The position numbers and the translations under genes were made by a program. Of a stretch of 59,255 bases of DNA, positions 1 to 59,255 are shown piece by piece. This stretch comes from an uncultured Gammaproteobacteria bacterium. GTDB lineage: Bacteria; Patescibacteriota; Microgenomatia; Daviesbacterales; UBA10151. The notes under the pieces were generated by a model that searched no databases, was not told the DNA's origin, and saw only the letters and a program-made list of their open reading frames with translations. Numbering within the stretch: the stretch's first letter is position 1; the number at the start of each line of letters is the position of its first letter. The stretch is from contig CAYNFQ010000004.1 of assembly GCA_964396715.1 (NCBI GenBank), positions 1-59,255 on the forward strand. The letters run 5' to 3'.

Positions 1-6
1 AAAAAG

Positions 7-144
7 ATGAAAAAAATTAAAAAAATTCCTTGGTCAGAGTCGATATGGTTTCTTGATCTTGACGATACCCTCATTGATACGGCAGGTGCAACAATATCTG
101 CCTCAGAAGGAAAATTATCGGATGTCGCCAACTTTTTAACTTAA
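7..144 (+). pseudogene. Truncated HAD-superfamily hydrolase N-terminus (45 aa)
   Basis: Manual translation MKKIKKIPWSESIWFLDLDDTLIDTAGATISASEGKLSDVANFLT*. It has HAD motif I (FLDLDDTLIDT) but stops at 142-144, overlapping the RAYT stop codon. Confidence 0.5.
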
Positions 145-836
145 TCTTGCTCTAATGTCTGATCTTCAATTACGGAAAAATCACCCTTTTCTTCTACAAA
201 AGCTTTATATGTAAGTTTAGGGCTGGTTTTGGGAAAAAAGCTTAAGATTTCTTCCGGATGCACCCATTCCGTTTTTCGTTTGCCCAAATATTCAGGATAA
301 GAAGATGGTTGTTCGTAGGCATGCAAGGCGTCGCCTTTTGTGCCTGAATGGATATAGGCTTGTCTGTGGATATACTTGGATAAGTAGATAAATTGCTCAT
401 CAGTCTCGATATTAACTGCTTTATATACACCTTGATACAAAGCGCCTACTCTTTTGTATTTTTTATTAAAATACATAGTGTATCTTGTACCTAATGAATT
501 CATAAATTTATCAATAGATAAAGCATTTTTCTGCTTAATAAAAAAATGAAAATGGTTTGGCATTAAACAATAAGCTAAAAGAGTTATCTCACCATAGAAA
601 TTGTTTAAATGTAAAATTTTTAATATACGATCTCTTTCTTTGTAAGAAATGGAATAATCTGTTAATTTTTCTGATAAAGCTTTATTATTTCTAAAAGATA
701 GATATTCCTTTAAATATGAAAGGAAGACTGCATAATCTTGTTGATCTTGGAAAATTATTCTTTTTTCAACACCACGATTATAAATGTGGTAATAACTATC
801 TTCTGAATATTGTTTAATTGAATTTTTTGCGGGCAT
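141..836 (-). CDS. REP-associated tyrosine transposase (RAYT, Y1 HUH family)
   Basis: N-terminal YYHIYNRG, HUH motif LMPNHFHF and catalytic Tyr in YIH; no TnpB partner. Confidence 0.85.
   Translation of the reverse strand: MPAKNSIKQYSEDSYYHIYNRGVEKRIIFQDQQDYAVFLSYLKEYLSFRNNKALSEKLTDYSISYKERDRILKILHLNNFYGEITLLAYCLMPNHFHFFIKQKNALSIDKFMNSLGTRYTMYFNKKYKRVGALYQGVYKAVNIETDEQFIYLSKYIHRQAYIHSGTKGDALHAYEQPSSYPEYLGKRKTEWVHPEEILSFFPKTSPKLTYKAFVEEKGDFSVIEDQTLEQD
323..343. repeat. REP-like palindrome inside RAYT1 coding sequence
   Basis: GCAAGGCGTCGCCTTTTGTGC, 20/21 identical to 868-888. Confidence 0.75.
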
Positions 837-867
837 AACTTCAGACTACCATAGTTTGATTACCCAC

Positions 868-888
868 GCAAGGCGTCACCTTTTGTGC
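868..888. repeat. REP-like palindrome upstream of RAYT1
   Basis: GCAAGGCGTCACCTTTTGTGC (AAGG-N5-CCTT hairpin core), about 30 bp upstream of the RAYT start. Confidence 0.75.
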
Positions 889-932
889 GTAGAAGTTGAT
901 TAGGCGGTTCGTATAGCGTATCATTAGCTGTG

Positions 933-2033
933 ATGAAAATTTTAATTACTGGAGCTCATTTTACCCCTGCAATTGCAGTTATTGAAGAGCTTAAAAAATT
1001 TAAAGGTGTGGAAATTATATATGTGGGAAGAAAAACCACCATGGAGGGTGACCAAACTCAATCCCAAGAATCGATCATCCTGCCAGAGACGGGGGTGAAA
1101 TTTATTTCGATCATCACAGGAAGATGGCAGAGAGTTTTTACCCCTTATACCATCCCCTCGCTTTTAAAAATCCCGATAGGTTTTATTCAATCTTTTTGGA
1201 TTATTTTATCTGAAAAACCGGATGTGATTTTATCGTTTGGGGGGTATGTGAGCGTTCCGGTGGTTTTTGCCGGGTGGCTTTTTTCAATTCCGGTTATTAT
1301 ACATGAACCAGCTCTTTTGATGGGTCTGGCAAATAAAATTTGCAGCCCTTTGGCAAATAAGATCGCTTTATCCTTCAAGAATCAAAATGTCTTAGATGGA
1401 AAGATAATTGCAACAGGTAATCCTCTAAGGGATGAAATTTTACATCCTAGCGGGGACATTGATTTAAGTTACAAAGAAATTTTTCAAGAGGCTAAAAAAT
1501 CTAACCTGCCTACTATTTTGATTACGGGGGGAAACCAGGGTTCTCATATAATAAATCTTGCAATTGAGCATTCTTTAGATAAAATTTTGAAAATTGCCTG
1601 TGTGATTCATGTGACAGGGGAAAGTAAGTTTCATGATTTTGAAAGACTGCAGAAAAAACAGCACAATCGCTACTTGGTGAAAAAATGGATTGGAAAGGAA
1701 TGGGGCATCGTATTATCCAAGGCGGATTTGGCTATTTCCCGGGCAGGGATTAATACTCTGACAGAATTTGCTTTTTTTAGAATACCTGCTTTGGTTATTC
1801 CGATTCCATATCTCTACGGTGATGAGCAAAACAAAAATGCCCGGTATTTTGAAAAATTGGGCTTGGTAAAAATTTTACCTCAATCCAAATTATCGGAGGC
1901 TCTTATGAAAAATGTCAAAATTATGCTCAATAATATAAATTCTTTAAAGAAAGAGGCAGAAAGGGCTCAAAAATTTATTATCCCTGACGCTGCAAAAAGG
2001 CTTGCTTTGGAAACTGTCCTGTTGGTTAAATAA
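933..2033 (+). CDS. murG: UDP-GlcNAc:lipid I GlcNAc transferase
   Basis: GT28 features (TGAH, FGGYVSVP, TGNP, GGNQGS, SRAG, EQNKNA); first gene of the murG-ftsQ-ftsA-ftsZ run. Confidence 0.9.
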   Translation: MKILITGAHFTPAIAVIEELKKFKGVEIIYVGRKTTMEGDQTQSQESIILPETGVKFISIITGRWQRVFTPYTIPSLLKIPIGFIQSFWIILSEKPDVILSFGGYVSVPVVFAGWLFSIPVIIHEPALLMGLANKICSPLANKIALSFKNQNVLDGKIIATGNPLRDEILHPSGDIDLSYKEIFQEAKKSNLPTILITGGNQGSHIINLAIEHSLDKILKIACVIHVTGESKFHDFERLQKKQHNRYLVKKWIGKEWGIVLSKADLAISRAGINTLTEFAFFRIPALVIPIPYLYGDEQNKNARYFEKLGLVKILPQSKLSEALMKNVKIMLNNINSLKKEAERAQKFIIPDAAKRLALETVLLVK

Positions 2034-2050
2034 AGATCTATAATAGCTGT

Positions 2051-2860
2051 ATGATTTGGAAATTAAAAAAAAGAGCTAATGTAAAATCCAATCGTAGCAA
2101 ATACAGTTTGTTTTCTAAAAAGATATTAACTGCCTCTTTTATCCTAATTTTGGCAACAGGGTTTTTTCTAAACTATTTTGGAATTTTTACCGTTAAAACA
2201 GTTAATATTAAAATAGAAAAAATTGATTGTGCAGACGAAAAAAGTATCAAAGATTCGCTGGCATTATCAGGGAAAAATTTCTTTTTGATAAATGCCAAAT
2301 TTTTGGAGGAGAATTTAAAGCGGCAATTCATTTGTATAAAAAAAGTTTCTCTGGCAAAGTATATTCCGGATCACGTCGGCTTAACAGTTTTTGGAAGAGA
2401 TCCATACGCTGTTTTAATCAATCTGAGACTAAAAGAGGCAACTGGGTCTGCCACTCCTTCTGCTGATGATTTTGACTTAGGAGAGAAGTTTTTAGTTGAC
2501 GAAGAAGGGGTAATTTTTTCCAAAAATGCTCCTGATGCACACCTTCCCAAAATCTATTTTTCCCATCAGGAACTCTCTTTAGGCAAAAAGCTACAGGGGG
2601 AAATTTTGAGGGATGCTTTAATGATTATAAATAAACTTAAAGGTTTTGGCATAGAAATAGGAAATGTGAGCGTTTTAGAGAACAAGGTTTTAATTGTATA
2701 TTCCACCCCTAAAATAATTTTTAAGCTTTTGGATAATCTTGATATTCAACTTGCATCTTTACAATTGATCCTAGAGAAAGCTAAAATAGAGTCAAACAAC
2801 TTGGAGTTTATCGATTTAAGGTTTGATAAACCCATTGTCAGATTTGCCCCGAAAAAATAG
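2051..2860 (+). CDS. ftsQ: Cell division protein FtsQ/DivIB-like
   Basis: N-terminal TM helix, POTRA-like region and C-terminal IDLRFDKPIV; lies between murG and ftsA. Confidence 0.75.
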   Translation: MIWKLKKRANVKSNRSKYSLFSKKILTASFILILATGFFLNYFGIFTVKTVNIKIEKIDCADEKSIKDSLALSGKNFFLINAKFLEENLKRQFICIKKVSLAKYIPDHVGLTVFGRDPYAVLINLRLKEATGSATPSADDFDLGEKFLVDEEGVIFSKNAPDAHLPKIYFSHQELSLGKKLQGEILRDALMIINKLKGFGIEIGNVSVLENKVLIVYSTPKIIFKLLDNLDIQLASLQLILEKAKIESNNLEFIDLRFDKPIVRFAPKK

Positions 2861-2863
2861 CTT

Positions 2864-4153
2864 ATGGCTAAGGATAAAATAATTTGCGGAATAGACGTTG
2901 GCTCATCAAAGATTGCCACACTGATTGCGTCAATGGATGAAAATGGAAAAATAAATCTGATCGGGGTTTCTGCTACATTATCAAAAGGGATCAGAAAAAA
3001 CCAGGTGGTGGATATTGATGAGGCGGTGAGGGCCATCACAGAGTCGGTTGAGGCCTCAGAAAGAATGGCCGGTTATTCAATCTCATCTGCTTTTGTTTCC
3101 TCAGGGGGGCCGCAAATTGAAAGCATTAACCAGCATGCGGTGGTGGCAGTCTCAGAACCGGAAGGTGAAATTAGAGAAAGTGATATTCAAAGGGTCAATG
3201 ATGCGGCCAGGGCAATTCCGTTGCCTTCTTCAAGGGAAATACTGCATGTTATCCCCAGGACATTTACGGTAGATGGCCAGGAAGGAATTAAGGACCCGAT
3301 TGGCATGACGGGTGTCAGGCTGGAGACGGAAACACATATTATCACCGGTGCCACAACTTCACTCCGGAATTTAGTCAAATGCGTATCCGAGGTTGGCATT
3401 GATGTGACCGAGCTGGTTTTTTCCGGTATTGCCTCATCCATTGCTGTTTTAACTGATACCGAAAAAGAATTAGGGGTGGTTTTGGTTGATATTGGCGGGG
3501 AGACAACAGATGTGGTGATTTTTGTGGACGGATCTGTTGCTTACTCATCCGTTATCCCGATAGGCGCGCGCCACATCACCTCTGATATGGCAGTGGGACT
3601 GCGGATTTCTTTGGAATCTGCTGAAAAAATCAAGTTATCCTTGGGCCAGTTACAAAAGACTCCTGCAGTTGCAGACGAAAAAGAAGAGGAGAAAGCTCAA
3701 ACAGGCAAAAAAGAGGAGATTATCAATGTTATGGCGTTGGGTATTGACGAGGATATTCAAAAAGTATCCAGGAAAGCGGTGGTGGATGGGATTATCAGGC
3801 CAAGACTGCAGGAAATATTTAAATATGTAGCCCGCGAGATCAAAAAAAGCGGGTTCGGGACCCAAATCCCCTCAGGTTTGGTAATTTGCGGAGGAGGGGC
3901 GCAGACTGTCGGAGTTATGGAGCAGGCAAAATACGTGATTGGTTTTCCGGCGAGGATTGGTCAAATAGAAGGTTTGGCAGGACTCATTGAGGAAATTGAA
4001 TCACCTGCCTTTTCCACTGCTGCAGGTTTGATTCTTTATGGAGCAACACAGGGTTCCTCAGGTGAAATTCGTATTCCGGTTTTATCAGGCAGCCTGCCTT
4101 TGAGGAATATGGTTCAAAAAGGGATAGCTTTGGTAAAATCATTTCTGCCATAA
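2864..4153 (+). CDS. ftsA: Cell division protein FtsA
   Basis: GIDVGSSKI, LVDIGGETT and GGGA actin-fold motifs; upstream of ftsZ. Confidence 0.97.
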   Translation: MAKDKIICGIDVGSSKIATLIASMDENGKINLIGVSATLSKGIRKNQVVDIDEAVRAITESVEASERMAGYSISSAFVSSGGPQIESINQHAVVAVSEPEGEIRESDIQRVNDAARAIPLPSSREILHVIPRTFTVDGQEGIKDPIGMTGVRLETETHIITGATTSLRNLVKCVSEVGIDVTELVFSGIASSIAVLTDTEKELGVVLVDIGGETTDVVIFVDGSVAYSSVIPIGARHITSDMAVGLRISLESAEKIKLSLGQLQKTPAVADEKEEEKAQTGKKEEIINVMALGIDEDIQKVSRKAVVDGIIRPRLQEIFKYVAREIKKSGFGTQIPSGLVICGGGAQTVGVMEQAKYVIGFPARIGQIEGLAGLIEEIESPAFSTAAGLILYGATQGSSGEIRIPVLSGSLPLRNMVQKGIALVKSFLP

Positions 4154-4240
4154 GCTGGGGTCTTGATATTGCTGATAAGTTTCTGTTATATTCTGAGCGA
4201 AGCCAAGTCAGACTGGGCGAAGCGAAGAAGGTAAGTTATT

Positions 4241-5398
4241 ATGCTTGTTAAACCTGATGTTCAAAGATTTGCCAAGATTAAAGTAGTAGGTTTGGGCGGT
4301 GGCGGTTCCAACTCCTTAAACTCCATGATTTCCCTGCAACAAATCCAGGGTGTGGAATTTGTGGCGGTGAATACCGATGCGCAGGCCCTAATGAGTAATC
4401 AGTCCCCGACAAAAGTGCAGATCGGAGAGAGCATCACCCGCGGACTGGGTTCTGGTGGAGATCCTGAGGTGGGAAGACAAGCTGCGGAAGAGTCAACCCA
4501 AAAGCTGGAAGATGTTTTGCAGGATGCGGATATGGTTTTTTTAACAGCTGGCATGGGCGGAGGGACCGGCACAGGTTCCATACCTACTGTTGCCCAAATT
4601 GCCAAAAATATGGGCGCCTTAACTGTGGCGGTTGTCACTAAGCCGTTTGCTTTTGAAGGCACCAGGCGGATGGTTGTGGCCGAGGAGGGAGTAGAGAAGT
4701 TAAAAGATAAGGTTGATGCCTTAATTATTATTCCAAATCAAAGACTTTTGGAAACAGTTGAAAAAAACATGACCCTTTTTGAAGCTTTTAAACTGGCTGA
4801 TTCTGTTTTGGGCCAGGGGGTTCAGGGCATTTCCGATTTGATTACCATGCCGGGGCTTATCAATGTTGATTTTGCTGATGTTAAAACTATCATGTCTTCT
4901 GCCGGTTCTGCTTTAATGGGAATAGGTATGGCTGGAGGGGAAAACAGAGCAGCAGCGGCTGCCAGGATGGCAATTGCTTCTCCCCTTTTGGAGGTTTCCA
5001 TAGAGGGTGCCAAAGGAGTGCTTTTTAATATAGTCGGAGGTCCGGATCTTTCTATGACAGAGGTGAACGAGGCAGCCCAGATTATTGCCCAGGCTGCGGA
5101 CCCTGATGCCAACATCATTTTTGGAGCCACCATTAAAGAAGATCAGCTGGATCAGGTTAAAATCTCGGTTATAGCCACCGGCTTTGATGAGACCAGAAGG
5201 AGGCTGAGGGAATATATTGGGACAGGTATAGGTTCAGCATCTTTGCAAAACCAGGCAACCGCCTGGGGTGATGAGGCAGCAGAAGAAACCCCCGCACCCC
5301 AAACAGCCTCGGCAGAAACAGTGAAAGAGGCTCAGGCCAGGCAAAGCGAGGATGATGAAGATTTGGAAATCCCGGCATTTCTGCGGTCTAATCGTTAA
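4241..5398 (+). CDS. ftsZ: Cell division protein FtsZ
   Basis: GGGTGTG tubulin signature, NVDFADV and C-terminal LEIPAFLR. Confidence 0.99.
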   Translation: MLVKPDVQRFAKIKVVGLGGGGSNSLNSMISLQQIQGVEFVAVNTDAQALMSNQSPTKVQIGESITRGLGSGGDPEVGRQAAEESTQKLEDVLQDADMVFLTAGMGGGTGTGSIPTVAQIAKNMGALTVAVVTKPFAFEGTRRMVVAEEGVEKLKDKVDALIIIPNQRLLETVEKNMTLFEAFKLADSVLGQGVQGISDLITMPGLINVDFADVKTIMSSAGSALMGIGMAGGENRAAAAARMAIASPLLEVSIEGAKGVLFNIVGGPDLSMTEVNEAAQIIAQAADPDANIIFGATIKEDQLDQVKISVIATGFDETRRRLREYIGTGIGSASLQNQATAWGDEAAEETPAPQTASAETVKEAQARQSEDDEDLEIPAFLRSNR

Positions 5399-5435
5399 CA
5401 AGGTATAATATGTTCACAAGTTAGAATATAAAACT

Positions 5436-6209
5436 ATGACAGAAAGAAAAAGACTAGAAATTCCACAATCTACACTGGACCAAGAGTTAGCAAGTGAAGC
5501 ATTTCACAATTCATTTGGTGAATATGAGAAAGTCATAAAAGAACTAGGTATAGTTCAAACTATATTAGTTGGTGATAAGCTTGGATTGCGTACCTCCTAT
5601 GTGTGGAATGTGTTATCTCAAGATTTTTCCCCAGAGGGAATGGGAGGTTCTATGTTTGCTCAATTAGACGAAGGAGCAACAAGAGTTATAAAAGAAACCC
5701 ATGATTATCAACCTGTCCGAATAGCTAATGTCTTACCTTCACGATTAGCTCAATTAAGTAGATTATATGAGGAGGCTGGCTTTACACTTGAATTATTCCA
5801 AATTGCCAATCAGGGAGTAGAAACAACATCGACGCCTCATCATATTGAAGCTGAGGATTCTGGTCTTGATGTACTCATTGGTGTTGAGTCCTATCATCAA
5901 AGATTGCAGCAGGCTCAAGAGATAGCAAGGCAGGCACGAATTGTATGGGGAGAAGGCTTCGAAGAAACGTTTAGACTTGATATCTTTGATGAAATGAGAG
6001 ATAGAGCAGCTGGAGTAATGCTAAAAGATATTACCCTTGCGAGAAATGCTGTAATTGAGGGAGGTTTTGCGAGGGGACTTGAACTACTAGCGGAACCATG
6101 GCGAGTACTCAGCGAGATTACAGGAGACCCGTATAACCCTCATCTTGATATAATAACTGTACTAGATGTGACTGGAGCTATAGAAGCAGGAGTCCTTAAA
6201 CTGTATTAA
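5436..6209 (+). CDS. Hypothetical protein (257 aa)
   Basis: Long ORF with ATG start and TATAAT at 5404-5409; no recognisable motif. Confidence 0.7.
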   Translation: MTERKRLEIPQSTLDQELASEAFHNSFGEYEKVIKELGIVQTILVGDKLGLRTSYVWNVLSQDFSPEGMGGSMFAQLDEGATRVIKETHDYQPVRIANVLPSRLAQLSRLYEEAGFTLELFQIANQGVETTSTPHHIEAEDSGLDVLIGVESYHQRLQQAQEIARQARIVWGEGFEETFRLDIFDEMRDRAAGVMLKDITLARNAVIEGGFARGLELLAEPWRVLSEITGDPYNPHLDIITVLDVTGAIEAGVLKLY

Positions 6210-6215
6210 CAACCA

Positions 6216-6248
6216 ACCCACACCAGGTGTGTGCTAGGTAGACACATA
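6216..6248. repeat. Left arm of 33-bp inverted repeat flanking RAYT2 (REP-like)
   Basis: ACCCACACCAGGTGTGTGCTAGGTAGACACATA; 29/33 identical to the reverse complement of 6953-6985. Confidence 0.85.
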
Positions 6249-6252
6249 AGGA

Positions 6253-6927
6253 CTATTCCAGTAAAAGGTGTTTAATTCTGTCTAATTTTCTTTGGTAATC
6301 AATCTGATCTTTGGTGAATTCTATAAACTTATCTTTAGTGGCAAAGAAACTCAGTATTTCATCTGTACTTATAATATTTGAGGTTTGTTTACCTATATAA
6401 ATAGGATAGGATGACCACTGGTAATTTGATAGCTCTTCTATATCCTTTAAAATAAATGCAGTTACAGGATTCAGATGAATGTAACGGGCTACATGTAATA
6501 GTTGCTCGTCTGTTAATATTCTGACTGCTTTAAACATGGACTGAAACAATGAGCCAGTTCGTTCAGTTCTAGTATTAAAATATTTTGCATAACTGTTTTG
6601 AAATATACGCATAAATTTGGTTATACCATGATCTCTAATTTCCTTGATCAAAAAATGTACATGATTAGGCATAAAGCAGAAAGCTAAGATTTGCACAAGT
6701 TTTTGATCCTCTTTATTTAAATTTTCTATTATTTCATTTTTAAGTGCGATAGGGAGACGAGAAAAGTGGGAAAATCTTACAGGAGGGTTTAAATTATTAT
6801 AGTATGACAATACTTCAAATCCCCTTTGATAATATGTATCCGATGGGAATATAGGTTGACGAGCAACACTTCTATTAAAAATATGATAAATCTCACCATT
6901 AACTAAAGGGGTTTTTCGGTAAGGCAT
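6253..6927 (-). CDS. REP-associated tyrosine transposase (RAYT, Y1 HUH family)
   Basis: YHIFNRS, FMPNHVHF (HUH), YIHLNP and YQWSS motifs; flanked by inverted REP-like repeats. Confidence 0.9.
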   Translation of the reverse strand: MPYRKTPLVNGEIYHIFNRSVARQPIFPSDTYYQRGFEVLSYYNNLNPPVRFSHFSRLPIALKNEIIENLNKEDQKLVQILAFCFMPNHVHFLIKEIRDHGITKFMRIFQNSYAKYFNTRTERTGSLFQSMFKAVRILTDEQLLHVARYIHLNPVTAFILKDIEELSNYQWSSYPIYIGKQTSNIISTDEILSFFATKDKFIEFTKDQIDYQRKLDRIKHLLLE

Positions 6928-6952
6928 ATCTACAGATTATATCTAATTACCG

Positions 6953-6985
6953 TATGTGTCAAGCTACGACACACCTGGTGTGGGT
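6953..6985. repeat. Right arm of 33-bp inverted repeat flanking RAYT2 (REP-like)
   Basis: TATGTGTCAAGCTACGACACACCTGGTGTGGGT; contains the palindrome CACACCTGGTGTG. Confidence 0.85.
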
Positions 6986-7027
6986 GACGGCTAGCCTATA
7001 TGAGAAGATTCTGCTAAAATCTTTATT

Positions 7028-9961
7028 ATGACTACATTTAAACCAGTTTCATCACAAGTTGATTTTCCGACTCTAGAGAGAGAGTTGTTGGAGTATTGGT
7101 ACAAAAAAGGGATAGTTGAGAAATACTTAAATAAAAATCAAAATTCCCATAAAAAATTCTCCTTTTTGGATGGGCCGATTACTGCCAATAACCCGATGGG
7201 GGTACACCACGCTTGGGGGAGAACTTATAAAGATTTGTGGCAAAGATTTTTTAATATGCAAGGTTACGCGCAGAGATTTCAAAATGGTTTTGATGAACAG
7301 GGACTTTGGGTGGAAGTAGAAGTGGAAAAGCAGTTAGGACTGCATACAAAAAAAGACATAGAAAATTTAGTTGCTGGTGATAAATTTAAGAGTTTAGAAA
7401 AATTTATCAATCTTTGCAAAGAAAGAGTAAAGAAATATTCTCAAATCCAAACTGAACAATCCAAAAGATTAGGATATTTTATGGATTGGGATCATTCTTA
7501 TCACACTTCCTCTGATGAAAATAACTATGCAATTTGGCATTTTTTGAAGGTTGTTTGGGAAAAGGGCTGGCTGTATAAAGGTCATGATAGTGTACCCTGG
7601 TGTCCCAGATGCGGAACAGCAATTTCCCAGCATGAGATTTTAACAGAAGATTATAAAGAGATTGTGCATGAATCAGTATATTTCAAACTGCCTATAAAGG
7701 GTAGAAAGAATGAATATTTGGTAGTTTGGACAACAACTCCCTGGACAATTCCAGCAAATGTGGCAGTAGCGGTTGATTCTGATGAGGATTATGCACTAAT
7801 TGAGGTGGGGGAGGAGAAATTATGGGTGATGTCTAAAGTTTTGGATAAGGGCAATTGGGGAAATTTGGGTCATAGGGTTAATAAAGTTAAAGGAAACAAA
7901 CTTGTTGGCTTGGGGTATGACGCACCTTTTGATCATTTGCCCCGGGTATCAGAGGCTTTGGGTGAATATGTCCACAGAGTGGTAGAAACTGATGATTTAA
8001 TTTTACCCGTAACTGCTGAGGAAGGAACTGGTTTAGTTCATGTGGCCCCTGGGGCTGGATCTGAGGATTTTAAATTAGGTAAAAAATTGGGTTTGCCGGT
8101 AATTGAACTGATAGATGAAGAGGCAAATTATCTGGATAAAATGGAGGATTTTTCCAAAAAGAATGCCAAGAAACACCCGGAGTTAATAATAGATTTTCTA
8201 AAAAACAAAGAAGGGGGGAAATTTCTATTGAAGACTGAAATGACCAAACACAGGTACCCAAATTGCTGGAGGTGTAAATCTGAGCTGGTTTGGAGAGTGG
8301 TGGATGAGTGGTATATGGCGATGGATAAACCATCGAACTCAAAACTCAAAGCTCAAAACTCAAAACTGGAAGAAAAAACATACAGGGAGCAGATGATGGA
8401 GGTGGCCAGACAAATTAACTGGATACCAAAGTGGGGTTTGGAGCGAGAATTGGATTGGCTAAAAAATATGCATGATTGGTTAATCTCCAAAAAAAGATAT
8501 TGGGGTTTATCTTTACCTGTTTGGGAATGTACCAGTTGTGGGCATTTTGAGGTGATTGGGTCAAAAGATGAGTTGAAAGAAAAAGCTGTGGCAGGATGGG
8601 AGGAATTTGAGGGACACTCGCCTCACAGGCCCTGGATAGACCAAATTAAAATAAAATGTTCCAAGTGCGAGGAGGTAATTTCAAGAATACCAGATGTAGG
8701 TAACCCTTGGTTGGACGCAGGCATCGTGCCATTTTCTACACTACCAAAAGATTGGTTTCCGGCAGATTTTATTACCGAAAGTTTTCCCGGACAGTTTAAA
8801 AACTGGTTTTACTCCCTGATTGCCATGAGTACCGCATTAACAGGAGAAGCTCCATTTAAAAATATCCTTGGTTTTGCCTCACTTTTGGATGAAAGGGGTG
8901 AACCAATGCATAAATCTAAGGGTAATGCAATAGAGTTTAATGAAGCTGCAGATGAAATTGGTGCTGATGTGATGAGATGGATGTATGTGATACAAAATCC
9001 GGAAAGCAATTTACTGTTTGGTTATACGCCGGCATCAGATGTTAAGAGAAGATTTTATTTAATCCTTTGGAATTCTTACAAGTTTTTTGTGGATTATGCA
9101 AATTTGGCAAGTTGGGATTGTAATATCAGTACAGGAGTCAGAGATAAATTAACTATATTGGATAAATGGATTTTAGCCAGACTAACTGAGGTGGTTTTAT
9201 TAGTAAATGAGAAACTTTCTCACTATGATGCGGCTACTGCCTCAAGAGCAATAGAGGATTTTGTGGTTGTGGATCTTTCTACCTGGTATATCAGACGCTC
9301 AAGAGATAGGGTGGGAGTTGAGGTTGATTCAGCAAATCAGAACACTTTTCTTTCCGTAATGTATGGTGTTTTAGTAACACTGTCAAAACTTTTAGCTCCA
9401 TTTTCCCCCTTTATTGCTGAGGAAATATTCAGAAATTTAACAGGAGAAGATTCTGTACATTTACAAGATTTTCCTCAGGGAGATAAGGGTTACTTAGATG
9501 AAAAATTAATAAAGGATATGAGAGTGGTGAGAGAGATTGCAGAAAAAGGTCATGCCAAAAGGAAAGAAGCAAATATCAAATTAAGACAACCCCTCGCAAG
9601 CGTAACTTACAAATTAGCAGATAGACTAGGGGGAGTGCTGGAGCAGATTTTGGCAGACGAACTGAACGTAAAGACCGTTGAGTATCAAAAGTCCTCAAAA
9701 ACCGAGGCTGAAGTAAAACTGGATACAAAAATTACTCCATTCTTAGCTGAGGAAGGAGAAATGAGAGATTTAATCAGGCAGATCCAACAACTTAGAAAAG
9801 AGCAGAATCTGACTTTGACTGATAAGACGGAAATTTTGGCCCCATCATGGCCAAAGGCTTTTGAAGGTCAGATTCTGGCCCAAACGTCATCGGTTGCTAT
9901 AACAAAAGGGAATGAGTTAAAAATATTTAAGATTGAAGATGAAGATTTTAAGCGCAGTTAA
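7028..9961 (+). CDS. ileS: Isoleucine--tRNA ligase (IleRS2-type)
   Basis: DGPITANNPMGVHHAWGR (HIGH-equivalent), WTTTPWT, GTGLVHVAP, DWLISKKRYWG and MHKSKGN (KMSKS-equivalent). Confidence 0.97.
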   Translation: MTTFKPVSSQVDFPTLERELLEYWYKKGIVEKYLNKNQNSHKKFSFLDGPITANNPMGVHHAWGRTYKDLWQRFFNMQGYAQRFQNGFDEQGLWVEVEVEKQLGLHTKKDIENLVAGDKFKSLEKFINLCKERVKKYSQIQTEQSKRLGYFMDWDHSYHTSSDENNYAIWHFLKVVWEKGWLYKGHDSVPWCPRCGTAISQHEILTEDYKEIVHESVYFKLPIKGRKNEYLVVWTTTPWTIPANVAVAVDSDEDYALIEVGEEKLWVMSKVLDKGNWGNLGHRVNKVKGNKLVGLGYDAPFDHLPRVSEALGEYVHRVVETDDLILPVTAEEGTGLVHVAPGAGSEDFKLGKKLGLPVIELIDEEANYLDKMEDFSKKNAKKHPELIIDFLKNKEGGKFLLKTEMTKHRYPNCWRCKSELVWRVVDEWYMAMDKPSNSKLKAQNSKLEEKTYREQMMEVARQINWIPKWGLERELDWLKNMHDWLISKKRYWGLSLPVWECTSCGHFEVIGSKDELKEKAVAGWEEFEGHSPHRPWIDQIKIKCSKCEEVISRIPDVGNPWLDAGIVPFSTLPKDWFPADFITESFPGQFKNWFYSLIAMSTALTGEAPFKNILGFASLLDERGEPMHKSKGNAIEFNEAADEIGADVMRWMYVIQNPESNLLFGYTPASDVKRRFYLILWNSYKFFVDYANLASWDCNISTGVRDKLTILDKWILARLTEVVLLVNEKLSHYDAATASRAIEDFVVVDLSTWYIRRSRDRVGVEVDSANQNTFLSVMYGVLVTLSKLLAPFSPFIAEEIFRNLTGEDSVHLQDFPQGDKGYLDEKLIKDMRVVREIAEKGHAKRKEANIKLRQPLASVTYKLADRLGGVLEQILADELNVKTVEYQKSSKTEAEVKLDTKITPFLAEEGEMRDLIRQIQQLRKEQNLTLTDKTEILAPSWPKAFEGQILAQTSSVAITKGNELKIFKIEDEDFKRS
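8334..8368 (+). repeat. In-frame degenerate heptamer tandem repeat in ileS
   Basis: CGAACTC AAAACTC AAAGCTC AAAACTC AAAACTG, encoding SNSKLKAQNSKL. Confidence 0.8.
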
Positions 9962-11012
9962 TTGGCCGATCACCTTAAGCAGTCTATTTTTGATCTCGTT
10001 GGGGATATTAGTGATTTATTCTTCATCAGAGGAGTTGGCAGTGCAGCAGACTGTTTTTGCTCTGGTGGGAATAGCCATCTTTCTTTTTATCTCCAGATTT
10101 GATTTACAATCAATCAAAAATTTAATAAAGCCTGCCTATTTTCTCATGATCCTGCTGCTTTTGGCTGTATTTATTTTAGGGATTGAGACACGGGGGTCAA
10201 TCAGGTGGATCCCTTTGGGAATTTTTAATATCCAGCCATCAGAGTTTGCCAAGCCGGTTCTCATACTGACTTTGGCCAAATTTTGGTCAGACAAACTACC
10301 TACATGGTCAAATATTATAAAAAGCATTCTTTGGACAGCTCCCCTATTTTTTCTGATTTTTAAACAGCCTGATTTGGGATCGGCGCTGACTATTGGGGCA
10401 ATTTGGTTTGGCATGCTTGTTGCCTCGGAAATTTCCTTTAAAAAAATAATTATTCTTTTATTGATATTTTTGTGCGCGGTTCCGCTAAGTTGGGTATTTT
10501 TGCATGATTATCAAAGACAGCGTATTTTTGGATTTTTAGATCCTGGTGGAGATCCCTTGGGACAGGGCTATAATGTGATTCAATCAACAATTGCTGTGGG
10601 CTCGGGAGAATTTTTTGGCAGAGGTTTGGGAAGAGGCACGCAGTCAAGACTGCAATTCTTGCCTGAATTTAGGACTGATTTTATTTTTGCCTCAATTGCG
10701 GAAGAGATGGGTTTTATCGGTTCCATGATCATCCTTACCATATATTTGTATATGCTTATTTATTGTCTTAATATTACGCAACAAGGTATCAGTCCCTACA
10801 ATTTTCAGATCATCATTGGAGTTGCCTCTATGCTGCTTTTCCAGATTTTTATCAACATCGGTATGAACATAGGACTTTTGCCTATTACCGGTATCACCCT
10901 GCCGCTTATTTCTTATGGAGGCAGTTCTCTGATAGCCACACTCGCTTCTTTGGGGATGATTGCCTCCATCGCGAGACTCAAAAAAAGAATTGACCACGAT
11001 TATGAAAACTAA
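9939..11012 (+). CDS. rodA: Rod shape-determining SEDS glycosyltransferase RodA
   Basis: RWI, IQPSEFAK, QPDLGS, GYNVIQS, TDFIFA and LPLISYGGSS SEDS motifs. Confidence 0.93.
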   Translation: MKILSAVNWPITLSSLFLISLGILVIYSSSEELAVQQTVFALVGIAIFLFISRFDLQSIKNLIKPAYFLMILLLLAVFILGIETRGSIRWIPLGIFNIQPSEFAKPVLILTLAKFWSDKLPTWSNIIKSILWTAPLFFLIFKQPDLGSALTIGAIWFGMLVASEISFKKIIILLLIFLCAVPLSWVFLHDYQRQRIFGFLDPGGDPLGQGYNVIQSTIAVGSGEFFGRGLGRGTQSRLQFLPEFRTDFIFASIAEEMGFIGSMIILTIYLYMLIYCLNITQQGISPYNFQIIIGVASMLLFQIFINIGMNIGLLPITGITLPLISYGGSSLIATLASLGMIASIARLKKRIDHDYEN

Positions 11013-11018
11013 TCGTGG

Positions 11019-11047
11019 TTGACACGGATGATGATAGAGGGTAGAAT
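11019..11047 (+). promoter_or_regulatory. Sigma70-type promoter for rplU (near-leaderless)
   Basis: TTGACA (11019-11024), 17-bp spacer, TAGAAT (11042-11047); ATG at 11055 with no SD. Confidence 0.7.
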
Positions 11048-11054
11048 CTTGTCC

Positions 11055-11366
11055 ATGTTTGAATATTCAATTTGTGAAATCGGAGGCAAACAATATAAAG
11101 TCATACCAAATCATCCTTTTGAGGTGAATTTTCAGGAGGGTGAGGATAAAGAGATGGAGGCAAAGGTATTGCTTATTTCAGAAGGCGGGAAATTAAAGTT
11201 GGGTAATCCGTATTTGAAGGAAGCTTTAAAGCTGGAACGGGTTGGTACTACCAGAGGAAAAAAGATCAGGGTCGCCAAATTTCATGCTAAGGCCAATTAT
11301 CGCAGAGTGATGGGTTCAAGAAGCAAATTAACAAAGCTTATATATCTTGTGAAAAATTCCTCTTGA
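11055..11366 (+). CDS. rplU: 50S ribosomal protein L21
   Basis: EIGGKQYKV N-terminus, KIRVAKFHAKANYRRVMGSR; directly before rpmA. Confidence 0.9.
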   Translation: MFEYSICEIGGKQYKVIPNHPFEVNFQEGEDKEMEAKVLLISEGGKLKLGNPYLKEALKLERVGTTRGKKIRVAKFHAKANYRRVMGSRSKLTKLIYLVKNSS

Positions 11367-11421
11367 TTTTAATTTTCACAAGAGCTAAAATGATCTTGCG
11401 CCAAAGAAAGGGGCGCTCCGA

Positions 11422-11667
11422 TTGGCACATAAAACAGGCGGAGGATCAACCAGAAAAAACAGAGATTCGATTTCAAAGCGTTTGGGTGTAAAAAAATACG
11501 GCGGACAGTCTGTTTCAGCAGGTAACATTCTAGTACGCCAGAAAGGCAACAAATTTTATCCGGGAGTAGGGGTTGCCCAGGGTAATGACTACACGATTTT
11601 TGCAACTATCAGCGGAAAAGTTGAATTTAAGAGACGACTGAATAAAACAGTTGTTGGTGTTGTTTAA
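11422..11667 (+). CDS. rpmA: 50S ribosomal protein L27
   Basis: [32 protein letters not shown]; TTG start. Confidence 0.97.
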
Positions 11668-11672
11668 AAATT

Positions 11673-12527
11673 ATGGATCAAGAGCAGACATACGAATTGG
11701 AGCTGGATTTACTGCAACCGAATCCGTTACAACCCAGAGGTTTGATTACCCCCGAATCTTTGTTAGAGCTTGCCGAGTCCATAAAAGCACATGGGGTTTT
11801 AGAACCTTTGGTGGTGGCCAAGACTCCGGCCGGTTTTCAAATTATTGCCGGAGAGCGAAGATGGAGAGCCGCTAAATTAATAGGTCTGCTGAAAGTGCCG
11901 GTCATTATCCGCGAAACCAGCCCGCAGGGAATGCTGGAGATGGCAATTGTGGAGAATGTGCAAAGGATTGACCTGAATCCTTTGGAGAGGGCGCAAGCCT
12001 ATAAAAGGTTGATGGATGAGTTTGCCCTAACCAATGCGGAGATTTCCGAAAGAGTGTCCAAGTCTCCTTCGTATATTTCTAATACCATAAGACTGCTAAC
12101 TTTGCCGGATGCTATAAAAGATGCTTTAATGTCCGGTGCCACAACAGAAGGTCATGCCAGGGCTTTGGCAGCCCTGGAAGATCCCCGCTTGATCATAGAG
12201 GGGTATAAAGAGGTGCTAAGGAGAAATCTTTCTGTGCGGGGCACCGAGGAGTTGGTGAGAAGAATGAGGTCAAAAGGTGGGATTGGTGCCAGAAGGAATG
12301 CGGTGACAGAATCCATGCATATTGTATCTGATGAGTTAGATCGGGTGCAAGCTGATTTGCATGCGGTTTTATCCCGAAGAGCAGAAAAGGCGGCTGTTAA
12401 GTGTACCCAAACCGGGAAAAGAGTCAAGCTGGAGCTTTTAATAGACGGGGATCCGGGAAAAACTACTCCGATTTTGCAAGATATCCACCAGGCAATTGTC
12501 GGTTACTTTAATTTAAAAGAAAATTGA
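11673..12527 (+). CDS. parB: Chromosome partitioning protein ParB/Spo0J
   Basis: NPLQPR, IIAGERRWRAA, ENVQRIDLNPLE and HTH region. Confidence 0.93.
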   Translation: MDQEQTYELELDLLQPNPLQPRGLITPESLLELAESIKAHGVLEPLVVAKTPAGFQIIAGERRWRAAKLIGLLKVPVIIRETSPQGMLEMAIVENVQRIDLNPLERAQAYKRLMDEFALTNAEISERVSKSPSYISNTIRLLTLPDAIKDALMSGATTEGHARALAALEDPRLIIEGYKEVLRRNLSVRGTEELVRRMRSKGGIGARRNAVTESMHIVSDELDRVQADLHAVLSRRAEKAAVKCTQTGKRVKLELLIDGDPGKTTPILQDIHQAIVGYFNLKEN

Positions 12528-12531
12528 GTAG

Positions 12532-13116
12532 TTATTTATCCGTTAGAAGACCCATGCTCTGCGGAGGCCAGTAGCGGAAAAAAGCCCTGCCAACTATCTC
12601 CTCTTTGGTGACACTGCCCCATTCCCTGGAATCGGAGGAATGGCTACGATTATCTCCTAGCACAAAATACTGATTAGGGCCTGCTTTTATAGTTGCGCCT
12701 TCTGTTAAAAAAGCGCCGGCGCGGGTGGCAGTTTGGGAAGGCAAATAATTTTCCCGGATAAGCTGGTCATTCACAAAAAGAGAATTGTTTTCGATTTTGA
12801 TGGTGTCGCCCGGTAGGGCAACAATCCTTTTTATGAAATCTTCCGATTCATCCCGCGGATTTTTCAGCACGATAATATCTCCCCTTTTGGGAGTTGAGAA
12901 TCTATAACTTATTTTTTCAGTAATCAAGTAGTCCCCGCTTTTAAAGGTGGGGATCATGGAGTTGCCGGAAACTTTGTGGAATTGGGCAACAAATAAGTAA
13001 ATTGCCGCAAAAATGGCTCCGAAAACAACCAGTGTTTCAAAAAGTTCCAAGGCATACCCTTTAAGGTTTTCAAAAAAACTTATTTTGGGAGTACCGTAAT
13101 AATCCAACGGATCCAT
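12532..13116 (-). CDS. lepB: Signal peptidase I
   Basis: GNSMIPT (catalytic Ser), FIKRIVALPGD (catalytic Lys), GDNRSHSSDSR. Confidence 0.95.
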   Translation of the reverse strand: MDPLDYYGTPKISFFENLKGYALELFETLVVFGAIFAAIYLFVAQFHKVSGNSMIPTFKSGDYLITEKISYRFSTPKRGDIIVLKNPRDESEDFIKRIVALPGDTIKIENNSLFVNDQLIRENYLPSQTATRAGAFLTEGATIKAGPNQYFVLGDNRSHSSDSREWGSVTKEEIVGRAFFRYWPPQSMGLLTDK

Positions 13117-13185
13117 GTGGGTTATTATCTCAAAACTTTTGGTTGTGAAGCAAGGGGGGGAATGTTAAAATTATGATTGTTTTAT

Positions 13186-13262
13186 GGTCGTGTAGCTCAG
13201 CTGGTTAGAGCGTCCGCTTCACATGCGGAAGGTCTCTGGTTCGAATCCAGACACGACCACCA
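13186..13262 (+). tRNA. tRNA-Val(CAC)
   Basis: Acceptor GGTCGTG/CACGACC, anticodon arm TCCGC-TTCACAT-GCGGA, T-loop TTCGAAT, encoded CCA. Confidence 0.95.
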
Positions 13263-13264
13263 AA

Positions 13265-14410
13265 ATGACAAAAGTAATCGGGCTGGATATTTCGGTTTTG
13301 AATGAGCGGCAAAGGACCGGCATTGGGGTTTATACTGACAATCTCATTAAAGCTCTGCTTACTGAAAACAAAAAGGATAAATTTATTTTATTTGGTATAG
13401 CAACGCTTGCAACCTTCAAGTACTTAAAAAATATCGAATTTAAAAATTATCCCAATGTAGAGTTACAAATTTACAAAATGCCTGCCAAATTCTTCAGGAT
13501 TTCATTTTTACTTTGGCAGAAACTAAACTGGCCTGCTATAGAAAAATTTATAGGGCCTGTTGATATTTTCCATTCCTTTAACTGGTATTTGCCGCCACAA
13601 AGAGAGAGCAAGGTTGTGGCAACTGTTTTTGATATGACTCCCCTGCTATATCCCCAGTTTCACCTTAAAAAAACAATACAGCTGGATAAAATCAGGTTAA
13701 ATAGAATAAAAGATCGGGCAGATTTAGTAATTACCATCTCTGAGAATTCTAAAAAAGATTTTTTGAAGTTTAGTCCGCAAAGCTGGGTGGAAGTAGCTTA
13801 TCCGGCTGTTTCAGACATTTTTTTAAAAAAGATTGATAAAGAAAAATCAAAAAAAGTATTAAAAAAATACAATTTGGAGCCGGGTTATATATTATCTGTT
13901 GGCACTCTGGAGCCAAGGAAAAATATTGAAGGCGTAATGAAGGCTTTTGTCAAATTAGCCTCACAAGGTTCAACCTTGTGTGCGTATGGACTTGTGATCT
14001 TAGGAGCTAAGGGTTGGATGAATGAGGAGATTTGTAAACTTCCCAAAAAATTAGGCATTGAAGACAATGTAAGATTTATAGGTAGAGTTGAAGATGAAGA
14101 TTTACCCGCCCTTTACAGCAATGCTTTTTGTTTAGTTTACCCCTCTTTTTATGAGGGGTTTGGTATTCCTATTTTGGAGGCCCAGGCGAGTGGTTGTCCG
14201 GTTATTACTTCTGCTGTTTCATCCCTGCCTGAGGCCGGGGGACAGGGAGCAATTTATGTAGATCCTTATTCGGTGGAAGATATTATAAGGGGAATGAGGG
14301 AGATAGGGAGGATCAGGGAAAAATTAGTCAAAGAGGGATTTAGTAATCTTAAAAGATTTAGTTGGGAAGAGTCAGCTAGAAAGCTCAACCTTTTGTATCA
14401 GCGGCTTTAA
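13265..14410 (+). CDS. Glycosyltransferase family 4
   Basis: VGTLEPRKN and YPSFYEGFGIPILEAQA motifs; the true start is the ATG just after the tRNA, not 13223. Confidence 0.9.
   Translation: MTKVIGLDISVLNERQRTGIGVYTDNLIKALLTENKKDKFILFGIATLATFKYLKNIEFKNYPNVELQIYKMPAKFFRISFLLWQKLNWPAIEKFIGPVDIFHSFNWYLPPQRESKVVATVFDMTPLLYPQFHLKKTIQLDKIRLNRIKDRADLVITISENSKKDFLKFSPQSWVEVAYPAVSDIFLKKIDKEKSKKVLKKYNLEPGYILSVGTLEPRKNIEGVMKAFVKLASQGSTLCAYGLVILGAKGWMNEEICKLPKKLGIEDNVRFIGRVEDEDLPALYSNAFCLVYPSFYEGFGIPILEAQASGCPVITSAVSSLPEAGGQGAIYVDPYSVEDIIRGMREIGRIREKLVKEGFSNLKRFSWEESARKLNLLYQRL
13962..13985. repeat. REP-like palindrome in frame within the GT4 gene, related to the RAYT1 repeat
   Basis: CACAAGGTT-C-AACCTTGTG followed by TGCGT; shares CAAGG-N5-CCTT(T/G)TGTGCGT with the 868-890 copy; encodes QGSTLC. 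Confidence 0.65.
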
Positions 14411-15572
14411 GTAGTATCCAGATTAAAATAAACGGATAGAATAAACTGTTGGCAAAGACACTGTGTACCAAAAGTCCTAAAATTGCCGAGGTTAAAATGA
14501 AATTATTTTTCATTGAATATTTAAATAATGAGGCTAAAAATAATATATAAACAATAAAGCCGACAACTCCTGTTGTTGCCAAAACAGACAAAAGACTGGA
14601 ATCATTGCTTGATGATCCGTGGCTTTCAATAAATTGTTTATCTGCCAGATTATATTCTTTGATTGCGTACCGGTAGCTGTTGTAGCCTACTCCTAAAATT
14701 GGGGATTTTTGAAAGATGGCAAAACCCTGCTGCCAGGTGTTTATTCTAAAGTTGGCTGATTGTTCCCTGTCTATACCTCGGGGTTTGGCAACCAGCCGGG
14801 TATAAATTTGGAATCCGGTTAAAAGAACTATAAATAGCAAAACGGATACTGCCACCAATTTTTTGGATTTTTTAAAAAAAGAGAGGGCTAAACCGCCTAC
14901 TAAAAACATCAAATAGCTGCTTCTGGAGAAGGTAGTTAATAGGGCAAGATAGGCGATAAAAAATACAACAGACTGCTCGCCTCGCGGCGAAGCCACGCCA
15001 CAGGCGGGCGAAGCGGGCCACGCCTTTCGGGCTCGCAATGACATTATTAAAAGTAGAGTTAATACAAAATATGCTCCGGCAAAATTAGGGTCGAAAAATG
15101 TGGAGACAGTTCTGAAATAATGCGGATCCCAGCCGTTTTCGGATAAAAATCCCAGATCCGGCAAAAAAATAAATTGCAGTAACCCTAAGAGTGCTAAACC
15201 TAATCCTGAGTAGAGGAGGATATTGTTTATATCCTTTCGCAAACTACCAAAAACTTCAGAATAAATTAGCCAATACAGTAGGAAATAAAACACTAACCTG
15301 ATAATATAGAAAAAAGAGGTGGAGTATTCGGCTGCGCTCAGGTGAAGCGGGGTTAAGATTAGGGAAATAATCGCTGTAAGGATAAACATAAAAAATATTT
15401 TTAAAAAAAGGGGCGGTTTTTTTAAATGAAGGCTGCTTTTGAAAAAACCGTAGCCGGTTAAAATTACCACTGTGATATCAAGAAGGGTTACTCCGCCGTG
15501 AGTTCCCAGGGGAATGCGGATCAATTGACCGATAATTACAGTCAGTGTTAGAATCAAAGCCGGAAAACCCAT
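14385..15572 (-). CDS. O-antigen ligase/Wzy_C family membrane protein
   Basis: Multi-TM; RTVSTFFDPN, TFSRSS, PILGVGYNSY. Confidence 0.8.
   Translation of the reverse strand: MGFPALILTLTVIIGQLIRIPLGTHGGVTLLDITVVILTGYGFFKSSLHLKKPPLFLKIFFMFILTAIISLILTPLHLSAAEYSTSFFYIIRLVFYFLLYWLIYSEVFGSLRKDINNILLYSGLGLALLGLLQFIFLPDLGFLSENGWDPHYFRTVSTFFDPNFAGAYFVLTLLLIMSLRARKAWPASPACGVASPRGEQSVVFFIAYLALLTTFSRSSYLMFLVGGLALSFFKKSKKLVAVSVLLFIVLLTGFQIYTRLVAKPRGIDREQSANFRINTWQQGFAIFQKSPILGVGYNSYRYAIKEYNLADKQFIESHGSSSNDSSLLSVLATTGVVGFIVYILFLASLFKYSMKNNFILTSAILGLLVHSVFANSLFYPFILIWILLKAADTKG
14976..15040. repeat. GC-rich nested REP-like insertion in frame in the O-antigen ligase
   Basis: Minus strand GTCATTGCGAGCCCGAAAGGCGTGGCCCGCTTCGCCCGCCTGTGGCGTGGCTTCGCCGCGAGGCGAG encodes SLRARKAWPASPACGVASPRGE between TM segments of an AT-rich gene. 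Confidence 0.8.
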
Positions 15573-15573
15573 A

Positions 15574-16638
15574 TTGATGAAATTATATCCTAATGTGACA
15601 ATTATTTTCCTGATCTGGATTTTGTCTGTTTTTGCAATTTTTTATTTTGGTTTTTTGAGTTTTCCCAACTCCGGCAATTTTTCCCGGGATTTTTTTCAAA
15701 GTTTGTCTAACTGGGACGGCGGGCACTTTTTATCTATTGCCGAAAACGGATATCAGGAAAAATTTCAGTATGCTTTTTTTCCGCTGTACCCAATGCTGAT
15801 TAGGTTGGTAAATCAGATAATAGGAAATTATAATTTATCCGCAATTTTAATCAGTATAACTTGTATTTTCTTTGCAACGCAACTGTTTTATAGACTGGTA
15901 TCTTTTGATTTCAGCAAAATGCTTGCCCAAAGGTGTATTTTATTTCTGTTATTTTTCCCCACTTCTTTTTACTTTTTAGTCAGCTATTCTGAAAGTTTAT
16001 TTTTACTTTTGACTGTTCTGACATTCTACTTTTTAAGACAGAAAAAACTTTTTTTGGCAACAGCGGCCGCAATTTTGGTCAGCGCTACCAGGTTGGTGGG
16101 CTTGGCTGTTGTTTTGGGATTTTTGATAGAGGTACAACTGGTTTACGGTTTTAGTAAAAAGAATTGGTATGTATTGTTTGCCCCTTTGGGATTTGCAGCT
16201 TTTTGTATTTTTCTTTACACAAAAACAGGTGACCCGTTTTACTTTACTGTGGCAGAGAATCACTGGCAAAGATCTTTAAGCTTGCCCGGTGTCGGATTTT
16301 GGGAAGGGATTAAGGGTTTGGTAAACGGACAATCCATAAAAAGTTACCCGAATGTGGTTTTGGATTTAGCCTTTGCCATTTTTGGTCTGGGGCTAGCATT
16401 GAGAACTTGGCGTTTTTTGCCTATGTCATATTCAATCTATAGCCTGGTGTCTATTGCCATCCCCCTTTTGACACCGACACTTTCCTCAATCCCCAGGTTT
16501 TTGCTGCCTATTTTCCCCATTTTTATAGTTTTGGCTCTGGTTAAAAATGAATATGTGAAACTTTTTTATCAGGTTATTGCTTTGATGCTTTTGTCAGTCT
16601 TGGCAATCCTTTTTATAAACGGGTATTGGGTAAGCTAG
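15574..16638 (+). CDS. GT-C mannosyltransferase (PIG-V-like) membrane protein
   Basis: NWDGGHFLSIAENGY, AFFPLYP, YSESLF, RLVG and PRFLL motifs. Confidence 0.8.
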   Translation: MMKLYPNVTIIFLIWILSVFAIFYFGFLSFPNSGNFSRDFFQSLSNWDGGHFLSIAENGYQEKFQYAFFPLYPMLIRLVNQIIGNYNLSAILISITCIFFATQLFYRLVSFDFSKMLAQRCILFLLFFPTSFYFLVSYSESLFLLLTVLTFYFLRQKKLFLATAAAILVSATRLVGLAVVLGFLIEVQLVYGFSKKNWYVLFAPLGFAAFCIFLYTKTGDPFYFTVAENHWQRSLSLPGVGFWEGIKGLVNGQSIKSYPNVVLDLAFAIFGLGLALRTWRFLPMSYSIYSLVSIAIPLLTPTLSSIPRFLLPIFPIFIVLALVKNEYVKLFYQVIALMLLSVLAILFINGYWVS

Positions 16639-17360
16639 GGTTGGAACGTTACCTTTCTTGAAATCTCCTTAAAGTTTACAGCATGATCTTGTGCTTTGAT
16701 ACTAAAATAGTTATCACCGTCAGCAAGTTGTACAATAGTTGAAAAATTCCCGTCTTTGTCAACTATGACTTGAGCATTATTGACAAACACTTGGGCACCC
16801 GGTTCTGTTTTGCCTGAAATTTTTAATTTTCTCTCACCCGCTACGTTTTTATTATCTTCCGGTTCATTGACAGATAAAGATGGCTGTTCGTTATCAAAAA
16901 TTATTTTAAAAGTTTTTGAGCTCAGGCTTTCTTTGCCTTCTTCATCAATGCTTTTTGAAAAAATACTATTTGTGCCGAAGTTTAAGTCAATCTCCTTTGC
17001 CGTAAATGAACCATCCTCTAAAACACTGATGGTTGTTATTGCCTTATCATCTACAAATATCTTAACTTTGGCATTTGGATTGGCGTATCCGCTAATGTTA
17101 ATTTTGGCTGTATTGGTTGATTCAAAAGGGATGTTTAGAATTGGAGGAGCCAGAGTTGAGTTTAACTGGTCAATTTTTACCCGCTTTGGTGCCGGTTTAA
17201 CAATGTTATTTACCTCCCCCAGCATATTGACAAAAGAAGGCAGGGCCCAATTTATTGTTGCATAAAGCAGGGTAATTATTAAAAGACAAGTAATAATCAG
17301 GTTTCGCCTGCTTTTTCTGATAAGTCTTCTTGCAGAGTATGAGCGGTATCTTTGCGCCAT
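16635..17360 (-). CDS. Membrane-anchored protein with bacterial Ig-like domains
   Basis: N-terminal TM helix; two ISG(Y/K)x(N/E)PxAxV...DG.F...G.N repeats. Confidence 0.7.
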   Translation of the reverse strand: MAQRYRSYSARRLIRKSRRNLIITCLLIITLLYATINWALPSFVNMLGEVNNIVKPAPKRVKIDQLNSTLAPPILNIPFESTNTAKINISGYANPNAKVKIFVDDKAITTISVLEDGSFTAKEIDLNFGTNSIFSKSIDEEGKESLSSKTFKIIFDNEQPSLSVNEPEDNKNVAGERKLKISGKTEPGAQVFVNNAQVIVDKDGNFSTIVQLADGDNYFSIKAQDHAVNFKEISRKVTFQP

Positions 17361-17382
17361 CCTTTATATTATATTACTTATA

Positions 17383-18903
17383 TTACAGATTTTTTTCAAA
17401 AATATATGCGCTGAAGCCGCCGGACTTTAGTACGCGGGCTCCGCTTGTGGCAAAATTTACACCTGCTCTCTCTTCTGATAAGATGATTTCTAATTTAACA
17501 GGATTTTGAGTTATTTCCTCCGGATACAGCCAGCCTAATCCCTCATCAGACTCACTCCTTTCCGGTTTTTTGCCATTTAAAACAAACAAGTATCTCCAGC
17601 CCTCATAGAAGTGGCATAATCCTGTTTGCTTAAGCTCAAAGGGTTGATTACCGATTATATTTGCCGTTTGTTTGATCAGGGATTTTTTTGCTCCGTAACC
17701 AAACTGAGGATTATTGGTGATGATGCTATAAACGCCAAGGATTGATAATATCAATACTGCCCCAGTTATTAGGATTTTTAATTTGGGAAAATAAGTGGCA
17801 AGTATGCCGGGTATAAAAAGTAATAGAGGAAAAATTCCCAGAAGATAATATTCAAAAGCTCCCCCCGGAAAAAGCAGGAAGAAAATAATAATTGACAATA
17901 AAAACAGGGAAAGCAGCCGTGTATTGGCACTTTGCCATGTTTTTCTTTGCAGCAAAAAAATAATCAGTATGCCCAGTCCCAAAAAAGATAACCAAACAGG
18001 AGGCGTAAATCTTTTGGAGATGCCATCAACTGGAGGATTATTGATGCGGGAAGCATTAGTACAGGAGGTGATGACCTCATCCGAGTTGTTACCAAAAGGG
18101 GCAAGGTAGTAAATTCTGCCCATGGTTTGAAAGAAGGCCCGGAAATGATGGAGGGGATTAATGTTGTTTCTGTAATCGGATGTAATTTCTGCAAACCTTA
18201 AAGGAGTAGTTAAATTACTGCCTTTATGAAAATAGTCAAAGGCGATTAAGGGGGCAATCATCAGCAGGAAAGCCGTCAAGGATAATAAAACAGTTTTTTG
18301 GGGCAGCTTAATTTTTTCCTTAACTATCCAAAATATGGCTACAAAAATAATTGGGATCAGAGACAGGTGGGTGTGGAATACCAGACCATAGCCTGCGGCA
18401 AATAAAATTGCCCAGTTTGGATTTTTCTTTAGTTGAGATAAGGATATCAGCATCAGCAGCGATAAAAATGGAATTGGGGTGGGATTCCAGTATTTTTGGT
18501 CAAAAAAGACCATCAGCGGGAGAGTGGCATAAAGCAGTCCTGCCATAAGTCCTGCCTTTTTGCTAAAAAGAGTTGCACCCGTCAGAATTATCAGTAAAGT
18601 GGTCAAAACACCTATTGCCGATGAGATATAGCCAGTAATAAGAGGATCCCCTTTTGCAATAGCAAGCCAAAAGGCAGTGAAATAAGCCCAATAAGGGCCT
18701 AAATAAAAGCCGGTATGGGCGGCATTCACACCTACCCAGATGATGTGAAAATCTTTGACTATTGATTGGGCCAAAATTGCCTGGTATTCTTCATCCCCGG
18801 CAAAGACAAAAGAATTGGGAAGATTGTAAAATCTTAAAAATAAAGAAATTAAAAGAATTAAAAAAACAATTTGTAAGTAGGATAATTTTGGATGCTTTAA
18901 CAT
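17383..18903 (-). CDS. Glycosyltransferase family 39 / ArnT-like GT-C membrane protein
   Basis: LFLRFYNL...FAGDEEYQA, YLGPYWAY, multi-TM. Confidence 0.75.
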   Translation of the reverse strand: MLKHPKLSYLQIVFLILLISLFLRFYNLPNSFVFAGDEEYQAILAQSIVKDFHIIWVGVNAAHTGFYLGPYWAYFTAFWLAIAKGDPLITGYISSAIGVLTTLLIILTGATLFSKKAGLMAGLLYATLPLMVFFDQKYWNPTPIPFLSLLMLISLSQLKKNPNWAILFAAGYGLVFHTHLSLIPIIFVAIFWIVKEKIKLPQKTVLLSLTAFLLMIAPLIAFDYFHKGSNLTTPLRFAEITSDYRNNINPLHHFRAFFQTMGRIYYLAPFGNNSDEVITSCTNASRINNPPVDGISKRFTPPVWLSFLGLGILIIFLLQRKTWQSANTRLLSLFLLSIIIFFLLFPGGAFEYYLLGIFPLLLFIPGILATYFPKLKILITGAVLILSILGVYSIITNNPQFGYGAKKSLIKQTANIIGNQPFELKQTGLCHFYEGWRYLFVLNGKKPERSESDEGLGWLYPEEITQNPVKLEIILSEERAGVNFATSGARVLKSGGFSAYIFEKNL

Positions 18904-18960
18904 AACTGATTAGGTTATATATTGAATTAAAACTTAAATGCTGTCCAGTTTCAATCTTTG

Positions 18961-18980
18961 ATATTCATATTACGATCGTA
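18961..18980. promoter_or_regulatory. Putative operator upstream of the PaaX-like gene
   Basis: ATATTCATATTACGATCGTA with the perfect palindrome TACGATCGTA; 18/20 identical to 19502-19521. Confidence 0.55.
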
Positions 18981-18993
18981 GTATAAATAATTT

Positions 18994-19500
18994 ATGGGAA
19001 CATTGAGAAAGGGATTAAGTAATTGGATACTGCTGGTTTTGGAAAAAACAGTTGATGGTGTTATAAGAGTTGATGATTTTATAAACAATCCAGGATTATA
19101 TGCTTATCGTGATGGCTGGAATTATCCACTAAACAAATCAGCACTATCACAAGCACTGAGAATCTTAAGAGAAAATGGATTTATTGAATTTTTGGATGAT
19201 CAAAAATTAGTAGGTAGGTTAACTGATGAAGGTAGAGCCGAGGCAATATGGGCTAAAATTCGGGTTCAAGATGAACCCTGGGATGGAAAATGGAGATTGG
19301 TGATTTTCGATATACCTGAGCAAAGAAGAATTGCCAGAGATTTACTAAGGTCTAAGTTAAAACAATGGGGTTTTATTAATTTACAAAGGTCAGTTTGGGC
19401 TTGTAAGAAGAATTGCACAAAACAATTAAAAGATTTTATAAAAGGGGTTGGCATAAAAGAATGGGTAATGGTTATTGAGTCCACCGATATTGATCGCTAA
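18994..19500 (+). CDS. PaaX-like transcriptional regulator (wHTH + Cas2-like ferredoxin domain)
   Basis: wHTH-like LSQALRILRENGFI...LTDEG then WDGKWRLVIFDIPEQRRIARDLLRSKLKQWGF..LQRSVW. Confidence 0.85.
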   Translation: MGTLRKGLSNWILLVLEKTVDGVIRVDDFINNPGLYAYRDGWNYPLNKSALSQALRILRENGFIEFLDDQKLVGRLTDEGRAEAIWAKIRVQDEPWDGKWRLVIFDIPEQRRIARDLLRSKLKQWGFINLQRSVWACKKNCTKQLKDFIKGVGIKEWVMVIESTDIDR

Positions 19501-19501
19501 A

Positions 19502-19521
19502 ATATTCGTCTTACGATCGTA
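19502..19521. promoter_or_regulatory. Second copy of the putative PaaX-like operator
   Basis: ATATTCGTCTTACGATCGTA immediately after the stop codon, upstream of the tRNA pair. Confidence 0.55.
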
Positions 19522-19581
19522 TAATGAATAATTGGAGATATGTTTAGGTGATTTACAGAATGATATAATTTGGAAGAAATT

Positions 19582-19652
19582 GCGGGATTTGTATAGTGGT
19601 AATACGCCACCTTCCCAAGGTGGAGCCGCGAGTCCGATTCTCGTATCCCGCT
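19582..19652 (+). tRNA. tRNA-Gly(CCC)
   Basis: Acceptor GCGGGAT/ATCCCGC, anticodon arm CCACC-TTCCCAA-GGTGG; T-loop TCCGATT is slightly atypical; no encoded CCA. Confidence 0.9.
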
Positions 19653-19665
19653 CATGTATGATTTA

Positions 19666-19737
19666 GCCGAAGTAGCTCAGTGGTAGAGCAATGCTTTCGT
19701 AAAGCATGGGTCGCGAGTTCAATTCTCACCTTCGGCT
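19666..19737 (+). tRNA. tRNA-Thr(CGT)
   Basis: Acceptor GCCGAAG/CTTCGGC, anticodon arm ATGCT-TTCGTAA-AGCAT, T-loop TTCAATT. Confidence 0.93.
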
Positions 19738-19795
19738 CACTACGTTCAGTTTACTACGATTTGGTTTACACAAACGTAGTTTACATGAACGTAGC

Positions 19796-21424
19796 TCAAT
19801 TACTGGCCTCAATTAATCCCTGTCTGGCTATTTGATTTTGCGGATCGGCAGATAAAATTTGATTGAAAATCTGTTTGGCCTTTTCTTTATCACCGGAAAC
19901 TAAATAAACTATTCCCAAATTATTATATAAATTTATATTTTTAGGATTTACTTGGATTGCTTTTTGAATATATTCCAAAGCTTTGTCATATTGCTTATTT
20001 TGAAAATACAAAGCCGCTATATTTTGATAAGACTGCCAAAGATTTGGATTAAATTCAATGGCTTTTTGATAATTTTCCAAAGCCAAATCCAATTGATTTA
20101 ATTCCCGGTAGGTATTTGCCAGATTATGGTAGGCATCAGCATAATTAGGTTTTAAGCTAATTGCTGTCTGAAATTCCTGCAAAGCCCTCTGTTTATCTCC
20201 CCATCTGCCATAAACATCCCCCAAATTATTGTGGGTGTTGGGAGAGGAGGGGGAGGTTTTGCCGGTGGCAATCCAGAGATTATCCTCATTTTTCCAGTCT
20301 ATATTGCGGATTATTGTTCTTGCGGAAAGTATTGCCACAGCAATAATGACCAGTCCGTAAAGCGCATATTTGTATTGTTTTTTTTGGGATAAATTATGCA
20401 AAAGCAAAGCCAGTGAAGCAAAGATACCCAGAGAAGGCAAATAAAGATAGCGCTCGGCCACAATCCAGTTTAGCCTGAAAGGGGTTAAGGTTGGGGCTAA
20501 AGACAGCCAGAAAAGAGACAACCAGAAAAAGATGTTCTTATTTTTTTTAAAACTGATGATGGTGAATGTTAAAAAAAGCAGGGTGACTCCCGCCCTTATC
20601 AAAAACTGGATTTTGGAAAAAGCAAGCTCGGAATGATAAAGAGTTAGATCTTTGGGGAAAAATATCAGCTCCAGGTATGAGGAGATGGCAACCGGAATTA
20701 ACACAAAAGGATTATCAATGCCCTTTTCCTGATAATGGACTGATTGCAGGGTGGTTGTTCTCTCCGGCAAAGCGCTTAAGTTTACGAGGATATAAGCTAT
20801 GGCAATCAGAAAATAGGGGATAGACCTGACCCAATTTTTTTTAATATCCCCAAAGCATAATTCATAGATTAAGAAAATCATAAACAGGGTCACAGGCATC
20901 ACCGGATGTGACATGAAAGATAGAAGATAGAAGATAGAAGATAGAAGATAGAAAAGCCTGCTTTTAGAAGATAAAATATAAAACAGAAAAGACAACAGAA
21001 AGAAAAAGGTATATTGCGGATAAGTGCCTCCGGAAATCCAGACTACCGCCTCGGAGATGGCAGGGTGGATGGCAAAAAAGGCCGCTGCGATAATTGCCAG
21101 TCGTCTGTTTATGAGGATGGTCAGGATTGTGTAAATTAGCAAAACCGACCCCAAGTGAAAACCGTAATTGATCAGCCTGAAAACAGCAGGGTTTAGTCCG
21201 CCCAGATGATAGGCAAAATAATTTAGAAGGATCCTGATAAAGCCGAAAGGATGGGTAAAAATATAGCTGAATTTTCCCACATTGGGGTTTTGGACAATTT
21301 CCGCCAGATCATCTGACAAAAAAACATTATTTAAGGCATTGGCAAAAGTGACAGCAATAAGCAGGGTTAAAATTGACAAATTTATCCAATTATCTTTAAG
21401 CCAGTTTTTGTTAGCCGGTTGCAT
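19796..21424 (-). CDS. TMTC-like membrane O-mannosyltransferase with C-terminal TPRs
   Basis: FLSDD, FRLINYGFH, AIHPAISEAVVWIS, AERYLYLPS, RNIDWKNE and several TPR repeats. Confidence 0.85.
   Translation of the reverse strand: MQPANKNWLKDNWINLSILTLLIAVTFANALNNVFLSDDLAEIVQNPNVGKFSYIFTHPFGFIRILLNYFAYHLGGLNPAVFRLINYGFHLGSVLLIYTILTILINRRLAIIAAAFFAIHPAISEAVVWISGGTYPQYTFFFLLSFLFYILSSKSRLFYLLSSIFYLLSFMSHPVMPVTLFMIFLIYELCFGDIKKNWVRSIPYFLIAIAYILVNLSALPERTTTLQSVHYQEKGIDNPFVLIPVAISSYLELIFFPKDLTLYHSELAFSKIQFLIRAGVTLLFLTFTIISFKKNKNIFFWLSLFWLSLAPTLTPFRLNWIVAERYLYLPSLGIFASLALLLHNLSQKKQYKYALYGLVIIAVAILSARTIIRNIDWKNEDNLWIATGKTSPSSPNTHNNLGDVYGRWGDKQRALQEFQTAISLKPNYADAYHNLANTYRELNQLDLALENYQKAIEFNPNLWQSYQNIAALYFQNKQYDKALEYIQKAIQVNPKNINLYNNLGIVYLVSGDKEKAKQIFNQILSADPQNQIARQGLIEASN
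20917..20951. repeat. Perfect heptamer tandem repeat (AAGATAG)x5 in frame
   Basis: Five exact copies; encodes FYLLSSIFYLLS on the minus strand. Confidence 0.95.
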
Positions 21425-21445
21425 ACTCTATCTGAGTATACACAA

Positions 21446-22078
21446 TTAGCGGGGGATAGTTAAGACCATACCTACTTCTATTAAATCCGGATTTTGGATA
21501 TTGTTGGCTTTGGCAATTTTGTCATATGCGTAAAGGTCCCCGTATGCCCTGTCTGCTATCTTTGAGAGCCAGTCTCCTGCAACTACCGTATAAGTTGTAC
21601 CTGCTATTTTTGGACCCCAGACACTTTGTGCCAAGGTTATATCAGGTACGCCTTTTGAGCCGGCTGCTGGTTCAGCTGGAGTTTGTTCGGGTTCCAAAAC
21701 AGGCAGGGTGGCTGCTGCGAGCTTTGGGATTTCAAGTACTTGGCCTTTTTCCAAAGCATCGGGATTTGTCAGGTTATTTAGCCGGGCAATCTCAGTATAT
21801 TGATAGCCATCGCCATAATATTTTTCGGCGATGATAAATAAGGTATCACCCTCTTTAACAGTATATTTTCCTGGTAAGTCGGCAGGGGTCACATCCTGTT
21901 CTTCCACTGTGGTGGTTTGAGCAGGGCCTAAGTCAGATTTGCCTCTGTTAAAATAATTGAAAACCAAAATTCCCATCACCAGGATGATGAGCACCCCCAA
22001 AACCATGCTCACTTTAGACTGGTTGGATTGAATTTCGGTTTCGATTTTGCCCAGATAATTGCTGTTTTGCTTTGCCAT
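21446..22078 (-). CDS. Membrane-anchored protein with two LysM domains
   Basis: TM helix; YTVKEGDTLFIIAEKYYG and YTVVAGDWLSKIADRAYG...NPDLIEVG. Confidence 0.92.
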   Translation of the reverse strand: MAKQNSNYLGKIETEIQSNQSKVSMVLGVLIILVMGILVFNYFNRGKSDLGPAQTTTVEEQDVTPADLPGKYTVKEGDTLFIIAEKYYGDGYQYTEIARLNNLTNPDALEKGQVLEIPKLAAATLPVLEPEQTPAEPAAGSKGVPDITLAQSVWGPKIAGTTYTVVAGDWLSKIADRAYGDLYAYDKIAKANNIQNPDLIEVGMVLTIPR

Positions 22079-22181
22079 TTTAATTTGGGCAGATAAAGGG
22101 AGCAGACTGACAATCCTTTTTTATGCCAAATCAGACAAATTGTCAAGAGGGTATTTATTTTGTTACAATACAAAGCAGTTT

Positions 22182-22257
22182 GGGGCCGTAGTGAACCGGT
22201 CATCACGTCTCCCTGTCACGGAGAAGATAGCGGGTTCGATTCCCGTCGGCCCCGCCA
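22182..22257 (+). tRNA. tRNA-Asp(GTC)
   Basis: Acceptor GGGGCCG/CGGCCCC, anticodon arm TCTCC-CTGTCAC-GGAGA, TTCGATT, encoded CCA. Confidence 0.95.
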
Positions 22258-22292
22258 CGTTCAGTTTACATGAACGTGGCCCGCCACCAATC

Positions 22293-22553
22293 ATGTATTA
22301 CTACTACTTCTACATTATCAGAAGTAAAAAGAATGGAAAGCTTTATCTAGGATATACCCCCCATTTAAAAGAACGATTGAAATCACATAATAATGGCGAA
22401 AATAAAGCTACTAAACCCAATATTCCATATGAATTAATCTACTTTTCTGGCTTTCGCAATAAAGAAGATGCCTTACACTGTGAGGAGTATTTTAAAACAA
22501 CTGCAGGCTGGAGAAGAATTCACAAAATGCTAGAAAATTTTCTTAAAAAATAG
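22293..22553 (+). CDS. Small GIY-YIG nuclease family protein (86 aa)
   Basis: FYII...LYLGYTPHLKERLKSHNNG...TK...ELIY...A...E; the ORF-track extension through the tRNA is spurious. Confidence 0.88.
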   Translation: MYYYYFYIIRSKKNGKLYLGYTPHLKERLKSHNNGENKATKPNIPYELIYFSGFRNKEDALHCEEYFKTTAGWRRIHKMLENFLKK

Positions 22554-22609
22554 AATTTTGAACCTACCACATTTACTTTAGCTAAATGTGGGCTAAAAGT
22601 GTTCGAGTC

Positions 22610-23341
22610 CTATTTAGCGACAATTGAGTCGCCTGGGGAGATTATATAATCTGCTGGTCTGCGTGGTGACCTAAACTCTACCATAAAACCAGCTTTCTGG
22701 TCACCTGATTTTATTAAACCCTGTATTAATTTATCCTCATCTGTAATCGGAAAATCATTATCTCCTCCGAAATATGAAGCACAGCTTGATTGATAACCTA
22801 AATCTTCAAGTATATTATTAGCTCTATCTCTAGCTGGATAATATCCTGAGTGTGATCCGCCACAAAAGACTACTACCTTTGTATTTGGATTGTCTTCCAA
22901 TCTAGTTTTTAGAATTTCTGCCCATTGTCTATTCCTTTTACCAAATGTAGCTGACTGACTAGAGGCTAGATATTCCTCGTTAGAAATATCCAATCCGTGT
23001 ATATTCATCCCTAATGATTTAGCTAAAGAGTAAATTTCAAAGTATTGACCTCCCATACCAGGACACTTATCATCCCAGTGATCTTGTAGATATTGCCTTA
23101 CTTTTATAGGGTCTGCAGTATCAAAACCTTTTGGTAACATTTCCAAGGCAAGATCAGTTACACCCAACTTAGGTAATTCTTCTAGGGCTTTTTTAAATGC
23201 CTCCTTGTCTGTAAAAGAGGTGTGGCTATCATTGATGAACAAAACTCTATTATTTTTAAGAATTTTACCATAATCGATTGGCTCTGGATCACCGACTTCT
23301 TTTGTGCCTAATCCTAGCTTTACCTCATCATCCATATTCAA
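22610..23341 (-). CDS. Hypothetical protein, possible EreA/ChaN/TIKI-like fold
   Basis: VLFINDSH, GVTDLALEM and VVVFCGGSH resemble the superfamily's His/Glu/His arrangement (by eye). Confidence 0.55.
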   Translation of the reverse strand: MNMDDEVKLGLGTKEVGDPEPIDYGKILKNNRVLFINDSHTSFTDKEAFKKALEELPKLGVTDLALEMLPKGFDTADPIKVRQYLQDHWDDKCPGMGGQYFEIYSLAKSLGMNIHGLDISNEEYLASSQSATFGKRNRQWAEILKTRLEDNPNTKVVVFCGGSHSGYYPARDRANNILEDLGYQSSCASYFGGDNDFPITDEDKLIQGLIKSGDQKAGFMVEFRSPRRPADYIISPGDSIVAK

Positions 23342-23410
23342 ACTATACCATATTCTGATCCTATATTGAGTTGTTGCAAAGTTTTATGCCGATAGATTAA
23401 ACTCTGATTA

Positions 23411-25204
23411 GTGGAAATTTCTAACTCTAAAATTGCTAAAATCCTCAGGAACGTAGCTGCAGCTTATACAATTAAAAAAATCGGTAATTTTTTTCAAATC
23501 CGTGCTTATGAAAATGCTGCGGATTCAATAGAGCAATCAACTGCAGAAGTTTATGATCTTTGGCAGGAGGGAAAATTAGACCAAATTCCCGGATCAGGAG
23601 AGTCTATCAGAGGCTATTTAGATGAGCTTTTTAAAACAGGGAAGGTTAAACACTTTGAAGAGATAGAAAAAGGCATTCCTAAGATATTTTTTGATCTTTT
23701 GGATATTCCCGGAGTAGGTCCAAAAACAGCCCAAAAGATTGCCGAACTTGGGGTAAAAGATTTAGAGGATTTGAAAAAGAAGCTGAAAAATGGAGATTTG
23801 GTTAATAAGGGGTTTTCCTCAAAACTGGCCCAAAATATCATTTCCGGCCTGCATGAGGTTAGTCAAAGGGGAAACAGGATGCTTCTTCCGTATGGTTATG
23901 CACAGGCAGAAAAAATTCTGAATTATCTTAAAAAGTGTCCTGATGTTTTGCAGGCCCACCCATTAGGTTCACTCAGGAGAATGGTGGCAACTGTGGGGGA
24001 TTTGGATTTTTCCGCCAGTTCAAACGAAAGCAAAAAGGTAGTTGATTACTTTTGTCAAATGTCTTCAGTTGCCAGAATAGTAGATCAGGGTGAGAATAAG
24101 GCGACGGTTATTTTGCAAAATGGGATTCAGGCAGATTTATTGGTGGGTAGACCCGGCTCTTATGGAGCGCTACTGCAGCATTTTACAGGATCAAAGGTAC
24201 ACAACATTAAGTTAAGGACTTTAGCCAATCAGCAGGGTTATTCCCTGTCCGAATACGGTGTGAAGCGAGCCGAAAGCGGAAGATGGAAAGTGGAAGATGG
24301 AAAGCTCATAAAAACAGAAACAGAAGAGGAATTTTACAAATTATTGGGGATGGATGTGCCTCCACCTGAACTGCGGGAAGATACAGGAGAAATTGAGGTT
24401 GCTTTGCAACATAATCTTCCAAAACTTGTCGAATTTGGAGATATTAAAGGTGATTTACATCTGCATTCAAGTTTCCCAATAGAAAAACCATCACACGCTC
24501 CCGGGGTGGATTCGATTGAAGATATTATTAAAAAGGCCATTAATTTAGGCTATCAGTATGTGGGAATTTCGGATCATTCTCCCAGCCTTACACTGCCAGA
24601 AGACAAAGTTAAGGCAACTATTGAGAAGAGGACAAAAGTTATTCAATTTTTAAAAAAGAACCTGCCTGCCGGCAGGCAGGGTACAAAAAGTATTCGAGTA
24701 CTAAATGGCCTCGAAATAGATATACTGGGAGATGGAAGTTTGAGTGTGCCGGATGAGGTTTTGGAAACTTTGGATTACTGCATAGCCGGTATTCATTCCG
24801 GCCATCGGGGTCATAAAGATGAGATTACCAAAAGACTGCTGGCGGCTTTGAATAATCCTCATGTAGATATAATTTCTCATCCCACCAACAGGCTTTTAAA
24901 TGAACGGGAATCATCTGAAGCAGATTGGGAAACAATTTTTAAATTGGCTGCCAAAAATAACAAGATTTTAGAGATTAATGCTTACCCTAACAGGTTGGAT
25001 TTGAGGGATGATTTGGCAAGAGAGGCCAAAAAATATGGAGTTAAGTTTATAATTAATACAGATGCTCATGCAGTTTCTCAAATGGATAACATGAGGTTTG
25101 GGGTAGCTGTGGCAAGAAGGAGTTGGGCGGAAAAAAGAGATATTGTAAACAGTTGGGACTGGAAAAAATTTGCAAAATGGTTTAATATAACATATGATAA
25201 GTGA
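23411..25204 (+). CDS. polX: DNA polymerase X family with PHP domain
   Basis: HhH repeats (IPGVGPKTA), GSLRR, GDLD, QHFTGSK.HN, and PHP motifs DLHLHS, ISDHS, HPT, INTDAH. Confidence 0.93.
24272..24306 (+). repeat. In-frame degenerate heptamer repeat in polX
   Basis: GAAAGCG GAAGATG GAAAGTG GAAGATG GAAAGCT, encoding [11 protein letters not shown]. Confidence 0.75.
24661..24680. repeat. Perfect 20-bp palindrome (REP-like) in frame in polX
   Basis: CCTGCCTGCCGGCAGGCAGG encodes LPAGRQG; related copies at 28613-28628 and 42769-42788. Confidence 0.9.
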
Positions 25205-25208
25205 CACG

Positions 25209-25757
25209 ATGACTACATACATTGTTTTAGGAATTATAGTAATAATAGTGCTCTGGCTTTTAATGACCTATAATGGTTTGGTAACGCTGCGCAATCGTGT
25301 TCGTGAAGCTTGGTCACAGATTGATGTGCAGCTTAAAAGGCGTTCTTCTTTAATTCCTAATTTAGTTGAGGCTGTTAAGGGTTATGTTAAGCATGAAAAA
25401 GGCGTACTGGAGGAGGTAACAAAAGCCCGTACTTCCTTAATGGATGCCAAAAATCCGCACGAAGCAGCTGATGCTGACAATATGTTAACCGGAGCCTTAA
25501 AATCCTTATTTGCTGTTGCGGAAAATTATCCAAATCTTAAGGCTTCTGAGAATTTTAAAGCTTTGCAGGATGAGCTTTCCGATACTGAAACCAAAGTAGC
25601 TGCCTCCAGGCAATTTTACAATACCAATGTATTGGATTTAAACAATTCCCTGGAAACTATTCCATCCGCCTGGATAGGGAATATGTTTGGTTTTAAAAAA
25701 GAGGAATTTTTCAAAGCTTCTGATGAAGAGAAAAAGGATGTACAGGTAAAATTTTAA
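25209..25757 (+). CDS. lemA: LemA family protein
   Basis: TM helix, [40 protein letters not shown]. Confidence 0.95.
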
Positions 25758-25778
25758 TTATGCCATCAAGACCTGAAA

Positions 25779-26060
25779 ATGAAAAATTCAGCTAAAGCAT
25801 TACAGTTTAAAGTCTTAATTGAACAGGATGAAGATGGGATATTTGTGGCCTCTGCTCCTGCAATACCAGGATGTCATACACAAGGAGAAACTTATGAAGA
25901 GGCAGTCAAGGGTATAGAGGAGGCAATTGAGTTATGTCTTGAAGTAGCCAAAAAAGATGATAAATACAGAGAAAAGATTGATTTTGGCGAAGTATCAGAA
26001 AATAAACCCCGTTTTCTTGGAGTGGTCAATATTCCTATTCGGCTTGGTTTTTCTGTATGA
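25779..26060 (+). CDS. hicB: HicB family antitoxin
   Basis: IEQDEDGIFVASAPAIPGCHTQGETYEEA...EAIEL. Confidence 0.9.
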   Translation: MKNSAKALQFKVLIEQDEDGIFVASAPAIPGCHTQGETYEEAVKGIEEAIELCLEVAKKDDKYREKIDFGEVSENKPRFLGVVNIPIRLGFSV

Positions 26061-26281
26061 GCAGTTTATCTCCAATCAAAGCCAGAGAGCTCATTAAAAT
26101 TCTTAAGAAAATTGGTTTTATGGAAAGAAGACAAAAGGGAAATCATCTCTTTTTATCCCATGAAGACGGAAGAACAACAGTTGTGCCAATTCACCCCAGC
26201 AAATCAATTGGTACTGGTCTTCTTCGTTCGATCCTACATGATGTAAAATTGTCCCCAGAAGAGTTTGAGAAATTCAAATAA
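26057..26281 (+). CDS. hicA: HicA family mRNA interferase toxin
   Basis: LKKIGF..RQKGNH, TTVVPIH, GLLRSIL; ATGA overlap with hicB. Confidence 0.9.
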   Translation: MSSLSPIKARELIKILKKIGFMERRQKGNHLFLSHEDGRTTVVPIHPSKSIGTGLLRSILHDVKLSPEEFEKFK

Positions 26282-26317
26282 ATCTGGACAAGCATAAAGT
26301 GGTAAAATATATCTATT

Positions 26318-27247
26318 ATGGCAACTGTTAATACTGCCTGGGATCATGTTGGGGCAAATATTTTCAAAACATGGCTAATAATGTTATTTTTTAGCCTTTT
26401 TACTGTGGCAGTAATTTATATCATAGCCCAAGGGTTTGGATATGGTGAGGTAGGAGGATTGGGGATTGTGGGATTTGCTTTGATTATGGCAGGAGTGATG
26501 AATTTTGTTTCTTACTTTTGGTCAGATAAGATTGTGTTGGGAGTTTCTGGTGCTAAACCCATTGAGAAAAAAGACAATCCTGAGGTTTATAGAATTGTTG
26601 AGAATCTTTGTATAGCGGCTGGGTTATCTTTACCTAAAATTTATATCATTGATGACAGTGCCCCTAATGCTTTCGCAACAGGCAGAGATCCCAAACATGC
26701 TGCTATTGCTTTTACCCGCGGTATTTTAGATAAGTTAAACAAGCAGGAGCTGGAGGGAGTTACTGCCCACGAACTTTCCCATGTTGGCAACAGGGATACT
26801 CTGCTTATGGCTGTTGTTTCTATTCTGGTGGGAACAATAGCTTTAATGGCGGATTTTTTTATGAGGAGTATGTGGTATGGTGGAAGAGATAGGGAAGGCA
26901 GGGGAAATCAGGCATTCGTTATCTTGGCCATTGTAGCAGCCATTTTGGCCCCAATTGTGGCCACCTTAATTCAACTGGCCGTATCCAGAAGAAGAGAATT
27001 TCTGGCAGATGCATCAGGAGTGTTATTAACCAGGTATCCTCAAGGTTTAGCATCAGCGCTGCAAAAGATCTCTACAGACAGGGAACCATTAGAAGTTGCC
27101 AATAGAGGCACAGCACATCTTTATATTGTTAATCCCTTAAAAGGTACTGAGGCCAAAGCCTGGTTGGCGGGACTTTTTAATACTCACCCGCCTATTCAAG
27201 CCCGTGTTAAAGCTTTACAAGAAATGGAAGGAAGATTTAACCTATAA
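26318..27247 (+). CDS. htpX: Zinc metalloprotease HtpX (M48)
   Basis: PNAFATG, HELSH, SRRREFLADA, THPP. Confidence 0.95.
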   Translation: MATVNTAWDHVGANIFKTWLIMLFFSLFTVAVIYIIAQGFGYGEVGGLGIVGFALIMAGVMNFVSYFWSDKIVLGVSGAKPIEKKDNPEVYRIVENLCIAAGLSLPKIYIIDDSAPNAFATGRDPKHAAIAFTRGILDKLNKQELEGVTAHELSHVGNRDTLLMAVVSILVGTIALMADFFMRSMWYGGRDREGRGNQAFVILAIVAAILAPIVATLIQLAVSRRREFLADASGVLLTRYPQGLASALQKISTDREPLEVANRGTAHLYIVNPLKGTEAKAWLAGLFNTHPPIQARVKALQEMEGRFNL

Positions 27248-27250
27248 TAT

Positions 27251-27279
27251 TTGACTTAGGCTTTGGTATAAACTATAAT
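27251..27279 (+). promoter_or_regulatory. Sigma70-type promoter
   Basis: TTGACT, 17-bp spacer, TATAAT; ATG at 27291. Confidence 0.65.
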
Positions 27280-27290
27280 TCAGGTAATAT

Positions 27291-27518
27291 ATGCCGCTAT
27301 TACATACTGCTGAAGTTGTAAATGCATTTAAGACCGTTATCGCAGACATGGATGGTCTAATTGTTAGTACAGAGAAGCAACCAGATAGAAAAAGAGGAAT
27401 AAAAACAACAGAATATACGCTATTAGCACCTGATGCTTTAGTAGAAAGTTTTAAAATAAAAACAACCGGACGTGAATTTGAACAATTATTTAGACGTGTA
27501 GTAAAAATGTTAGCTTAA
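27291..27518 (+). CDS. Hypothetical protein (75 aa)
   Basis: ORF directly after a consensus promoter; no motif. Confidence 0.55.
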   Translation: MPLLHTAEVVNAFKTVIADMDGLIVSTEKQPDRKRGIKTTEYTLLAPDALVESFKIKTTGREFEQLFRRVVKMLA

Positions 27519-27572
27519 TTCTTCAATTTAACAGATCGTATTAGTCAAAATTTTGAGGTATAATCCCTGTAA

Positions 27573-27872
27573 ATGATAAAGTTAACTAAAGATCAGGTTA
27601 AACATGTGGCTAAATTGGCCAATTTACCTTTATCTTCTGAGGAAGAAGAAAAATATGCTGAGCAGCTTTCTAATATTTTAGAATATGTTGATAAATTAAA
27701 TTCTCTTGATACTTCATCTGTAGAACCCACCTTTAACGTATCAGGTAAATCAAATGTAATGAGTGAGGATAACTTAGGGGACTGTACTCTTTTACAAGAA
27801 GATGTTTTATCAAATGTTCCTAAAAAAGAAAATGGATTTTTTGTAACTAAAGGAGTTTTTGATAATGAGTGA
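27573..27872 (+). CDS. gatC: Asp/Glu-tRNA amidotransferase subunit C
   Basis: [10 protein letters not shown]...[10 protein letters not shown]; precedes gatA. Confidence 0.93.
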
Positions 27873-29241
27873 TATTACTTCTTTAACTCTAACTCAAACT
27901 ATAAAATCTTTAGAAGATAAACAGTTTTCTGAACAGGATTTGAATAAAGCTTACCTAGAAAGGATAAAAAGGATTAATCCTAAATTAAATGCTTATTTGG
28001 AGATCGTAGAAAATAGTAAGGGGATTCCAGCTGCAATTAAGGATGTAATTTCCACAAGAGGCATCAGAACAACTGCTGCTTCTAAAGTATTGGAAAATTA
28101 TATTCCGCCTTACAATGCTACAGTTATTGAGAAATTATCAGAACAAAATATTACTATTATTGGGAAAACAAATCATGATGAATTTGCTATGGGTGGATCT
28201 GGAGAAAATTCTGCATTTGGTGCTACTAAAAACCCATGGGATTTAACTAAAGTTCCTGGAGGATCCTCCTCTGGTTCTGCGGTTGCTGTGGCAGCTGATC
28301 TTTGTGCTTTCGCAATCGGTTCTGATACAGGTGGATCAATAAGACAACCAGCTTCACTTTGTGGAGTAGTGGGTCTTAAAACAAGTTATGGAAGGGTATC
28401 CAGATATGGACTGATACCAATGGCCTCGTCACTAGATTCTATTGGGCCAATTACTAAATCAGTAGAGGACGCTGTTTTAGTTTTAGATTGGATTTCAGGA
28501 GCTGGTAGATTTGATTCAAATTGCAAAAGTGAAAAGTTTACGATGCAACCTTCGAGGTTGCAGGCTGGAATGAAAGGATTAACAGTGGGAGTACCTAAAG
28601 AGTATTTTGCCGTGCCTGCCGGCAGGCAGAGAGAGGGGTTGGATCCAAAAGTTAAAAGTGTTATTGAGCAAGCCATTAAAAAATTAGAGGAATTAGGGGC
28701 AGAAATTGTAGAGATTAGTTTGCCACACAGTAAATATGCGCTAGCTGCTTATTACATAATAGTACCTTCTGAAGTCTCTTCAAATATGGCCCGCTATGAT
28801 GGTATTAGGTATGGGAAGGGGAGGGAAAATATAGGAGCAGAAGTCAAAAGAAGAATAATGCTGGGGACCTATGCCCTATCCACAGGATATTATGATGAAT
28901 ACTATGCAAAAGCTGCCAAAGTAAGAACCTTAGTAAAAAGGGATTTTGAAAAAGTATTTGAAAAAGTGGATGTGATAGTTGGTCCAGTCTCCCCCACCAC
29001 AGCATGGAACTTGGGAGAGAAAATAGGTGACCCTCTAAAGATGTATCTTTCTGATATTTATACAATTTCTGCTAATTTAGCAGGTATCCCAGGATTATCT
29101 GTGCCTTGCGGATTTGTTGATGGATTACCGGTTGGTTTGCAAATTTTGGGAAAACAATGGGATGAGGAAACAATTTTAAGAGTTGGGTATGCATATGAGC
29201 AAGCAACAAATTGGCACAAGGAGAAACCCCTCCTTCGCTAA
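27865..29241 (+). CDS. gatA: Asp/Glu-tRNA amidotransferase subunit A
   Basis: Amidase signature [28 protein letters not shown]. Confidence 0.97.
28613..28628. repeat. REP-like palindrome in frame in gatA
   Basis: TGCCTGCCGGCAGGCA encodes VPAGRQ inside the EYF..EGLDP segment. Confidence 0.85.
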
Positions 29242-29257
29242 AGCTACGGAGGGCAAG
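29228..29257. repeat. REP-like hairpin at the gatA-gatB junction
   Basis: CCCTCCTTCGCTAAAGCTACGGAGGGCAAG contains the gatA stop; 23/30 identical to 55371-55400 with compensatory stem changes. Confidence 0.8.
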
Positions 29258-29264
29258 CAAAATT

Positions 29265-30599
29265 ATGAAATATGAACCAGTCATTGGTTTAGAAGTACAT
29301 GTGGAGTTAAATACAAAAAGTAAAATGTTTTGTAGGTGTTCTGCAGATTATTTTGGCAAAGAGCCAAATACTCACACTTGTCCGGTTTGTTTAGGTTTAC
29401 CTGGAGCCTTGCCTTACATTAATGAGCAAGCAATAGATGATTGTATAAAAATTGGTCTGGCTCTAAATTGTAAAATCTCAGAAAAATCCCTTTTTGAAAG
29501 AAAGAATTATTTTTATCCGGATCTTCCCAAGGGATATCAGATTTCCCAATATCGTTGGCCGCTTTGTGTAAATGGCTGGATTGAGGTAGAGGGATTAGGA
29601 GGGATTAGGAGGATTAGAGTAAATAGAGTGCATCAGGAAGAAGATACTGGAAAATTAACCCACAAGGGTAATGAAACATTAATAGACTTTAATAGATCAG
29701 GAGTACCACTGGTTGAAATTGTTACAGAACCAGATTTTAATGATTCTTCTCAAGTAAGAGATTATGCTAAAAAACTGCAGCAGCTTTGCAGGTACTTGGA
29801 AGTTTCCAATGCTGATATGGAGCGTGGAGATATGAGGCTGGAGGCGAATGTTTCAGTAAGGGGAAAGGGGAAAGGGGAAAGGGGAAAGTTACCAGATTAC
29901 AGAATTGAGTTAAAGAATATAAATAGTTTCCGCTTTATGGTAGCGGCAGTTGAGTATGAAATTAAACGCCAAATTGCCGCAAAAGAAGCAGGAGAAACAT
30001 TATTTCAAGAAACCAGAGGTTGGAATGAGGACAAAAAGTGTACATATCTTCAAAGGAGTAAAGAGGAGGCCCATGATTACCGCTATTTTCCCGAACCAGA
30101 CCTTCCGGAACTCAGAATTCAGAAGTCAGATGTCAGAGAAATTAAAGATCAGTTGCCAGAATTACCATGGGATAAGAGTGAAAGGTATGAGGAAGAGTTA
30201 GGAATTAAAAAAACAGATGCCCGGATATTGTCAGAGTCTTGGGAATTGACCCAATTTTTTGAAAGTGCTTTGGAACATGGTAAAAGACACGGAGTTAGTA
30301 CTCAGGATATAACAAATTACATAGTAAACAAAAAACCGGATATAAAAACTGTTTTACCAACGCAAATAATAGAAGAACTAAAAGGTAAAAAAGTTGGGGT
30401 AATTGGGGATTTGGGGGAGTTAGGAGACTTAGCCAAACAAGCAATCAGAGAAAATCCAAGAGCAGTAGAAGATTATAAAGCGGGCAAAGAGAATGCCCTA
30501 CAAGTTTTAGTTGGTGCAGTTATGAGACTATCATCTGCTAAAGCGGAAGCTTTAAAGGTGAAAGAAATTTTAGCAAAGCTTCTAAAAAATACCCCTTGA
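29265..30599 (+). CDS. gatB: Asp/Glu-tRNA amidotransferase subunit B
   Basis: IGLEVHVEL, RKNYFYPDLPKGYQISQ, DFNRSGVPLVEIVTEP, DYRYFPEPDL; start at MKYEPVIG. Confidence 0.97.
   Translation: MKYEPVIGLEVHVELNTKSKMFCRCSADYFGKEPNTHTCPVCLGLPGALPYINEQAIDDCIKIGLALNCKISEKSLFERKNYFYPDLPKGYQISQYRWPLCVNGWIEVEGLGGIRRIRVNRVHQEEDTGKLTHKGNETLIDFNRSGVPLVEIVTEPDFNDSSQVRDYAKKLQQLCRYLEVSNADMERGDMRLEANVSVRGKGKGERGKLPDYRIELKNINSFRFMVAAVEYEIKRQIAAKEAGETLFQETRGWNEDKKCTYLQRSKEEAHDYRYFPEPDLPELRIQKSDVREIKDQLPELPWDKSERYEEELGIKKTDARILSESWELTQFFESALEHGKRHGVSTQDITNYIVNKKPDIKTVLPTQIIEELKGKKVGVIGDLGELGDLAKQAIRENPRAVEDYKAGKENALQVLVGAVMRLSSAKAEALKVKEILAKLLKNTP
29860..29887. repeat. Perfect heptamer repeat (GGGGAAA)x4 in frame in gatB
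   Basis: Encodes RGKGKGERGK. Confidence 0.9.
30112..30139. repeat. Degenerate heptamer repeat in gatB
   Basis: TCAGAAT TCAGAAG TCAGATG TCAGAGA. Confidence 0.7.
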
Positions 30600-30683
30600 A
30601 ATAAGTAAAATTTAGCATTAAAGTTAATTTGTCGTATATATTCCGGTGACTTTTAACAGCCCGGTGTAATATGACAAAGAATT

Positions 30684-33600
30684 ATGGTACGCTTTGTCCA
30701 CCTTCACACTCACACGGAATACTCACTGCTAGACGGACTATCCAAAATTCCCCAGCTTGTCAAAAGGGTTAAAGAATCAGGTATGGATGCTGTTGCCATC
30801 ACAGACCATGGGGTGATGTATGGGGCAATCGAGTTTTACAAAGCTTGTATAGAGGCAGGGATCAAGCCAATTATCGGAGTGGAGATGTATGTTGCCAAGA
30901 GATCTCATAGAGATAAAGAAGGGAAAGCGGATGCCGAGCCCTACCACCTGACGGTTTTGGCAAAAAATTACCAGGGTTACTTAAATTTAATGAAGCTAAC
31001 CACAATTGCCCACTGCCAGGGTTATTATTACAAACCAAGAGTGGATAAAAAGTTACTGGAACAATACCACGAAGGTTTAATTGCCCTTTCAGGTTGTCCT
31101 GCCGGTGAGTTTATCCGCTCGCTTGATGACCAGGAACTGAAAAAGGCTGAAGAGGTGGCAAAAAGTTATCTGGAAATTTTTGGGGAAGGAAATTTTTATT
31201 TTGAACTGCAAAAACACCCCTACGGCGAGCAAAAAGAGCTGGCAGTTGATGAAGTTGTGAGGGTAGATTTGGAGAAACTGGAAAGAATACAAAAAAATAC
31301 CTGGAATGCGGTGAAAAACCTCTCGTTTAAACTTGGGATACCGCCAGTTGCCACAAATGATTCCCATTACATAGAAAAAGCAGATGCGGAAGCCCAAGAT
31401 GCACTGCTTTGTATACAGACAGGAAAGTTGCTTGAGGAAACAGATCGTCTGCGGATGATAGATACTCCGGATTATTACTTCAAATTACCCGCAGAGATGG
31501 AAGAGGATTTTGAGGAGTTGCCGCAGGCTTTGGAAAATACGGTCAAAATTGCGGATACGGTAGATATAGAAATACCTTTGGGAGTTGCCAGTTTTCCTGT
31601 TTTCCAAACCCCCGAGGGTAAAACTTCCATGGATGTATTGCGGGAGCTGACGTATGAGCAAGCAAAAGAAAAACTGGAGTTGAGAGATCAGGTTAAAGAA
31701 AGAATAGAATACGAGTTAGGGGTTATAGAAAGAAAAAAATATGCGGATTATTTTTTGGTGGTGGCGGATTTTATGGAATGGGCTCACGCGCGGGGGATTA
31801 TCACCAACACCAGAGGTTCGGCTGCAGGGAGCATGGTTTTGTATTGCTTAGGGGTCACAAACCTAAACCCGTTGGATTATCTGCTGCCATTTGAACGCTT
31901 TTTAACAATTCAGCGGCCAACCCTGCCGGATATAGATGCGGATATAGCGGATGATAGAAGGGATGAGGTTATTGAATATGTGATGAAAAAATATGGGTCG
32001 GATCGGGTTGCCCACATTGTGACTTTTGGAACGATGATGGGACGTGCTGCTATCAGGGATGTGGGCAGAGTATTAGGGTTAGCATATGGCGAGGTAGACA
32101 GGATTGCCAAACTTATTCCACCGCCCCACCAGGGGTTTCATAAACCATTATCAGATGTCATCAAAGAAGTTTACGAGCTGGCCCAATTTTACAGAAGTAC
32201 CCCCCAAATCAAAAAACTTTTGGATTTGGCAATCAGGATTGAAGGTACTGTCAGGCATGCCTCAATTCATGCGGCAGGGATTGTCATTGCGCCGGATGAA
32301 ATTACCAACTTCACTCCTTTGCAGCGGGAAGCAAACGGAGAAAAACTGGTTTCCCAGTATGATATGTTTGCGGTGGAGGATGCGGGTCTGGTAAAAATGG
32401 ATCTTTTAGGGATCAGGAATTTGTCAATTTTGGGAAGGGCCGTAGAGTTTGTCAAAGTTAATCAAAATATAGATGTGGATTTAAATAAAATTCCCCTTTC
32501 GGACAAAAAAGCATTTGCGCTTTTGGCAAAAGGGGATACCATGGGTATTTTTCAGTTCTCCTCGTCAGGTATGACCAGATACCTGGTGGATTTAAAACCA
32601 TCAAGTATTGCAGATCTGGCTGCCATGGTGGCACTATACAGGCCGGGTCCTTTGGGGGTTATTCCGGAGTATATTCAAAGAAAACATAATCCCAAGCTGA
32701 TTAAATATTTGGATCCCCGGATGAAAGAATATATGGAGCAGTCTTTGGGACTGTTGGTTTACCAGGAAGATGTTTTATATACAGCTATCAACTTAGCCGG
32801 TTACTCCTGGGAAGAGGCAGATAAGTTCAGGAAAGCCATGGGTAAGAAAAAACCGGCTGAGATGGCCAAGCAAAAAGGACATTTTGTCGAAGGTTGTATC
32901 CAAAATAGCATCAGACGGGAAAAGGCCGAACAGCTCTTTTCTTTAATCGCTCCGTTTGCAGCTTATGGGTTTAATAAGGCTCATGCTGCATCTTATGCCA
33001 TGGTTGCTTACCAGACCGCCTATATGAAAGCAAATTTCCCGGTTGAATTTATGGCGGCACTACTCACTGCCGAGTCTGAAGATACGGAAAAGATCGCTCT
33101 GGCAATTGAGGAGTGTAAAAGGTTGGGAATTGTGGTTTTACCGCCTGATATAAATAAGTCCGGCATTGGTTTTACCTTGGAAAATCTGTCGGATCTTTCT
33201 GAGGGTGATTTAATGAGAAGTTTAACTACTTCGCTTAATAAAACAGATTCTTCCCAGGGGATCCGTTTTGGGCTCTCTGCAATTAAAAATGTGGGGGAGC
33301 TGGCAATTGCATCCATCATTGAGCAAAGAGAAAAAGGCGAGTTTGTTTCTTTGTATGATTTATGCTGCCGTGTTGATACCAGACTGGTTAATAGGAAAAC
33401 ATTGGAAAGTTTGATAAAGGCCGGGTCCTTAGATCTGTTGGGTAACCGTGCTTCCCAGCTGCTGATTTTGGACCAGTGTCTTGAGAAGAGCCATAAGATA
33501 AGTAAAGAAAGGCTGTCAGGGCAGGTGTCTTTATTTGGTGAGGATGACCCCTCCGCCAATATTAAATTACCTGAGGTTTTAGAGCTGCCCCTGGAGCAAC

Positions 33601-34235
33601 TATTGATATTTGAGAAAGATTTATTGGGTTTTTACTTACATGAGCCGCCGTATTTGGTTAAATTGACGCAAATTACCAGGTATGTAACAACTAAAATTGC
33701 CGATTTGGGAGATGAGCATATTGGCCAAACATTAGTTTTGGGCGGGGTTATTACCGAAATCAAAAAAGTTTTTACCAAAAAGAGCAACGCAGAGATGGCT
33801 TTTATTAAGATTTCCGAAGGCATAGCCGAAATTGAGGCTGTAGTTTTTCCTAAAACATTTGAGCAGTCAAAAGGCTTTTTGCTTAAAGATCAGGTTGTTT
33901 TAACTTTGGGCAGGATAGACAAAAGAGAAGAGACAATCTCTCAGGTGATAGAAAAAATTACTCTGTTTGAGGAAGGTAGCATGGAAAATATTTTTGCAGT
34001 GGAAAATCGCAGATCAGTGGAGATTTATGTGCCCAAAGGGGCGGATATTGCGCTTTTGCAAAATATCAACAGGACGTTACGGGAGTTTCCAGGAAGGGTG
34101 GCAGTTTCCCTGATGCTCCCTAATGGAGGTAATGAGCTAAAGAGGATGAATTTGCCTTTTACCATTGATCCCACCTCAAATTTGGAAGAAAGGTTAAAAC
34201 AGATTTTGGGGGCGAGCGCTTTCAAAAGATTGTAG
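30684..34235 (+). CDS. dnaE: DNA polymerase III alpha subunit
   Basis: FVHLHTHTEYSLLDG (PHP), RGSAAGS, PDIDAD, HAAG, YGFNKAH, IRFGLSAIKNVG, OB fold. Confidence 0.98.
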   Translation: MVRFVHLHTHTEYSLLDGLSKIPQLVKRVKESGMDAVAITDHGVMYGAIEFYKACIEAGIKPIIGVEMYVAKRSHRDKEGKADAEPYHLTVLAKNYQGYLNLMKLTTIAHCQGYYYKPRVDKKLLEQYHEGLIALSGCPAGEFIRSLDDQELKKAEEVAKSYLEIFGEGNFYFELQKHPYGEQKELAVDEVVRVDLEKLERIQKNTWNAVKNLSFKLGIPPVATNDSHYIEKADAEAQDALLCIQTGKLLEETDRLRMIDTPDYYFKLPAEMEEDFEELPQALENTVKIADTVDIEIPLGVASFPVFQTPEGKTSMDVLRELTYEQAKEKLELRDQVKERIEYELGVIERKKYADYFLVVADFMEWAHARGIITNTRGSAAGSMVLYCLGVTNLNPLDYLLPFERFLTIQRPTLPDIDADIADDRRDEVIEYVMKKYGSDRVAHIVTFGTMMGRAAIRDVGRVLGLAYGEVDRIAKLIPPPHQGFHKPLSDVIKEVYELAQFYRSTPQIKKLLDLAIRIEGTVRHASIHAAGIVIAPDEITNFTPLQREANGEKLVSQYDMFAVEDAGLVKMDLLGIRNLSILGRAVEFVKVNQNIDVDLNKIPLSDKKAFALLAKGDTMGIFQFSSSGMTRYLVDLKPSSIADLAAMVALYRPGPLGVIPEYIQRKHNPKLIKYLDPRMKEYMEQSLGLLVYQEDVLYTAINLAGYSWEEADKFRKAMGKKKPAEMAKQKGHFVEGCIQNSIRREKAEQLFSLIAPFAAYGFNKAHAASYAMVAYQTAYMKANFPVEFMAALLTAESEDTEKIALAIEECKRLGIVVLPPDINKSGIGFTLENLSDLSEGDLMRSLTTSLNKTDSSQGIRFGLSAIKNVGELAIASIIEQREKGEFVSLYDLCCRVDTRLVNRKTLESLIKAGSLDLLGNRASQLLILDQCLEKSHKISKERLSGQVSLFGEDDPSANIKLPEVLELPLEQLLIFEKDLLGFYLHEPPYLVKLTQITRYVTTKIADLGDEHIGQTLVLGGVITEIKKVFTKKSNAEMAFIKISEGIAEIEAVVFPKTFEQSKGFLLKDQVVLTLGRIDKREETISQVIEKITLFEEGSMENIFAVENRRSVEIYVPKGADIALLQNINRTLREFPGRVAVSLMLPNGGNELKRMNLPFTIDPTSNLEERLKQILGASAFKRL

Positions 34236-34265
34236 GTTTACTGACTTTATGTTATTATTCTGAAC

Positions 34266-34580
34266 ATGATTTCGGATAAATTTCATGAAACCCCTTTACA
34301 TATTGGAGATATCTTAAAGGTTCACTCTCAAGTTGTGGAGGGGGCAAAAAGCCGTATTCAAATATATGAGGGAATTTTAATAAGGATTCGCGGTAGGGAG
34401 GAGAATAAAACCTTCACGGTCCGTAAAGTTGGGGCAGGAGGGATTGGGGTGGAAAGAACCTGGCCTTTGGATTCCAAAAGTATTGTGAAAATTGAGATTA
34501 AGAAAAAGGCCGGAAAAGTTAGAAGATCAAAGCTTTATTATTTGAGAGATTTAACAGGTAGAAATGCTGTAAGGGTTTAG
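34266..34580 (+). CDS. rplS: 50S ribosomal protein L19
   Basis: RIQIYEG, TFTVRK...GVERTWP, VRRSKLYYLR. Confidence 0.96.
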   Translation: MISDKFHETPLHIGDILKVHSQVVEGAKSRIQIYEGILIRIRGREENKTFTVRKVGAGGIGVERTWPLDSKSIVKIEIKKKAGKVRRSKLYYLRDLTGRNAVRV

Positions 34581-34584
34581 TAGT

Positions 34585-34656
34585 AGTCAGCTTTCAGTCT
34601 TCAGCTATCAGACTTATTTGTTTTGTCTGACGACTGAAGTCTGATGACTGATAACT
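34585..34656. repeat. Intergenic inverted array of degenerate heptamers (TCAG.../...CTGA)
   Basis: GTCAGCTTTCAGTCTTCAGCTATCAGAC, spacer, GTCTGACGACTGAAGTCTGATGACTGATAAC; the arms are complementary in register. Confidence 0.75.
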
Positions 34657-34662
34657 ATTTTG

Positions 34663-35277
34663 ATGATTATTCCCACCTTAGATTTAGAACGAAAGTTATG
34701 GAATCAGGGTTACTCCTTTGTTTGTGGCATGGATGAAGTTGGCAGAGGTTCGTTTGCCGGGCCGGTTTGTGTGGGGGCTGTGATTTTCCCAAAAGATTGT
34801 GTAGCTATTGAGGGAATCGCTGATTCAAAACTTTTAAAACCTAAACAGAGAGAGAAGTTAGAATCAAGAATTAAGAATCAAGCTATATGCTGGGGTGTTT
34901 CCGAAGTTAGTGTATCTATAATTAACAAAGTAGGAATAGGGAAAGCGACACAAATGGCATTTAGAAAGGCACTTCGACTGCTCTCAGTGCAAGCAGATTA
35001 TGTATTAGTAGACGCCTTTTATATAAAACAGCTAAACAGGAAGAGGCAAAAAGCAGTTAAAGATGGGGATACAATTTGCGCATCCATTTCTGCAGCATCT
35101 ATAATTGCCAAAGTACACAGGGATAAGCTGATGAAAAAGTTGTCCAAAAAATATCCTCAATATGGCTTTGGCAAACATAAGGGCTATGGAACAAAAAGAC
35201 ATCAAGAGGCTATTAAAAAATATGGTCTTTCTAGAATTCACAGAAAATCTTTTAATTTGGAAAAGTTTCTAACTTAA
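34663..35277 (+). CDS. rnhB: Ribonuclease HII
   Basis: GMDEVGRG, DSK, VDA, GDTICASISAASIIAKV.RD, KHKGYGT, HRKSF. Confidence 0.96.
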   Translation: MIIPTLDLERKLWNQGYSFVCGMDEVGRGSFAGPVCVGAVIFPKDCVAIEGIADSKLLKPKQREKLESRIKNQAICWGVSEVSVSIINKVGIGKATQMAFRKALRLLSVQADYVLVDAFYIKQLNRKRQKAVKDGDTICASISAASIIAKVHRDKLMKKLSKKYPQYGFGKHKGYGTKRHQEAIKKYGLSRIHRKSFNLEKFLT

Positions 35278-35281
35278 TACA

Positions 35282-35641
35282 ATGAATACAACATTAACAG
35301 GTGGTCAAGGAGAAGATTTAGCTTGTGAGTATTTAAAAAAAATTGGATATAAAATAGTAGCAAGAAATTACCGAATAAGAGGTGGGGAGATTGATATTGT
35401 GGCAAGGGAAGGGGATTATTTGGTTTTTGTGGAAGTGAAGGCCAGATATTCTCGAGAATTCGGACCACCTGCAGAATCAATTACTTTTTGGAAAATTAAG
35501 TTCTTAAAAAAGACTGCGCTCTTTTATGTTCAAAAAATTAACTGGGGAGATAAACCTTATCGGATTGATGTAGTGACGCTGGATTTTGCAGATGATAAAA
35601 CTAATCCTAAGGTTGAGTTGATAAAGAATATTACTTCTTAG
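35282..35641 (+). CDS. yraN: YraN family PD-(D/E)XK protein
   Basis: GEDLA..YL..GYKIVARNYR...GEIDIVA....LVFVEVK.R, RIDV. Confidence 0.92.
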   Translation: MNTTLTGGQGEDLACEYLKKIGYKIVARNYRIRGGEIDIVAREGDYLVFVEVKARYSREFGPPAESITFWKIKFLKKTALFYVQKINWGDKPYRIDVVTLDFADDKTNPKVELIKNITS

Positions 35642-36512
35642 GTTTCGGCTTGGAACCTACTGCAAAGGGGATTTCTTCCCAGTCATGAACTTTTCTGATT
35701 TTTTTATTATATTCCCAGATAGTTTCCAGCAAACTATTATCCACTCCCAATTTTTTAAACTCTCCCATAATAGCAACTAAATCTTTAGGGAAACACTTTC
35801 CTCCAAAACCCCTGTTAGTGGTTATTTCTAAATGGTAATCCCCTATTCTATGATCAGAAGCTGCCATCTTTTTCACTTCCTCATATTTGATCCCTAATTG
35901 TTGGCAATAATCATAGAAAAAGTTGGCAAAAGTGACCTTCATAGATAAAAAGGCATTAGCAAAATATTTCACAGTTTCTGCTGTAGTGGGGTCTGTTAGA
36001 AAGATTTGAGTTTTAGGAAATCTTTGTTTGAATATCACAGCAACTCTTCTTAAAATTAAATCATTATTAGCTCCTATGACAGTTCTTTCAGCGTTAATAA
36101 AATCATCTAAAAAATTGGCCTCTGTTAAAAATTCCGGATTAAAACAGAAATGGGTTTTAGGGAACTTTTTTTCAAATTTAACAGTGGTTCCGGGAGTAAC
36201 AGTGGATTTAATTACCACCACCTTATCGGTATTGTCGCTATATTTGGCAATTTGCGGGATCATTTCTTCAAAAATAGACAGCTCAATACCTGTTTCATCT
36301 TGTTTCATAGGAGTGGGCAGACAAACAAAGATGAATTCACTGCTCTTCACAGTATCTTCCAAAGAGTTCCCATCCTTATATTTGTCATACCAAAGAATGG
36401 TATCCTTCCCAAAGGATGTTTCCCTAAAGCCGTTGGCAACAGCCTGGCCCACAAAACCATATCCAATAATGCCTAGTTGAATGGGAACCAATAAATCTTC
36501 TGATGCTTGCAT
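35631..36512 (-). CDS. UDP-glucose/GDP-mannose dehydrogenase family protein (short, no C-terminal domain)
   Basis: GYGFVG, VCLPTP, KSTVTPGTT, NPEFL.E, KYFANAF and GFGGKCFPKD (catalytic Cys); only 293 aa. Confidence 0.85.
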   Translation of the reverse strand: MQASEDLLVPIQLGIIGYGFVGQAVANGFRETSFGKDTILWYDKYKDGNSLEDTVKSSEFIFVCLPTPMKQDETGIELSIFEEMIPQIAKYSDNTDKVVVIKSTVTPGTTVKFEKKFPKTHFCFNPEFLTEANFLDDFINAERTVIGANNDLILRRVAVIFKQRFPKTQIFLTDPTTAETVKYFANAFLSMKVTFANFFYDYCQQLGIKYEEVKKMAASDHRIGDYHLEITTNRGFGGKCFPKDLVAIMGEFKKLGVDNSLLETIWEYNKKIRKVHDWEEIPFAVGSKPKPKK

Positions 36513-36542
36513 GATAGAAAGTATATCATATACTAATTAGTA

Positions 36543-36944
36543 ATGAGGATCATTAAGAAAGTGGCTTTGGCTTACTTTAAAGACAAAAAAATGCTGCAGG
36601 TGAGGACTAACAAACAGGATCAGGTGTTTTATACCTTGGGAGGGAAAATCGAGAAAGGGGAATCAGACATTGATTGTATTAAAAGAGAAATAAAAGAAGA
36701 GTTAGGTTGCGAGGTGGATGAGAAATCTTTAAAGTATCTGGCCACGTTTGAGGATGTTGCTCATGGTGATCAGGGTCTGTTGCACCTGAGGATGTATGAG
36801 GGGAAACTGGTGGGTGAGCCAAAGCCTGCATCAGAGGTGGTGGAAATTGGCTATTTTGATACCAACTCTGCCCCTGAAAATTTATCTGTCATTGCCAAAA
36901 GAACAATTTTCCCCTGGTTAAAGATGCATGGGTATATTAATTAG
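36543..36944 (+). CDS. NUDIX hydrolase
   Basis: Nudix box GGKIEKGESDIDCIKREIKEELG. Confidence 0.92.
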   Translation: MRIIKKVALAYFKDKKMLQVRTNKQDQVFYTLGGKIEKGESDIDCIKREIKEELGCEVDEKSLKYLATFEDVAHGDQGLLHLRMYEGKLVGEPKPASEVVEIGYFDTNSAPENLSVIAKRTIFPWLKMHGYIN

Positions 36945-37032
36945 TACTACGATACAGACAAATCCGAACCGCATTTCAATCGACGCATGCATCGTCGGCG
37001 CCAAGCTCACGTTCGTTCCCTGCCTAAAACCG
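36944..37032 (+). repeat. 89-bp dispersed repeat, copy 1
   Basis: About 90% identical to the reverse complement of 42793-42881; 36-bp identical core TTTCAATCGACGCATGCATCGTCGGCGCCAAGCTCA. Confidence 0.9.
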
Positions 37033-37068
37033 AAGTTTATACCCTTTTCTGTTTCCATGCCGCTCGGT

Positions 37069-37088
37069 CCCGATTCGAATCGGGACAC
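37069..37088. repeat. Perfect 20-bp palindrome (REP-like)
   Basis: GTCCCGATTCGAATCGGGAC; a second CCCGA-TGGC-TCGGG hairpin follows. Confidence 0.75.
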
Positions 37089-37331
37089 TCGCGAAGACTC
37101 CCGATGGCTCGGGCCGATGGTACAAAACATTTAAGGTAATCTATCGGTCCTCGCGATTATCGGGCAACACCCATTTTAGTTTTCACTACATTCCAAAATT
37201 TCCTTTTAATGGTGCTGCCCTCTTTTTTTGAGACTATATATCCGAGACTGCGGGGGCGGCGGAAGCCGCTTCCAACTTGGCCAATTTCGCCCATTTTGGC
37301 CATCCTCCTTCCGAAATGCTACAATGGAAGA

Positions 37332-37973
37332 ATGCCGGACGAACCAACTCCACAACCATCAGATCAACCTACCGAACCGCCGGAAGAAAAACCCGAGGAG
37401 AAAAAAGAAGAACCGACTCCGGAACAAAAGCCAACAGAGGAAAGTCCTAAATCGGAAGAACAACCTCTGTCAGAGCAACCAAAAGAAAAAGAGGCTCCGG
37501 AAACTCCATCACCTCAACCGGAATCCCTACCACAAGAACCATCAAAAACTGAAGAATCAAAACCAACTGAAGAGAAAAAGCCGGAAGAAGCTAAAACTCC
37601 GGAGGACAAACCTATTGCAGAACCTCCCAAATCACCCCAACAATCCGAATCCCCCAAATCCCCCGAACCAGAACTAAAAAAAGAGCCGCCTGCTATTACT
37701 CAAGAAGATGTAAATAAACAAATTGCTGAAAAATTAAAAGAGGAACAGGATGAAAGAAGAAAATTAGCCAACGAAGCAAGAGCTAAAAAGAAAGAAGATA
37801 ATTTAAACAGGCTTTTGGATTTTGCCAAAGAAAAGAAAATAATTACCAATGATGATGCCAGAGATTTTTTGCATGTTTCCCAATCAACAGCAACAAATTA
37901 TTTAAGTAAGTTGGTTAAATCTGGAAAGTTAAAACGAGAAGGACAGCGTGGTGGCACTAAATATTCTACTTAA
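37332..37973 (+). CDS. Pro/Glu/Lys-rich disordered protein with C-terminal winged HTH
   Basis: About 120 aa of PEK-rich low complexity, a coiled segment, then ITNDDARDFLHVSQSTATNYLSKLVKSGKL; likely start MPDEP. Confidence 0.75.
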   Translation: MPDEPTPQPSDQPTEPPEEKPEEKKEEPTPEQKPTEESPKSEEQPLSEQPKEKEAPETPSPQPESLPQEPSKTEESKPTEEKKPEEAKTPEDKPIAEPPKSPQQSESPKSPEPELKKEPPAITQEDVNKQIAEKLKEEQDERRKLANEARAKKKEDNLNRLLDFAKEKKIITNDDARDFLHVSQSTATNYLSKLVKSGKLKREGQRGGTKYST

Positions 37974-37984
37974 CTTAAATATAT

Positions 37985-38010
37985 TAGCGTTGTACAAGAG
38001 TACAATGCTA
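37985..38010. promoter_or_regulatory. Putative operator of the TrpR-like gene
   Basis: TAGCGTTGTAC-AAGA-GTACAATGCTA inverted repeat (10/11), 10 bp upstream of the ATG. Confidence 0.55.
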
Positions 38011-38020
38011 CAATGACACT

Positions 38021-38311
38021 ATGGTAAAACCTAACTTAGAAAAAGATAAAAAGCTATTAGTTGATACCTTAAAGAAATTAAGGTCCTCAAAAGATTTATC
38101 TAACTTTATAGATGATTTATTAACTGAAGAAGAAATTTTGGATTTAGCCCAACGAATTAAAATTGCCAAGTTAATTTTAGAAGAAAATACTTATGATGAG
38201 ATAGCAGAAAAAGTTGGAACTTCTACCTCTACCGTTTCTAAAATTGGGCAGATTATTAAATATGGCAATAATGGCCTGGAAAAGGTTTTGGGTAAAACTC
38301 TTAGAAAATAA
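38021..38311 (+). CDS. TrpR-like protein (YerC/YecD family)
   Basis: FIDDLLTEEEILDLAQRIKIAKLI...TYDEIAEKVGTSTSTVSKI...YGNNG. Confidence 0.88.
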   Translation: MVKPNLEKDKKLLVDTLKKLRSSKDLSNFIDDLLTEEEILDLAQRIKIAKLILEENTYDEIAEKVGTSTSTVSKIGQIIKYGNNGLEKVLGKTLRK

Positions 38312-38614
38312 CTGCTTGATGAGTAGGCTGAGATACATCGGTAACACTTTTCTTTTTGAACGACCCTTGCTTTTTGATTTTATCACGTCTATCTTATTCA
38401 TATAGCCCAATTAGAACTTCTGACCCTTTTCACTAGCTCCTGAAGCTATTTTGGTCATTTCTTGCTCAGTTGCACTGCCAACAAAGTTTAATCGTGCGAT
38501 AAATTTATCAATAAATTCTTCTTTTGCCATAGATTTAGAAGTGTTACCGATGTGCCCTGCTCGTTCATTGAATTGATTGTTTCCTAATTTAATGTTATTA
38601 TAGGCCGCAAAGAT

Positions 38615-39256
38615 ATGGTAAATCCTGAATCAGCAGCTGGAAAAATAATTCATAATATTCACGAAAGGCTTCAAAAAGCCCAAGCTGCCAGGAATACTTT
38701 TGTTGGACCAAAATCTGCCGAAGAGAGACTTCTTGCTGCAATAACTGGTGCCAATACTCCCATTGCGAGAACAACAGAATCTGTTATCTCTCCTGAACGT
38801 GCTCGTGGTATAGTGACCAGAACAGAAGTCGTGCGAAACTGGATAGTAAATAATGCTCCAAGTTATGATGAAGAACCAAGTTCTAGGGTAGATGATGAGG
38901 AAGGATGGGCATATAATGGCGGAGGATTTGAAATATCTGCAGATGATGTTACAAAACCTTCAAGTCTTGTAACCCCATTTCTATTAAGTATTACAGAATC
39001 TCCGTCTATTCATGAACCAATAGCAGACATCTGGTTTTCAGTACTTAATGGTAACGAATATGCTCTATCAATAAGATTTTTTAGACAAAATGATACTCTT
39101 AGACGGAGAGGAATTCTGCACGAATATATTTCAAACCAAGGATCATTTGAAGAGATGCCGGAGGATGACGCAATTATCATTGAGGATGTAATTGGAAGGA
39201 CCATAAGACATCTTACAGATCAAGCAGAAATTAAACCTACTGGAGATAATAGTTAG
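38615..39256 (+). CDS. Hypothetical protein (213 aa)
   Basis: Long ORF with ATG start; no motif. Confidence 0.65.
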   Translation: MVNPESAAGKIIHNIHERLQKAQAARNTFVGPKSAEERLLAAITGANTPIARTTESVISPERARGIVTRTEVVRNWIVNNAPSYDEEPSSRVDDEEGWAYNGGGFEISADDVTKPSSLVTPFLLSITESPSIHEPIADIWFSVLNGNEYALSIRFFRQNDTLRRRGILHEYISNQGSFEEMPEDDAIIIEDVIGRTIRHLTDQAEIKPTGDNS

Positions 39257-39285
39257 AAAATTGACAGTTAAGTTATAATAGAAAC

Positions 39286-39615
39286 ATGACAAGAGATCAG
39301 GAACCACCTTTTATATCACCTCAAGACCGCCAGCCAATTCCTGAAGGTAATGGTTCAGGACAAATGAATCCACCTCGTTTAGCTGAACTATTAAGAAACC
39401 ACTTAATTCTTGCGAAAGGCGCGGTGCTTGGTGTTGGTAGTGGACTAGTTACTGGTGCAGCTTTTATTGTTGCTACGCATGAAGCTGGAATAGGTGATCC
39501 AAACAGCAGAGCTCTAGGGGCTCTAGTAGTTGCTTTAACATCTATTACTTGGGTACATCTAAGAGGAATGCGATCTGATTACCGGAGTTTATTGCATCCA
39601 TCCAGAAAAGCTTAG
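39286..39615 (+). CDS. Hypothetical membrane protein (2 TM)
   Basis: Two hydrophobic segments; TATAAT just upstream. Confidence 0.6.
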   Translation: MTRDQEPPFISPQDRQPIPEGNGSGQMNPPRLAELLRNHLILAKGAVLGVGSGLVTGAAFIVATHEAGIGDPNSRALGALVVALTSITWVHLRGMRSDYRSLLHPSRKA

Positions 39616-39689
39616 GATAAATTCAGAATCTTTCTTCCCTACTACGAGTATCTACCTGGATGTCTTAGGTTTTCTTCTGACATGGCAGA

Positions 39690-40228
39690 GAGCCCCGCTC
39701 TTTTAAGAGCGGGGGTGAATGCCATCCCGTAGCGCAGCAACTTTCTTAAGTTGCGAAGCGGAGGCTAATTTGTCATGATTTGTTGGTGGCAAGGATTTAC
39801 AAAAGCGGAGCATCAACAAAACATAGGTTACTCACACATCTGGCATGGTGTCCCAAATATCACAGGAGAGTACTCATAGGTAAGGTAGCAAAAAGGTTAT
39901 ATGAATTGTTCAAGGATTGTTGTGAGATGAATGATTGGCAAATCCATCAGATCAATATCCAAAAGGATCATGTCCACCTGCTCATTCAGGTAAACCCCAG
40001 AGATAGTATTGCCCATGTAATGCATTATCTCAAGGGTGGTTCATCAAGGATCATCAGAAAAGGGTTTCCGGAATTGGAAGAGTTTCTGTGGGGAGATTCA
40101 TTCTGGTCGGATGGATACTTTGCTGAGAGTGTTGGTAAAGTCAGTGAGGCTACAATCAAAAACTATATTAAAAACCAAAACAAATCATGACGTAGGAGCA
40201 AAAGCCCCGTCATTTATGACGGGGATTC
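39690..40228 (+). mobile_element. IS200/IS605-family element, TnpA only
   Basis: Subterminal hairpins CCCCGCTCTT-TT-AAGAGCGGGG (39693-39714) and CCCCGTCAT-TT-ATGACGGGG (40205-40224) flank tnpA; the ends are approximate. Confidence 0.85.
39780..40190 (+). CDS. tnpA: IS200/IS605 family transposase TnpA
   Basis: HLAWCPKYHRRVL, DHVHLLI (HUH), LKGGSSR, FWSDGYF, YIKNQ. Confidence 0.95.
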   Translation: MLVARIYKSGASTKHRLLTHLAWCPKYHRRVLIGKVAKRLYELFKDCCEMNDWQIHQINIQKDHVHLLIQVNPRDSIAHVMHYLKGGSSRIIRKGFPELEEFLWGDSFWSDGYFAESVGKVSEATIKNYIKNQNKS

Positions 40229-41029
40229 TATTACTCTCTTTTCAATTCTCCAAAGAATAGTTAGATATCTGGGATCTTCTTCTCCAGGATCTGTTTTGGA
40301 TAATTCGGTATACTTTGCTTCTGCTTCTTGATCTCCAATTTCTTTAGAGATCCAAACTGCAGCGTGATATTTTTGCATTTCAGCATAAGTATCTCTTAGT
40401 CTGGTACCTACCTCTAAATTACCTGCTAGTGAGGTATCTCTCTCCCAAATTCTAGGATCTCCAGGAGGAAAATCATCATCTGGATATTTTGGTAATAATC
40501 CAAAAAATTGTCTATTTAGAAGTAAGGAATCTTTTTCTAAAGTTCTAACTCTATCTAACCACTGAATATATTCAGGTAAATCTACTTTTTCATCTTTACC
40601 AGCCGCAACTATTGCATATACTAATCCACTCTCCAAAGCTCCGAATCTTCTCTGAAGGTTAAATCTTTCTGTCTCTACTGGAGATAATAATGCCCTGTCT
40701 CCTAACCTTGACATAGCACCAGCAAAACCTACAGCACTCTGTAAACCCTTCTTATATGCCTCAAGAGCGGAAATTAAATTTCCACCGCTTAATTCTTGAT
40801 TGGCAAATTCTTGATAAGCCTCCTCTGCCATCATAAAGGAGCCTGTCGTATCAAGAAAATGGACACCTCGTCTTAAGGTTCCCTCAACTCTAAAACGATT
40901 TCCCAGGATTGGAGGCATAAAGTCATAAACAACAGCTTCTTGTAAAGCAACGGGTTGTCCCGTACCTCTTGAGAGTACATCTGGATCTATTTGAACCCTT
41001 TTTAATTCACCAAAATCTGGTCTAGTCAT
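40214..41029 (-). CDS. Hypothetical protein (271 aa)
   Basis: Long ORF with ATG start; the 3' end overlaps the IS right hairpin. Confidence 0.65.
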   Translation of the reverse strand: MTRPDFGELKRVQIDPDVLSRGTGQPVALQEAVVYDFMPPILGNRFRVEGTLRRGVHFLDTTGSFMMAEEAYQEFANQELSGGNLISALEAYKKGLQSAVGFAGAMSRLGDRALLSPVETERFNLQRRFGALESGLVYAIVAAGKDEKVDLPEYIQWLDRVRTLEKDSLLLNRQFFGLLPKYPDDDFPPGDPRIWERDTSLAGNLEVGTRLRDTYAEMQKYHAAVWISKEIGDQEAEAKYTELSKTDPGEEDPRYLTILWRIEKRVIESPS

Positions 41030-41134
41030 AAATAATATCGGTTGTCCAAACTATAGGACGTATTAGACCATAATATTAGATGAAAGTCAAGCTAGAGTAT
41101 GCTTACCTAGTAGATTCTTTGGAATTTTAAGTTA

Positions 41135-41162
41135 TTGCGTAATTGCGCAAGTGTGTTATAAT
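41135..41162 (+). promoter_or_regulatory. Promoter overlapped by a palindromic operator
   Basis: TTGCGT, 16-bp spacer, TATAAT; the palindrome TTGCGTAATTGCGCAA (14/16) covers the -35 box. Confidence 0.6.
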
Positions 41163-41169
41163 TTGCTGC

Positions 41170-41643
41170 ATGGAATCTGATAAATCCATTATTCTAACAG
41201 AAGGTGTAGAGGCAAAAATTGACTATGCTGGAAAAATTGGACCAGGAGTTGATGGATACAGGGTAATTTTAAAAATTTATTCCACTCTACCAAGAACGAC
41301 AGCCGGGCTCATAAAAGAATATGAAGTTTGGGTATCACAGGAGTATCTTGAAGATAATGATTATACATTCAGTGATGAAGGTGCTAGTAAATTTGCCTTA
41401 GATGTAATCCAAAGGCGGTTTCAAGAATCCGGAAATAACGTTCCTAGAGAAAATGGATTAAAGGCCACCAGCGCACATGGTGTAGAGTTGGGAAATCCCC
41501 AATTCATATCTGATTCTTTGACACGATTAAATCTTGTGGTTAGAAAAAGTCAAGCAAAATGGTTAAAAGAACAAGCACGAAAACAAAATTCTAATGTGTC
41601 AGCCGTTGTTAGGAATATTTTAGAAGACATAAGGAATAAATAA
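41170..41643 (+). CDS. Hypothetical protein with C-terminal ribbon-helix-helix (CopG-like) domain
   Basis: C-terminus TRLNLVVRKSQAKWLKEQARKQNSNVSAVVRNILE fits the RHH pattern. Confidence 0.7.
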   Translation: MESDKSIILTEGVEAKIDYAGKIGPGVDGYRVILKIYSTLPRTTAGLIKEYEVWVSQEYLEDNDYTFSDEGASKFALDVIQRRFQESGNNVPRENGLKATSAHGVELGNPQFISDSLTRLNLVVRKSQAKWLKEQARKQNSNVSAVVRNILEDIRNK

Positions 41644-41644
41644 T

Positions 41645-42688
41645 ATGCCCAAGAAATTAACAATTATATTAGGTGCGGGAGCTTCACACAGCTTAAACCC
41701 AGATCCCAAGTCTTTGGATAACCAGGGATACAGACCTCCCTTAGCAAGAGATATTTTTGCAGGTAGTCGTGAATTTCGAGGGATACTTAACAAATATCCC
41801 TTGGCAGAAATTTTAGCAAGCGATATAGATAGAAGAATAAGACAGAATAAAGATGGAGTCGGTTTAGAACAAATACTAAAAACTTATGAGCAATTTCTAC
41901 GAGATGGAAAAGATGGGGCAATTACTAGACAATTCTTACAAATTCCTCTTTATTTAAATGAACTATTTGGGGAGATAACAACTCATTTTACTAAACAACC
42001 AGATGAATATAACAATTTAGTAAATTTGGCTTTGAGTCATTTAGATGAAGTATTATTTTTAACCCTAAACTATGACAATCTTTTAGAGATTCCTTTGTCC
42101 AGAAATTTCGACATAGATTTTTCAAAAGAAGAACATTACATCAAACAAGAAGGCTGGTCTTTAGTTAAGCTTCATGGATCAATAAATTGGTATAAGCAAT
42201 TTTCATCATTTCAAATTCAGGATAAAAATGATGGTGAATATTTTCGTTTACTAAAAACTTCTTCCCTACCCATACCCTTACAAGAAAATTTCGTTTTAAT
42301 CAGTATGAATGGTTATGGTAACAAATATATTAGTGATACCCCTGTATATCCAGCTTTAACAGTACCAGTTGACGGAAAATATGATATCAATTGTCCAGAA
42401 TCACATCAAGAAAAAGCTAGAAAATTTTTAGCTGACTGCCATAATTATTTAATTATTGGTACAAGTGGCAATGATCAGGATTTATTAGATTTATTAAAAA
42501 GTCATGTACGAAGCGCCCGTGTTATGTTAGTAGGTCGAGAGGAAGAAAGGATTAGGGAAACTAAAAGAAAATTCATGGATGCTGTACCACAATTTCAAAA
42601 TAGTATAGATACCTTTTACCATCAGAGAGGATTTAGTATGTTTGTTGAAAGTGGAAAGCTTGATGAATTCTTAGATTCAATAAGCTAG
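41645..42688 (+). CDS. SIR2-like (SIR2_2 family) protein
   Basis: IILGAGAS, FLTLNYDNLLE, VKLHGSINW, IIGTSGND; starts 1 bp after the upstream stop. Confidence 0.85.
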   Translation: MPKKLTIILGAGASHSLNPDPKSLDNQGYRPPLARDIFAGSREFRGILNKYPLAEILASDIDRRIRQNKDGVGLEQILKTYEQFLRDGKDGAITRQFLQIPLYLNELFGEITTHFTKQPDEYNNLVNLALSHLDEVLFLTLNYDNLLEIPLSRNFDIDFSKEEHYIKQEGWSLVKLHGSINWYKQFSSFQIQDKNDGEYFRLLKTSSLPIPLQENFVLISMNGYGNKYISDTPVYPALTVPVDGKYDINCPESHQEKARKFLADCHNYLIIGTSGNDQDLLDLLKSHVRSARVMLVGREEERIRETKRKFMDAVPQFQNSIDTFYHQRGFSMFVESGKLDEFLDSIS

Positions 42689-42768
42689 AAGAGTTCTTTA
42701 AAATTTTTGCGTTTTTTGAATCCGCTGTGGCGGATTGTTCGAGCCTCCGGTTTTACGAGCGAGGTCGG

Positions 42769-42788
42769 CCTGCCTGTCGGCAGACAGG
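42769..42788. repeat. REP-like palindrome of the CCTGCCTGCCGGCAGGCAGG family
   Basis: CCTGCCTGTCGGCAGACAGG, 18/20 match. Confidence 0.8.
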
Positions 42789-42792
42789 AATA

Positions 42793-42881
42793 CGGTTTTA
42801 GGTAGGGAACGAACATGAGCTTGGCGCCGACGATGCATGCGTCGATTGAAAATGCGTTCGAATTTGTTTGTATCGGAGTAC
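42793..42881 (-). repeat. 89-bp dispersed repeat, copy 2
   Basis: Inverted copy of 36944-37032, about 40 bp downstream of tRNA-Glu. Confidence 0.9.
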
Positions 42882-42923
42882 CGCAGAGGAATTTTAGTTC
42901 CTCAGCTTCAAAATCCCTTTCGG

Positions 42924-42997
42924 TACCGCCAACGGGAGTCGAACCCGTGATTTCCGGGATGAAAGCCCGATGTCCTAGGCCACTAGACGATGGCGGC
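42924..42997 (-). tRNA. tRNA-Glu(TTC)
   Basis: Acceptor GCCGCCA/TGGCGGT, anticodon arm TCGGG-CTTTCAT-CCCGG, TTCGACT. Confidence 0.95.
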
Positions 42998-43096
42998 AAG
43001 AGATAAAATTATACTTGAATTTTCAACTTTACTCAAATGCCTAAAATAGTTATTGACAATTAGAATAAATTTGTATTATTTTATATTTATTATTTA

Positions 43097-44554
43097 ATGA
43101 ATAATACTAACCCTTCTGAAAATTATCCTAATTCCTTAAAAAACTTCTTAGAAATTCCTTATGATGAATTGGAAGAGTTAAACCTTAAAGCCAAAGAAAA
43201 AGCAGAAACACTCAGTGCAAAAGAGTTAGAAACAGAATATTTAACCTTTCTTAAAAAAGAGAAGAAAATTAAGGCAGTCACTATTTGTTTTACGGATATA
43301 GAAGGTAGGCTGCATATGCTGGATTATGATAAAAAGTATCTGGTGGAGGCTTTAAACAATCTCACTTTTGACGGTTCCTCCATCAGGGGTTTCACTGCCC
43401 AATCTGAGTCTGATTTAAGGCTGGAGGTAGATTTTACCTCAATCAGGTATTTGCCATCTGATGTATTTGGTCCTGGAAAGGTGTTATTTTTTGCCTCTGT
43501 TTTAGACAGGGACAGAAAGCCATACTCTGCAGATTTTAGACGACAGTTGATAGAATATACCAGGGAACTGAAGAAAAAAAAGGGGATCACTGCTGTTGCT
43601 TCTGCGGAGATTGAGGGCTTTTTGATAGACGGGATTAATTCAGAGCAACTTTATGCTCAAAACAACGGGTTAAAATTGATTACCACAGGCGGTTATTACC
43701 ATTCTTTGCCGATGGACAAGCTGAGGATTTTTATAGACAGAGCAGCAGAAGCCCAAAGGTCAATGGGTTTTAGGAATGAAAAAGATCACCCTGAGGTGGC
43801 ACCTTCCCAGTTTGAGATGAACTTTTCTTATTCTGAGGTGATCAGAGCTGCTGATAATATTCAACTTTACAAGCTGGTTTGCCGGCAAGTGGCCAGGAAT
43901 ATGGGAATGACAGCCTGCTTTTTACCCAAGCCTTTTATGGGTATTAACGGTTCCGGCATGCACACCAACTTTTCTTTAAACAAAGGGGGTAAAAATATCT
44001 TTTATGATCCAAAAGGAGAGGACGGACTTTCAAAAGAGGCCTGGGAATTGATATTAAAACTTTTAAACCATGCACCGGAAATTTGCCTGATTTTTAACTC
44101 TTCTGTGAATGCTTACAGACGACTGGATCCGCATTTTGAAGCTCCTAACCAGATTAAAGTTTCACCAATAGACAGAGGTTCTATGATCAGGATACCGGTA
44201 GGTAATGAGAAAACCTCAAGAATTGAGCTTAGATCTGTGGCTCCTGATGCCAATCCTTATTTGGTTTTATATACTATTTTAAGGGTGGGTTTGGAGGGGG
44301 AAAGATTGGAAAAAGATGAGGACAAAAGGGAGCGTTCCAGGTTTTTGCCTGATAATATCTATGATGCAATCAGATTTTTTAAATCTTCTGATTTAGTGAG
44401 TCAGCTTTTGGGTGAAGAGAATAAGGAAAAATATGCCAGTTTTAAGCAAGCCTCAGCAGACAAATGCCCCAAAGCTTTAGGGACCCTTATTAAGAGCGCT
44501 GAAGTGATTTATCATCATGAGGTCACCAACCAGGTTCTTTGGAACGAGTTTTAA
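43097..44554 (+). CDS. glnA: Glutamine synthetase (type I-like)
   Basis: FDGSSIRGF..ESD, HPEVAPSQFE, PKPF..INGSGMHTN, NAYRRL.P.FEAP, RIELRS..PDANPYL. Confidence 0.95.
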   Translation: MNNTNPSENYPNSLKNFLEIPYDELEELNLKAKEKAETLSAKELETEYLTFLKKEKKIKAVTICFTDIEGRLHMLDYDKKYLVEALNNLTFDGSSIRGFTAQSESDLRLEVDFTSIRYLPSDVFGPGKVLFFASVLDRDRKPYSADFRRQLIEYTRELKKKKGITAVASAEIEGFLIDGINSEQLYAQNNGLKLITTGGYYHSLPMDKLRIFIDRAAEAQRSMGFRNEKDHPEVAPSQFEMNFSYSEVIRAADNIQLYKLVCRQVARNMGMTACFLPKPFMGINGSGMHTNFSLNKGGKNIFYDPKGEDGLSKEAWELILKLLNHAPEICLIFNSSVNAYRRLDPHFEAPNQIKVSPIDRGSMIRIPVGNEKTSRIELRSVAPDANPYLVLYTILRVGLEGERLEKDEDKRERSRFLPDNIYDAIRFFKSSDLVSQLLGEENKEKYASFKQASADKCPKALGTLIKSAEVIYHHEVTNQVLWNEF

Positions 44555-44645
44555 AGCTCTGAGACATTTGAGATGTAGATTAGGTTGTTGGGACAATTTA
44601 AACTTTAGACTTGACAAGCCAAGTAAAATGTTCTAACCTAAAATT

Positions 44646-45206
44646 ATGTCCGGTTTAACAGATGATGTTAAAAATACGCTGACCTCACTAATCTCTGGTG
44701 CAGGTGATATTTTGTCCACCACCCAAAATGTGGCTAAAGAAAATCTTGTCAAAGCTGTTCAGGGGGTGGGAATGGTGGCTGAAACAAGCACTCAGGCTGT
44801 GACAGATGTGGTCACCGGTGGAGTTGAAGCGCTTTCTGAAGCAGGAGGTTCTCTGACAGATGGTGTTACAGGTTTGGTCAGAGGTGTGGTTGATGGGGCA
44901 AAAGATGTGGGTATTGATACAACTGAGGCGGCAGGAGAAGCAGCTCAAACAGCAGTCAAAACAGTTTCTTCTGTTGGAGGAGATATAGGAGAAACAGCAG
45001 TGTCCGTAGTGAGAGGGGCAATTGAGGGGGCGGGAGATATTGGTGCAGATACGGGTGCTGTTGCAAAAGGTGCAGTGTTAGGTATTTTAAGGGCAGCGGA
45101 TGAAATAGGATCTGAAGCAGGATCTACTGTCAGAAAAGCCTTACTTAATGCGGCAACCTTGCCTCACGATATAATTGATGCACTGATTAGCGGAAAATCA
45201 GACTAG
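44646..45206 (+). CDS. Hypothetical Gly/Ala/Val/Thr-rich protein with 22-residue amphipathic repeats
   Basis: The (V/I/A)G motif recurs exactly every 22 aa; TTGACA promoter upstream. Confidence 0.8.
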   Translation: MSGLTDDVKNTLTSLISGAGDILSTTQNVAKENLVKAVQGVGMVAETSTQAVTDVVTGGVEALSEAGGSLTDGVTGLVRGVVDGAKDVGIDTTEAAGEAAQTAVKTVSSVGGDIGETAVSVVRGAIEGAGDIGADTGAVAKGAVLGILRAADEIGSEAGSTVRKALLNAATLPHDIIDALISGKSD

Positions 45207-45260
45207 GCTAAAGATCTTCAGCTTGCCTACATTTATCCAGAATCGTATAATATCCAGGAT

Positions 45261-45332
45261 GGGCCGGTAGCTCAGCGGTAGAGCAGGAGCCTTTTAAGCT
45301 CTTGGTCCTGGGTTCGATTCCCAGCCGGCTCA
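45261..45332 (+). tRNA. tRNA-Lys(TTT)
   Basis: Acceptor GGGCCGG/CCGGCTC, anticodon arm GGAGC-CTTTTAA-GCTCT, TTCGATT. Confidence 0.95.
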
Positions 45333-45506
45333 CTCTTCGACTCGCACAATATAATTGTACTCGCTCAGAGTAAACTCTATAAGAACAGCATAAACGGTGC
45401 TCGTTTATCCTGAGAGTAATCGAAGGACTCAGAGTAAACTCGAGTCGAAGAACCCTGAGCGTAGCGAAACCCTGAGTCTATCGAAGGGTGAGAGAAGTCG
45501 AAGGGC
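45333..45506. repeat. Cluster of nested CCTGAG...TCGAAGG REP-like elements
   Basis: TCCTGAGAGTAATCGAAGGA (45408-45427), CCCTGAGTCTATCGAAGGG (45470-45488) nested in a larger copy, and a 14-bp direct repeat CTCAGAGTAAACTC. Confidence 0.75.
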
Positions 45507-45509
45507 AAC

Positions 45510-45764
45510 ATGTCTTGGTACGTCTACATTGCAAAAGCAAAAACTGGCAGATACTATACCGGTATTACCACAAATCCAAATAAAAGAATTATTAAACATA
45601 ATTTGGGAAAGGGTTCAAGGTTTGCTATAGAGCAAGGTCCATTTGAACTGGTCTATATCTCCAAAGCATTTCCAGACAAATCAGAAGCAAGAAAACGGGA
45701 AATTCAGATTAAAGGTTGGTCAAGAGAAAAGAAATTAAAACTAATAAGCGGAGCGTGGAAGTAA
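45510..45764 (+). CDS. Small GIY-YIG nuclease family protein (84 aa)
   Basis: WYVYI....GRYYTGITTNPNKRIIKHN.GKG...ARKREIQIKGWSREKKLKLI. Confidence 0.92.
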   Translation: MSWYVYIAKAKTGRYYTGITTNPNKRIIKHNLGKGSRFAIEQGPFELVYISKAFPDKSEARKREIQIKGWSREKKLKLISGAWK

Positions 45765-45914
45765 AATTGAAAAATCCTCTCAGGATTCGAACTCATGATT
45801 AGATTGTTCTAGCAATCTTCTTTATTTTCAACTTACCCTTTAAAAGGAGATTTTCTTGAATTAAAGAATTCTTAGTAGAAAGCGTTTTGCTACCGACAAT
45901 CGAGGGATAAACAC

Positions 45915-46748
45915 TTATTGATCTAAAGTTGTTATGGGTCGAGATTGAATTATGTAAAAATTATCTTTCTCTAGAGCCCATTCAATATCTTGAGGACAAC
46001 CATAGTGTTCTTCAATTTTCTTACCCAACAGAGCAAGTTTTTTTATTTGGTTATCAGACAATGCAGACTGACTTCTTTTATTTTCTGGTACAGGAATTTC
46101 TTTATTTGCGCCTTCTTGCAACATAAGCATAACATCTTGAGTTTGGATATCCCTATCTTTTATTTCTATTGTGGCTTTATTTAGCAAAAAATTATCAGGA
46201 GTTATAATTCCCTGTACAAGCATTTCCCCTAAACCATATCCTGCTTCTATCATCATTTCATCGGCATCTTTGGTAATTGGATTGACGGTAAACATTACAC
46301 CGGATACTTCACTCTCAACCATTTTTTGTACTACTACAGCAACAATCATTCGATCCTCTGGTAAGTTTTGTTGAGCTGCATATGAGAGTGCCCTTTCCGA
46401 TTTAATAGAGTCCCAACATTTTCTAATACTATCTATTAAATTTTCCTTGGTTACATTCAAATAGCTTTCTAATTGACCGGCCCAGGAAGCTACAGACGAA
46501 TCCTCCGCTACGGCAGAGGAGCGCACAGCTACCCTTTCCGTTTTTAGGTTATCAAAAGCCTTGAATATTTCCTCTTCAACATCAGCGGGTAATTCTTGAT
46601 TATAAAATTGCAAATAAGCCTTTGTAGTAATCACAAAACCAGAAGGAACTGGTAAGCCAGCTTTTAACATTTCGCCTAATGAAACACCCTTACCCCCTGC
46701 AAGACTTACATCATTTTTTGAAATTGTTTCAAAGGTCTTAATTAGCAT
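45915..46748 (-). CDS. PEP/pyruvate-binding (PPDK_N, ATP-grasp) domain protein
   Basis: GGKGVSL, VPSGFVITT, VAVRSSAVAEDS..SWAGQ, SGVMFT.NP, PQDIEWA, IIQSRPITT. Confidence 0.92.
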   Translation of the reverse strand: MLIKTFETISKNDVSLAGGKGVSLGEMLKAGLPVPSGFVITTKAYLQFYNQELPADVEEEIFKAFDNLKTERVAVRSSAVAEDSSVASWAGQLESYLNVTKENLIDSIRKCWDSIKSERALSYAAQQNLPEDRMIVAVVVQKMVESEVSGVMFTVNPITKDADEMMIEAGYGLGEMLVQGIITPDNFLLNKATIEIKDRDIQTQDVMLMLQEGANKEIPVPENKRSQSALSDNQIKKLALLGKKIEEHYGCPQDIEWALEKDNFYIIQSRPITTLDQ

Positions 46749-46770
46749 GTTGTGGAATAAACAAACTACA

Positions 46771-48210
46771 CTAGCTTAAAATTTTTACAGTCCCGTTGTC
46801 TGCATCAACTTTAACTAGGTCTCCGTCCTTAAAAACTTTTGTTGCTAGTTTCGTACCAACAATACATGGGATACCAAATTCTCTTGATACTATGGCTGCA
46901 TGACTTGTAATACCTCCCTCATCAGTAACTATTGCAGCCACTTTTCTCATTACGGGAACATAATCAGGATGAGTAGCAACTGCAATGAAAATATTTCCTA
47001 CTTCGACTTTATTTAAATCTTTAACGCCTCTTATAATTACAACCTTTCCTTCTGCTAATCCCTTTGATGCAATTCTTCCAGTTACATCTTTTACTTTTTC
47101 TTCTTCTTGTAAAAGATTCCAAGACTTCAGGATATTTTTTATTTCATCTCCTTGTAAACAAACCAACTCTTTATTTTTATCTAAATAAACTACATAACCC
47201 TTTTTCCTTTCTGAAATAATTTCTTTTGGAACTCGTACCCCAGTTCTTAGGAAATCTTCAATTTCGCTGGTTTGTAAATAACTTGTTTCTCCAGGATCAA
47301 TATTCATTCGCCGTGCAATTTCAGCAAAAAGGGGTTGTGCATAAAATACACTTTTTCTCCTGTAATCATCACGCGCATCTTTTATATAAACAAAACGTTT
47401 GGCCATTAACAAATACTCTAAAGCTTCTTTTGATATATTCAGTTCACCAGCAATCTTTTTGAATGAGACTGGTTTTTTTGAAGAAAGAGAGGTGAACGAT
47501 TTGATATGATTTCTAAATTCTTCTTTTGTCCAGGGTTTATTATGAATATCCAGACAAGATAGCCATTTAAATTTATTAAATAAATCTTCAAATTGTTTTT
47601 CGGAAAGTTTACCATTATATTTTCCAACTTCATATTGAAGTTGGAGAACAGCTGCGTTTTTATCAGGATGGAATAAGGCATTATGTATTTCTTGCTTTCC
47701 ACTTTCTCGATTGTTTTCTGAAATATATTTATCAAGAATTGCAGTGGCGCGGTCAGCAACATAATTATTTAGAATAAACGCAGACCAAGCAAAAACAGAA
47801 TATTTATCTCGTTTATCTTGATGGTCAAAAAACAATGATAACAACTCTTTATCACTTAATGATTTAAGATTTAAACTAGAAATCTTTTTAGCAAGAGCTA
47901 AATAATTTTTCCCATCAAAGATAAATTGTTTTTCGTATTCCTCTAATTTTTTAACATGAGAAGTATATCTTTCATTAAGGCCCTCCACTAACTCTACCCA
48001 AGATTTGCTGTCAATATAAAATGCTGTATTATGTCCTTCTCCGGGGATTACTACTTGATCTGTTGAAACTTTGGGGAAGTGATAATTCGCGTCAGCTAAA
48101 AGAGATACTGCTACTTCAGAATATTGCACCCCATATTCTCGCTCGTAAATCTTTTGCCATGATAGCTTATTTATTCGATCATTAAAAATTGGATCGGGCG
48201 CATTTTTCAT
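46771..48210 (-). CDS. PEP-utilising enzyme with phospho-histidine swivel domain and unique N-terminal domain
   Basis: C-terminal IVTDEGGITSHAAIVSREFGIPCIVGT..ATKVFKDGDLVKVDA; SD AGGAG before MKNAP. Confidence 0.9.
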   Translation of the reverse strand: MKNAPDPIFNDRINKLSWQKIYEREYGVQYSEVAVSLLADANYHFPKVSTDQVVIPGEGHNTAFYIDSKSWVELVEGLNERYTSHVKKLEEYEKQFIFDGKNYLALAKKISSLNLKSLSDKELLSLFFDHQDKRDKYSVFAWSAFILNNYVADRATAILDKYISENNRESGKQEIHNALFHPDKNAAVLQLQYEVGKYNGKLSEKQFEDLFNKFKWLSCLDIHNKPWTKEEFRNHIKSFTSLSSKKPVSFKKIAGELNISKEALEYLLMAKRFVYIKDARDDYRRKSVFYAQPLFAEIARRMNIDPGETSYLQTSEIEDFLRTGVRVPKEIISERKKGYVVYLDKNKELVCLQGDEIKNILKSWNLLQEEEKVKDVTGRIASKGLAEGKVVIIRGVKDLNKVEVGNIFIAVATHPDYVPVMRKVAAIVTDEGGITSHAAIVSREFGIPCIVGTKLATKVFKDGDLVKVDADNGTVKILS

Positions 48211-48211
48211 A

Positions 48212-48787
48212 TTAACTCCTAAAAATATCGTTTTCAGAAAGTCCAAACTCACGTCTTACATTTTTTATTCTTTTAACATACTCATTGAAAATAGGTTCTG
48301 GTTTATGAATTTTGTAAAAACCTTCAGCTCCCTTATAAAGGGAACAATCAAAAACATCAACATCTTTTACTAATTCTATATAAGGATTATCAGAATAAAT
48401 TTCTTTCTCGCTATGATGAGCTACTGCCTCTGTGATTGTTTTTATATCTTCAGGAGAAAAACCACCAACCTCTTCTAAAATATTTTTCGCAATAGGAGTA
48501 CCCAATTTTGCATGGTCTTTATATTTTCCTTCGACAATCACATATATATCATGTATTAAGGAGGCCACTTCAGAAATGGTAATATCCAATCCTCTTTTTT
48601 GCGCTAGTATTCTTCCAATTTGACAACAACCAGAAGAATGCTTTAATTCCCAAACAATAGAACTTTCTCGTTCATCATCCGGTAGATTTGATTCTAGCAG
48701 TAGTTCAACAACTTTTCTTTCAACCCTTTCAGAAGGTGTAAATTCATTACCTTTGTAATGATGAAAATCTTTTAATTGATTAGCCAT
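48212..48787 (-). CDS. HD domain phosphohydrolase
   Basis: KHS...LIHDI, DHAK.G, AHHS, VKDVD HD-family motifs. Confidence 0.85.
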   Translation of the reverse strand: MANQLKDFHHYKGNEFTPSERVERKVVELLLESNLPDDERESSIVWELKHSSGCCQIGRILAQKRGLDITISEVASLIHDIYVIVEGKYKDHAKLGTPIAKNILEEVGGFSPEDIKTITEAVAHHSEKEIYSDNPYIELVKDVDVFDCSLYKGAEGFYKIHKPEPIFNEYVKRIKNVRREFGLSENDIFRS

Positions 48788-48878
48788 ATAAGATCAGCTT
48801 GTGCTCTATGAGTATATCAAATTTTGTAAGAATAAATTAACAGAAAGTTTATCAATAAATTGTAAGCTTCGCCAAGGA

Positions 48879-49058
48879 CTACATACTGTGGTGCTGCTCA
48901 TGTTCTTCAAGCTCCACTTTGGAGTTTGCTTTTAAGCCACACTTTGAACAACTTATTGAATGTTCCTGTGTTCCTTCTGTTTGTTCGGTTGGATGATTAT
49001 GCTCTTTATGCATCTCGCAAGGACAAGAGCAGGCCATACAATTATTTTGATCGTTCAT
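48879..49058 (-). CDS. Small Cys/His-rich metal-binding protein with a C2H2-type motif (59 aa; absent from ORF track)
   Basis: Manual translation MNDQNNCMACSCPCEMHKEHNHPTEQTEGTQEHSISCSKCGLKANSKVELEEHEQHHSM*; strong SD AAGGAGGTGA at 49071-49080. Confidence 0.85.
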   Translation of the reverse strand: MNDQNNCMACSCPCEMHKEHNHPTEQTEGTQEHSISCSKCGLKANSKVELEEHEQHHSM

Positions 49059-49139
49059 AGTTTTATAAATTCACCTCCTTCCAAAAGTTTAATAATTTTT
49101 TGTTTCATAAGTTAAGTTTATTCAAAATTTTAATATAAT

Positions 49140-49439
49140 TCTGTTGTTTAGACGACAATTTTTCTTGAATCCTTTTTAAAGCCCCAATATATGCTGCTTC
49201 TCTTTATGATATCTACCGGAAGCTGTAAAACTTCTTCAGAAGATATATTCTTCCCCCCAAGCTTGTCCATATTTTTTAAATCGCAGACTGAACCGATACA
49301 GTAGTATCCGGCCAATAACCCTGTCCGGATTTGTAAGTTTTGCCAGCATTAAAGGATCAAGCTTGATATGCCTGGCTGCATTATTTAATTGTTTTTGGGC
49401 TCTTGCCCAGGGATTATTATTTACCATTCTGTCAGACAT
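49140..49439 (-). pseudogene. Collapsed glutamate dehydrogenase (Glu/Leu/Phe/Val DH) relic
   Basis: Three fragments in different frames: NPWARAQKQL...KLDP..L..PDRVI (N-terminus), GSV...NISSEEVLQLPVDII (NAD domain), REAAYIGALKRI (C-terminus). Confidence 0.65.
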
Positions 49440-49572
49440 TATATTCCCTAATCCTTCTCAAAATCTGTCGCTTAGATGACGGAATAATTTAATTGAAGGA
49501 TATACTCTTTAGGCGGATTACCAGTTAAAAATGTATAATAGCTATTGGCAGGAAGCCACAATTTTATGAAAT

Positions 49573-50286
49573 ATGAAAAATGTTAAAAAAGTTCCCAAAG
49601 TAGTCCTGGGGGTAGCAGCCCACCCTGATGATCTGGATTTTGGAGCCAGCGGGACGTTTGCCAAATGGGCAAAAGAGGGAACCGCCTGTTATTACCTGAT
49701 TTGTACCGACGGATCCAAAGGCTCTGATGATCCTGAAATGACAGAGGCTAAACTTATAAAAATCCGCCGGCAAGAACAAAAGGATGCCGCCAGGATTTTA
49801 GGCCTTAAAGATGTCTTTTTTCTTAAGCATCCTGACACACAGCTTATGGCTGATTATTCCCTTAAGGAAGAAATAACCTACTACATCAGGAAGCTAAAGC
49901 CTGAGGTTGTAATTACTATGGACCCGACTTTTGTCTATTCCTCAAAATTTGGTTTTATCAACCATACAGACCACAGGGCAGCAGGGCAGGCAACTCTTGA
50001 TGCGGTTTTTCCACTGGCCCGTGATAGGCTCACTTTCCCCAATCATTTGGCGCAGGGTTTAACGCCGCATAAGACAAAATTCCTGTATCTTGTCAGCTTT
50101 GAAAACCCCACAGAAGTTGTGGATATTTCCGAGGTAATAAAGACAAAATTAACAGCTCTCAGGGCGCATAAAAGCCAGATTAAAAAAGCTTCTTTGGCAG
50201 GCATAAAAAAGCGCCTGAAACAACTGGGTAAAGAATACGGGTTTGACTACGGGGAAGGGTTTGTCAAGATTACCCTTCCGGATTAA
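49573..50286 (+). CDS. PIG-L family deacetylase (MshB/BshB-like)
   Basis: AAHPDD, CTDGSKG, RRQEQ..AA..LG and NHTDH Zn-binding motifs, AHKSQ. Confidence 0.9.
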   Translation: MKNVKKVPKVVLGVAAHPDDLDFGASGTFAKWAKEGTACYYLICTDGSKGSDDPEMTEAKLIKIRRQEQKDAARILGLKDVFFLKHPDTQLMADYSLKEEITYYIRKLKPEVVITMDPTFVYSSKFGFINHTDHRAAGQATLDAVFPLARDRLTFPNHLAQGLTPHKTKFLYLVSFENPTEVVDISEVIKTKLTALRAHKSQIKKASLAGIKKRLKQLGKEYGFDYGEGFVKITLPD

Positions 50287-50298
50287 ATAGCTTTCTTT

Positions 50299-51507
50299 AT
50301 GTTTATTTTTAACTCACTTACCGCCAAATTAGAGCTTTTTAAACCCTTGAGTCAAAAAGAAGTCACTCTTTATGTTTGCGGGATAACCCCCTATGACACC
50401 ACCCATCTTGGGCACGCTTTTACCTATATATCATTTGATGTTTTGGTCAGGTTCCTGCGCTTTAGGGGGTATCGGGTGATCTATACCCAAAATGTCACCG
50501 ATATTAATGATAGGGATAATGATATTTTAAAGCGGGCTAAGGAACAAAAAACTACCTGGCAAAAACTTTCCCATACTTGGACAAAAAGGTTTCTTTCTGA
50601 TATGAAAAACCTAAACTGGACTGAGCCCACCAACTTTTTATATGCTTCCGGGCAAATTAAACCAATGATAAGCCTTATTGAGAAAATTATTAAAAATGGT
50701 ATTGGATATGTGGCAGGCAGCGGAGTCTATCTGGATATTACCAAAGATCCTGAGTTTGGTATTTTATCAAAGCTTTCTTCAGCTGAAATGATAGCAAAAG
50801 CAAAAGAATCTGAAGAGGATTTGGGCAGTCCCAACAAACGCCATCCTTTGGATATTACATTATGGAGGATGGCAACGCCTGATCAGCCAAAACATATTCC
50901 CTCATTTGACAGCCCCTGGGGAAAAGGCAGACCCGCCAGCGGGCGAGGCTCGCCCGGAGGGCGGCCAGGGTGGCATATTGAATGCTCTGCTATGGCGATC
51001 TCATCACTTGGCGAGCAAATTGATATTCACGGCGGAGGAAAAGATCTTATATACCCTCATCATGAAAGCGAAATCGCGCAGTCTGAGGCCGCAACTGGAA
51101 AAGTGCCATTTGTCAAGTACTGGCTTCACAGCGGCATTGTTTCCTACCAGGGTGAAAAAATGTCAAAGTCCAAAGGCAATTTAGTGATGGTCGCGGATCT
51201 TTTAAAAAAATATTCTGCAAATGCCCTGCGTTTCCTCCTTCTGTCCCATCATTACCGAGAGGATTGGGAATACTTTGAGAAGGATATTATTGAAGCGCAG
51301 AAAAAGGTTAGTTTTATAGAGTCGGCTATGAAAAATTCCCTGCCTGCTAAGGAAAATCAAAGTAGTAATTTCCAGGATAGTTTCATAGAGGTTATGGAGA
51401 ATGATTTGGACACCAGGAAGGCTCTTGATTTCCTGTATTCACTTGCCAAGAAAGGCCAAACTCAAGCGCTTAAGAAGCTGTATTATATTTTGGGGTTTAA
51501 ACCATAA
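50299..51507 (+). CDS. MshC-like cysteine ligase (CysRS paralog lacking the anticodon-binding domain)
   Basis: YVCGITPYDTTHLGHA (MshC-type, versus CGPTVYD in CysRS), QNVTD, GRPGWHIECS, PHHE, KMSKSKGN; only 402 aa. Confidence 0.8.
   Translation: MFIFNSLTAKLELFKPLSQKEVTLYVCGITPYDTTHLGHAFTYISFDVLVRFLRFRGYRVIYTQNVTDINDRDNDILKRAKEQKTTWQKLSHTWTKRFLSDMKNLNWTEPTNFLYASGQIKPMISLIEKIIKNGIGYVAGSGVYLDITKDPEFGILSKLSSAEMIAKAKESEEDLGSPNKRHPLDITLWRMATPDQPKHIPSFDSPWGKGRPASGRGSPGGRPGWHIECSAMAISSLGEQIDIHGGGKDLIYPHHESEIAQSEAATGKVPFVKYWLHSGIVSYQGEKMSKSKGNLVMVADLLKKYSANALRFLLLSHHYREDWEYFEKDIIEAQKKVSFIESAMKNSLPAKENQSSNFQDSFIEVMENDLDTRKALDFLYSLAKKGQTQALKKLYYILGFKP
50932..50963. repeat. GC-rich REP-like in-frame insertion in the MshC-like gene
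   Basis: CCCGCCAGCGGGCGAGGCTCGCCCGGAGGGCG adds 11 codons, turning PWGKGRPGW into PWGKGRPASGRGSPGGRPGW. Confidence 0.85.
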
Positions 51508-51512
51508 AATAT

Positions 51513-52067
51513 ATGAAAACTTATATTTATTTTGTAAGGCATGGTGATGTTAAAAACCCCAAAAATATCTGGTACGGCAGGCTTAAGTTTCATGGACTTT
51601 CTGAAAAAGGAAGATTGGAAACAGTAAAAGCAGCAAATTACCTAAAGGATAAGAAAATAGATTTAATCTATTCCAGTCCTCAGCTTAGAGCCAGACAAAG
51701 CGCAGAGATTATCAGAAAAAGATTAGCGATTAAAAAAATACATATTTCAAAAAAAATTAACGAGGTTAAATCATCTTTGCAGGGAAAACCTGCCATCTTT
51801 TTAGGTCTAATTGGCTGGCATATTTTTGCCTCAAAAAATAATGAAATTAAGGGTGAAACAATTGAGGATTTATCAAACAGGATGCAGGATTTTATTTCCA
51901 AAATCACCAGAATTCATAAAGGAAAACCTATTGCGGTTATCACACACGGGGACCCGATAATGATTGTTAAAGCAAAAAAAGAGGGATTACCTGTAAAAAT
52001 AGATTCAATCAGACCGCTGGATGGCAGCTATATTCAAAAAGGTGGAGTTTATCCTCTTAAAATTTGA
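51513..52067 (+). CDS. Histidine phosphatase superfamily protein
   Basis: FVRHG, SSPQLRARQSA, INE, ITHG. Confidence 0.92.
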   Translation: MKTYIYFVRHGDVKNPKNIWYGRLKFHGLSEKGRLETVKAANYLKDKKIDLIYSSPQLRARQSAEIIRKRLAIKKIHISKKINEVKSSLQGKPAIFLGLIGWHIFASKNNEIKGETIEDLSNRMQDFISKITRIHKGKPIAVITHGDPIMIVKAKKEGLPVKIDSIRPLDGSYIQKGGVYPLKI

Positions 52068-53278
52068 GAGAATTTATCAGCCAGTTTGTCCCAGCTTAAA
52101 TCCTGTACTCTTTTGTAGACTTCCTCACTCATTTTTTTATGTTCACTCTCGTTTACAAGTAAGTTTTTAATTTTTTTTGCCAAACGGATTGGATTAGATG
52201 ATGAGGTGAGCAGTGATCTGTGCTTTTTATCAAACAGGCCTGATACCCCGGCTGCATCTGTAATTATAACCGGAATTCCACAGGCCATAGCCTCCAGGGC
52301 TGTTATCCCAAAAGATTCGTATTGTGAAGGCAGCAGTACTACCTCGGATGCACTGTAGTAGTAGGGAAGGATATTCCTGTCTTTTTTCCCGACAAAATTA
52401 ACAAATATTTCTATACCTAAAACTTTTCTGATCTGCTCTAATCTGTTAAGCTCCGCTGACCACTTTTCCCGATCCTCGATCTTATTTCCTCCCACAATCC
52501 AAAGACAAATTTCTAAATCAGGATTTTTTTGCGCCAGTATTTTTATAGCGTATAAAATTACATCAATTCCTTTTAGAGGTTCAATTCTTCCCACAAAAAG
52601 GATTAATTTATGGTTGATACTTGCGCCAATTACTTTTTTGGCCGTATATTTATCAAGGGGTTTAAATAGTTTTAAATCAACCCCGGGTGTAAGGATTGAA
52701 ATTTTGCTTAACGGACAATTGTATAATGTATGAATATACTCCAAGTCGGAAGTGCTTGTTGCAATAACTTTATCTGCATATTTGACTAATTCAAATTCTG
52801 TTTTAATTCTTCCAAAGTCCGCTTTTTCTTCCTCGCTTTTGGCAACTAAATTTTTCATTAAGGCTAAAGTATGGAAGGTGATAAATAGCGGTATTTGATA
52901 TTTATTTTTTAACTGTAAGCCAATAAGGCCTGACAGGTAATAATGAGCGCTTATTAAATCATAAGATAATCCCTCTTTTCCTATAAATAAGTTTAAATTC
53001 CTGATAAATTCCGGGATATATTGAGCAAGTTCCTTTTTGGGAATTTCTACCGGTTCCCCTGCACCCAGGTGTATTACTCTTAAATTTTTTGAAACATCCC
53101 TAATTTCCGGACTGTCTTTATCAACACAGCGGGTATAAATATCAATCCCATAACCTTTTTTGGATAAGGCTTTTGATAGCTCTAAAATATAGGTATTCAT
53201 CCCGCCTATCTCTGCGTCTTTTTCATCAGTTAAAGGACAGGTGTGGTATGAGATAACAGCGATTCTTTTAATATCCAT
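52049..53278 (-). CDS. MshA-like GT4 glycosyltransferase
   Basis: RIAVISYHTCP...GGMNTY, AHYYLSG, TFHTLALMKN, PGVD, FVGRIEPLKG, PSQYESFG resemble MshA motifs. Confidence 0.82.
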   Translation of the reverse strand: MDIKRIAVISYHTCPLTDEKDAEIGGMNTYILELSKALSKKGYGIDIYTRCVDKDSPEIRDVSKNLRVIHLGAGEPVEIPKKELAQYIPEFIRNLNLFIGKEGLSYDLISAHYYLSGLIGLQLKNKYQIPLFITFHTLALMKNLVAKSEEEKADFGRIKTEFELVKYADKVIATSTSDLEYIHTLYNCPLSKISILTPGVDLKLFKPLDKYTAKKVIGASINHKLILFVGRIEPLKGIDVILYAIKILAQKNPDLEICLWIVGGNKIEDREKWSAELNRLEQIRKVLGIEIFVNFVGKKDRNILPYYYSASEVVLLPSQYESFGITALEAMACGIPVIITDAAGVSGLFDKKHRSLLTSSSNPIRLAKKIKNLLVNESEHKKMSEEVYKRVQDLSWDKLADKFSQILRG

Positions 53279-53290
53279 AATTGCAGGTCC

Positions 53291-53437
53291 TTATTTTCTG
53301 CCCACAATCAGATTATCTAAAATATATTCGATTTTTTTGTTGTTAATGGATTCTTTAGCAGGACTGTCTATAGGTGCTGTTAAAAGCAAGTATAGGTCTT
53401 TCAGTACTGTATTTCTTAAAATTTTTTTGATGTTCAT
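53291..53437 (-). CDS. Small hypothetical protein (48 aa; absent from ORF track)
   Basis: MNIKKILRNTVLKDLYLLLTAPIDSPAKESINNKKIEYILDNLIVGRK*; GGAGGAGG upstream with long 17-nt spacing; preceded by the 21-bp repeat. Confidence 0.45.
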   Translation of the reverse strand: MNIKKILRNTVLKDLYLLLTAPIDSPAKESINNKKIEYILDNLIVGRK

Positions 53438-53468
53438 ATTTAAACTATATATCTAACCTCCTCCGAAT

Positions 53469-53489
53469 TCTGTTGTTTGGATGACAATT
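53469..53489. promoter_or_regulatory. 21-bp site, copy 1 (putative Crp/Fnr-family operator)
   Basis: TCTGTTGTTTGGATGACAATT, identical to 54055-54075; TGT-N10-ACA geometry. Confidence 0.6.
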
Positions 53490-53518
53490 GTTATGACCAA
53501 TTATCAGTCTTCACTTCA

Positions 53519-53776
53519 TTACATTCTCGATCGAGAAGTTATTGAAGATAAGTTTCCACAAAAATTACACTTGGCAAAGAATTCTCCGGCTTTAGCTGCC
53601 TCTCTAACCGCTTTGCTCTCTATCCAGTATTGGTTATTTAAATTGCCTACGTAAATCCCGATCACAAAAGAAACGATGATAAAAGCCAGTCCCATCATCC
53701 CTACCATTCTGCACATATTACTCATTCCTTGAGCTTTTGGTACAACTGTTTTTGGATCAATCAACATTTCTCTCAC
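53519..53776 (-). CDS. Hypothetical membrane protein, possibly 3'-truncated
   Basis: One TM helix; overlaps the stop of the upstream Zn-ribbon gene. Confidence 0.5.
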   Translation of the reverse strand: MREMLIDPKTVVPKAQGMSNMCRMVGMMGLAFIIVSFVIGIYVGNLNNQYWIESKAVREAAKAGEFFAKCNFCGNLSSITSRSRM

Positions 53777-54021
53777 CCCCTTTCTGTAAATATAGTTACT
53801 TCAACAGAGCCACACAATCTACATTGAAATGGTTCAGACCCAATGAGACACTCCGGACACATATAGATTCCGTCTTTATAAATCAGCTCGCTCTGTTTGC
53901 ACCTGTTACATAAAAAAGTCACTCTGTCCTGATGAATCAACCCGTCATTAGGACATAAAAAATGGATATTTGGTTTTTGGAAACTATCCTGACAACTTTG
54001 ACAACTTTGAATTCCAACCAT
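53773..54021 (-). CDS. Multi-CxxC zinc-ribbon protein (82 aa)
   Basis: CQSC, CPND, CNRC, CPEC, CRLC. Confidence 0.8.
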   Translation of the reverse strand: MVGIQSCQSCQDSFQKPNIHFLCPNDGLIHQDRVTFLCNRCKQSELIYKDGIYMCPECLIGSEPFQCRLCGSVEVTIFTERG

Positions 54022-54054
54022 ATAAAATAAATTTACTACTCAACTAACTTTTAA

Positions 54055-54075
54055 TCTGTTGTTTGGATGACAATT
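54055..54075. promoter_or_regulatory. 21-bp site, copy 2 (putative Crp/Fnr-family operator)
   Basis: TCTGTTGTTTGGATGACAATT, directly downstream of the crp-like gene and 33 bp upstream of the Zn-ribbon ATG. Confidence 0.6.
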
Positions 54076-54077
54076 TT

Positions 54078-54743
54078 TTAAAGATCCTGCAGTTTTTGCA
54101 GATTAAAAGAGATTATTTTACTTTCTCTTTTGATAATCCCCTGATACTCAAATTTATTTAACAGTTCTGTCATGGTAGGGCGGGAGATTCCGATCATGTC
54201 TGCCAATTGCTCATGGGTAAATTTGGTGGTAATTATTACTCTATCATCCGTTACCTCCCCATGTTTTTTGGCAAGCCTTAACAGTAAATTTTTTACTTTA
54301 ACTAGTAAATTATCTGAAGCTAATGCTGCCACCTGTTTCTCAGACTCAACTATCTTGGTAAATAGCTCTTTAACCAGAGTATTGGCAATTGGAGGATGCT
54401 GGCTAACCATCTTAAAAAACTCATTCTTATCCATCACACAGACAAAAGAGTCTGTGGTAGCTTCAATAAATTGTTCAGCGACCTCATTAATACCCAAATC
54501 ACCAAAGACATCCCCTGGCCCTAAAATATCAATAATGATTTTTTTACCCTCCGGTGTCAGCTGATAAATTTCTACTTTGCCCACTTTTAAGATAAAAACC
54601 TTATTGCGGTCCTGTGGCTCCAGTATTACCTCTTTCTTCCCATATTCTTTAGCAGCAAAATGTTCCCCAATGTATTCAATTGCCTGCTCCGGGAGGGTCT
54701 TAAACAAATTTAGCTGTTTTAAAACCATCAGTTTTCTGTTCAT
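54078..54743 (-). CDS. Crp/Fnr family transcriptional regulator
   Basis: cNMP-binding-like domain (GKVEIYQLTPEGKKIIIDILGPGDVFG) and HTH THEQLADMIGISRPTMT. Confidence 0.93.
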   Translation of the reverse strand: MNRKLMVLKQLNLFKTLPEQAIEYIGEHFAAKEYGKKEVILEPQDRNKVFILKVGKVEIYQLTPEGKKIIIDILGPGDVFGDLGINEVAEQFIEATTDSFVCVMDKNEFFKMVSQHPPIANTLVKELFTKIVESEKQVAALASDNLLVKVKNLLLRLAKKHGEVTDDRVIITTKFTHEQLADMIGISRPTMTELLNKFEYQGIIKRESKIISFNLQKLQDL

Positions 54744-54745
54744 AG

Positions 54746-56155
54746 CTAAACACAACAACTAAGTTTGGTAATGTCTTTGGTAAAAGACAGGGCGGCAATT
54801 TTAATGGCCTCGGAGAGCGTTGGAAACATGGGGAGTGAGTTTGCAACATCATCAATAGTATTTTTATTTTTGATAAGTACCATTGCCTCTGCAATCAATT
54901 CTCCTGCATTTGGTGCCAGTATATGAACTCCCGTAATTTGTTTTGTTTCTGGATGGATTGCCATTTTAATTAGTCCTTCAGTTCTGTTTAAAATAATAGC
55001 TTTAGGTATGTCTTGGAAAGAAACAGTCTTACACATACACGTTCCAAATCTCTTCATTTGATCTTCTTCTGTAAACCCTACTCCTGCCAGCTGTGGATCA
55101 GTAAAAATTGTCCAAGGGACAGTATTATAATCAATGCTATTCTGAACATTATTTAAGGCGTTCTCTGCTACTAAAGTTCCCTCTCTGCCTGCTGTTGGCT
55201 CCTGTCTGATTGGTAGATTTATTACATCACCTACTGCATAGATATGTGGCTGTGAGGTTTGGAAGTTTGGATTTACAATAATTGCTTGCTTTTCATCTAC
55301 CTCAACGCCTGCTTTATCTAAAGCTAATCCCTGGGTGTTGGGAGTTTTACCTGTTGCCAGTAATATTTCATCCCCCTTCGCCAAGGCTTCGGGGGACAAG
55401 TCTGCTGCTTTGTATACTAAAACTTTTTTACCGCCTTCTTGATATGCTTTTTGAATTTGAACATTGGTTTTAATGGTGATTCCTTCTTTGGTCAGTATTT
55501 CGGCTAATCTATCGGTTAGCTCTCTTTCAGCCGGAGGGAAAATAGAGGCATTTCTTTGTAAAAGAGTAACTTTAGTGCCAAACCTTGAATACATCTGGGC
55601 AAACTCTAAACCTAATGGTCCTGCACCCACTACAATGAGTTCTTTAGGTTGCTCTTTAATCTGTAGAGCTTCAATATGAGTTAAATAGCCCACTTCTTTA
55701 ATTCCTTCAATTGGCGGTACAGTGGCAGTTGAACCTGCTGCAATAATGATTTTTTTGGCTTGATATCGTTGCCCTTCAACTGCTATCTCATTTGGAGAAA
55801 CAAAACTAGCCTTACCCTCCAGATGAGTAACATTTTCTAAATTCCTTAGTACCTTCTCATATTTCTCTTCTCTTAGTTTTGCAACAAGATCGAGTTCGTG
55901 CTGGACAACAGTTGAAAAATCAAAGTTTTTAACTTCTATATCAACTCCCGGAATATTGTGACTTTTGGCAAGATGCATGACTTCACCTGCCCAAAGTAAA
56001 GTCTTTGAAGGAACACAGCCCACATTGACACAGGTGCCGCCTAAAGGCAGACCCTGATTAACCATCAGAGTCTTTACACCAAGCTCATTTGCTTTAATTG
56101 CAGAGGCAAAAGCCCCTGCACCTCCACCAATAATGATTAAATCAAAATTTTCCAT
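54746..56155 (-). CDS. merA: Mercuric reductase (short form, no NmerA domain)
   Basis: GGGAGA, GGTCVNVGCVPSK redox dithiol, GAGPLGLE, YAVGD and the C-terminal vicinal cysteines KLSCCV. Confidence 0.85.
   Translation of the reverse strand: MENFDLIIIGGGAGAFASAIKANELGVKTLMVNQGLPLGGTCVNVGCVPSKTLLWAGEVMHLAKSHNIPGVDIEVKNFDFSTVVQHELDLVAKLREEKYEKVLRNLENVTHLEGKASFVSPNEIAVEGQRYQAKKIIIAAGSTATVPPIEGIKEVGYLTHIEALQIKEQPKELIVVGAGPLGLEFAQMYSRFGTKVTLLQRNASIFPPAERELTDRLAEILTKEGITIKTNVQIQKAYQEGGKKVLVYKAADLSPEALAKGDEILLATGKTPNTQGLALDKAGVEVDEKQAIIVNPNFQTSQPHIYAVGDVINLPIRQEPTAGREGTLVAENALNNVQNSIDYNTVPWTIFTDPQLAGVGFTEEDQMKRFGTCMCKTVSFQDIPKAIILNRTEGLIKMAIHPETKQITGVHILAPNAGELIAEAMVLIKNKNTIDDVANSLPMFPTLSEAIKIAALSFTKDITKLSCCV
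55371..55400. repeat. REP-like hairpin in frame in merA
   Basis: TCCCCCTTCGCCAAGGCTTCGGGGGACAAG encodes LSPEALAKGD on the minus strand; same family as 29228-29257. Confidence 0.8.
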
Positions 56156-56163
56156 AAAAATAC

Positions 56164-56412
56164 TTAGCCCGCCAACGCTTTACGAAGCTGCTGCTCAGTT
56201 GCCCCGCCTTGAAAAGCAAGTTTGCCATCAATCACAATCCCTGGTGAAGCCATCATACCGTATTCTTGAACCATTTTTTGCCCTTTTTCAGAAAGCATAT
56301 CTACCTTCTCAAGCTCCATTTCCTGCCTGTCTTTTTTAATGTTTTCTAAAGCCGACCAAGCCTGCATGCAATGAGCGCAGCTCTCGGAGCTTATAAATTG
56401 GACTTTTGCCAT
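56164..56412 (-). CDS. Thioredoxin/glutaredoxin-like protein
   Basis: SESCAHC (CxxC) and MASPGIVIDG (cis-Pro loop); SD GGAGGTGG. Confidence 0.85.
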   Translation of the reverse strand: MAKVQFISSESCAHCMQAWSALENIKKDRQEMELEKVDMLSEKGQKMVQEYGMMASPGIVIDGKLAFQGGATEQQLRKALAG

Positions 56413-56549
56413 TTTCCCCACCTCCTTCTAATCAGTTGGGCTGTAATTGCCGACAAGATTACTATCCCAAAAAACAAAACCGGCCCAAGCCAGGCTGCCT
56501 GGCCAGTGCTCACTCCTTCTTCATGAGCTAAAATCACAAACCTAAACAT
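56391..56549 (-). CDS. Small membrane protein (52 aa; absent from ORF track)
   Basis: MFRFVILAHEEGVSTGQAAWLGPVLFFGIVILSAITAQLIRRRWGKWQKSNL*; SD AAGGAG; overlaps both neighbours in operon style. Confidence 0.65.
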   Translation of the reverse strand: MFRFVILAHEEGVSTGQAAWLGPVLFFGIVILSAITAQLIRRRWGKWQKSNL

Positions 56550-57498
56550 TATTTGACTCCTTCTTAAAGCTGCTCCAAATTATTATGCCCGCCAAAACCG
56601 CCCCCATGAATATCCAAGGCCAGATTCCTGAAGTGCCACCCTGTATTTGTAGAATTGCCTCAATTTCTGCCGATTCAGCAATCTTGGGAAATATAATTTC
56701 AACTGCTCTATTCCAGAAAGCATGAAAAATAGACTCCTCCCACCAAGCCATCCCAAATGGTAAATAAGTCAAAAGGAATGCTCCAATACCAACCAGCCCC
56801 CAGCCGGTATAGTTTTTGACTGCTTTCTGGTGAGTTGCCAACCAATTGGTAGCGCTGACTCCCAGCATGGCTAAAACTACTAGGAAAATAAGCGGTGTTG
56901 CTCTTCCTAAACCATGAACCAATCCCAGCCAAAAACCTTCGATAGGCAGACCAATAGTGGCAATATGGGTTAAAAGTACATAAAAAAGCGGATTGGGACA
57001 GCCGACTCCGGCATTTCCTAAAAGAATCCCCATTGCAAAAGATTTAGTGTAATCTCCCGACCTTTGCAAATAGGAAGGCAGTATGGTGGGCAGAAAGGGT
57101 ATGTTCAACTTTAGTAAACCCAGCTCACGTAATCCAAAAAGAATGGCAAGTAAACCCGCAACACCAAACATCCCGCGAACAAATTGATTCATCCCAATGT
57201 AACCACCGACCAATCCTACTGCGGCTCCATAAAAAGAAAGCGTAATTGCCAGTCCTAAGCCAAACAGAATTGCCATCATTAAAGCTTTGCCAGGAGCTTT
57301 GCCCAAAGCCAGAGGAACAATCACAAAAACCAAGGGCAGTGTGCAGGGTAAAACTATCATGGAAAGCCCTGCAACATATGCCAATAACAAGCTCGCAGTT
57401 AAGGCCGGGGTAGTTGCCAACCAACCCATGCCAATGATGAAAATTGATAGTAGAATAAACGCTAACGACACTAAGAAAATTTTTACCTGTCTGTCCAT
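56542..57498 (-). CDS. CcdA/DsbD-type transmembrane disulfide transporter
   Basis: Multi-TM with the two Cys motifs LPCTLP and GCPNP. Confidence 0.8.
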   Translation of the reverse strand: MDRQVKIFLVSLAFILLSIFIIGMGWLATTPALTASLLLAYVAGLSMIVLPCTLPLVFVIVPLALGKAPGKALMMAILFGLGLAITLSFYGAAVGLVGGYIGMNQFVRGMFGVAGLLAILFGLRELGLLKLNIPFLPTILPSYLQRSGDYTKSFAMGILLGNAGVGCPNPLFYVLLTHIATIGLPIEGFWLGLVHGLGRATPLIFLVVLAMLGVSATNWLATHQKAVKNYTGWGLVGIGAFLLTYLPFGMAWWEESIFHAFWNRAVEIIFPKIAESAEIEAILQIQGGTSGIWPWIFMGAVLAGIIIWSSFKKESNNV

Positions 57499-57499
57499 T

Positions 57500-57835
57500 T
57501 TAAGTAATAAAGTTTTTCAAAGTTTTAGTAAAATCATTCCGTACAAGCGAGTAGTACACTGTTTGAGATTCTTTTCTTCTTTTGACCAGCTCCAGCTTCA
57601 GTAGCTTGTTTAAGCTATGAGAAACAACGGAAACAGAGGTATCTAAAATTTGAGCAATTTCTCCTACACTCAGTTCCGGATAATGACAAAGCAGATAACA
57701 AATTTTAATCCTGGTAGCATCACCAACAACACCTAGCTGCTTGGCACAAGCAATAAGTTCTTTTTTGTTTTTTAACTCTTTCTTAATTTGCTGATGTATA
57801 GACATAGTATTTGAACGATTATTCAAATAATACAT
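57500..57835 (-). CDS. ArsR/SmtB family transcriptional regulator
   Basis: GDATRIKICYLL....LSVGEIA....SVSVVSHSL..L....LV..RKESQTVYYSL. Confidence 0.92.
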   Translation of the reverse strand: MYYLNNRSNTMSIHQQIKKELKNKKELIACAKQLGVVGDATRIKICYLLCHYPELSVGEIAQILDTSVSVVSHSLNKLLKLELVKRRKESQTVYYSLVRNDFTKTLKNFIT

Positions 57836-57858
57836 CTTTAAAATCTATCTGTCAAGGA

Positions 57859-59058
57859 CTACTTAAAAAGCTCCGTATCTGGATGGAACGCTGCCCAGGC
57901 AAACCAGAATAGTCTGATAGGAATTATTTCTTCATTTGTTTGCAGGTTTACTGCTTTAATCTCACCGGATTCTTTCTGCTCCAGTCTTATAGGAATATCT
58001 CCAATGCTATCTTCGATAATCCTTTTTTCTCTCAACTTATTTTCGGGATATGCTTTAGATTTACCACCTATCTCTATCCCGTAAACAACTGTTTTTATCT
58101 GGTAAGCTCTGATGATCCCTTTGTAGTTAATGGCAAAAACCATATCTTCATCCCTTAACCAACCAGCATCATTTGCAGATTCAAATTTCGGACTGTCAAT
58201 AGAAGGAATGCAGTCTTGCCCAAAACAACCCTGTAAAAGGTCTTCTGGTTTTACCTTTGCTCCGGTAAAATCATTTTGTAAAGATACTTTTTGCACTTGC
58301 TGCCCACCTCCTTTTAACTCTCTAAGTTGTGTGTCAACTTTAACGCTACTTTCAAAAGTAGTTGCAATTTGAGTCCAAGACTGTGGTAAATTAGCCAATG
58401 TCCACCCTTGTAATACTCTATCCAGGCCTGTCCAAATAAAAAGGGCGGTTGCTAAGATAATAATTCCAAATACTTGTCTGATCTTTTGGTTTTCAGTTTT
58501 TAAAAAAGCTAATTTCTGAGAAGCTGCACTTCCACCCCTTGCAATAAAGTACAGCGGGATTCCTGCGCCGATGGCATAGGCCAGCACTACTGCTATCATT
58601 GATAGAGAAAATGAACTGACTGCAGCCAGAGTGGCCATGGCTGCTACAACCGGGCCAATACAGGGTGTCCAGACAATTCCTAAGCTTGTGCCTGTTAAAA
58701 ATCCTCCCCAGAAGCCGCTATTTTGATTTTGCACTGGCTGAAAATGCCAATGCCTTTCAATCCAGATTTGGACTTTTTCCCAAATAACAGGAAACACAAG
58801 ACTTATCCCAAATATTACCAAAAGTACTACTGCCAAGGCTCTGACAGTATCGGCAGGGATTCCTAAAACTCTAACTATTGTTGCCAAAAGCAAAGAGGCA
58901 ATGGTAAAACTTATAACAAGTCCTAAGATAACCCCCTTTATTCTTCTGGTATTTCCATCAATACCGCTTGCCAAAACAGCAGGGAGTATGGGTAAAACAC
59001 AGGGAGAAAAAGAAGTTAATATTCCTGATATAAAAGCAATAGGTATGAGCAGAAACAT
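57859..59058 (-). CDS. CcdA-like protein fused to a shortened DUF3179-like domain
   Basis: FSPCVLPILP and WTPCIGP; C-terminal DCIPSIDSPKF...AY...FWFAWAAFHPDT. Confidence 0.8.
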   Translation of the reverse strand: MFLLIPIAFISGILTSFSPCVLPILPAVLASGIDGNTRRIKGVILGLVISFTIASLLLATIVRVLGIPADTVRALAVVLLVIFGISLVFPVIWEKVQIWIERHWHFQPVQNQNSGFWGGFLTGTSLGIVWTPCIGPVVAAMATLAAVSSFSLSMIAVVLAYAIGAGIPLYFIARGGSAASQKLAFLKTENQKIRQVFGIIILATALFIWTGLDRVLQGWTLANLPQSWTQIATTFESSVKVDTQLRELKGGGQQVQKVSLQNDFTGAKVKPEDLLQGCFGQDCIPSIDSPKFESANDAGWLRDEDMVFAINYKGIIRAYQIKTVVYGIEIGGKSKAYPENKLREKRIIEDSIGDIPIRLEQKESGEIKAVNLQTNEEIIPIRLFWFAWAAFHPDTELFK

Positions 59059-59062
59059 AATT

Positions 59063-59210
59063 TTACTCCAGATTTTGGATTAAGGCATCAAGGTTGCCGC
59101 CGATCCATCTTTTATTCTCATTGCCATTCCTATCCAGGACAATCAATGTATGCTGAGAAGTTACTCTATATTTAGAGTTCATTTCCTTATCATTGTCATA
59201 AGAGTCTGGT
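59063..59210 (-). pseudogene. C-terminal fragment of a thioredoxin-like protein
   Basis: YDNDKEMNSKYRVTSQHTLIVLDRNGNENKRWIGG...LE*; an in-frame stop lies upstream near 59230; at the window edge. Confidence 0.4.
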
Positions 59211-59255
59211 GCATAATTAAAATTGGGTTATCCCAACAGCACAAACTCTTTCTAG

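What the first reader, a model, noticed from the sequence alone, without database searches (positions are those of the whole stretch)
41135..42688. Autoregulated two-gene RHH + SIR2-like operon beside tRNA-Glu: candidate new defence or TA system
Seen: a promoter overlapped by a 16-bp palindrome, then a 157-aa protein with an unknown N-terminal domain and C-terminal RHH, then a coupled stand-alone SIR2_2 protein with intact GAGAS, TLNYD, KLHGS and GTS motifs. Established: SIR2 domains are NADase effectors in Thoeris, DSR, pAgo-SIR2 and SIR2-HerA. None of those partners is visible here. Inference: the small protein is an antitoxin or sensor that represses the operon and restrains a SIR2 NADase. 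Its position in a tRNA-anchored variable region fits a defence role.
Basis: partly seen in the sequence, partly recalled or inferred. Interest (0 to 1): 0.65.

Follow-up and report, generated by a model that had tools for sequence, protein, structure and literature searches.

The report
Conserved regulator with swappable defence-gene slot
The small gene next to the SIR2 gene is probably not a dedicated SIR2 partner: it looks like a self-regulating DNA-binding protein that, in a group of tiny-genome groundwater bacteria, sits in front of a slot holding many unrelated anti-virus genes, so it may serve as a marker for finding new ones.

Summary
There is a promoter overlapped by a 16-bp near-palindrome (41135-41150). 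It is followed by a 157-aa protein (41170-41643) with a C-terminal ribbon-helix-helix (RHH), then one base later by a 347-aa SIR2_2 protein (41645-42688) with intact GAGAS, N142/D144 and H177, beside tRNA-Glu.

The pair is not a dedicated SIR2 system. In 13 loci from candidate-phyla-radiation (CPR; Microgenomates) assemblies, three things are conserved: the small protein (57-90% identity), its promoter and operator, and a short motif after the second gene. The second gene belongs to at least eight unrelated lineages:
- SIR2
- a PARIS-like AriAB ATPase
- a second ABC ATPase
- Shedu SduA
- a DpnII/MboI-type nuclease fold
- DUF4238
- two unknown proteins

One locus has an empty slot. Three close SIR2 homologues (65-75% identical) lack the small gene; two sit inside restriction-modification operons. 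The N-terminal domain matches nothing in Pfam, PDB or BFVD. In distant relatives it is fused to RHH (at either end) or to HTH_17.

Best reading (0.58): an autoregulated RHH transcription factor forms the front end of a cargo slot that expresses interchangeable single-gene defence effectors. SIR2 is the current cargo and is probably an NADase. A specific antitoxin-toxin relation is unlikely. No function has been tested.

The parts
41135..41150 (.). Operator: TTGCGTAATTGCGCAA, two tandem copies of the 8-bp palindrome TTGCGCAA with one substitution. It overlaps the -35-like hexamer TTGCGT (41135-41140).
   Evidence: sequence; single match in the window; conserved upstream of gene A in all 13 loci, and a perfect palindrome in L012 and L018.
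41154..41162 (+). Extended -10 element TGTTATAAT. It ends 7 nt before the start codon, which implies a leaderless transcript.
   Evidence: the -10 ends 6-8 nt before the start codon in 12 of 13 loci. The distant homologue in L021 has the same geometry.
41170..41643 (+). Gene A, 157 aa. It has a novel N-terminal domain (about residues 1-110) and a C-terminal ribbon-helix-helix (about residues 118-157).
   Evidence: 20 homologues, 60-90% identity. AF2 pLDDT 84; no fold match. RHH support; domain combinations in distant relatives.
41645..42688 (+). Gene B, 347 aa, a stand-alone SIR2_2 protein and predicted NAD+ hydrolase. It is the current cargo of the slot.
   Evidence: Pfam 32 bits; invariant N142, D144, H177. 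AF2 pLDDT 93.7; best folds are the SIR2 of SIR2-HerA/Nezha, E 1e-9; profile hits to PsSIR2 8w9l and ThsA.
42693..42718 (+). Conserved 3' boundary motif GTTCTTTAAAATTTTTGCGTTTTTTG, lying 0-38 nt after the stop of the cargo gene across loci (4 nt here). Its function is unknown.
   Evidence: The 16-nt core AAAWTTTTGCGKTTTY occurs once in the window and once in each of L006, L007, L011, L015, L016 and L017; L020 has a one-base-longer variant. It lies 0-38 nt after the stop of the cargo gene (or of gene A in the empty locus L015). It is absent from loci with SIR2 but no gene A (L001-L005).
42722..42733 (+). GC-rich hairpin CCGC-TGTG-GCGG after the 3' motif. Its sequence varies between loci while the pairing is kept.
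   Evidence: the hairpins of L011, L015 and L016 differ in sequence; in L020 the hairpin is followed by a T-run, like a terminator.
42793..42881 (+). GC-rich repeat module, an inverted copy of 36944-37032. It lies between the platform and the tRNA. Whether it belongs to the system is uncertain.
   Evidence: the same arrangement in L011; raised depth in metagenomes; no Rfam match.
42922..42997 (-). tRNA-Glu(UUC), convergent with the operon. It marks the edge of the variable region.
   Evidence: partial tRNA T-arms in the same position at the contig ends of L016 and L006.

Best explanation
Gene A encodes an autoregulatory ribbon-helix-helix transcription factor. It carries a previously undescribed N-terminal domain.

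Together with its leaderless promoter, its tandem TTGCGCAA operator and a short motif downstream, gene A forms a conserved platform. The position directly after A's stop codon is a cargo slot. In different CPR (Microgenomates/Patescibacteria) genomes that slot holds interchangeable, mostly single-gene defence effectors.

In this window the cargo is a stand-alone SIR2_2 protein, most likely an NAD+-hydrolysing abortive-infection effector.

Shown:
- the anatomy of the locus
- conservation of A, the operator and the 3' motif
- the diversity of the cargo genes
- the intact SIR2 catalytic residues and SIR2 fold

Inferred:
- A dimers or tetramers bind the operator and repress the A-B transcript.
- B has no promoter of its own, so its level is set by A.
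- The N-terminal domain tunes repression in response to some signal or through oligomerisation.
- A does not neutralise SIR2 by a specific protein contact.
For: 1. The slot is variable. Downstream of gene A homologues, at offsets from an 8-17-nt overlap to a 12-nt gap, lie:
- SIR2 (window; L016)
- an AriAB-like ABC ATPase (L011; PADLOC AriAB 4.7e-27)
- a second ABC ATPase only 27% identical to it (L012)
- Shedu SduA (L006; 4e-25)
- a DpnII-MboI nuclease fold (L017)
- DUF4238 (L020; DUF4238-Pers 7e-20)
- a 379-aa unknown protein (L007, with a 57% identical homologue in L019)
- a 229-aa unknown protein (L008)
- nothing (L015)
Sources.

2. A stays similar across cargo types. It is 85% identical between the SIR2 locus and the AriAB locus, and cargo type changes at almost every tip of the A tree. 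A nearly identical surface is unlikely to bind unrelated folds specifically.

3. The operator, the extended -10 and the 6-8-nt distance to the start codon are conserved in the loci. No promoter-like site lies at the A/B junction.

4. The window and L011 share flanks (82% nt identity over A and its promoter; 71% after B). They are syntenic further left, and only the cargo is replaced.

5. RHH assignment.

6. In distant relatives the N-domain is always stand-alone or fused to a DNA-binding domain: RHH at the C or N terminus, or HTH_17.

7. Three close SIR2 homologues (65-75% identical) occur without A. One sits in an hsdR-M-S-SIR2-DUF4238 operon. Another follows an SNF2/PLD protein and an MmeI-type methyltransferase. 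SIR2 therefore behaves as a movable module.

8. The SIR2 gene has a lower GC content (0.33) than A (0.36) and the window (0.39).
Against: - Nothing has been tested experimentally. DNA binding, repression and co-transcription are all inferred.
- No RNA data exist for this organism; only DNA runs were found.
- The role of the N-terminal domain is unknown. It has a strongly conserved polar set (R31, Y51-E-V-W54, E61-D62, R83 in window numbering), which could equally be a protein-contact or catalytic surface.
- The empty locus L015 shows that A is kept without cargo, so A may have another primary job.
- The conserved 3' motif is unexplained.
- Two A-family loci lie next to large serine recombinases, which hints at a role in a mobile-element backbone.
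- The sample is small: 13 loci, with the cargo readable in 10, many on short contigs.
- Direct A-B contact has not been excluded; no multimer prediction was available.
Confidence: 0.58

Rival explanations
1. Mobile-element or hotspot backbone gene. Gene A is the regulator of an integrative element, for example a repressor or directionality factor acting with a serine recombinase that targets tRNA-proximal sites. Alternatively it is simply a conserved flank of an insertion hotspot. The defence genes land next to it and are read through, without A having evolved to control them.
For: - Platforms lie 150-230 nt from the 3' end of a convergent tRNA in the window, L016 and L006.
- L011 has a large serine recombinase between the platform and tRNA-Gly, flanked by 118-nt inverted repeats.
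- The distant homologue P0147 is directly followed by a large serine recombinase.
- Some relatives carry an excisionase-type HTH_17 domain.
- The empty slot in L015 shows that A is kept without cargo.
- Two lineages keep A at a syntenic place while the cargo varies.
Against: - Cargo genes start within 12 nt of A's stop, or overlap it, in every locus, and show no promoter of their own. Independent insertions would give variable spacers.
- No A relatives were found in IMG/VR, INPHARED phages or PLSDB plasmids.
- The two recombinases are only 24% identical, and the window has none.
- No direct repeats or att duplication were found around the platform.
Confidence: 0.2
2. Promiscuous antitoxin or adaptor. 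The N-terminal domain of A physically binds and restrains whichever effector follows it. This would be a Panacea-like hyperpromiscuous neutraliser that also autoregulates through its RHH.
For: - The layout is that of a bicistronic, translationally coupled, autoregulated operon, as in type II toxin-antitoxin systems.
- Several cargo genes are potentially toxic (SIR2, nucleases).
- There is precedent for one antitoxin domain paired with dozens of toxin domains (PanA; PMC8832971, PMC10440598).
Against: - A is 85% identical between loci with unrelated cargo folds.
- The RHH is C-terminal, and the variable part expected of a toxin-binding segment is missing: the whole protein is conserved.
- A persists without any cargo in L015.
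- Several cargo types (Shedu, fused AriAB, DUF4238) match models of defence genes that PADLOC lists without an antitoxin partner.
Confidence: 0.12
3. Dedicated two-gene SIR2 system. A is the cognate sensor or antitoxin of this SIR2 NADase.
For: The pair recurs in L016 with a different upstream neighbour. The two genes are coupled and share a promoter.
Against: L016 is a near-identical copy of the same element (A 90%, SIR2 93%). Nine other A loci have non-SIR2 cargo or none, and the cargo of the other two could not be read. None of the three SIR2-family loci examined beyond these (L001/2, L003, L005) has gene A.
Confidence: 0.05

Closest known systems
BrxR/CapW WYL-domain regulators and RptR, repressors found upstream of diverse defence systems (PMC9122601; PMC12255303)
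   Same: A small DNA-binding protein with an extra, presumably sensory, domain. It is encoded at the head of many unrelated defence systems. It binds inverted repeats at its own promoter, which gives autoregulated control of the downstream immune genes.
   Different: There is no WYL or wHTH domain: gene A has no Pfam match above cut-off. The DNA-binding module is a C-terminal RHH, and the N-domain has no known fold. The cargo is a single gene placed directly at the regulator's stop codon and bounded by a conserved 3' motif. The family is restricted to CPR bacteria.
Controller (C) proteins of restriction-modification systems
   Same: A small autoregulator is co-transcribed with, and directly upstream of, a potentially toxic nuclease gene. 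Palindromic operator boxes lie over the promoter, and some C genes have leaderless transcripts (from general knowledge).
   Different: C proteins are Xre-type HTH proteins of about 80 aa without an extra domain, tied to restriction-modification systems with a methyltransferase. Here there is no methyltransferase, and the cargo spans NADase, ATPase and nuclease families.
Defence hotspots of P2 prophages and P4 satellites (PMC9122126)
   Same: Conserved flanks with a slot where unrelated anti-phage genes replace one another between close relatives. PARIS-type ATPases and DUF4238 are among the cargo families mentioned in that paper.
   Different: Those hotspots lie in recognisable phages or satellites, and the cargo usually brings its own regulation. 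Here no phage or satellite genes are visible. The slot is a single-gene position within the regulator's own operon.
Panacea (PanA, DUF4065) hyperpromiscuous antitoxin domain (PMC8832971)
   Same: One conserved small-protein family is paired in two-gene operons with many unrelated effector or toxin domains.
   Different: PanA neutralises by direct binding, and its sequences diverge with their toxins. Gene A stays 57-90% identical across cargo types, carries a DNA-binding RHH, and can occur without cargo.
SIR2 subunit of SIR2-HerA (Nezha) and ThsA of Thoeris
   Same: SIR2 Rossmann fold with a catalytic Asn/Asp and His. The best structural matches are 8su9, 8sub and 8w9l at E 1e-9 to 7e-8, and the profile hits 8w9l and ThsA 6lhx. 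These proteins are NAD+-depleting effectors.
   Different: Identity is only 15-17% and TM about 0.5. There is no HerA, SLOG/Macro domain, TIR, pAgo or STAND partner in the locus. The family is a distinct clade of about 347-aa stand-alone proteins; relatives of it are attached to restriction-modification operons.

Membership tests
SIR2_2 (PF13289) superfamily | Pfam model match above the gathering score | tested here: met
   32.0 bits against a cut-off of 24.5, residues 137-289.
SIR2_2 (PF13289) superfamily | NAD-binding GxGxS loop and catalytic Asn/Asp plus His | tested here: met
   G10-A-G-A-S14 is present. N142, D144 and H177 are invariant in 43 homologues.
SIR2_2 (PF13289) superfamily | Sirtuin-type Rossmann fold | tested here: met
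   AF2 pLDDT 93.7. Foldseek gives 174 PDB hits at E<=1e-3, all of the top 50 being SIR2 or sirtuin entries.
SIR2_2 (PF13289) superfamily | NAD+ hydrolase activity | not testable with these tools
   Needs an enzyme assay.
Thoeris (ThsA/ThsB) | SIR2 fused to a SLOG/Macro sensor domain, plus a TIR-domain ThsB gene | tested here: not met
   The 347-aa protein is a SIR2 domain only. No TIR gene lies among the neighbours.
SIR2-HerA (Nezha) | Adjacent HerA-type ATPase gene | tested here: not met
   Neighbours within about 5 kb are a 271-aa unknown protein, IS200 TnpA, tRNA-Glu and glutamine synthetase.
Short pAgo-SIR2 (SPARSA) and DSR1/DSR2 | A pAgo partner, or a protein of more than 1000 aa with a C-terminal sensor | tested here: not met
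   No Argonaute gene is present and the protein is 347 aa. Only weak Aga_SIR2 model hits were found (E 1e-5).
Type II toxin-antitoxin pair with an RHH antitoxin | Cognate, co-evolving pair; the antitoxin has a DNA-binding domain plus a toxin-specific binding segment | tested here: not met
   The same A (57-90% identity) precedes 8 unrelated gene lineages and one empty slot. The RHH is C-terminal and the whole protein is conserved.
Type II toxin-antitoxin pair with an RHH antitoxin | Toxicity of gene 2 neutralised by gene 1 | not testable with these tools
   Needs expression tests.
Ribbon-helix-helix (CopG/Arc/MetJ) DNA-binding proteins | Beta-strand, helix, helix motif detectable by sequence profile | tested here: met
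   The C-terminal profile hits AvtR 4hv0 at E 3e-4, with weak hits to ORF56 2k9i and CopG 9kkd. RHH_1 matches 2 members at E 0.005 and DUF6364 matches 4. Helices lie at 126-138 and 143-156. All matches are below the Pfam cut-offs.
Ribbon-helix-helix (CopG/Arc/MetJ) DNA-binding proteins | Binds repeated subsites at its own promoter | tested here: inconclusive
   A conserved tandem TTGCGCAA operator overlaps the promoter in 13 loci. Binding itself was not tested.
WYL-domain defence regulators (BrxR/CapW) | wHTH plus WYL domain | tested here: not met
   No WYL or HTH Pfam hit. The fold has no PDB match.
WYL-domain defence regulators (BrxR/CapW) | Encoded upstream of diverse defence systems, with an operator at its own promoter | tested here: met
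   This is a functional analogy only.
Integron gene cassettes | IntI tyrosine recombinase, attI, and attC sites with the GTTRRRY core after each cassette | tested here: not met
   No integrase is present in the window. The 3' motif GTTCTTTAAAATTTTTGCG does not fit GTTRRRY. There is one cassette per locus.

The most novel reading that the evidence does not exclude
The N-terminal domain of gene A is a new kind of infection or stress sensor. The whole unit is a plug-and-play inducible immune expression module specific to CPR bacteria. That unit comprises the leaderless promoter, the tandem TTGCGCAA operator, the sensor-RHH protein, a single-gene slot and a 3' boundary motif that may be a second A-binding half-site or an exchange site. 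Any self-sufficient effector dropped into the slot would become infection-inducible. The unknown cargo genes (the 229-aa protein of L008 and the 379-aa protein of L007/L019) would then be new defence effectors.
Probability: 0.3. Interest if true: 0.75.

Novelty: new variant of a known kind. Interest (0 to 1): 0.58.

Why it matters
Little is known about how defence genes are regulated and exchanged in CPR/Patescibacteria. These bacteria have tiny genomes and cannot be grown alone.

A conserved regulator with a fixed operator and a one-gene cargo slot offers three things:
- A bait for guilt-by-association discovery of new defence genes in these organisms. Two cargo families found here have no annotation.
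- A compact, portable regulatory part: a 28-bp promoter/operator plus a 157-aa repressor.
- A new protein domain that repeatedly partners with DNA-binding modules.

It also corrects the tempting reading that any small RHH gene next to a SIR2 gene is a toxin-antitoxin pair.

Tried and rejected
- Known SIR2 systems: no partner genes were found.
- PDB by sequence: nothing for A and nothing for SIR2 as a single sequence. The profile gave only distant SIR2 hits.
- Foldseek of the A model against PDB and BFVD: best E 0.058 and 0.017, TM <0.3, so no usable match.
- Phage or plasmid origin of A: no relatives in IMG/VR with three different queries, INPHARED or PLSDB.
- Known RNA in the conserved region after gene B and in the repeat at 36944-37300: no Rfam match, even at permissive thresholds. 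Four copies of the repeat showed no covariation.
- The 3' motif as an intrinsic terminator: the T-run precedes the hairpin in most loci, so it does not fit. Only L020 has a canonical hairpin plus T-run further on.
- The 3' motif as an integron attC: the core does not fit.
- Population-level cargo variants in the source metagenomes: none; the SIR2 cargo is fixed at even depth in four runs.
- RNA evidence for the leaderless start: no RNA runs hold the locus.
- Remnant recombinase in the window: none.
Full report
**What is in the window**

Two plus-strand genes lie at 41170-41643 (gene A, 157 aa) and 41645-42688 (gene B, 347 aa). One base separates A's stop from B's start. tRNA-Glu(UUC) lies convergently at 42922-42997.

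Upstream of A, TTGCGTAATTGCGCAA (41135-41150) overlaps a -35-like TTGCGT. After a 16-nt spacer comes an extended -10, TGTTATAAT (41154-41162). Only 7 nt separate the -10 from the ATG and there is no Shine-Dalgarno sequence. The transcript is therefore most likely leaderless (sequence).

One nuance: the palindrome in the window is one substitution from perfect.

**The SIR2 protein**

A search of 5.8 billion proteins gave 135 relatives, mostly about 345-360 aa. Some carry names such as Levybacteria, Microgenomates, Parcubacteria, Bathyarchaeota and Chloroflexi.

In a 43-member alignment N142, Y143, D144, H177, G178 and S179 are invariant, and the GAGAS loop is nearly so. The AF2 model is confident (pLDDT 93.7). 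Its best structural neighbours are the SIR2 subunits of the SIR2-HerA/Nezha anti-phage complexes (E 1e-9 to 7e-8, TM about 0.5, 15-17% identity), followed by classical sirtuins. A sequence profile reaches PsSIR2 8w9l (3.6e-6) and ThsA 6lhx (1.8e-4).

B is thus a catalytically intact, distinct clade of defence-type SIR2. NADase activity is inferred, not shown. No HerA, TIR, pAgo or STAND gene is nearby.

**The pair is not a cognate pair**

I read the neighbourhoods of three close SIR2 homologues. None has gene A.
- P0004 (71% identical) sits in an operon hsdR-hsdM-hsdS-SIR2-DUF4238 (L001/L002).
- P0011 (65%) follows an SNF2/PLD protein and an MmeI-type methyltransferase, which its start overlaps (L003).
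- P0002 (75%) faces a second SIR2_2 gene (L005).

Gene A has only 20 cluster-level homologues in the same database, all 60-90% identical. The gene that follows them differs from locus to locus:

| Locus | Gene following A |
|---|---|
| L016 | SIR2 (A 90%, SIR2 93% identical to the window) |
| L011 (a Daviesbacteria MAG) | 482-aa ABC ATPase; best PADLOC model is the fused PARIS protein AriAB (4.7e-27) |
| L012 | another ABC ATPase, 27% identical to L011's |
| L006 | Shedu SduA (PADLOC 4e-25) |
| L017 | DpnII-MboI-type nuclease fold |
| L020 | DUF4238 (PADLOC DUF4238-Pers 7e-20) |
| L007 | 379-aa protein with only weak HSDR_N hits; a 57% identical homologue is in L019 |
| L008-L010 | 229-aa protein with no hits |
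| L015 | nothing: A's stop is followed after 10 nt by the motif that elsewhere follows the second gene |

On a tree of A, cargo type changes at nearly every tip. A is 85% identical between the SIR2 locus and the AriAB locus.

**A conserved platform**

In all 13 loci the upstream DNA reads TTGCGyAAtTGCGCAAGTrTGTTAyAaT. This is two tandem 8-bp palindromes TTGCGCAA followed by an extended -10. It forms a perfect 16-bp palindrome in L012 and L018. The -10 ends 6-8 nt before the start codon in 12 of the 13 loci.

The second gene starts between an 8-17-nt overlap and a 12-nt gap relative to A's stop.

Directly after the second gene comes GTTCTTTAAAATTTTTGCGTTTTTTG. Its 16-nt core is found once in the window (42701-42716) and once in each of six other A loci, with a one-base variant in L020. 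It is absent from the five SIR2 loci that lack A. A GC-rich hairpin of variable sequence follows it.

The window and L011 are related genomes. Window 36952-38296 is collinear with L011 178-1824 (a wHTH gene and a TrpR-like gene; the latter reaches 87% amino-acid identity). Window 41086-41647 matches L011 at 82% nt identity, and window 42688-42861 at 71%. The 1.0-kb SIR2 gene is replaced by the 1.45-kb ATPase gene exactly between A's stop and the 3' motif.

A second lineage (L006, L014, L015, L018) shares a proBA-proC neighbour or similar upstream DNA. It carries Shedu, an empty slot, or other starts.

So A is the stable element and the following gene is cargo.

**What gene A is**

Pfam gives nothing above cut-off.

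The C-terminal 45 residues have the RHH pattern. A profile of them hits the RHH regulator AvtR (4hv0, E 3e-4), and more weakly ORF56 and a CopG protein.

The AF2 model (pLDDT 84) has an N-terminal domain of four long strands, two helices and a hairpin (residues 6-107), a low-confidence linker, and two C-terminal helices. Foldseek finds no credible match in PDB or BFVD.

An exhaustive HMM search of 1.84 billion representatives found 49 clusters. In them the N-domain occurs in four arrangements:
- alone (105-130 aa)
- with a C-terminal RHH
- with an N-terminal RHH
- with an N-terminal HTH_17/MerR-type domain

R31, Y51-E-V-W54, E61-D62 and R83 (window numbering) are conserved throughout the family. 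A domain that is repeatedly combined with different DNA-binding modules is most simply a regulatory (ligand-, protein- or self-binding) domain of transcription factors.

One distant member (P0147, L021) also has a -10 placed 5 nt before its ATG, with an inverted repeat over the promoter. It is followed by a large serine recombinase.

**Most likely mechanism**

A binds the tandem TTGCGCAA operator through RHH dimers and represses the leaderless A-B transcript. B has no promoter-like site of its own and is translationally coupled to A, so its level follows A's promoter. The N-terminal domain modulates this repression.

The cargo genes are of the kind that work as single-gene defence systems (Shedu, fused AriAB, DUF4238) or as effector modules (SIR2, nuclease folds). 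Here the SIR2 would deplete NAD+ when expressed or activated.

A specific A-SIR2 protein contact is unlikely, because almost the same A precedes unrelated folds and can stand alone.

I put this reading at about 0.58. The alternatives are:
- a mobile-element or hotspot backbone gene with no evolved control of the cargo (0.2)
- a Panacea-like promiscuous antitoxin (0.12)
- a dedicated SIR2 pair (0.05)

The mobile-element reading is supported by the tRNA adjacency (window, L016, L006) and by the serine recombinases in L011 and L021. Against it, no relatives occur in phage, viral-contig or plasmid collections, and the two recombinases are only 24% identical.

**Comparison with known systems**

Functionally the closest are the defence-associated repressors BrxR/CapW (WYL domain; PMC9122601) and RptR (PMC12255303), the controller proteins of restriction-modification systems, and the cargo hotspots of P2/P4 elements (PMC9122126). 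Gene A is not a member of any of these families: it has no WYL or HTH domain and a new fold.

PanA (PMC8832971) is the closest analogue for one partner paired with many effectors, but PanA works by direct binding and diverges with its toxins.

I classify the finding as a new variant of a known kind. The known kind is a regulator at the head of interchangeable defence genes. The new elements are the protein family, a precise one-gene slot inside the regulator's operon, a conserved 3' boundary motif, and restriction to CPR bacteria.

**Limits**

- There are no experiments and no RNA data.
- The four source metagenomes show the SIR2 cargo fixed at even depth.
- Many loci are short contigs, so cargo could be read in only 10 of the 13.
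- The 3' motif and the GC-rich repeat between it and the tRNA remain unexplained.

Noticed in passing
window 42793-42881 (+) and 36944-37032 (-); L011 8030-8094 (+) and 251-190 (-): A GC-rich module of about 60-90 nt (core GGGAACGAACGTGAGCTKGGCGCCGAC..GCGTCGATTGRAA..GTTCG) occurs as an inverted pair bracketing the variable region in both related genomes. Its depth is 3-8x higher than neighbouring sequence in three of four groundwater runs (about 2x in the fourth). There is no Rfam match and no covariation among the 4 copies.
   Followed up: partly
window 37030-37300 (minus-strand reading); L011 570-860: A GC-rich non-coding stretch with hairpins, conserved between the two genomes. It has no Rfam hit even at E<=5 and may be an undescribed small RNA.
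   Followed up: partly
L011 8096-8213 and 9713-9830: A large serine recombinase gene (Resolvase + Recombinase + Zn_ribbon_recom) is flanked by 118-nt inverted repeats that are 94% identical. The right arm overlaps the 3' end of tRNA-Gly(CCC).
   Followed up: partly
L001/L002 675-7986; L003 1-7044: SIR2 homologues 65-71% identical to the window's sit inside restriction-modification operons. One operon is hsdR-hsdM-hsdS-SIR2-DUF4238. In the other, SIR2 follows an SNF2/PLD helicase and an MmeI-type methyltransferase. This suggests SIR2 add-ons to restriction-modification systems in CPR bacteria.
   Followed up: no
L008 3895-4584; L007 5485-6624 (homologue in L019 2304-2852): Two cargo genes in the slot (229 aa and 379 aa) have no Pfam, PADLOC or PDB match. 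They are candidate new defence genes.
   Followed up: partly
window 39682-40190: An IS200/IS605-type Y1 transposase gene (Y1_Tnp, E 1e-40) is preceded by a 21-nt imperfect hairpin at 39682-39725. It lies inside the variable region, 1 kb upstream of gene A.
   Followed up: no
L011 2776-5847: Upstream of gene A in the Daviesbacteria locus lie an 810-aa protein and a 186-aa HExxH protein, both without Pfam matches. This pair is not found next to gene A in any other locus.
   Followed up: partly
window 41170; L021 515: Promoter -10 elements end 5-8 nt before the start codon in gene A, in 11 of its 12 homologues examined, and in a distant homologue. Leaderless mRNAs may therefore be usual for this family.
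   Followed up: partly

What the first reader, a model, noticed from the sequence alone, without database searches (positions are those of the whole stretch)
49573..53278. Clustered mycothiol-like pathway (MshB-, MshC-, phosphatase, MshA-like): candidate novel low-molecular-weight thiol system
Seen: four adjacent intact genes: a PIG-L deacetylase; a 402-aa CysRS paralog with the MshC-type CGITPYDxTHLGH motif and no anticodon domain; an RHG histidine phosphatase; and a convergent GT4 with MshA-type HTxP...GGMNxY and TFHTLA motifs. Established: mycothiol is made by MshA (GlcNAc to inositol-phosphate), an unidentified phosphatase MshA2, MshB, MshC and the acetyltransferase MshD. The genes are normally dispersed in Actinobacteria. 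Bacillithiol uses an unrelated BshC. Inference: this organism makes a Cys-GlcN-X thiol, possibly non-acetylated or with a different aglycone, since no mshD or ino1 is in the window. The clustered phosphatase is a candidate for the missing MshA2 step. Such biosynthesis is unexpected in a minimal-metabolism CPR-like genome, and thiol-redox and MerA genes lie next door.
Basis: partly seen in the sequence, partly recalled or inferred. Interest (0 to 1): 0.88.

Follow-up and report, generated by a model that had tools for sequence, protein, structure and literature searches.

The report
Mycothiol-like thiol gene cluster in CPR
A tiny-genome groundwater bacterium (Microgenomates, CPR) carries four adjacent genes that most likely build a cysteine-aminosugar antioxidant related to mycothiol and bacillithiol; no such thiol is reported from this group, but its exact structure is unknown and I could not show that these genomes also keep an ordinary cysteinyl-tRNA synthetase.

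Summary
**Observation: confirmed.** Four intact genes lie at 49573-53278: a PIG-L/LmbE deacetylase, a 402-aa CysRS-like ligase without an anticodon domain, an RHG histidine phosphatase, and a convergent GT4.

**Interpretation: partly supported.**
- The ligase groups with M. smegmatis MshC and other short ligases, excluding every full-length CysRS in the sample (bootstrap 200/200; 198/200 on core columns).
- It has lost residues that are near-invariant in canonical CysRS.
- Across deeply divergent Microgenomates genomes the four families recur as neighbours in overlapping pairs: GT4-phosphatase, phosphatase-ligase, deacetylase-ligase. About 75 canonical cysS loci show nothing similar.

**Limits.**
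- The GT4 is not demonstrably MshA. A real sucrose-phosphate synthase scores the same on the MshA model (286 vs 290 bits; true MshA 711). Only a phosphorylated acceptor is supported.
- The deacetylase is closer to BshB/chitobiose deacetylases than to MshB.
- The window has no ino1 or GNAT.
- In several genomes the ligase stands alone among housekeeping genes.
- I could not verify a separate full-length cysS.

**Best reading (about 0.6):** a Cys-GlcN-X low-molecular-weight thiol pathway, a new variant of the mycothiol/bacillithiol kind. Its phosphatase is an MshA2-like step by analogy only.

The parts
49573..50286 (+). PIG-L/LmbE-family zinc deacetylase (237 aa). Proposed role: removes the N-acetyl group from GlcNAc-X.
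   Evidence: PF02585, E 4e-29. Best NCBIfam hits are BshB1 (99 bits) and BshB2 (87), both below cutoff; MshB scores only 41. Best PDB matches are archaeal diacetylchitobiose deacetylases (116 bits) and BshB (58-67 bits). Orthologues at 64-66% identity sit immediately upstream of the ligase in L007 and L009.
50299..51507 (+). MshC-type cysteine ligase (402 aa): CysRS catalytic core plus helical domain, no anticodon-binding domain. Proposed role: ATP-dependent ligation of Cys to the amine of GlcN-X.
   Evidence: Model coverage and scores. Clade with M. smegmatis MshC excluding all CysRS of 440 aa or more: 200/200 and 198/200 bootstraps. All 127 family members score higher on an MshC-type HMM than on a canonical-core HMM, by 36 bits on average. 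Canonical-invariant residues are lost. AlphaFold model pLDDT 90; MshC 3c8z is covered end to end (TM 0.87/0.87, rmsd 1.8 A), while the tRNA-bound CysRS 1u0b has TMt 0.77.
50932..50964 (+). GC-rich palindromic in-frame insertion of about 33 nt (11 aa, about GRPASGRGSPG) just before the GRPGWHIEC zinc-ligand motif. Coordinates are approximate, because the flanking GRPG repeat makes the boundary ambiguous.
   Evidence: Present at the same site in only 5 of 127 family members, including the distant L012. Occurs once in the window. Modelled as a disordered loop, pLDDT below 50 at residues 210-218.
51513..52067 (+). Histidine-phosphatase superfamily (branch 1) enzyme, 184 aa. Proposed role: dephosphorylates the GT4 product GlcNAc-X-phosphate (an MshA2-like step).
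   Evidence: PF00300, E 3e-24. No NCBIfam equivalog is reached; the best is cobC at 71 bits. R9-H10-G11, R59, E84 and H145 are present in the sequence. Orthologues at 43-52% identity lie next to the GT4 in 6 of 8 GT4 loci and overlap the ligase start in L006, L097 and L179.
52049..53278 (-). Retaining GT4 glycosyltransferase of the MshA/sucrose-phosphate-synthase type (409 aa). Proposed role: transfers GlcNAc from UDP-GlcNAc to a phosphorylated acceptor X-P.
   Evidence: TIGR03449 290 bits full length, cutoff 462.5. PDB: CgMshA 210 bits, TeSPS 189. Acceptor-phosphate ligands K81 and R157 correspond to TeSPS R105 and R178; the donor ligand H136 corresponds to TeSPS H158; R231, K236, E321 and E329 are conserved. 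It has GGMN and FHTLA as in MshA, against GGQN and YHSLG in TeSPS.

Best explanation
The four genes encode a compact pathway for a cysteinyl-glucosamine glycoside (Cys-GlcN-X), a low-molecular-weight thiol of the mycothiol/bacillithiol kind, in a Microgenomates (CPR) bacterium.

Proposed steps:
1. The GT4 transfers GlcNAc from UDP-GlcNAc to a phosphorylated acceptor X-P. X is unknown: inositol phosphate, or a glycolytic sugar, glycerate or glycerol phosphate.
2. The histidine phosphatase removes the phosphate.
3. The PIG-L enzyme removes the acetyl group.
4. The MshC-type ligase activates cysteine as Cys-AMP on its zinc site and joins it to the free amine.

No acetyltransferase is linked, so the product is probably not N-acetylated, as in bacillithiol.

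Shown here: gene identities, the ligase's place in the MshC clade, conserved catalytic and phosphate-binding residues, and recurrent gene linkage.

Inferred, not shown: the GlcNAc donor, every substrate, the thiol-buffer role, and the existence of a separate CysRS in the genome.
For: **Ligase**
- It lacks the anticodon domain.
- It clusters with M. smegmatis MshC, an Acidimicrobiales short ligase that lies next to a 495-aa cysS (L029), and short Chloroflexota ligases. This clade excludes all 139 full-length CysRS sampled (200/200 bootstraps; 198/200 on core columns).
- Residues 86-98% conserved in canonical CysRS (E. coli K72, G165, R167, N236) are retained in 0% of 127 family members.
- All 127 members prefer an MshC-type HMM built without any CPR sequence.

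**Gene linkage**
- GT4-phosphatase: window, L006, L096, L097, L098, L179.
- Phosphatase-ligase: window, L006, L097, L179.
- PIG-L-ligase: window, L007, L009.
- These proteins are only 50-65% identical between lineages.
- About 75 canonical cysS loci have no such neighbours. Fisher p = 5e-4 on 4/8 against 2/76 lineages.

**GT4**: it keeps the acceptor-phosphate ligands and the donor ligands.

**Catalytic motifs**: all four enzymes have intact catalytic motifs.

**Context, suggestive only**: MerA, thioredoxin and DsbD-like genes flank the window cluster. Glyoxalase-family, MsrA/B and SUF genes lie near the cluster genes in L006, L092, L095 and L097.
Against: - No biochemical data exist for any family member.
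- The ligase scores higher on the broad cysS model (381 bits, above its 340 cutoff) than on the narrow MshC model (318, cutoff 485). It also scores higher against CysRS crystal-structure sequences (about 282 bits) than against MshC (229).
- In L092-L094 the ligase stands alone among housekeeping genes, and in L012 no partner lies on the short contig. In L095 and L117 the GT4 stands alone.
- I could not show that any Microgenomates genome carrying this ligase also has a full-length CysRS.
- The GT4 is as close to a sucrose-phosphate synthase as to MshA.
- No ino1, mshD-like GNAT or dedicated disulfide reductase is in the window.
- The tree is neighbour-joining only.
Confidence: 0.62

Rival explanations
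1. The short ligase is simply the housekeeping, possibly only, cysteinyl-tRNA synthetase of Microgenomates, one that has lost its anticodon domain. The GT4, phosphatase and deacetylase make an unrelated GlcN-glycoside (a compatible solute or envelope precursor), and the adjacency is incidental or regulatory. A variant of this reading: one enzyme does both jobs.
For: - It passes NCBI's cysS cutoff (381 bits against 340), and NCBI names the family cysteine--tRNA ligase.
- It sits alone beside NDK, GroEL/ES and other housekeeping genes in three long contigs, L092-L094; in L012 no partner lies on the short contig.
- No full-length CysRS from CPR turned up in any search. The nearest full-length relatives were archaeal, Chloroflexota or Desulfobacterota.
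- No second CysRS-like gene occurs in about 350 kb of Microgenomates sequence examined.
Against: - It falls in a clade with biochemically defined MshC, with 198-200/200 bootstrap support.
- Residues near-invariant in CysRS across bacteria and archaea are lost.
- The anticodon domain, which is coupled to catalysis in E. coli CysRS, is absent.
- It overlaps or abuts the phosphatase or deacetylase gene in operon-like arrangements in several divergent lineages, a pattern absent from about 75 real cysS loci.
- My searches were never able to target a single genome, so failing to find a second CysRS says little.
Confidence: 0.15
2. The cluster makes authentic mycothiol or des-acetyl-mycothiol (Cys-GlcN-inositol). 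On this reading the GT4 is a divergent true MshA using 1L-myo-inositol-1-phosphate, with ino1 (and perhaps mshD) elsewhere in the genome.
For: - The best NCBIfam and PDB hits of the GT4 are MshA.
- GGMN and HTLA motifs match MshA rather than the sucrose-phosphate synthase.
- IMG/KEGG-style annotation already names family members D-inositol-3-phosphate glycosyltransferase and mshC.
- Two small GNAT genes lie 2-3 kb from the GT4-phosphatase pair in L098.
Against: - The MshA model score (290) equals that of a genuine sucrose-phosphate synthase (286) and is far below true MshA (711).
- No inositol-phosphate synthase was seen in the window or in any of the roughly 20-kb related loci.
- The deacetylase does not resemble MshB.
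- CPR genomes have very limited biosynthesis (general knowledge).
Confidence: 0.13
3. The product is a cysteinyl-aminosugar that is not a cytoplasmic redox buffer, for example a building block of a surface glycoconjugate or a small natural product.
For: - The window and related loci are rich in envelope glycosylation genes: other GT4s, Wzy, PMT-like, PIG-V-like and LysM proteins.
- No thiol-specific reductase, S-transferase or amidase was identified near the cluster.
Against: - No transporter, flippase or polymerase is consistently linked to the four genes.
- Every characterised pathway with the GT4 + LmbE deacetylase + cysteine ligase logic makes a thiol buffer: mycothiol and bacillithiol.
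Confidence: 0.1

Closest known systems
Mycothiol biosynthesis of Actinobacteria (MshA, MshA2, MshB, MshC, MshD)
   Same: The chemical logic and order are the same: a GT4 acting on a phosphorylated acceptor, then a phosphatase, an LmbE-family deacetylase, and an ATP-dependent CysRS-derived cysteine ligase. The ligase falls in the same clade as M. smegmatis MshC and shares its domain architecture.
   Different: - All curated MshA, MshB and MshC cutoffs are missed.
- The GT4 is no closer to MshA than to a sucrose-phosphate synthase.
- The deacetylase is BshB/Dac-like.
- No mshD or ino1 is linked.
- The genes are clustered, and a specific phosphatase gene is attached, whereas the papers I read name MshA2 only as an activity.
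- The host is a CPR bacterium.
Bacillithiol biosynthesis (BshA, BshB, BshC)
   Same: It uses a GT4 plus an LmbE deacetylase, and the deacetylase's best family hits are BshB1 and BshB2. The likely product, like bacillithiol, is a non-acetylated Cys-GlcN glycoside. In more distant uncultured lineages the GT4 and PIG-L genes are adjacent.
   Different: - Per the review read, BshA's acceptor is L-malate and the three-step BSH pathway has no phosphatase. Here the phosphate-binding residues and a linked phosphatase point to a phospho-acceptor.
- The ligase is MshC-type, not BshC. No BshC-like ORF is in the window.
Sucrose-phosphate synthase / sucrose-phosphate phosphatase (e.g. T. elongatus Tll1590, PDB 6KIH)
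   Same: It is a GT4 of the same subfamily, with homologous acceptor-phosphate ligands and donor ligands, followed by a dedicated phosphatase.
   Different: - The residue that contacts fructose (TeSPS Q51) is Met here, as in MshA.
- From general knowledge, canonical sucrose-phosphate phosphatase is a HAD-family enzyme; here the phosphatase belongs to the histidine-phosphatase family.
- The phosphatase gene is fused in an operon to a cysteine ligase, and in the window also to an N-deacetylase. Neither has a role in sucrose synthesis.
Canonical cysteinyl-tRNA synthetase (TIGR00435; E. coli 1LI5/1U0B)
   Same: The Rossmann catalytic core, HIGH and KMSKS motifs, the zinc site for cysteine selection and the helical bundle are shared. 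The score is above the cysS model cutoff.
   Different: It has no anticodon-binding domain, has lost canonical-invariant residues, sits phylogenetically outside all full-length CysRS sampled, and has an operon context with sugar-modifying enzymes.

Membership tests
MshC (Cys:GlcN-Ins ligase, TIGR03447) | CysRS-like catalytic core with HIGH, KMSKS and Cys/Cys/His zinc ligands | tested here: met
   HLGH 36-39, KMSKS 287-291, and C27, C229 and H254 are invariant in the family alignment. They align with MsMshC C43, C231 and H256 as described in PMC9736012.
MshC (Cys:GlcN-Ins ligase, TIGR03447) | No tRNA anticodon-binding domain; length about 400 aa | tested here: met
   The protein is 402 aa. The cysS model is covered only over positions 1-378 of 466. 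The model superposes on the whole of MshC 3c8z (TMt 0.87) but leaves part of tRNA-bound CysRS uncovered (1u0b TMt 0.77).
MshC (Cys:GlcN-Ins ligase, TIGR03447) | Groups with characterised MshC to the exclusion of CysRS | tested here: met
   NJ bootstrap 200/200 and 198/200 on core columns. An independent HMM test favours the MshC type for 127 of 127 members.
MshC (Cys:GlcN-Ins ligase, TIGR03447) | Reaches the curated equivalog score | tested here: not met
   318.5 bits against a cutoff of 485.1. Even the Acidimicrobiales short ligase reaches only 407.
MshC (Cys:GlcN-Ins ligase, TIGR03447) | Coexists with a separate full-length CysRS in the same genome | tested here: inconclusive
   Shown only for the Acidimicrobiales relative L029, where the genes are adjacent. 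No tool let me search a whole Microgenomates genome, and the probes found no CPR full-length CysRS.
MshC (Cys:GlcN-Ins ligase, TIGR03447) | Ligates cysteine to GlcN-inositol | not testable with these tools
   Needs an enzyme assay.
Canonical CysRS (TIGR00435) | Reaches the curated score | tested here: met
   381 bits against a cutoff of 340. The model is broad, and other MshC-clade proteins also pass it.
Canonical CysRS (TIGR00435) | C-terminal anticodon-binding domain | tested here: not met
Canonical CysRS (TIGR00435) | Residues near-invariant across full-length CysRS (E. coli K72, G165, R167, K184, N236) | tested here: not met
   0%, 0%, 0%, 9% and 0% retention respectively among 127 family members.
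MshA (D-inositol-3-phosphate glycosyltransferase, TIGR03449) | Reaches the curated equivalog score, with specificity against related GT4s | tested here: not met
   290.5 bits against a cutoff of 462.5. TeSPS, a proven sucrose-phosphate synthase, scores 286 and CgMshA 711.
MshA (D-inositol-3-phosphate glycosyltransferase, TIGR03449) | Ligands for the phosphate of a phosphorylated acceptor, and UDP/donor ligands | tested here: met
   K81, Y113 and R157 correspond to CgMshA K78, Y110 and R154; K81 and R157 also correspond to TeSPS R105 and R178. H136, R231, K236, E321 and E329 are conserved. The role of Y110 in CgMshA is from my memory of Vetting et al. 2008, a paper that was not held.
MshA (D-inositol-3-phosphate glycosyltransferase, TIGR03449) | Uses UDP-GlcNAc and 1L-myo-inositol-1-phosphate | not testable with these tools
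   The GlcNAc donor is inferred only from the linked N-deacetylase and amine-directed ligase. The acceptor is unknown.
MshB / BshB (LmbE-family GlcNAc-glycoside deacetylases) | PIG-L fold with His/Asp/His metal site and catalytic Asp | tested here: met
   PF02585, E 4e-29. AHPDD at 16-20 and HTDH at 131-134 are in the sequence.
MshB / BshB (LmbE-family GlcNAc-glycoside deacetylases) | Reaches a curated equivalog score | tested here: not met
   BshB1 98.9 (cutoff 182.5), BshB2 86.6 (195), MshB 40.7 (224), Mca 50.7 (277).
MshD (mycothiol synthase, double-GNAT) | GNAT acetyltransferase present with the pathway | tested here: not met
   No Acetyltransf domain in any scanned window ORF. Only L098 has small GNAT genes nearby.
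Histidine phosphatase superfamily, branch 1 | RHG motif, second Arg, catalytic acid and distal His | tested here: met
   PF00300, E 2.8e-24. R9-H10-G11, R59, E84 and H145 are present. No specific equivalog is reached.
Bacillithiol system | BshC-type ligase | tested here: not met
   None of the ORFs scanned with Pfam or NCBIfam matched a BshC family. The only ORFs of comparable size (506 and 542 aa) are a PMT_2-type and a TPR protein.

The most novel reading that the evidence does not exclude
Microgenomates, and perhaps other CPR bacteria, make a structurally new low-molecular-weight thiol: a non-acetylated Cys-GlcN-X whose aglycone X is neither inositol nor malate but a dephosphorylated central-metabolism phosphate ester. 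On this reading the dedicated histidine phosphatase would be the first gene assigned to the 'MshA2-type' step. An even stranger version that I cannot exclude: in genomes where the ligase stands alone, this MshC-type enzyme is also the only CysRS-like protein and charges tRNA-Cys without an anticodon domain.
Probability: 0.3. Interest if true: 0.82.

Novelty: new variant of a known kind. Interest (0 to 1): 0.6.

Why it matters
CPR bacteria are thought to have almost no biosynthetic capacity, and no thiol redox buffer has been described for them. A dedicated four-enzyme thiol pathway would be a notable investment. In the window it sits beside a mercury reductase and thiol-disulfide proteins. If real, it would bear on how these organisms cope with oxygen, metals and electrophiles.

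It would also extend the MshC-type ligase family well beyond Actinobacteria, since short relatives also occur in Chloroflexota. And it would offer a concrete, testable gene for the phosphatase step, which the mycothiol papers I read name only as an activity.

It also has a practical side. NCBI names these ligases 'cysteine--tRNA ligase', they pass the cysS model used as a phylogenomic marker, and at least one study zeroes mycothiol-gene calls outside Actinomycetota. Both practices may mislead for this group.

Tried and rejected
- **GTDB genome scan with the ligase.** Only L012 was a family member. I reused the rest as a negative control and as labelled tree references.
- **Search for a CPR full-length CysRS.** I used the representative search, three cluster look-ups and a profile of two unlabelled full-length clades. 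These returned DPANN and other archaea, Chloroflexota, Melainabacteria and Desulfobacterota, never CPR. The same-genome test therefore failed for lack of a tool that searches one genome.
- **Contig-length fingerprinting between the ligase and GT4 hit lists.** Only three matches (105660, 32505, 4446). The method is too lossy to count co-occurrence.
- **Metagenome scan with a GT4 family alignment.** It was flooded by 30-41%-identity relatives, with only L117 and L151 close. It did reveal GT4 + PIG-L pairs in other lineages.
- **Literature.** Nothing on mycothiol-like genes or CysRS in CPR. The MshA structure paper PMC2414306 is not held, so I took residue roles from PMC2628429 and the TeSPS paper instead.
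- **Foldseek on the ligase model.** CysRS and MshC match equally well by score, so only the architecture is informative.
- **The GC-rich insertion as a repeated element.** It occurs once in the window and is not unusually stable.
- **L041 as an MshC reference.** Rejected: it is a normal CysRS cut off by the contig end.
- **The split GT4 in L006 as evidence of pathway decay.** Rejected: it is a single missing C in a C-run.

Full report
**1. What is there**

The window is a piece of a Patescibacteria/Microgenomates (CPR) genome with about 38% G+C. It carries ordinary housekeeping genes:
- MurG, FtsA, FtsZ and FtsW
- a class I aaRS, ParB and signal peptidase
- PolX, GatA/GatB, DnaE and RNase HII
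- ribosomal proteins L19 and L21, glutamine synthetase and six tRNAs

. The closest relatives of the cluster proteins are named Daviesbacteria, Levybacteria, Microgenomates or 'Patescibacteria group'.

| Gene | Coordinates | Length | Key features |
|---|---|---|---|
| PIG-L/LmbE deacetylase | 49573-50286 (+) | 237 aa | AHPDD and HTDH motifs |
| CysRS-like ligase | 50299-51507 (+) | 402 aa | C27-GITPYDTTHLGH-39, KMSKS 287-291; covers only positions 1-378 of the 466-position cysS model |
| Histidine phosphatase | 51513-52067 (+) | 184 aa | R9-H10-G11, R59, E84, H145 |
| GT4 glycosyltransferase | 52049-53278 (-) | 409 aa | GGMNTY and TFHTLA |

. The first three genes are separated by 12 and 5 nt, and the GT4 converges on them with a 19-nt overlap. 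The same block is found on five independent Logan contigs.

**2. The ligase is MshC-type, not an ordinary CysRS**

Curated models and pairwise scores are ambiguous:
- cysS model: 381 bits (cutoff 340).
- MshC model: 318 bits (cutoff 485).
- CysRS crystal-structure sequences: about 282 bits. MshC: 229 bits.

The MshC model is narrow, however. An Acidimicrobiales short ligase (L029) also misses its cutoff (407 bits), even though its best PDB match is M. smegmatis MshC and it lies directly beside a 495-aa cysS.

I built a tree from these sequences:
- 127 Microgenomates family members, subsampled
- the 150 best representatives from a 1.84-billion-protein library
- 40 taxonomically labelled ORFs from genome loci
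- M. smegmatis MshC

All proteins of about 372-435 aa in one clade, namely the Microgenomates family, MsMshC, L029, and short Chloroflexia and Dehalococcoidia ligases, group together. They exclude every protein of 440 aa or more in 200 of 200 NJ bootstraps, and in 198 of 200 when only core columns shared by all are used.

Two independent checks agree:
1. At positions 86-98% conserved among 139 full-length CysRS but lost in the non-CPR MshC-type group (E. coli K72, G165, R167, N236), none of the 127 family members keeps the canonical residue.
2. With HMMs built only from non-CPR sequences, all 127 members score higher on the MshC-type profile than on the canonical-core profile, by 36 bits on average (range 11-58).

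An AlphaFold model (pLDDT 90, pTM 0.90) superposes on the whole of MshC (3c8z: TM 0.87/0.87, rmsd 1.8 A). The tRNA-bound E. coli enzyme keeps an extra domain uncovered (1u0b TMt 0.77). By score alone, the fold search does not separate the two.

**3. The four families are linked across deep lineages**

The contexts of family members come, summarised:

| Arrangement | Loci |
|---|---|
| GT4 opposite or overlapping the phosphatase | window, L006, L096, L097, L098, L179 (6 of 8 GT4 loci) |
| Phosphatase directly upstream of, and overlapping, the ligase | L006, L097, L179 |
| Ligase directly upstream of the phosphatase (5-nt gap) | window |
| PIG-L directly upstream of the ligase | window, L007, L009 |

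Apart from the L006/L097/L179 sublineage (67-76% identity), these loci are only 50-65% identical in the shared proteins. The arrangement has therefore been kept, or re-made, over long divergence.

About 75 canonical cysS loci from many phyla show essentially none of these neighbours. Counting conservatively by independent lineage gives 4 of 8 against 2 of 76, Fisher p = 5e-4.

The linkage is not universal. The ligase is alone within 10 kb either side in L092, L093 and L094, beside NDK, GroEL/ES and other housekeeping genes. In L012 no partner lies on the short 6.7-kb contig. The GT4 is alone in L095 and L117. In Actinobacteria the msh genes are dispersed anyway, so this does not argue against a pathway. 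It does leave room for a pathway-independent role of the ligase.

**4. What the other three enzymes are, and are not**

*GT4.* Its best hits are MshA (TIGR03449, 290 bits, full length; CgMshA 210 bits), which looks persuasive until calibrated:
- T. elongatus Tll1590, a biochemically proven sucrose-phosphate synthase, scores 286 bits on the same model.
- True MshA scores 711.
- Window GT4, CgMshA and TeSPS are mutually equidistant, at 226, 209 and 199 bits.

The sequence does support a phosphorylated acceptor. The TeSPS acceptor-phosphate ligands R105 and R178 (PMC7264703) align with the window's K81 and R157 and with CgMshA K78 and R154. The donor ligand H158 aligns with H136. The UDP ligands are conserved. 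Unrelated GT4s lack these residues. At the residue that contacts fructose in TeSPS (Q51), the window and MshA both have Met. The 'GGMN...FHTL[AG]' signature is shared with a wide set of uncultured enzymes.

*Deacetylase.* It is an LmbE enzyme closest to archaeal chitobiose deacetylases and BshB, not to MshB.

*Phosphatase.* It is a divergent histidine-phosphatase member with no equivalog.

*Missing genes.* Neither an inositol-phosphate synthase nor a GNAT is in the window.

**5. Most likely mechanism**

1. UDP-GlcNAc plus X-phosphate gives GlcNAc-X-P (GT4).
2. GlcNAc-X-P gives GlcNAc-X (histidine phosphatase).
3. GlcNAc-X gives GlcN-X (PIG-L).
4. GlcN-X gives Cys-GlcN-X (MshC-type ligase, through Cys-AMP on the zinc site).

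The GlcNAc donor is inferred from the presence of an N-deacetylase and an amine-directed ligase. X is unknown. The absence of a linked acetyltransferase suggests a free-amine thiol, as in bacillithiol.

The context is suggestive only. The window cluster lies next to a bona fide MerA (509 bits against a 454 cutoff), a Crp/Fnr regulator, a thioredoxin-like protein, two DsbD-like membrane proteins and an ArsR regulator. Elsewhere, glyoxalase-family genes (L006, L092), MsrA/MsrB (L095) and the SUF system (L097) lie nearby.

I put this explanation at about 0.62.

**6. Rivals**

- **Housekeeping CysRS (0.15).** The ligase is the lineage's housekeeping, perhaps only, CysRS, and the other genes make an unrelated glycoside. 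This rival stays alive mainly because I could not search a whole Microgenomates genome for a second cysS. All my probes for a CPR full-length CysRS found other phyla, and the ligase often sits among housekeeping genes.
- **True mycothiol or des-acetyl-mycothiol (0.13).** The GT4 is a divergent true MshA, with ino1 elsewhere in the genome.
- **A cysteinyl-aminosugar that is not a redox buffer (0.10).**

**7. Comparison with what is known, and novelty**

The system works like mycothiol synthesis (phospho-acceptor GT4, phosphatase, LmbE deacetylase, MshC-type ligase) with bacillithiol-like features (BshB-like deacetylase, no acetylation). It fails the curated membership thresholds for MshA, MshB/BshB and MshC. 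I therefore file it as a new variant of a known kind, not as mycothiol biosynthesis.

IMG already labels family members mshA and mshC, and NCBI labels the ligase cysteine--tRNA ligase. I found no paper that discusses such a pathway in CPR. One study explicitly discards mycothiol-gene calls outside Actinomycetota.

The papers I read name MshA2 only as an activity. The phosphatase here is a candidate for the equivalent step in this system. No orthology to an actinobacterial gene was shown.

**8. Verdict**

It is a credible, testable candidate for the first low-molecular-weight thiol pathway in CPR bacteria. Two questions remain open: the identity of the aglycone, and whether a separate CysRS exists. 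Interest 0.6.

Noticed in passing
window 50932-50964 (within the ligase gene): A GC-rich palindromic in-frame insertion of about 33 nt (11 aa, about GRPASGRGSPG) lies just before the zinc-ligand motif. Near-identical insertions at the same site occur in only 5 of 127 family members, including L012 at 51% overall identity. That pattern suggests either repeated loss or a small mobile in-frame element. The loop is disordered in the model.
   Followed up: partly
window 53519-59058: A metal and redox island lies next to the cluster: two small ORFs (one a Cys-rich zinc-ribbon-like protein of 82 aa), a Crp/Fnr regulator, a core-type MerA ending in CC (TIGR02053, 509 bits, cutoff 454), an MJ0307-type thioredoxin, two DsbD-like membrane proteins (one with DUF3179) and an ArsR/SmtB regulator.
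   Followed up: partly
L029 10001-12700 (Acidimicrobiales chromosome OZ224042.1): A 394-aa MshC-type ligase lies directly next to a full-length 495-aa cysS. This is a tandem paralogue pair, and it gave the only direct example of the short and long forms coexisting.
   Followed up: partly
L113, L124, L125, L126, L138, L142, L144 (JGI/ENA metagenome contigs): More distant 'GGMN...FHTLG' GT4s (30-43% identity; those scored reach 363-387 bits on the MshA model) have a PIG-L deacetylase gene 33-70 nt away (about 1.6 kb in L142). This suggests further uncharacterised GlcN-glycoside or thiol pathways in other uncultured lineages.
   Followed up: no
L013 and L026 (Chloroflexia and Dehalococcoidia MAGs): Short MshC-type ligases (411 and 392 aa) with the CG(I/V)TPYD.(T/G)HLGHA motif occur in Chloroflexota, outside Actinobacteria. 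No partner genes lie within 10 kb.
   Followed up: no
L098 7174-8012 (GCA_964429365.1, labelled Saccharimonadales): Two adjacent small GNAT ORFs (144 and 132 aa) lie 2-3 kb upstream of a GT4-phosphatase pair. This could be a split two-domain acetyltransferase of the MshD kind, or coincidence.
   Followed up: no
L179 (GCA_035526025.1, labelled Limnocylindrales): This contig is syntenic with the CPR loci L006 and L097 (transglycosylase, ligase, phosphatase, GT4, CNNM), with 67-76% identical proteins. That suggests a mis-binned CPR contig or a recent transfer into a Chloroflexota MAG.
   Followed up: no
L006 about 6590-6600 (1.14-Mb contig ERZ25039485 contig_6640): The GT4 is split into 289- and 142-aa ORFs by one missing C in a short C-run. 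Both halves are otherwise intact (57-58% identity to the window GT4). It is probably an assembly error rather than a pseudogene.
   Followed up: yes
window 141-836, 6253-6927, 39780-40190: Three IS200/Y1-transposase-like ORFs occur in a 59-kb stretch of a small genome. Two carry long N-terminal extensions and match the family only weakly.
   Followed up: no
window 45915-48252: The pyruvate-phosphate-dikinase/PEP-synthase-like function is split into two adjacent ORFs: a 277-aa PPDK_N protein and a 493-aa protein with only the PEP-utilizer mobile domain at its C-terminus. An HD-domain protein follows.
   Followed up: no
window 48879-49058 (-): A 59-aa Cys/His-rich ORF (CMACSCPCEMH...HEQHH) with no family match lies between the HD-domain gene and the cluster. 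It may be a small metal-binding protein.
   Followed up: no
window 37209-37973 and 41645-42688: An AbiEi-like antitoxin-domain protein and a SIR2_2-domain protein lie near an IS200-like gene, so this may be a small defence island.
   Followed up: no
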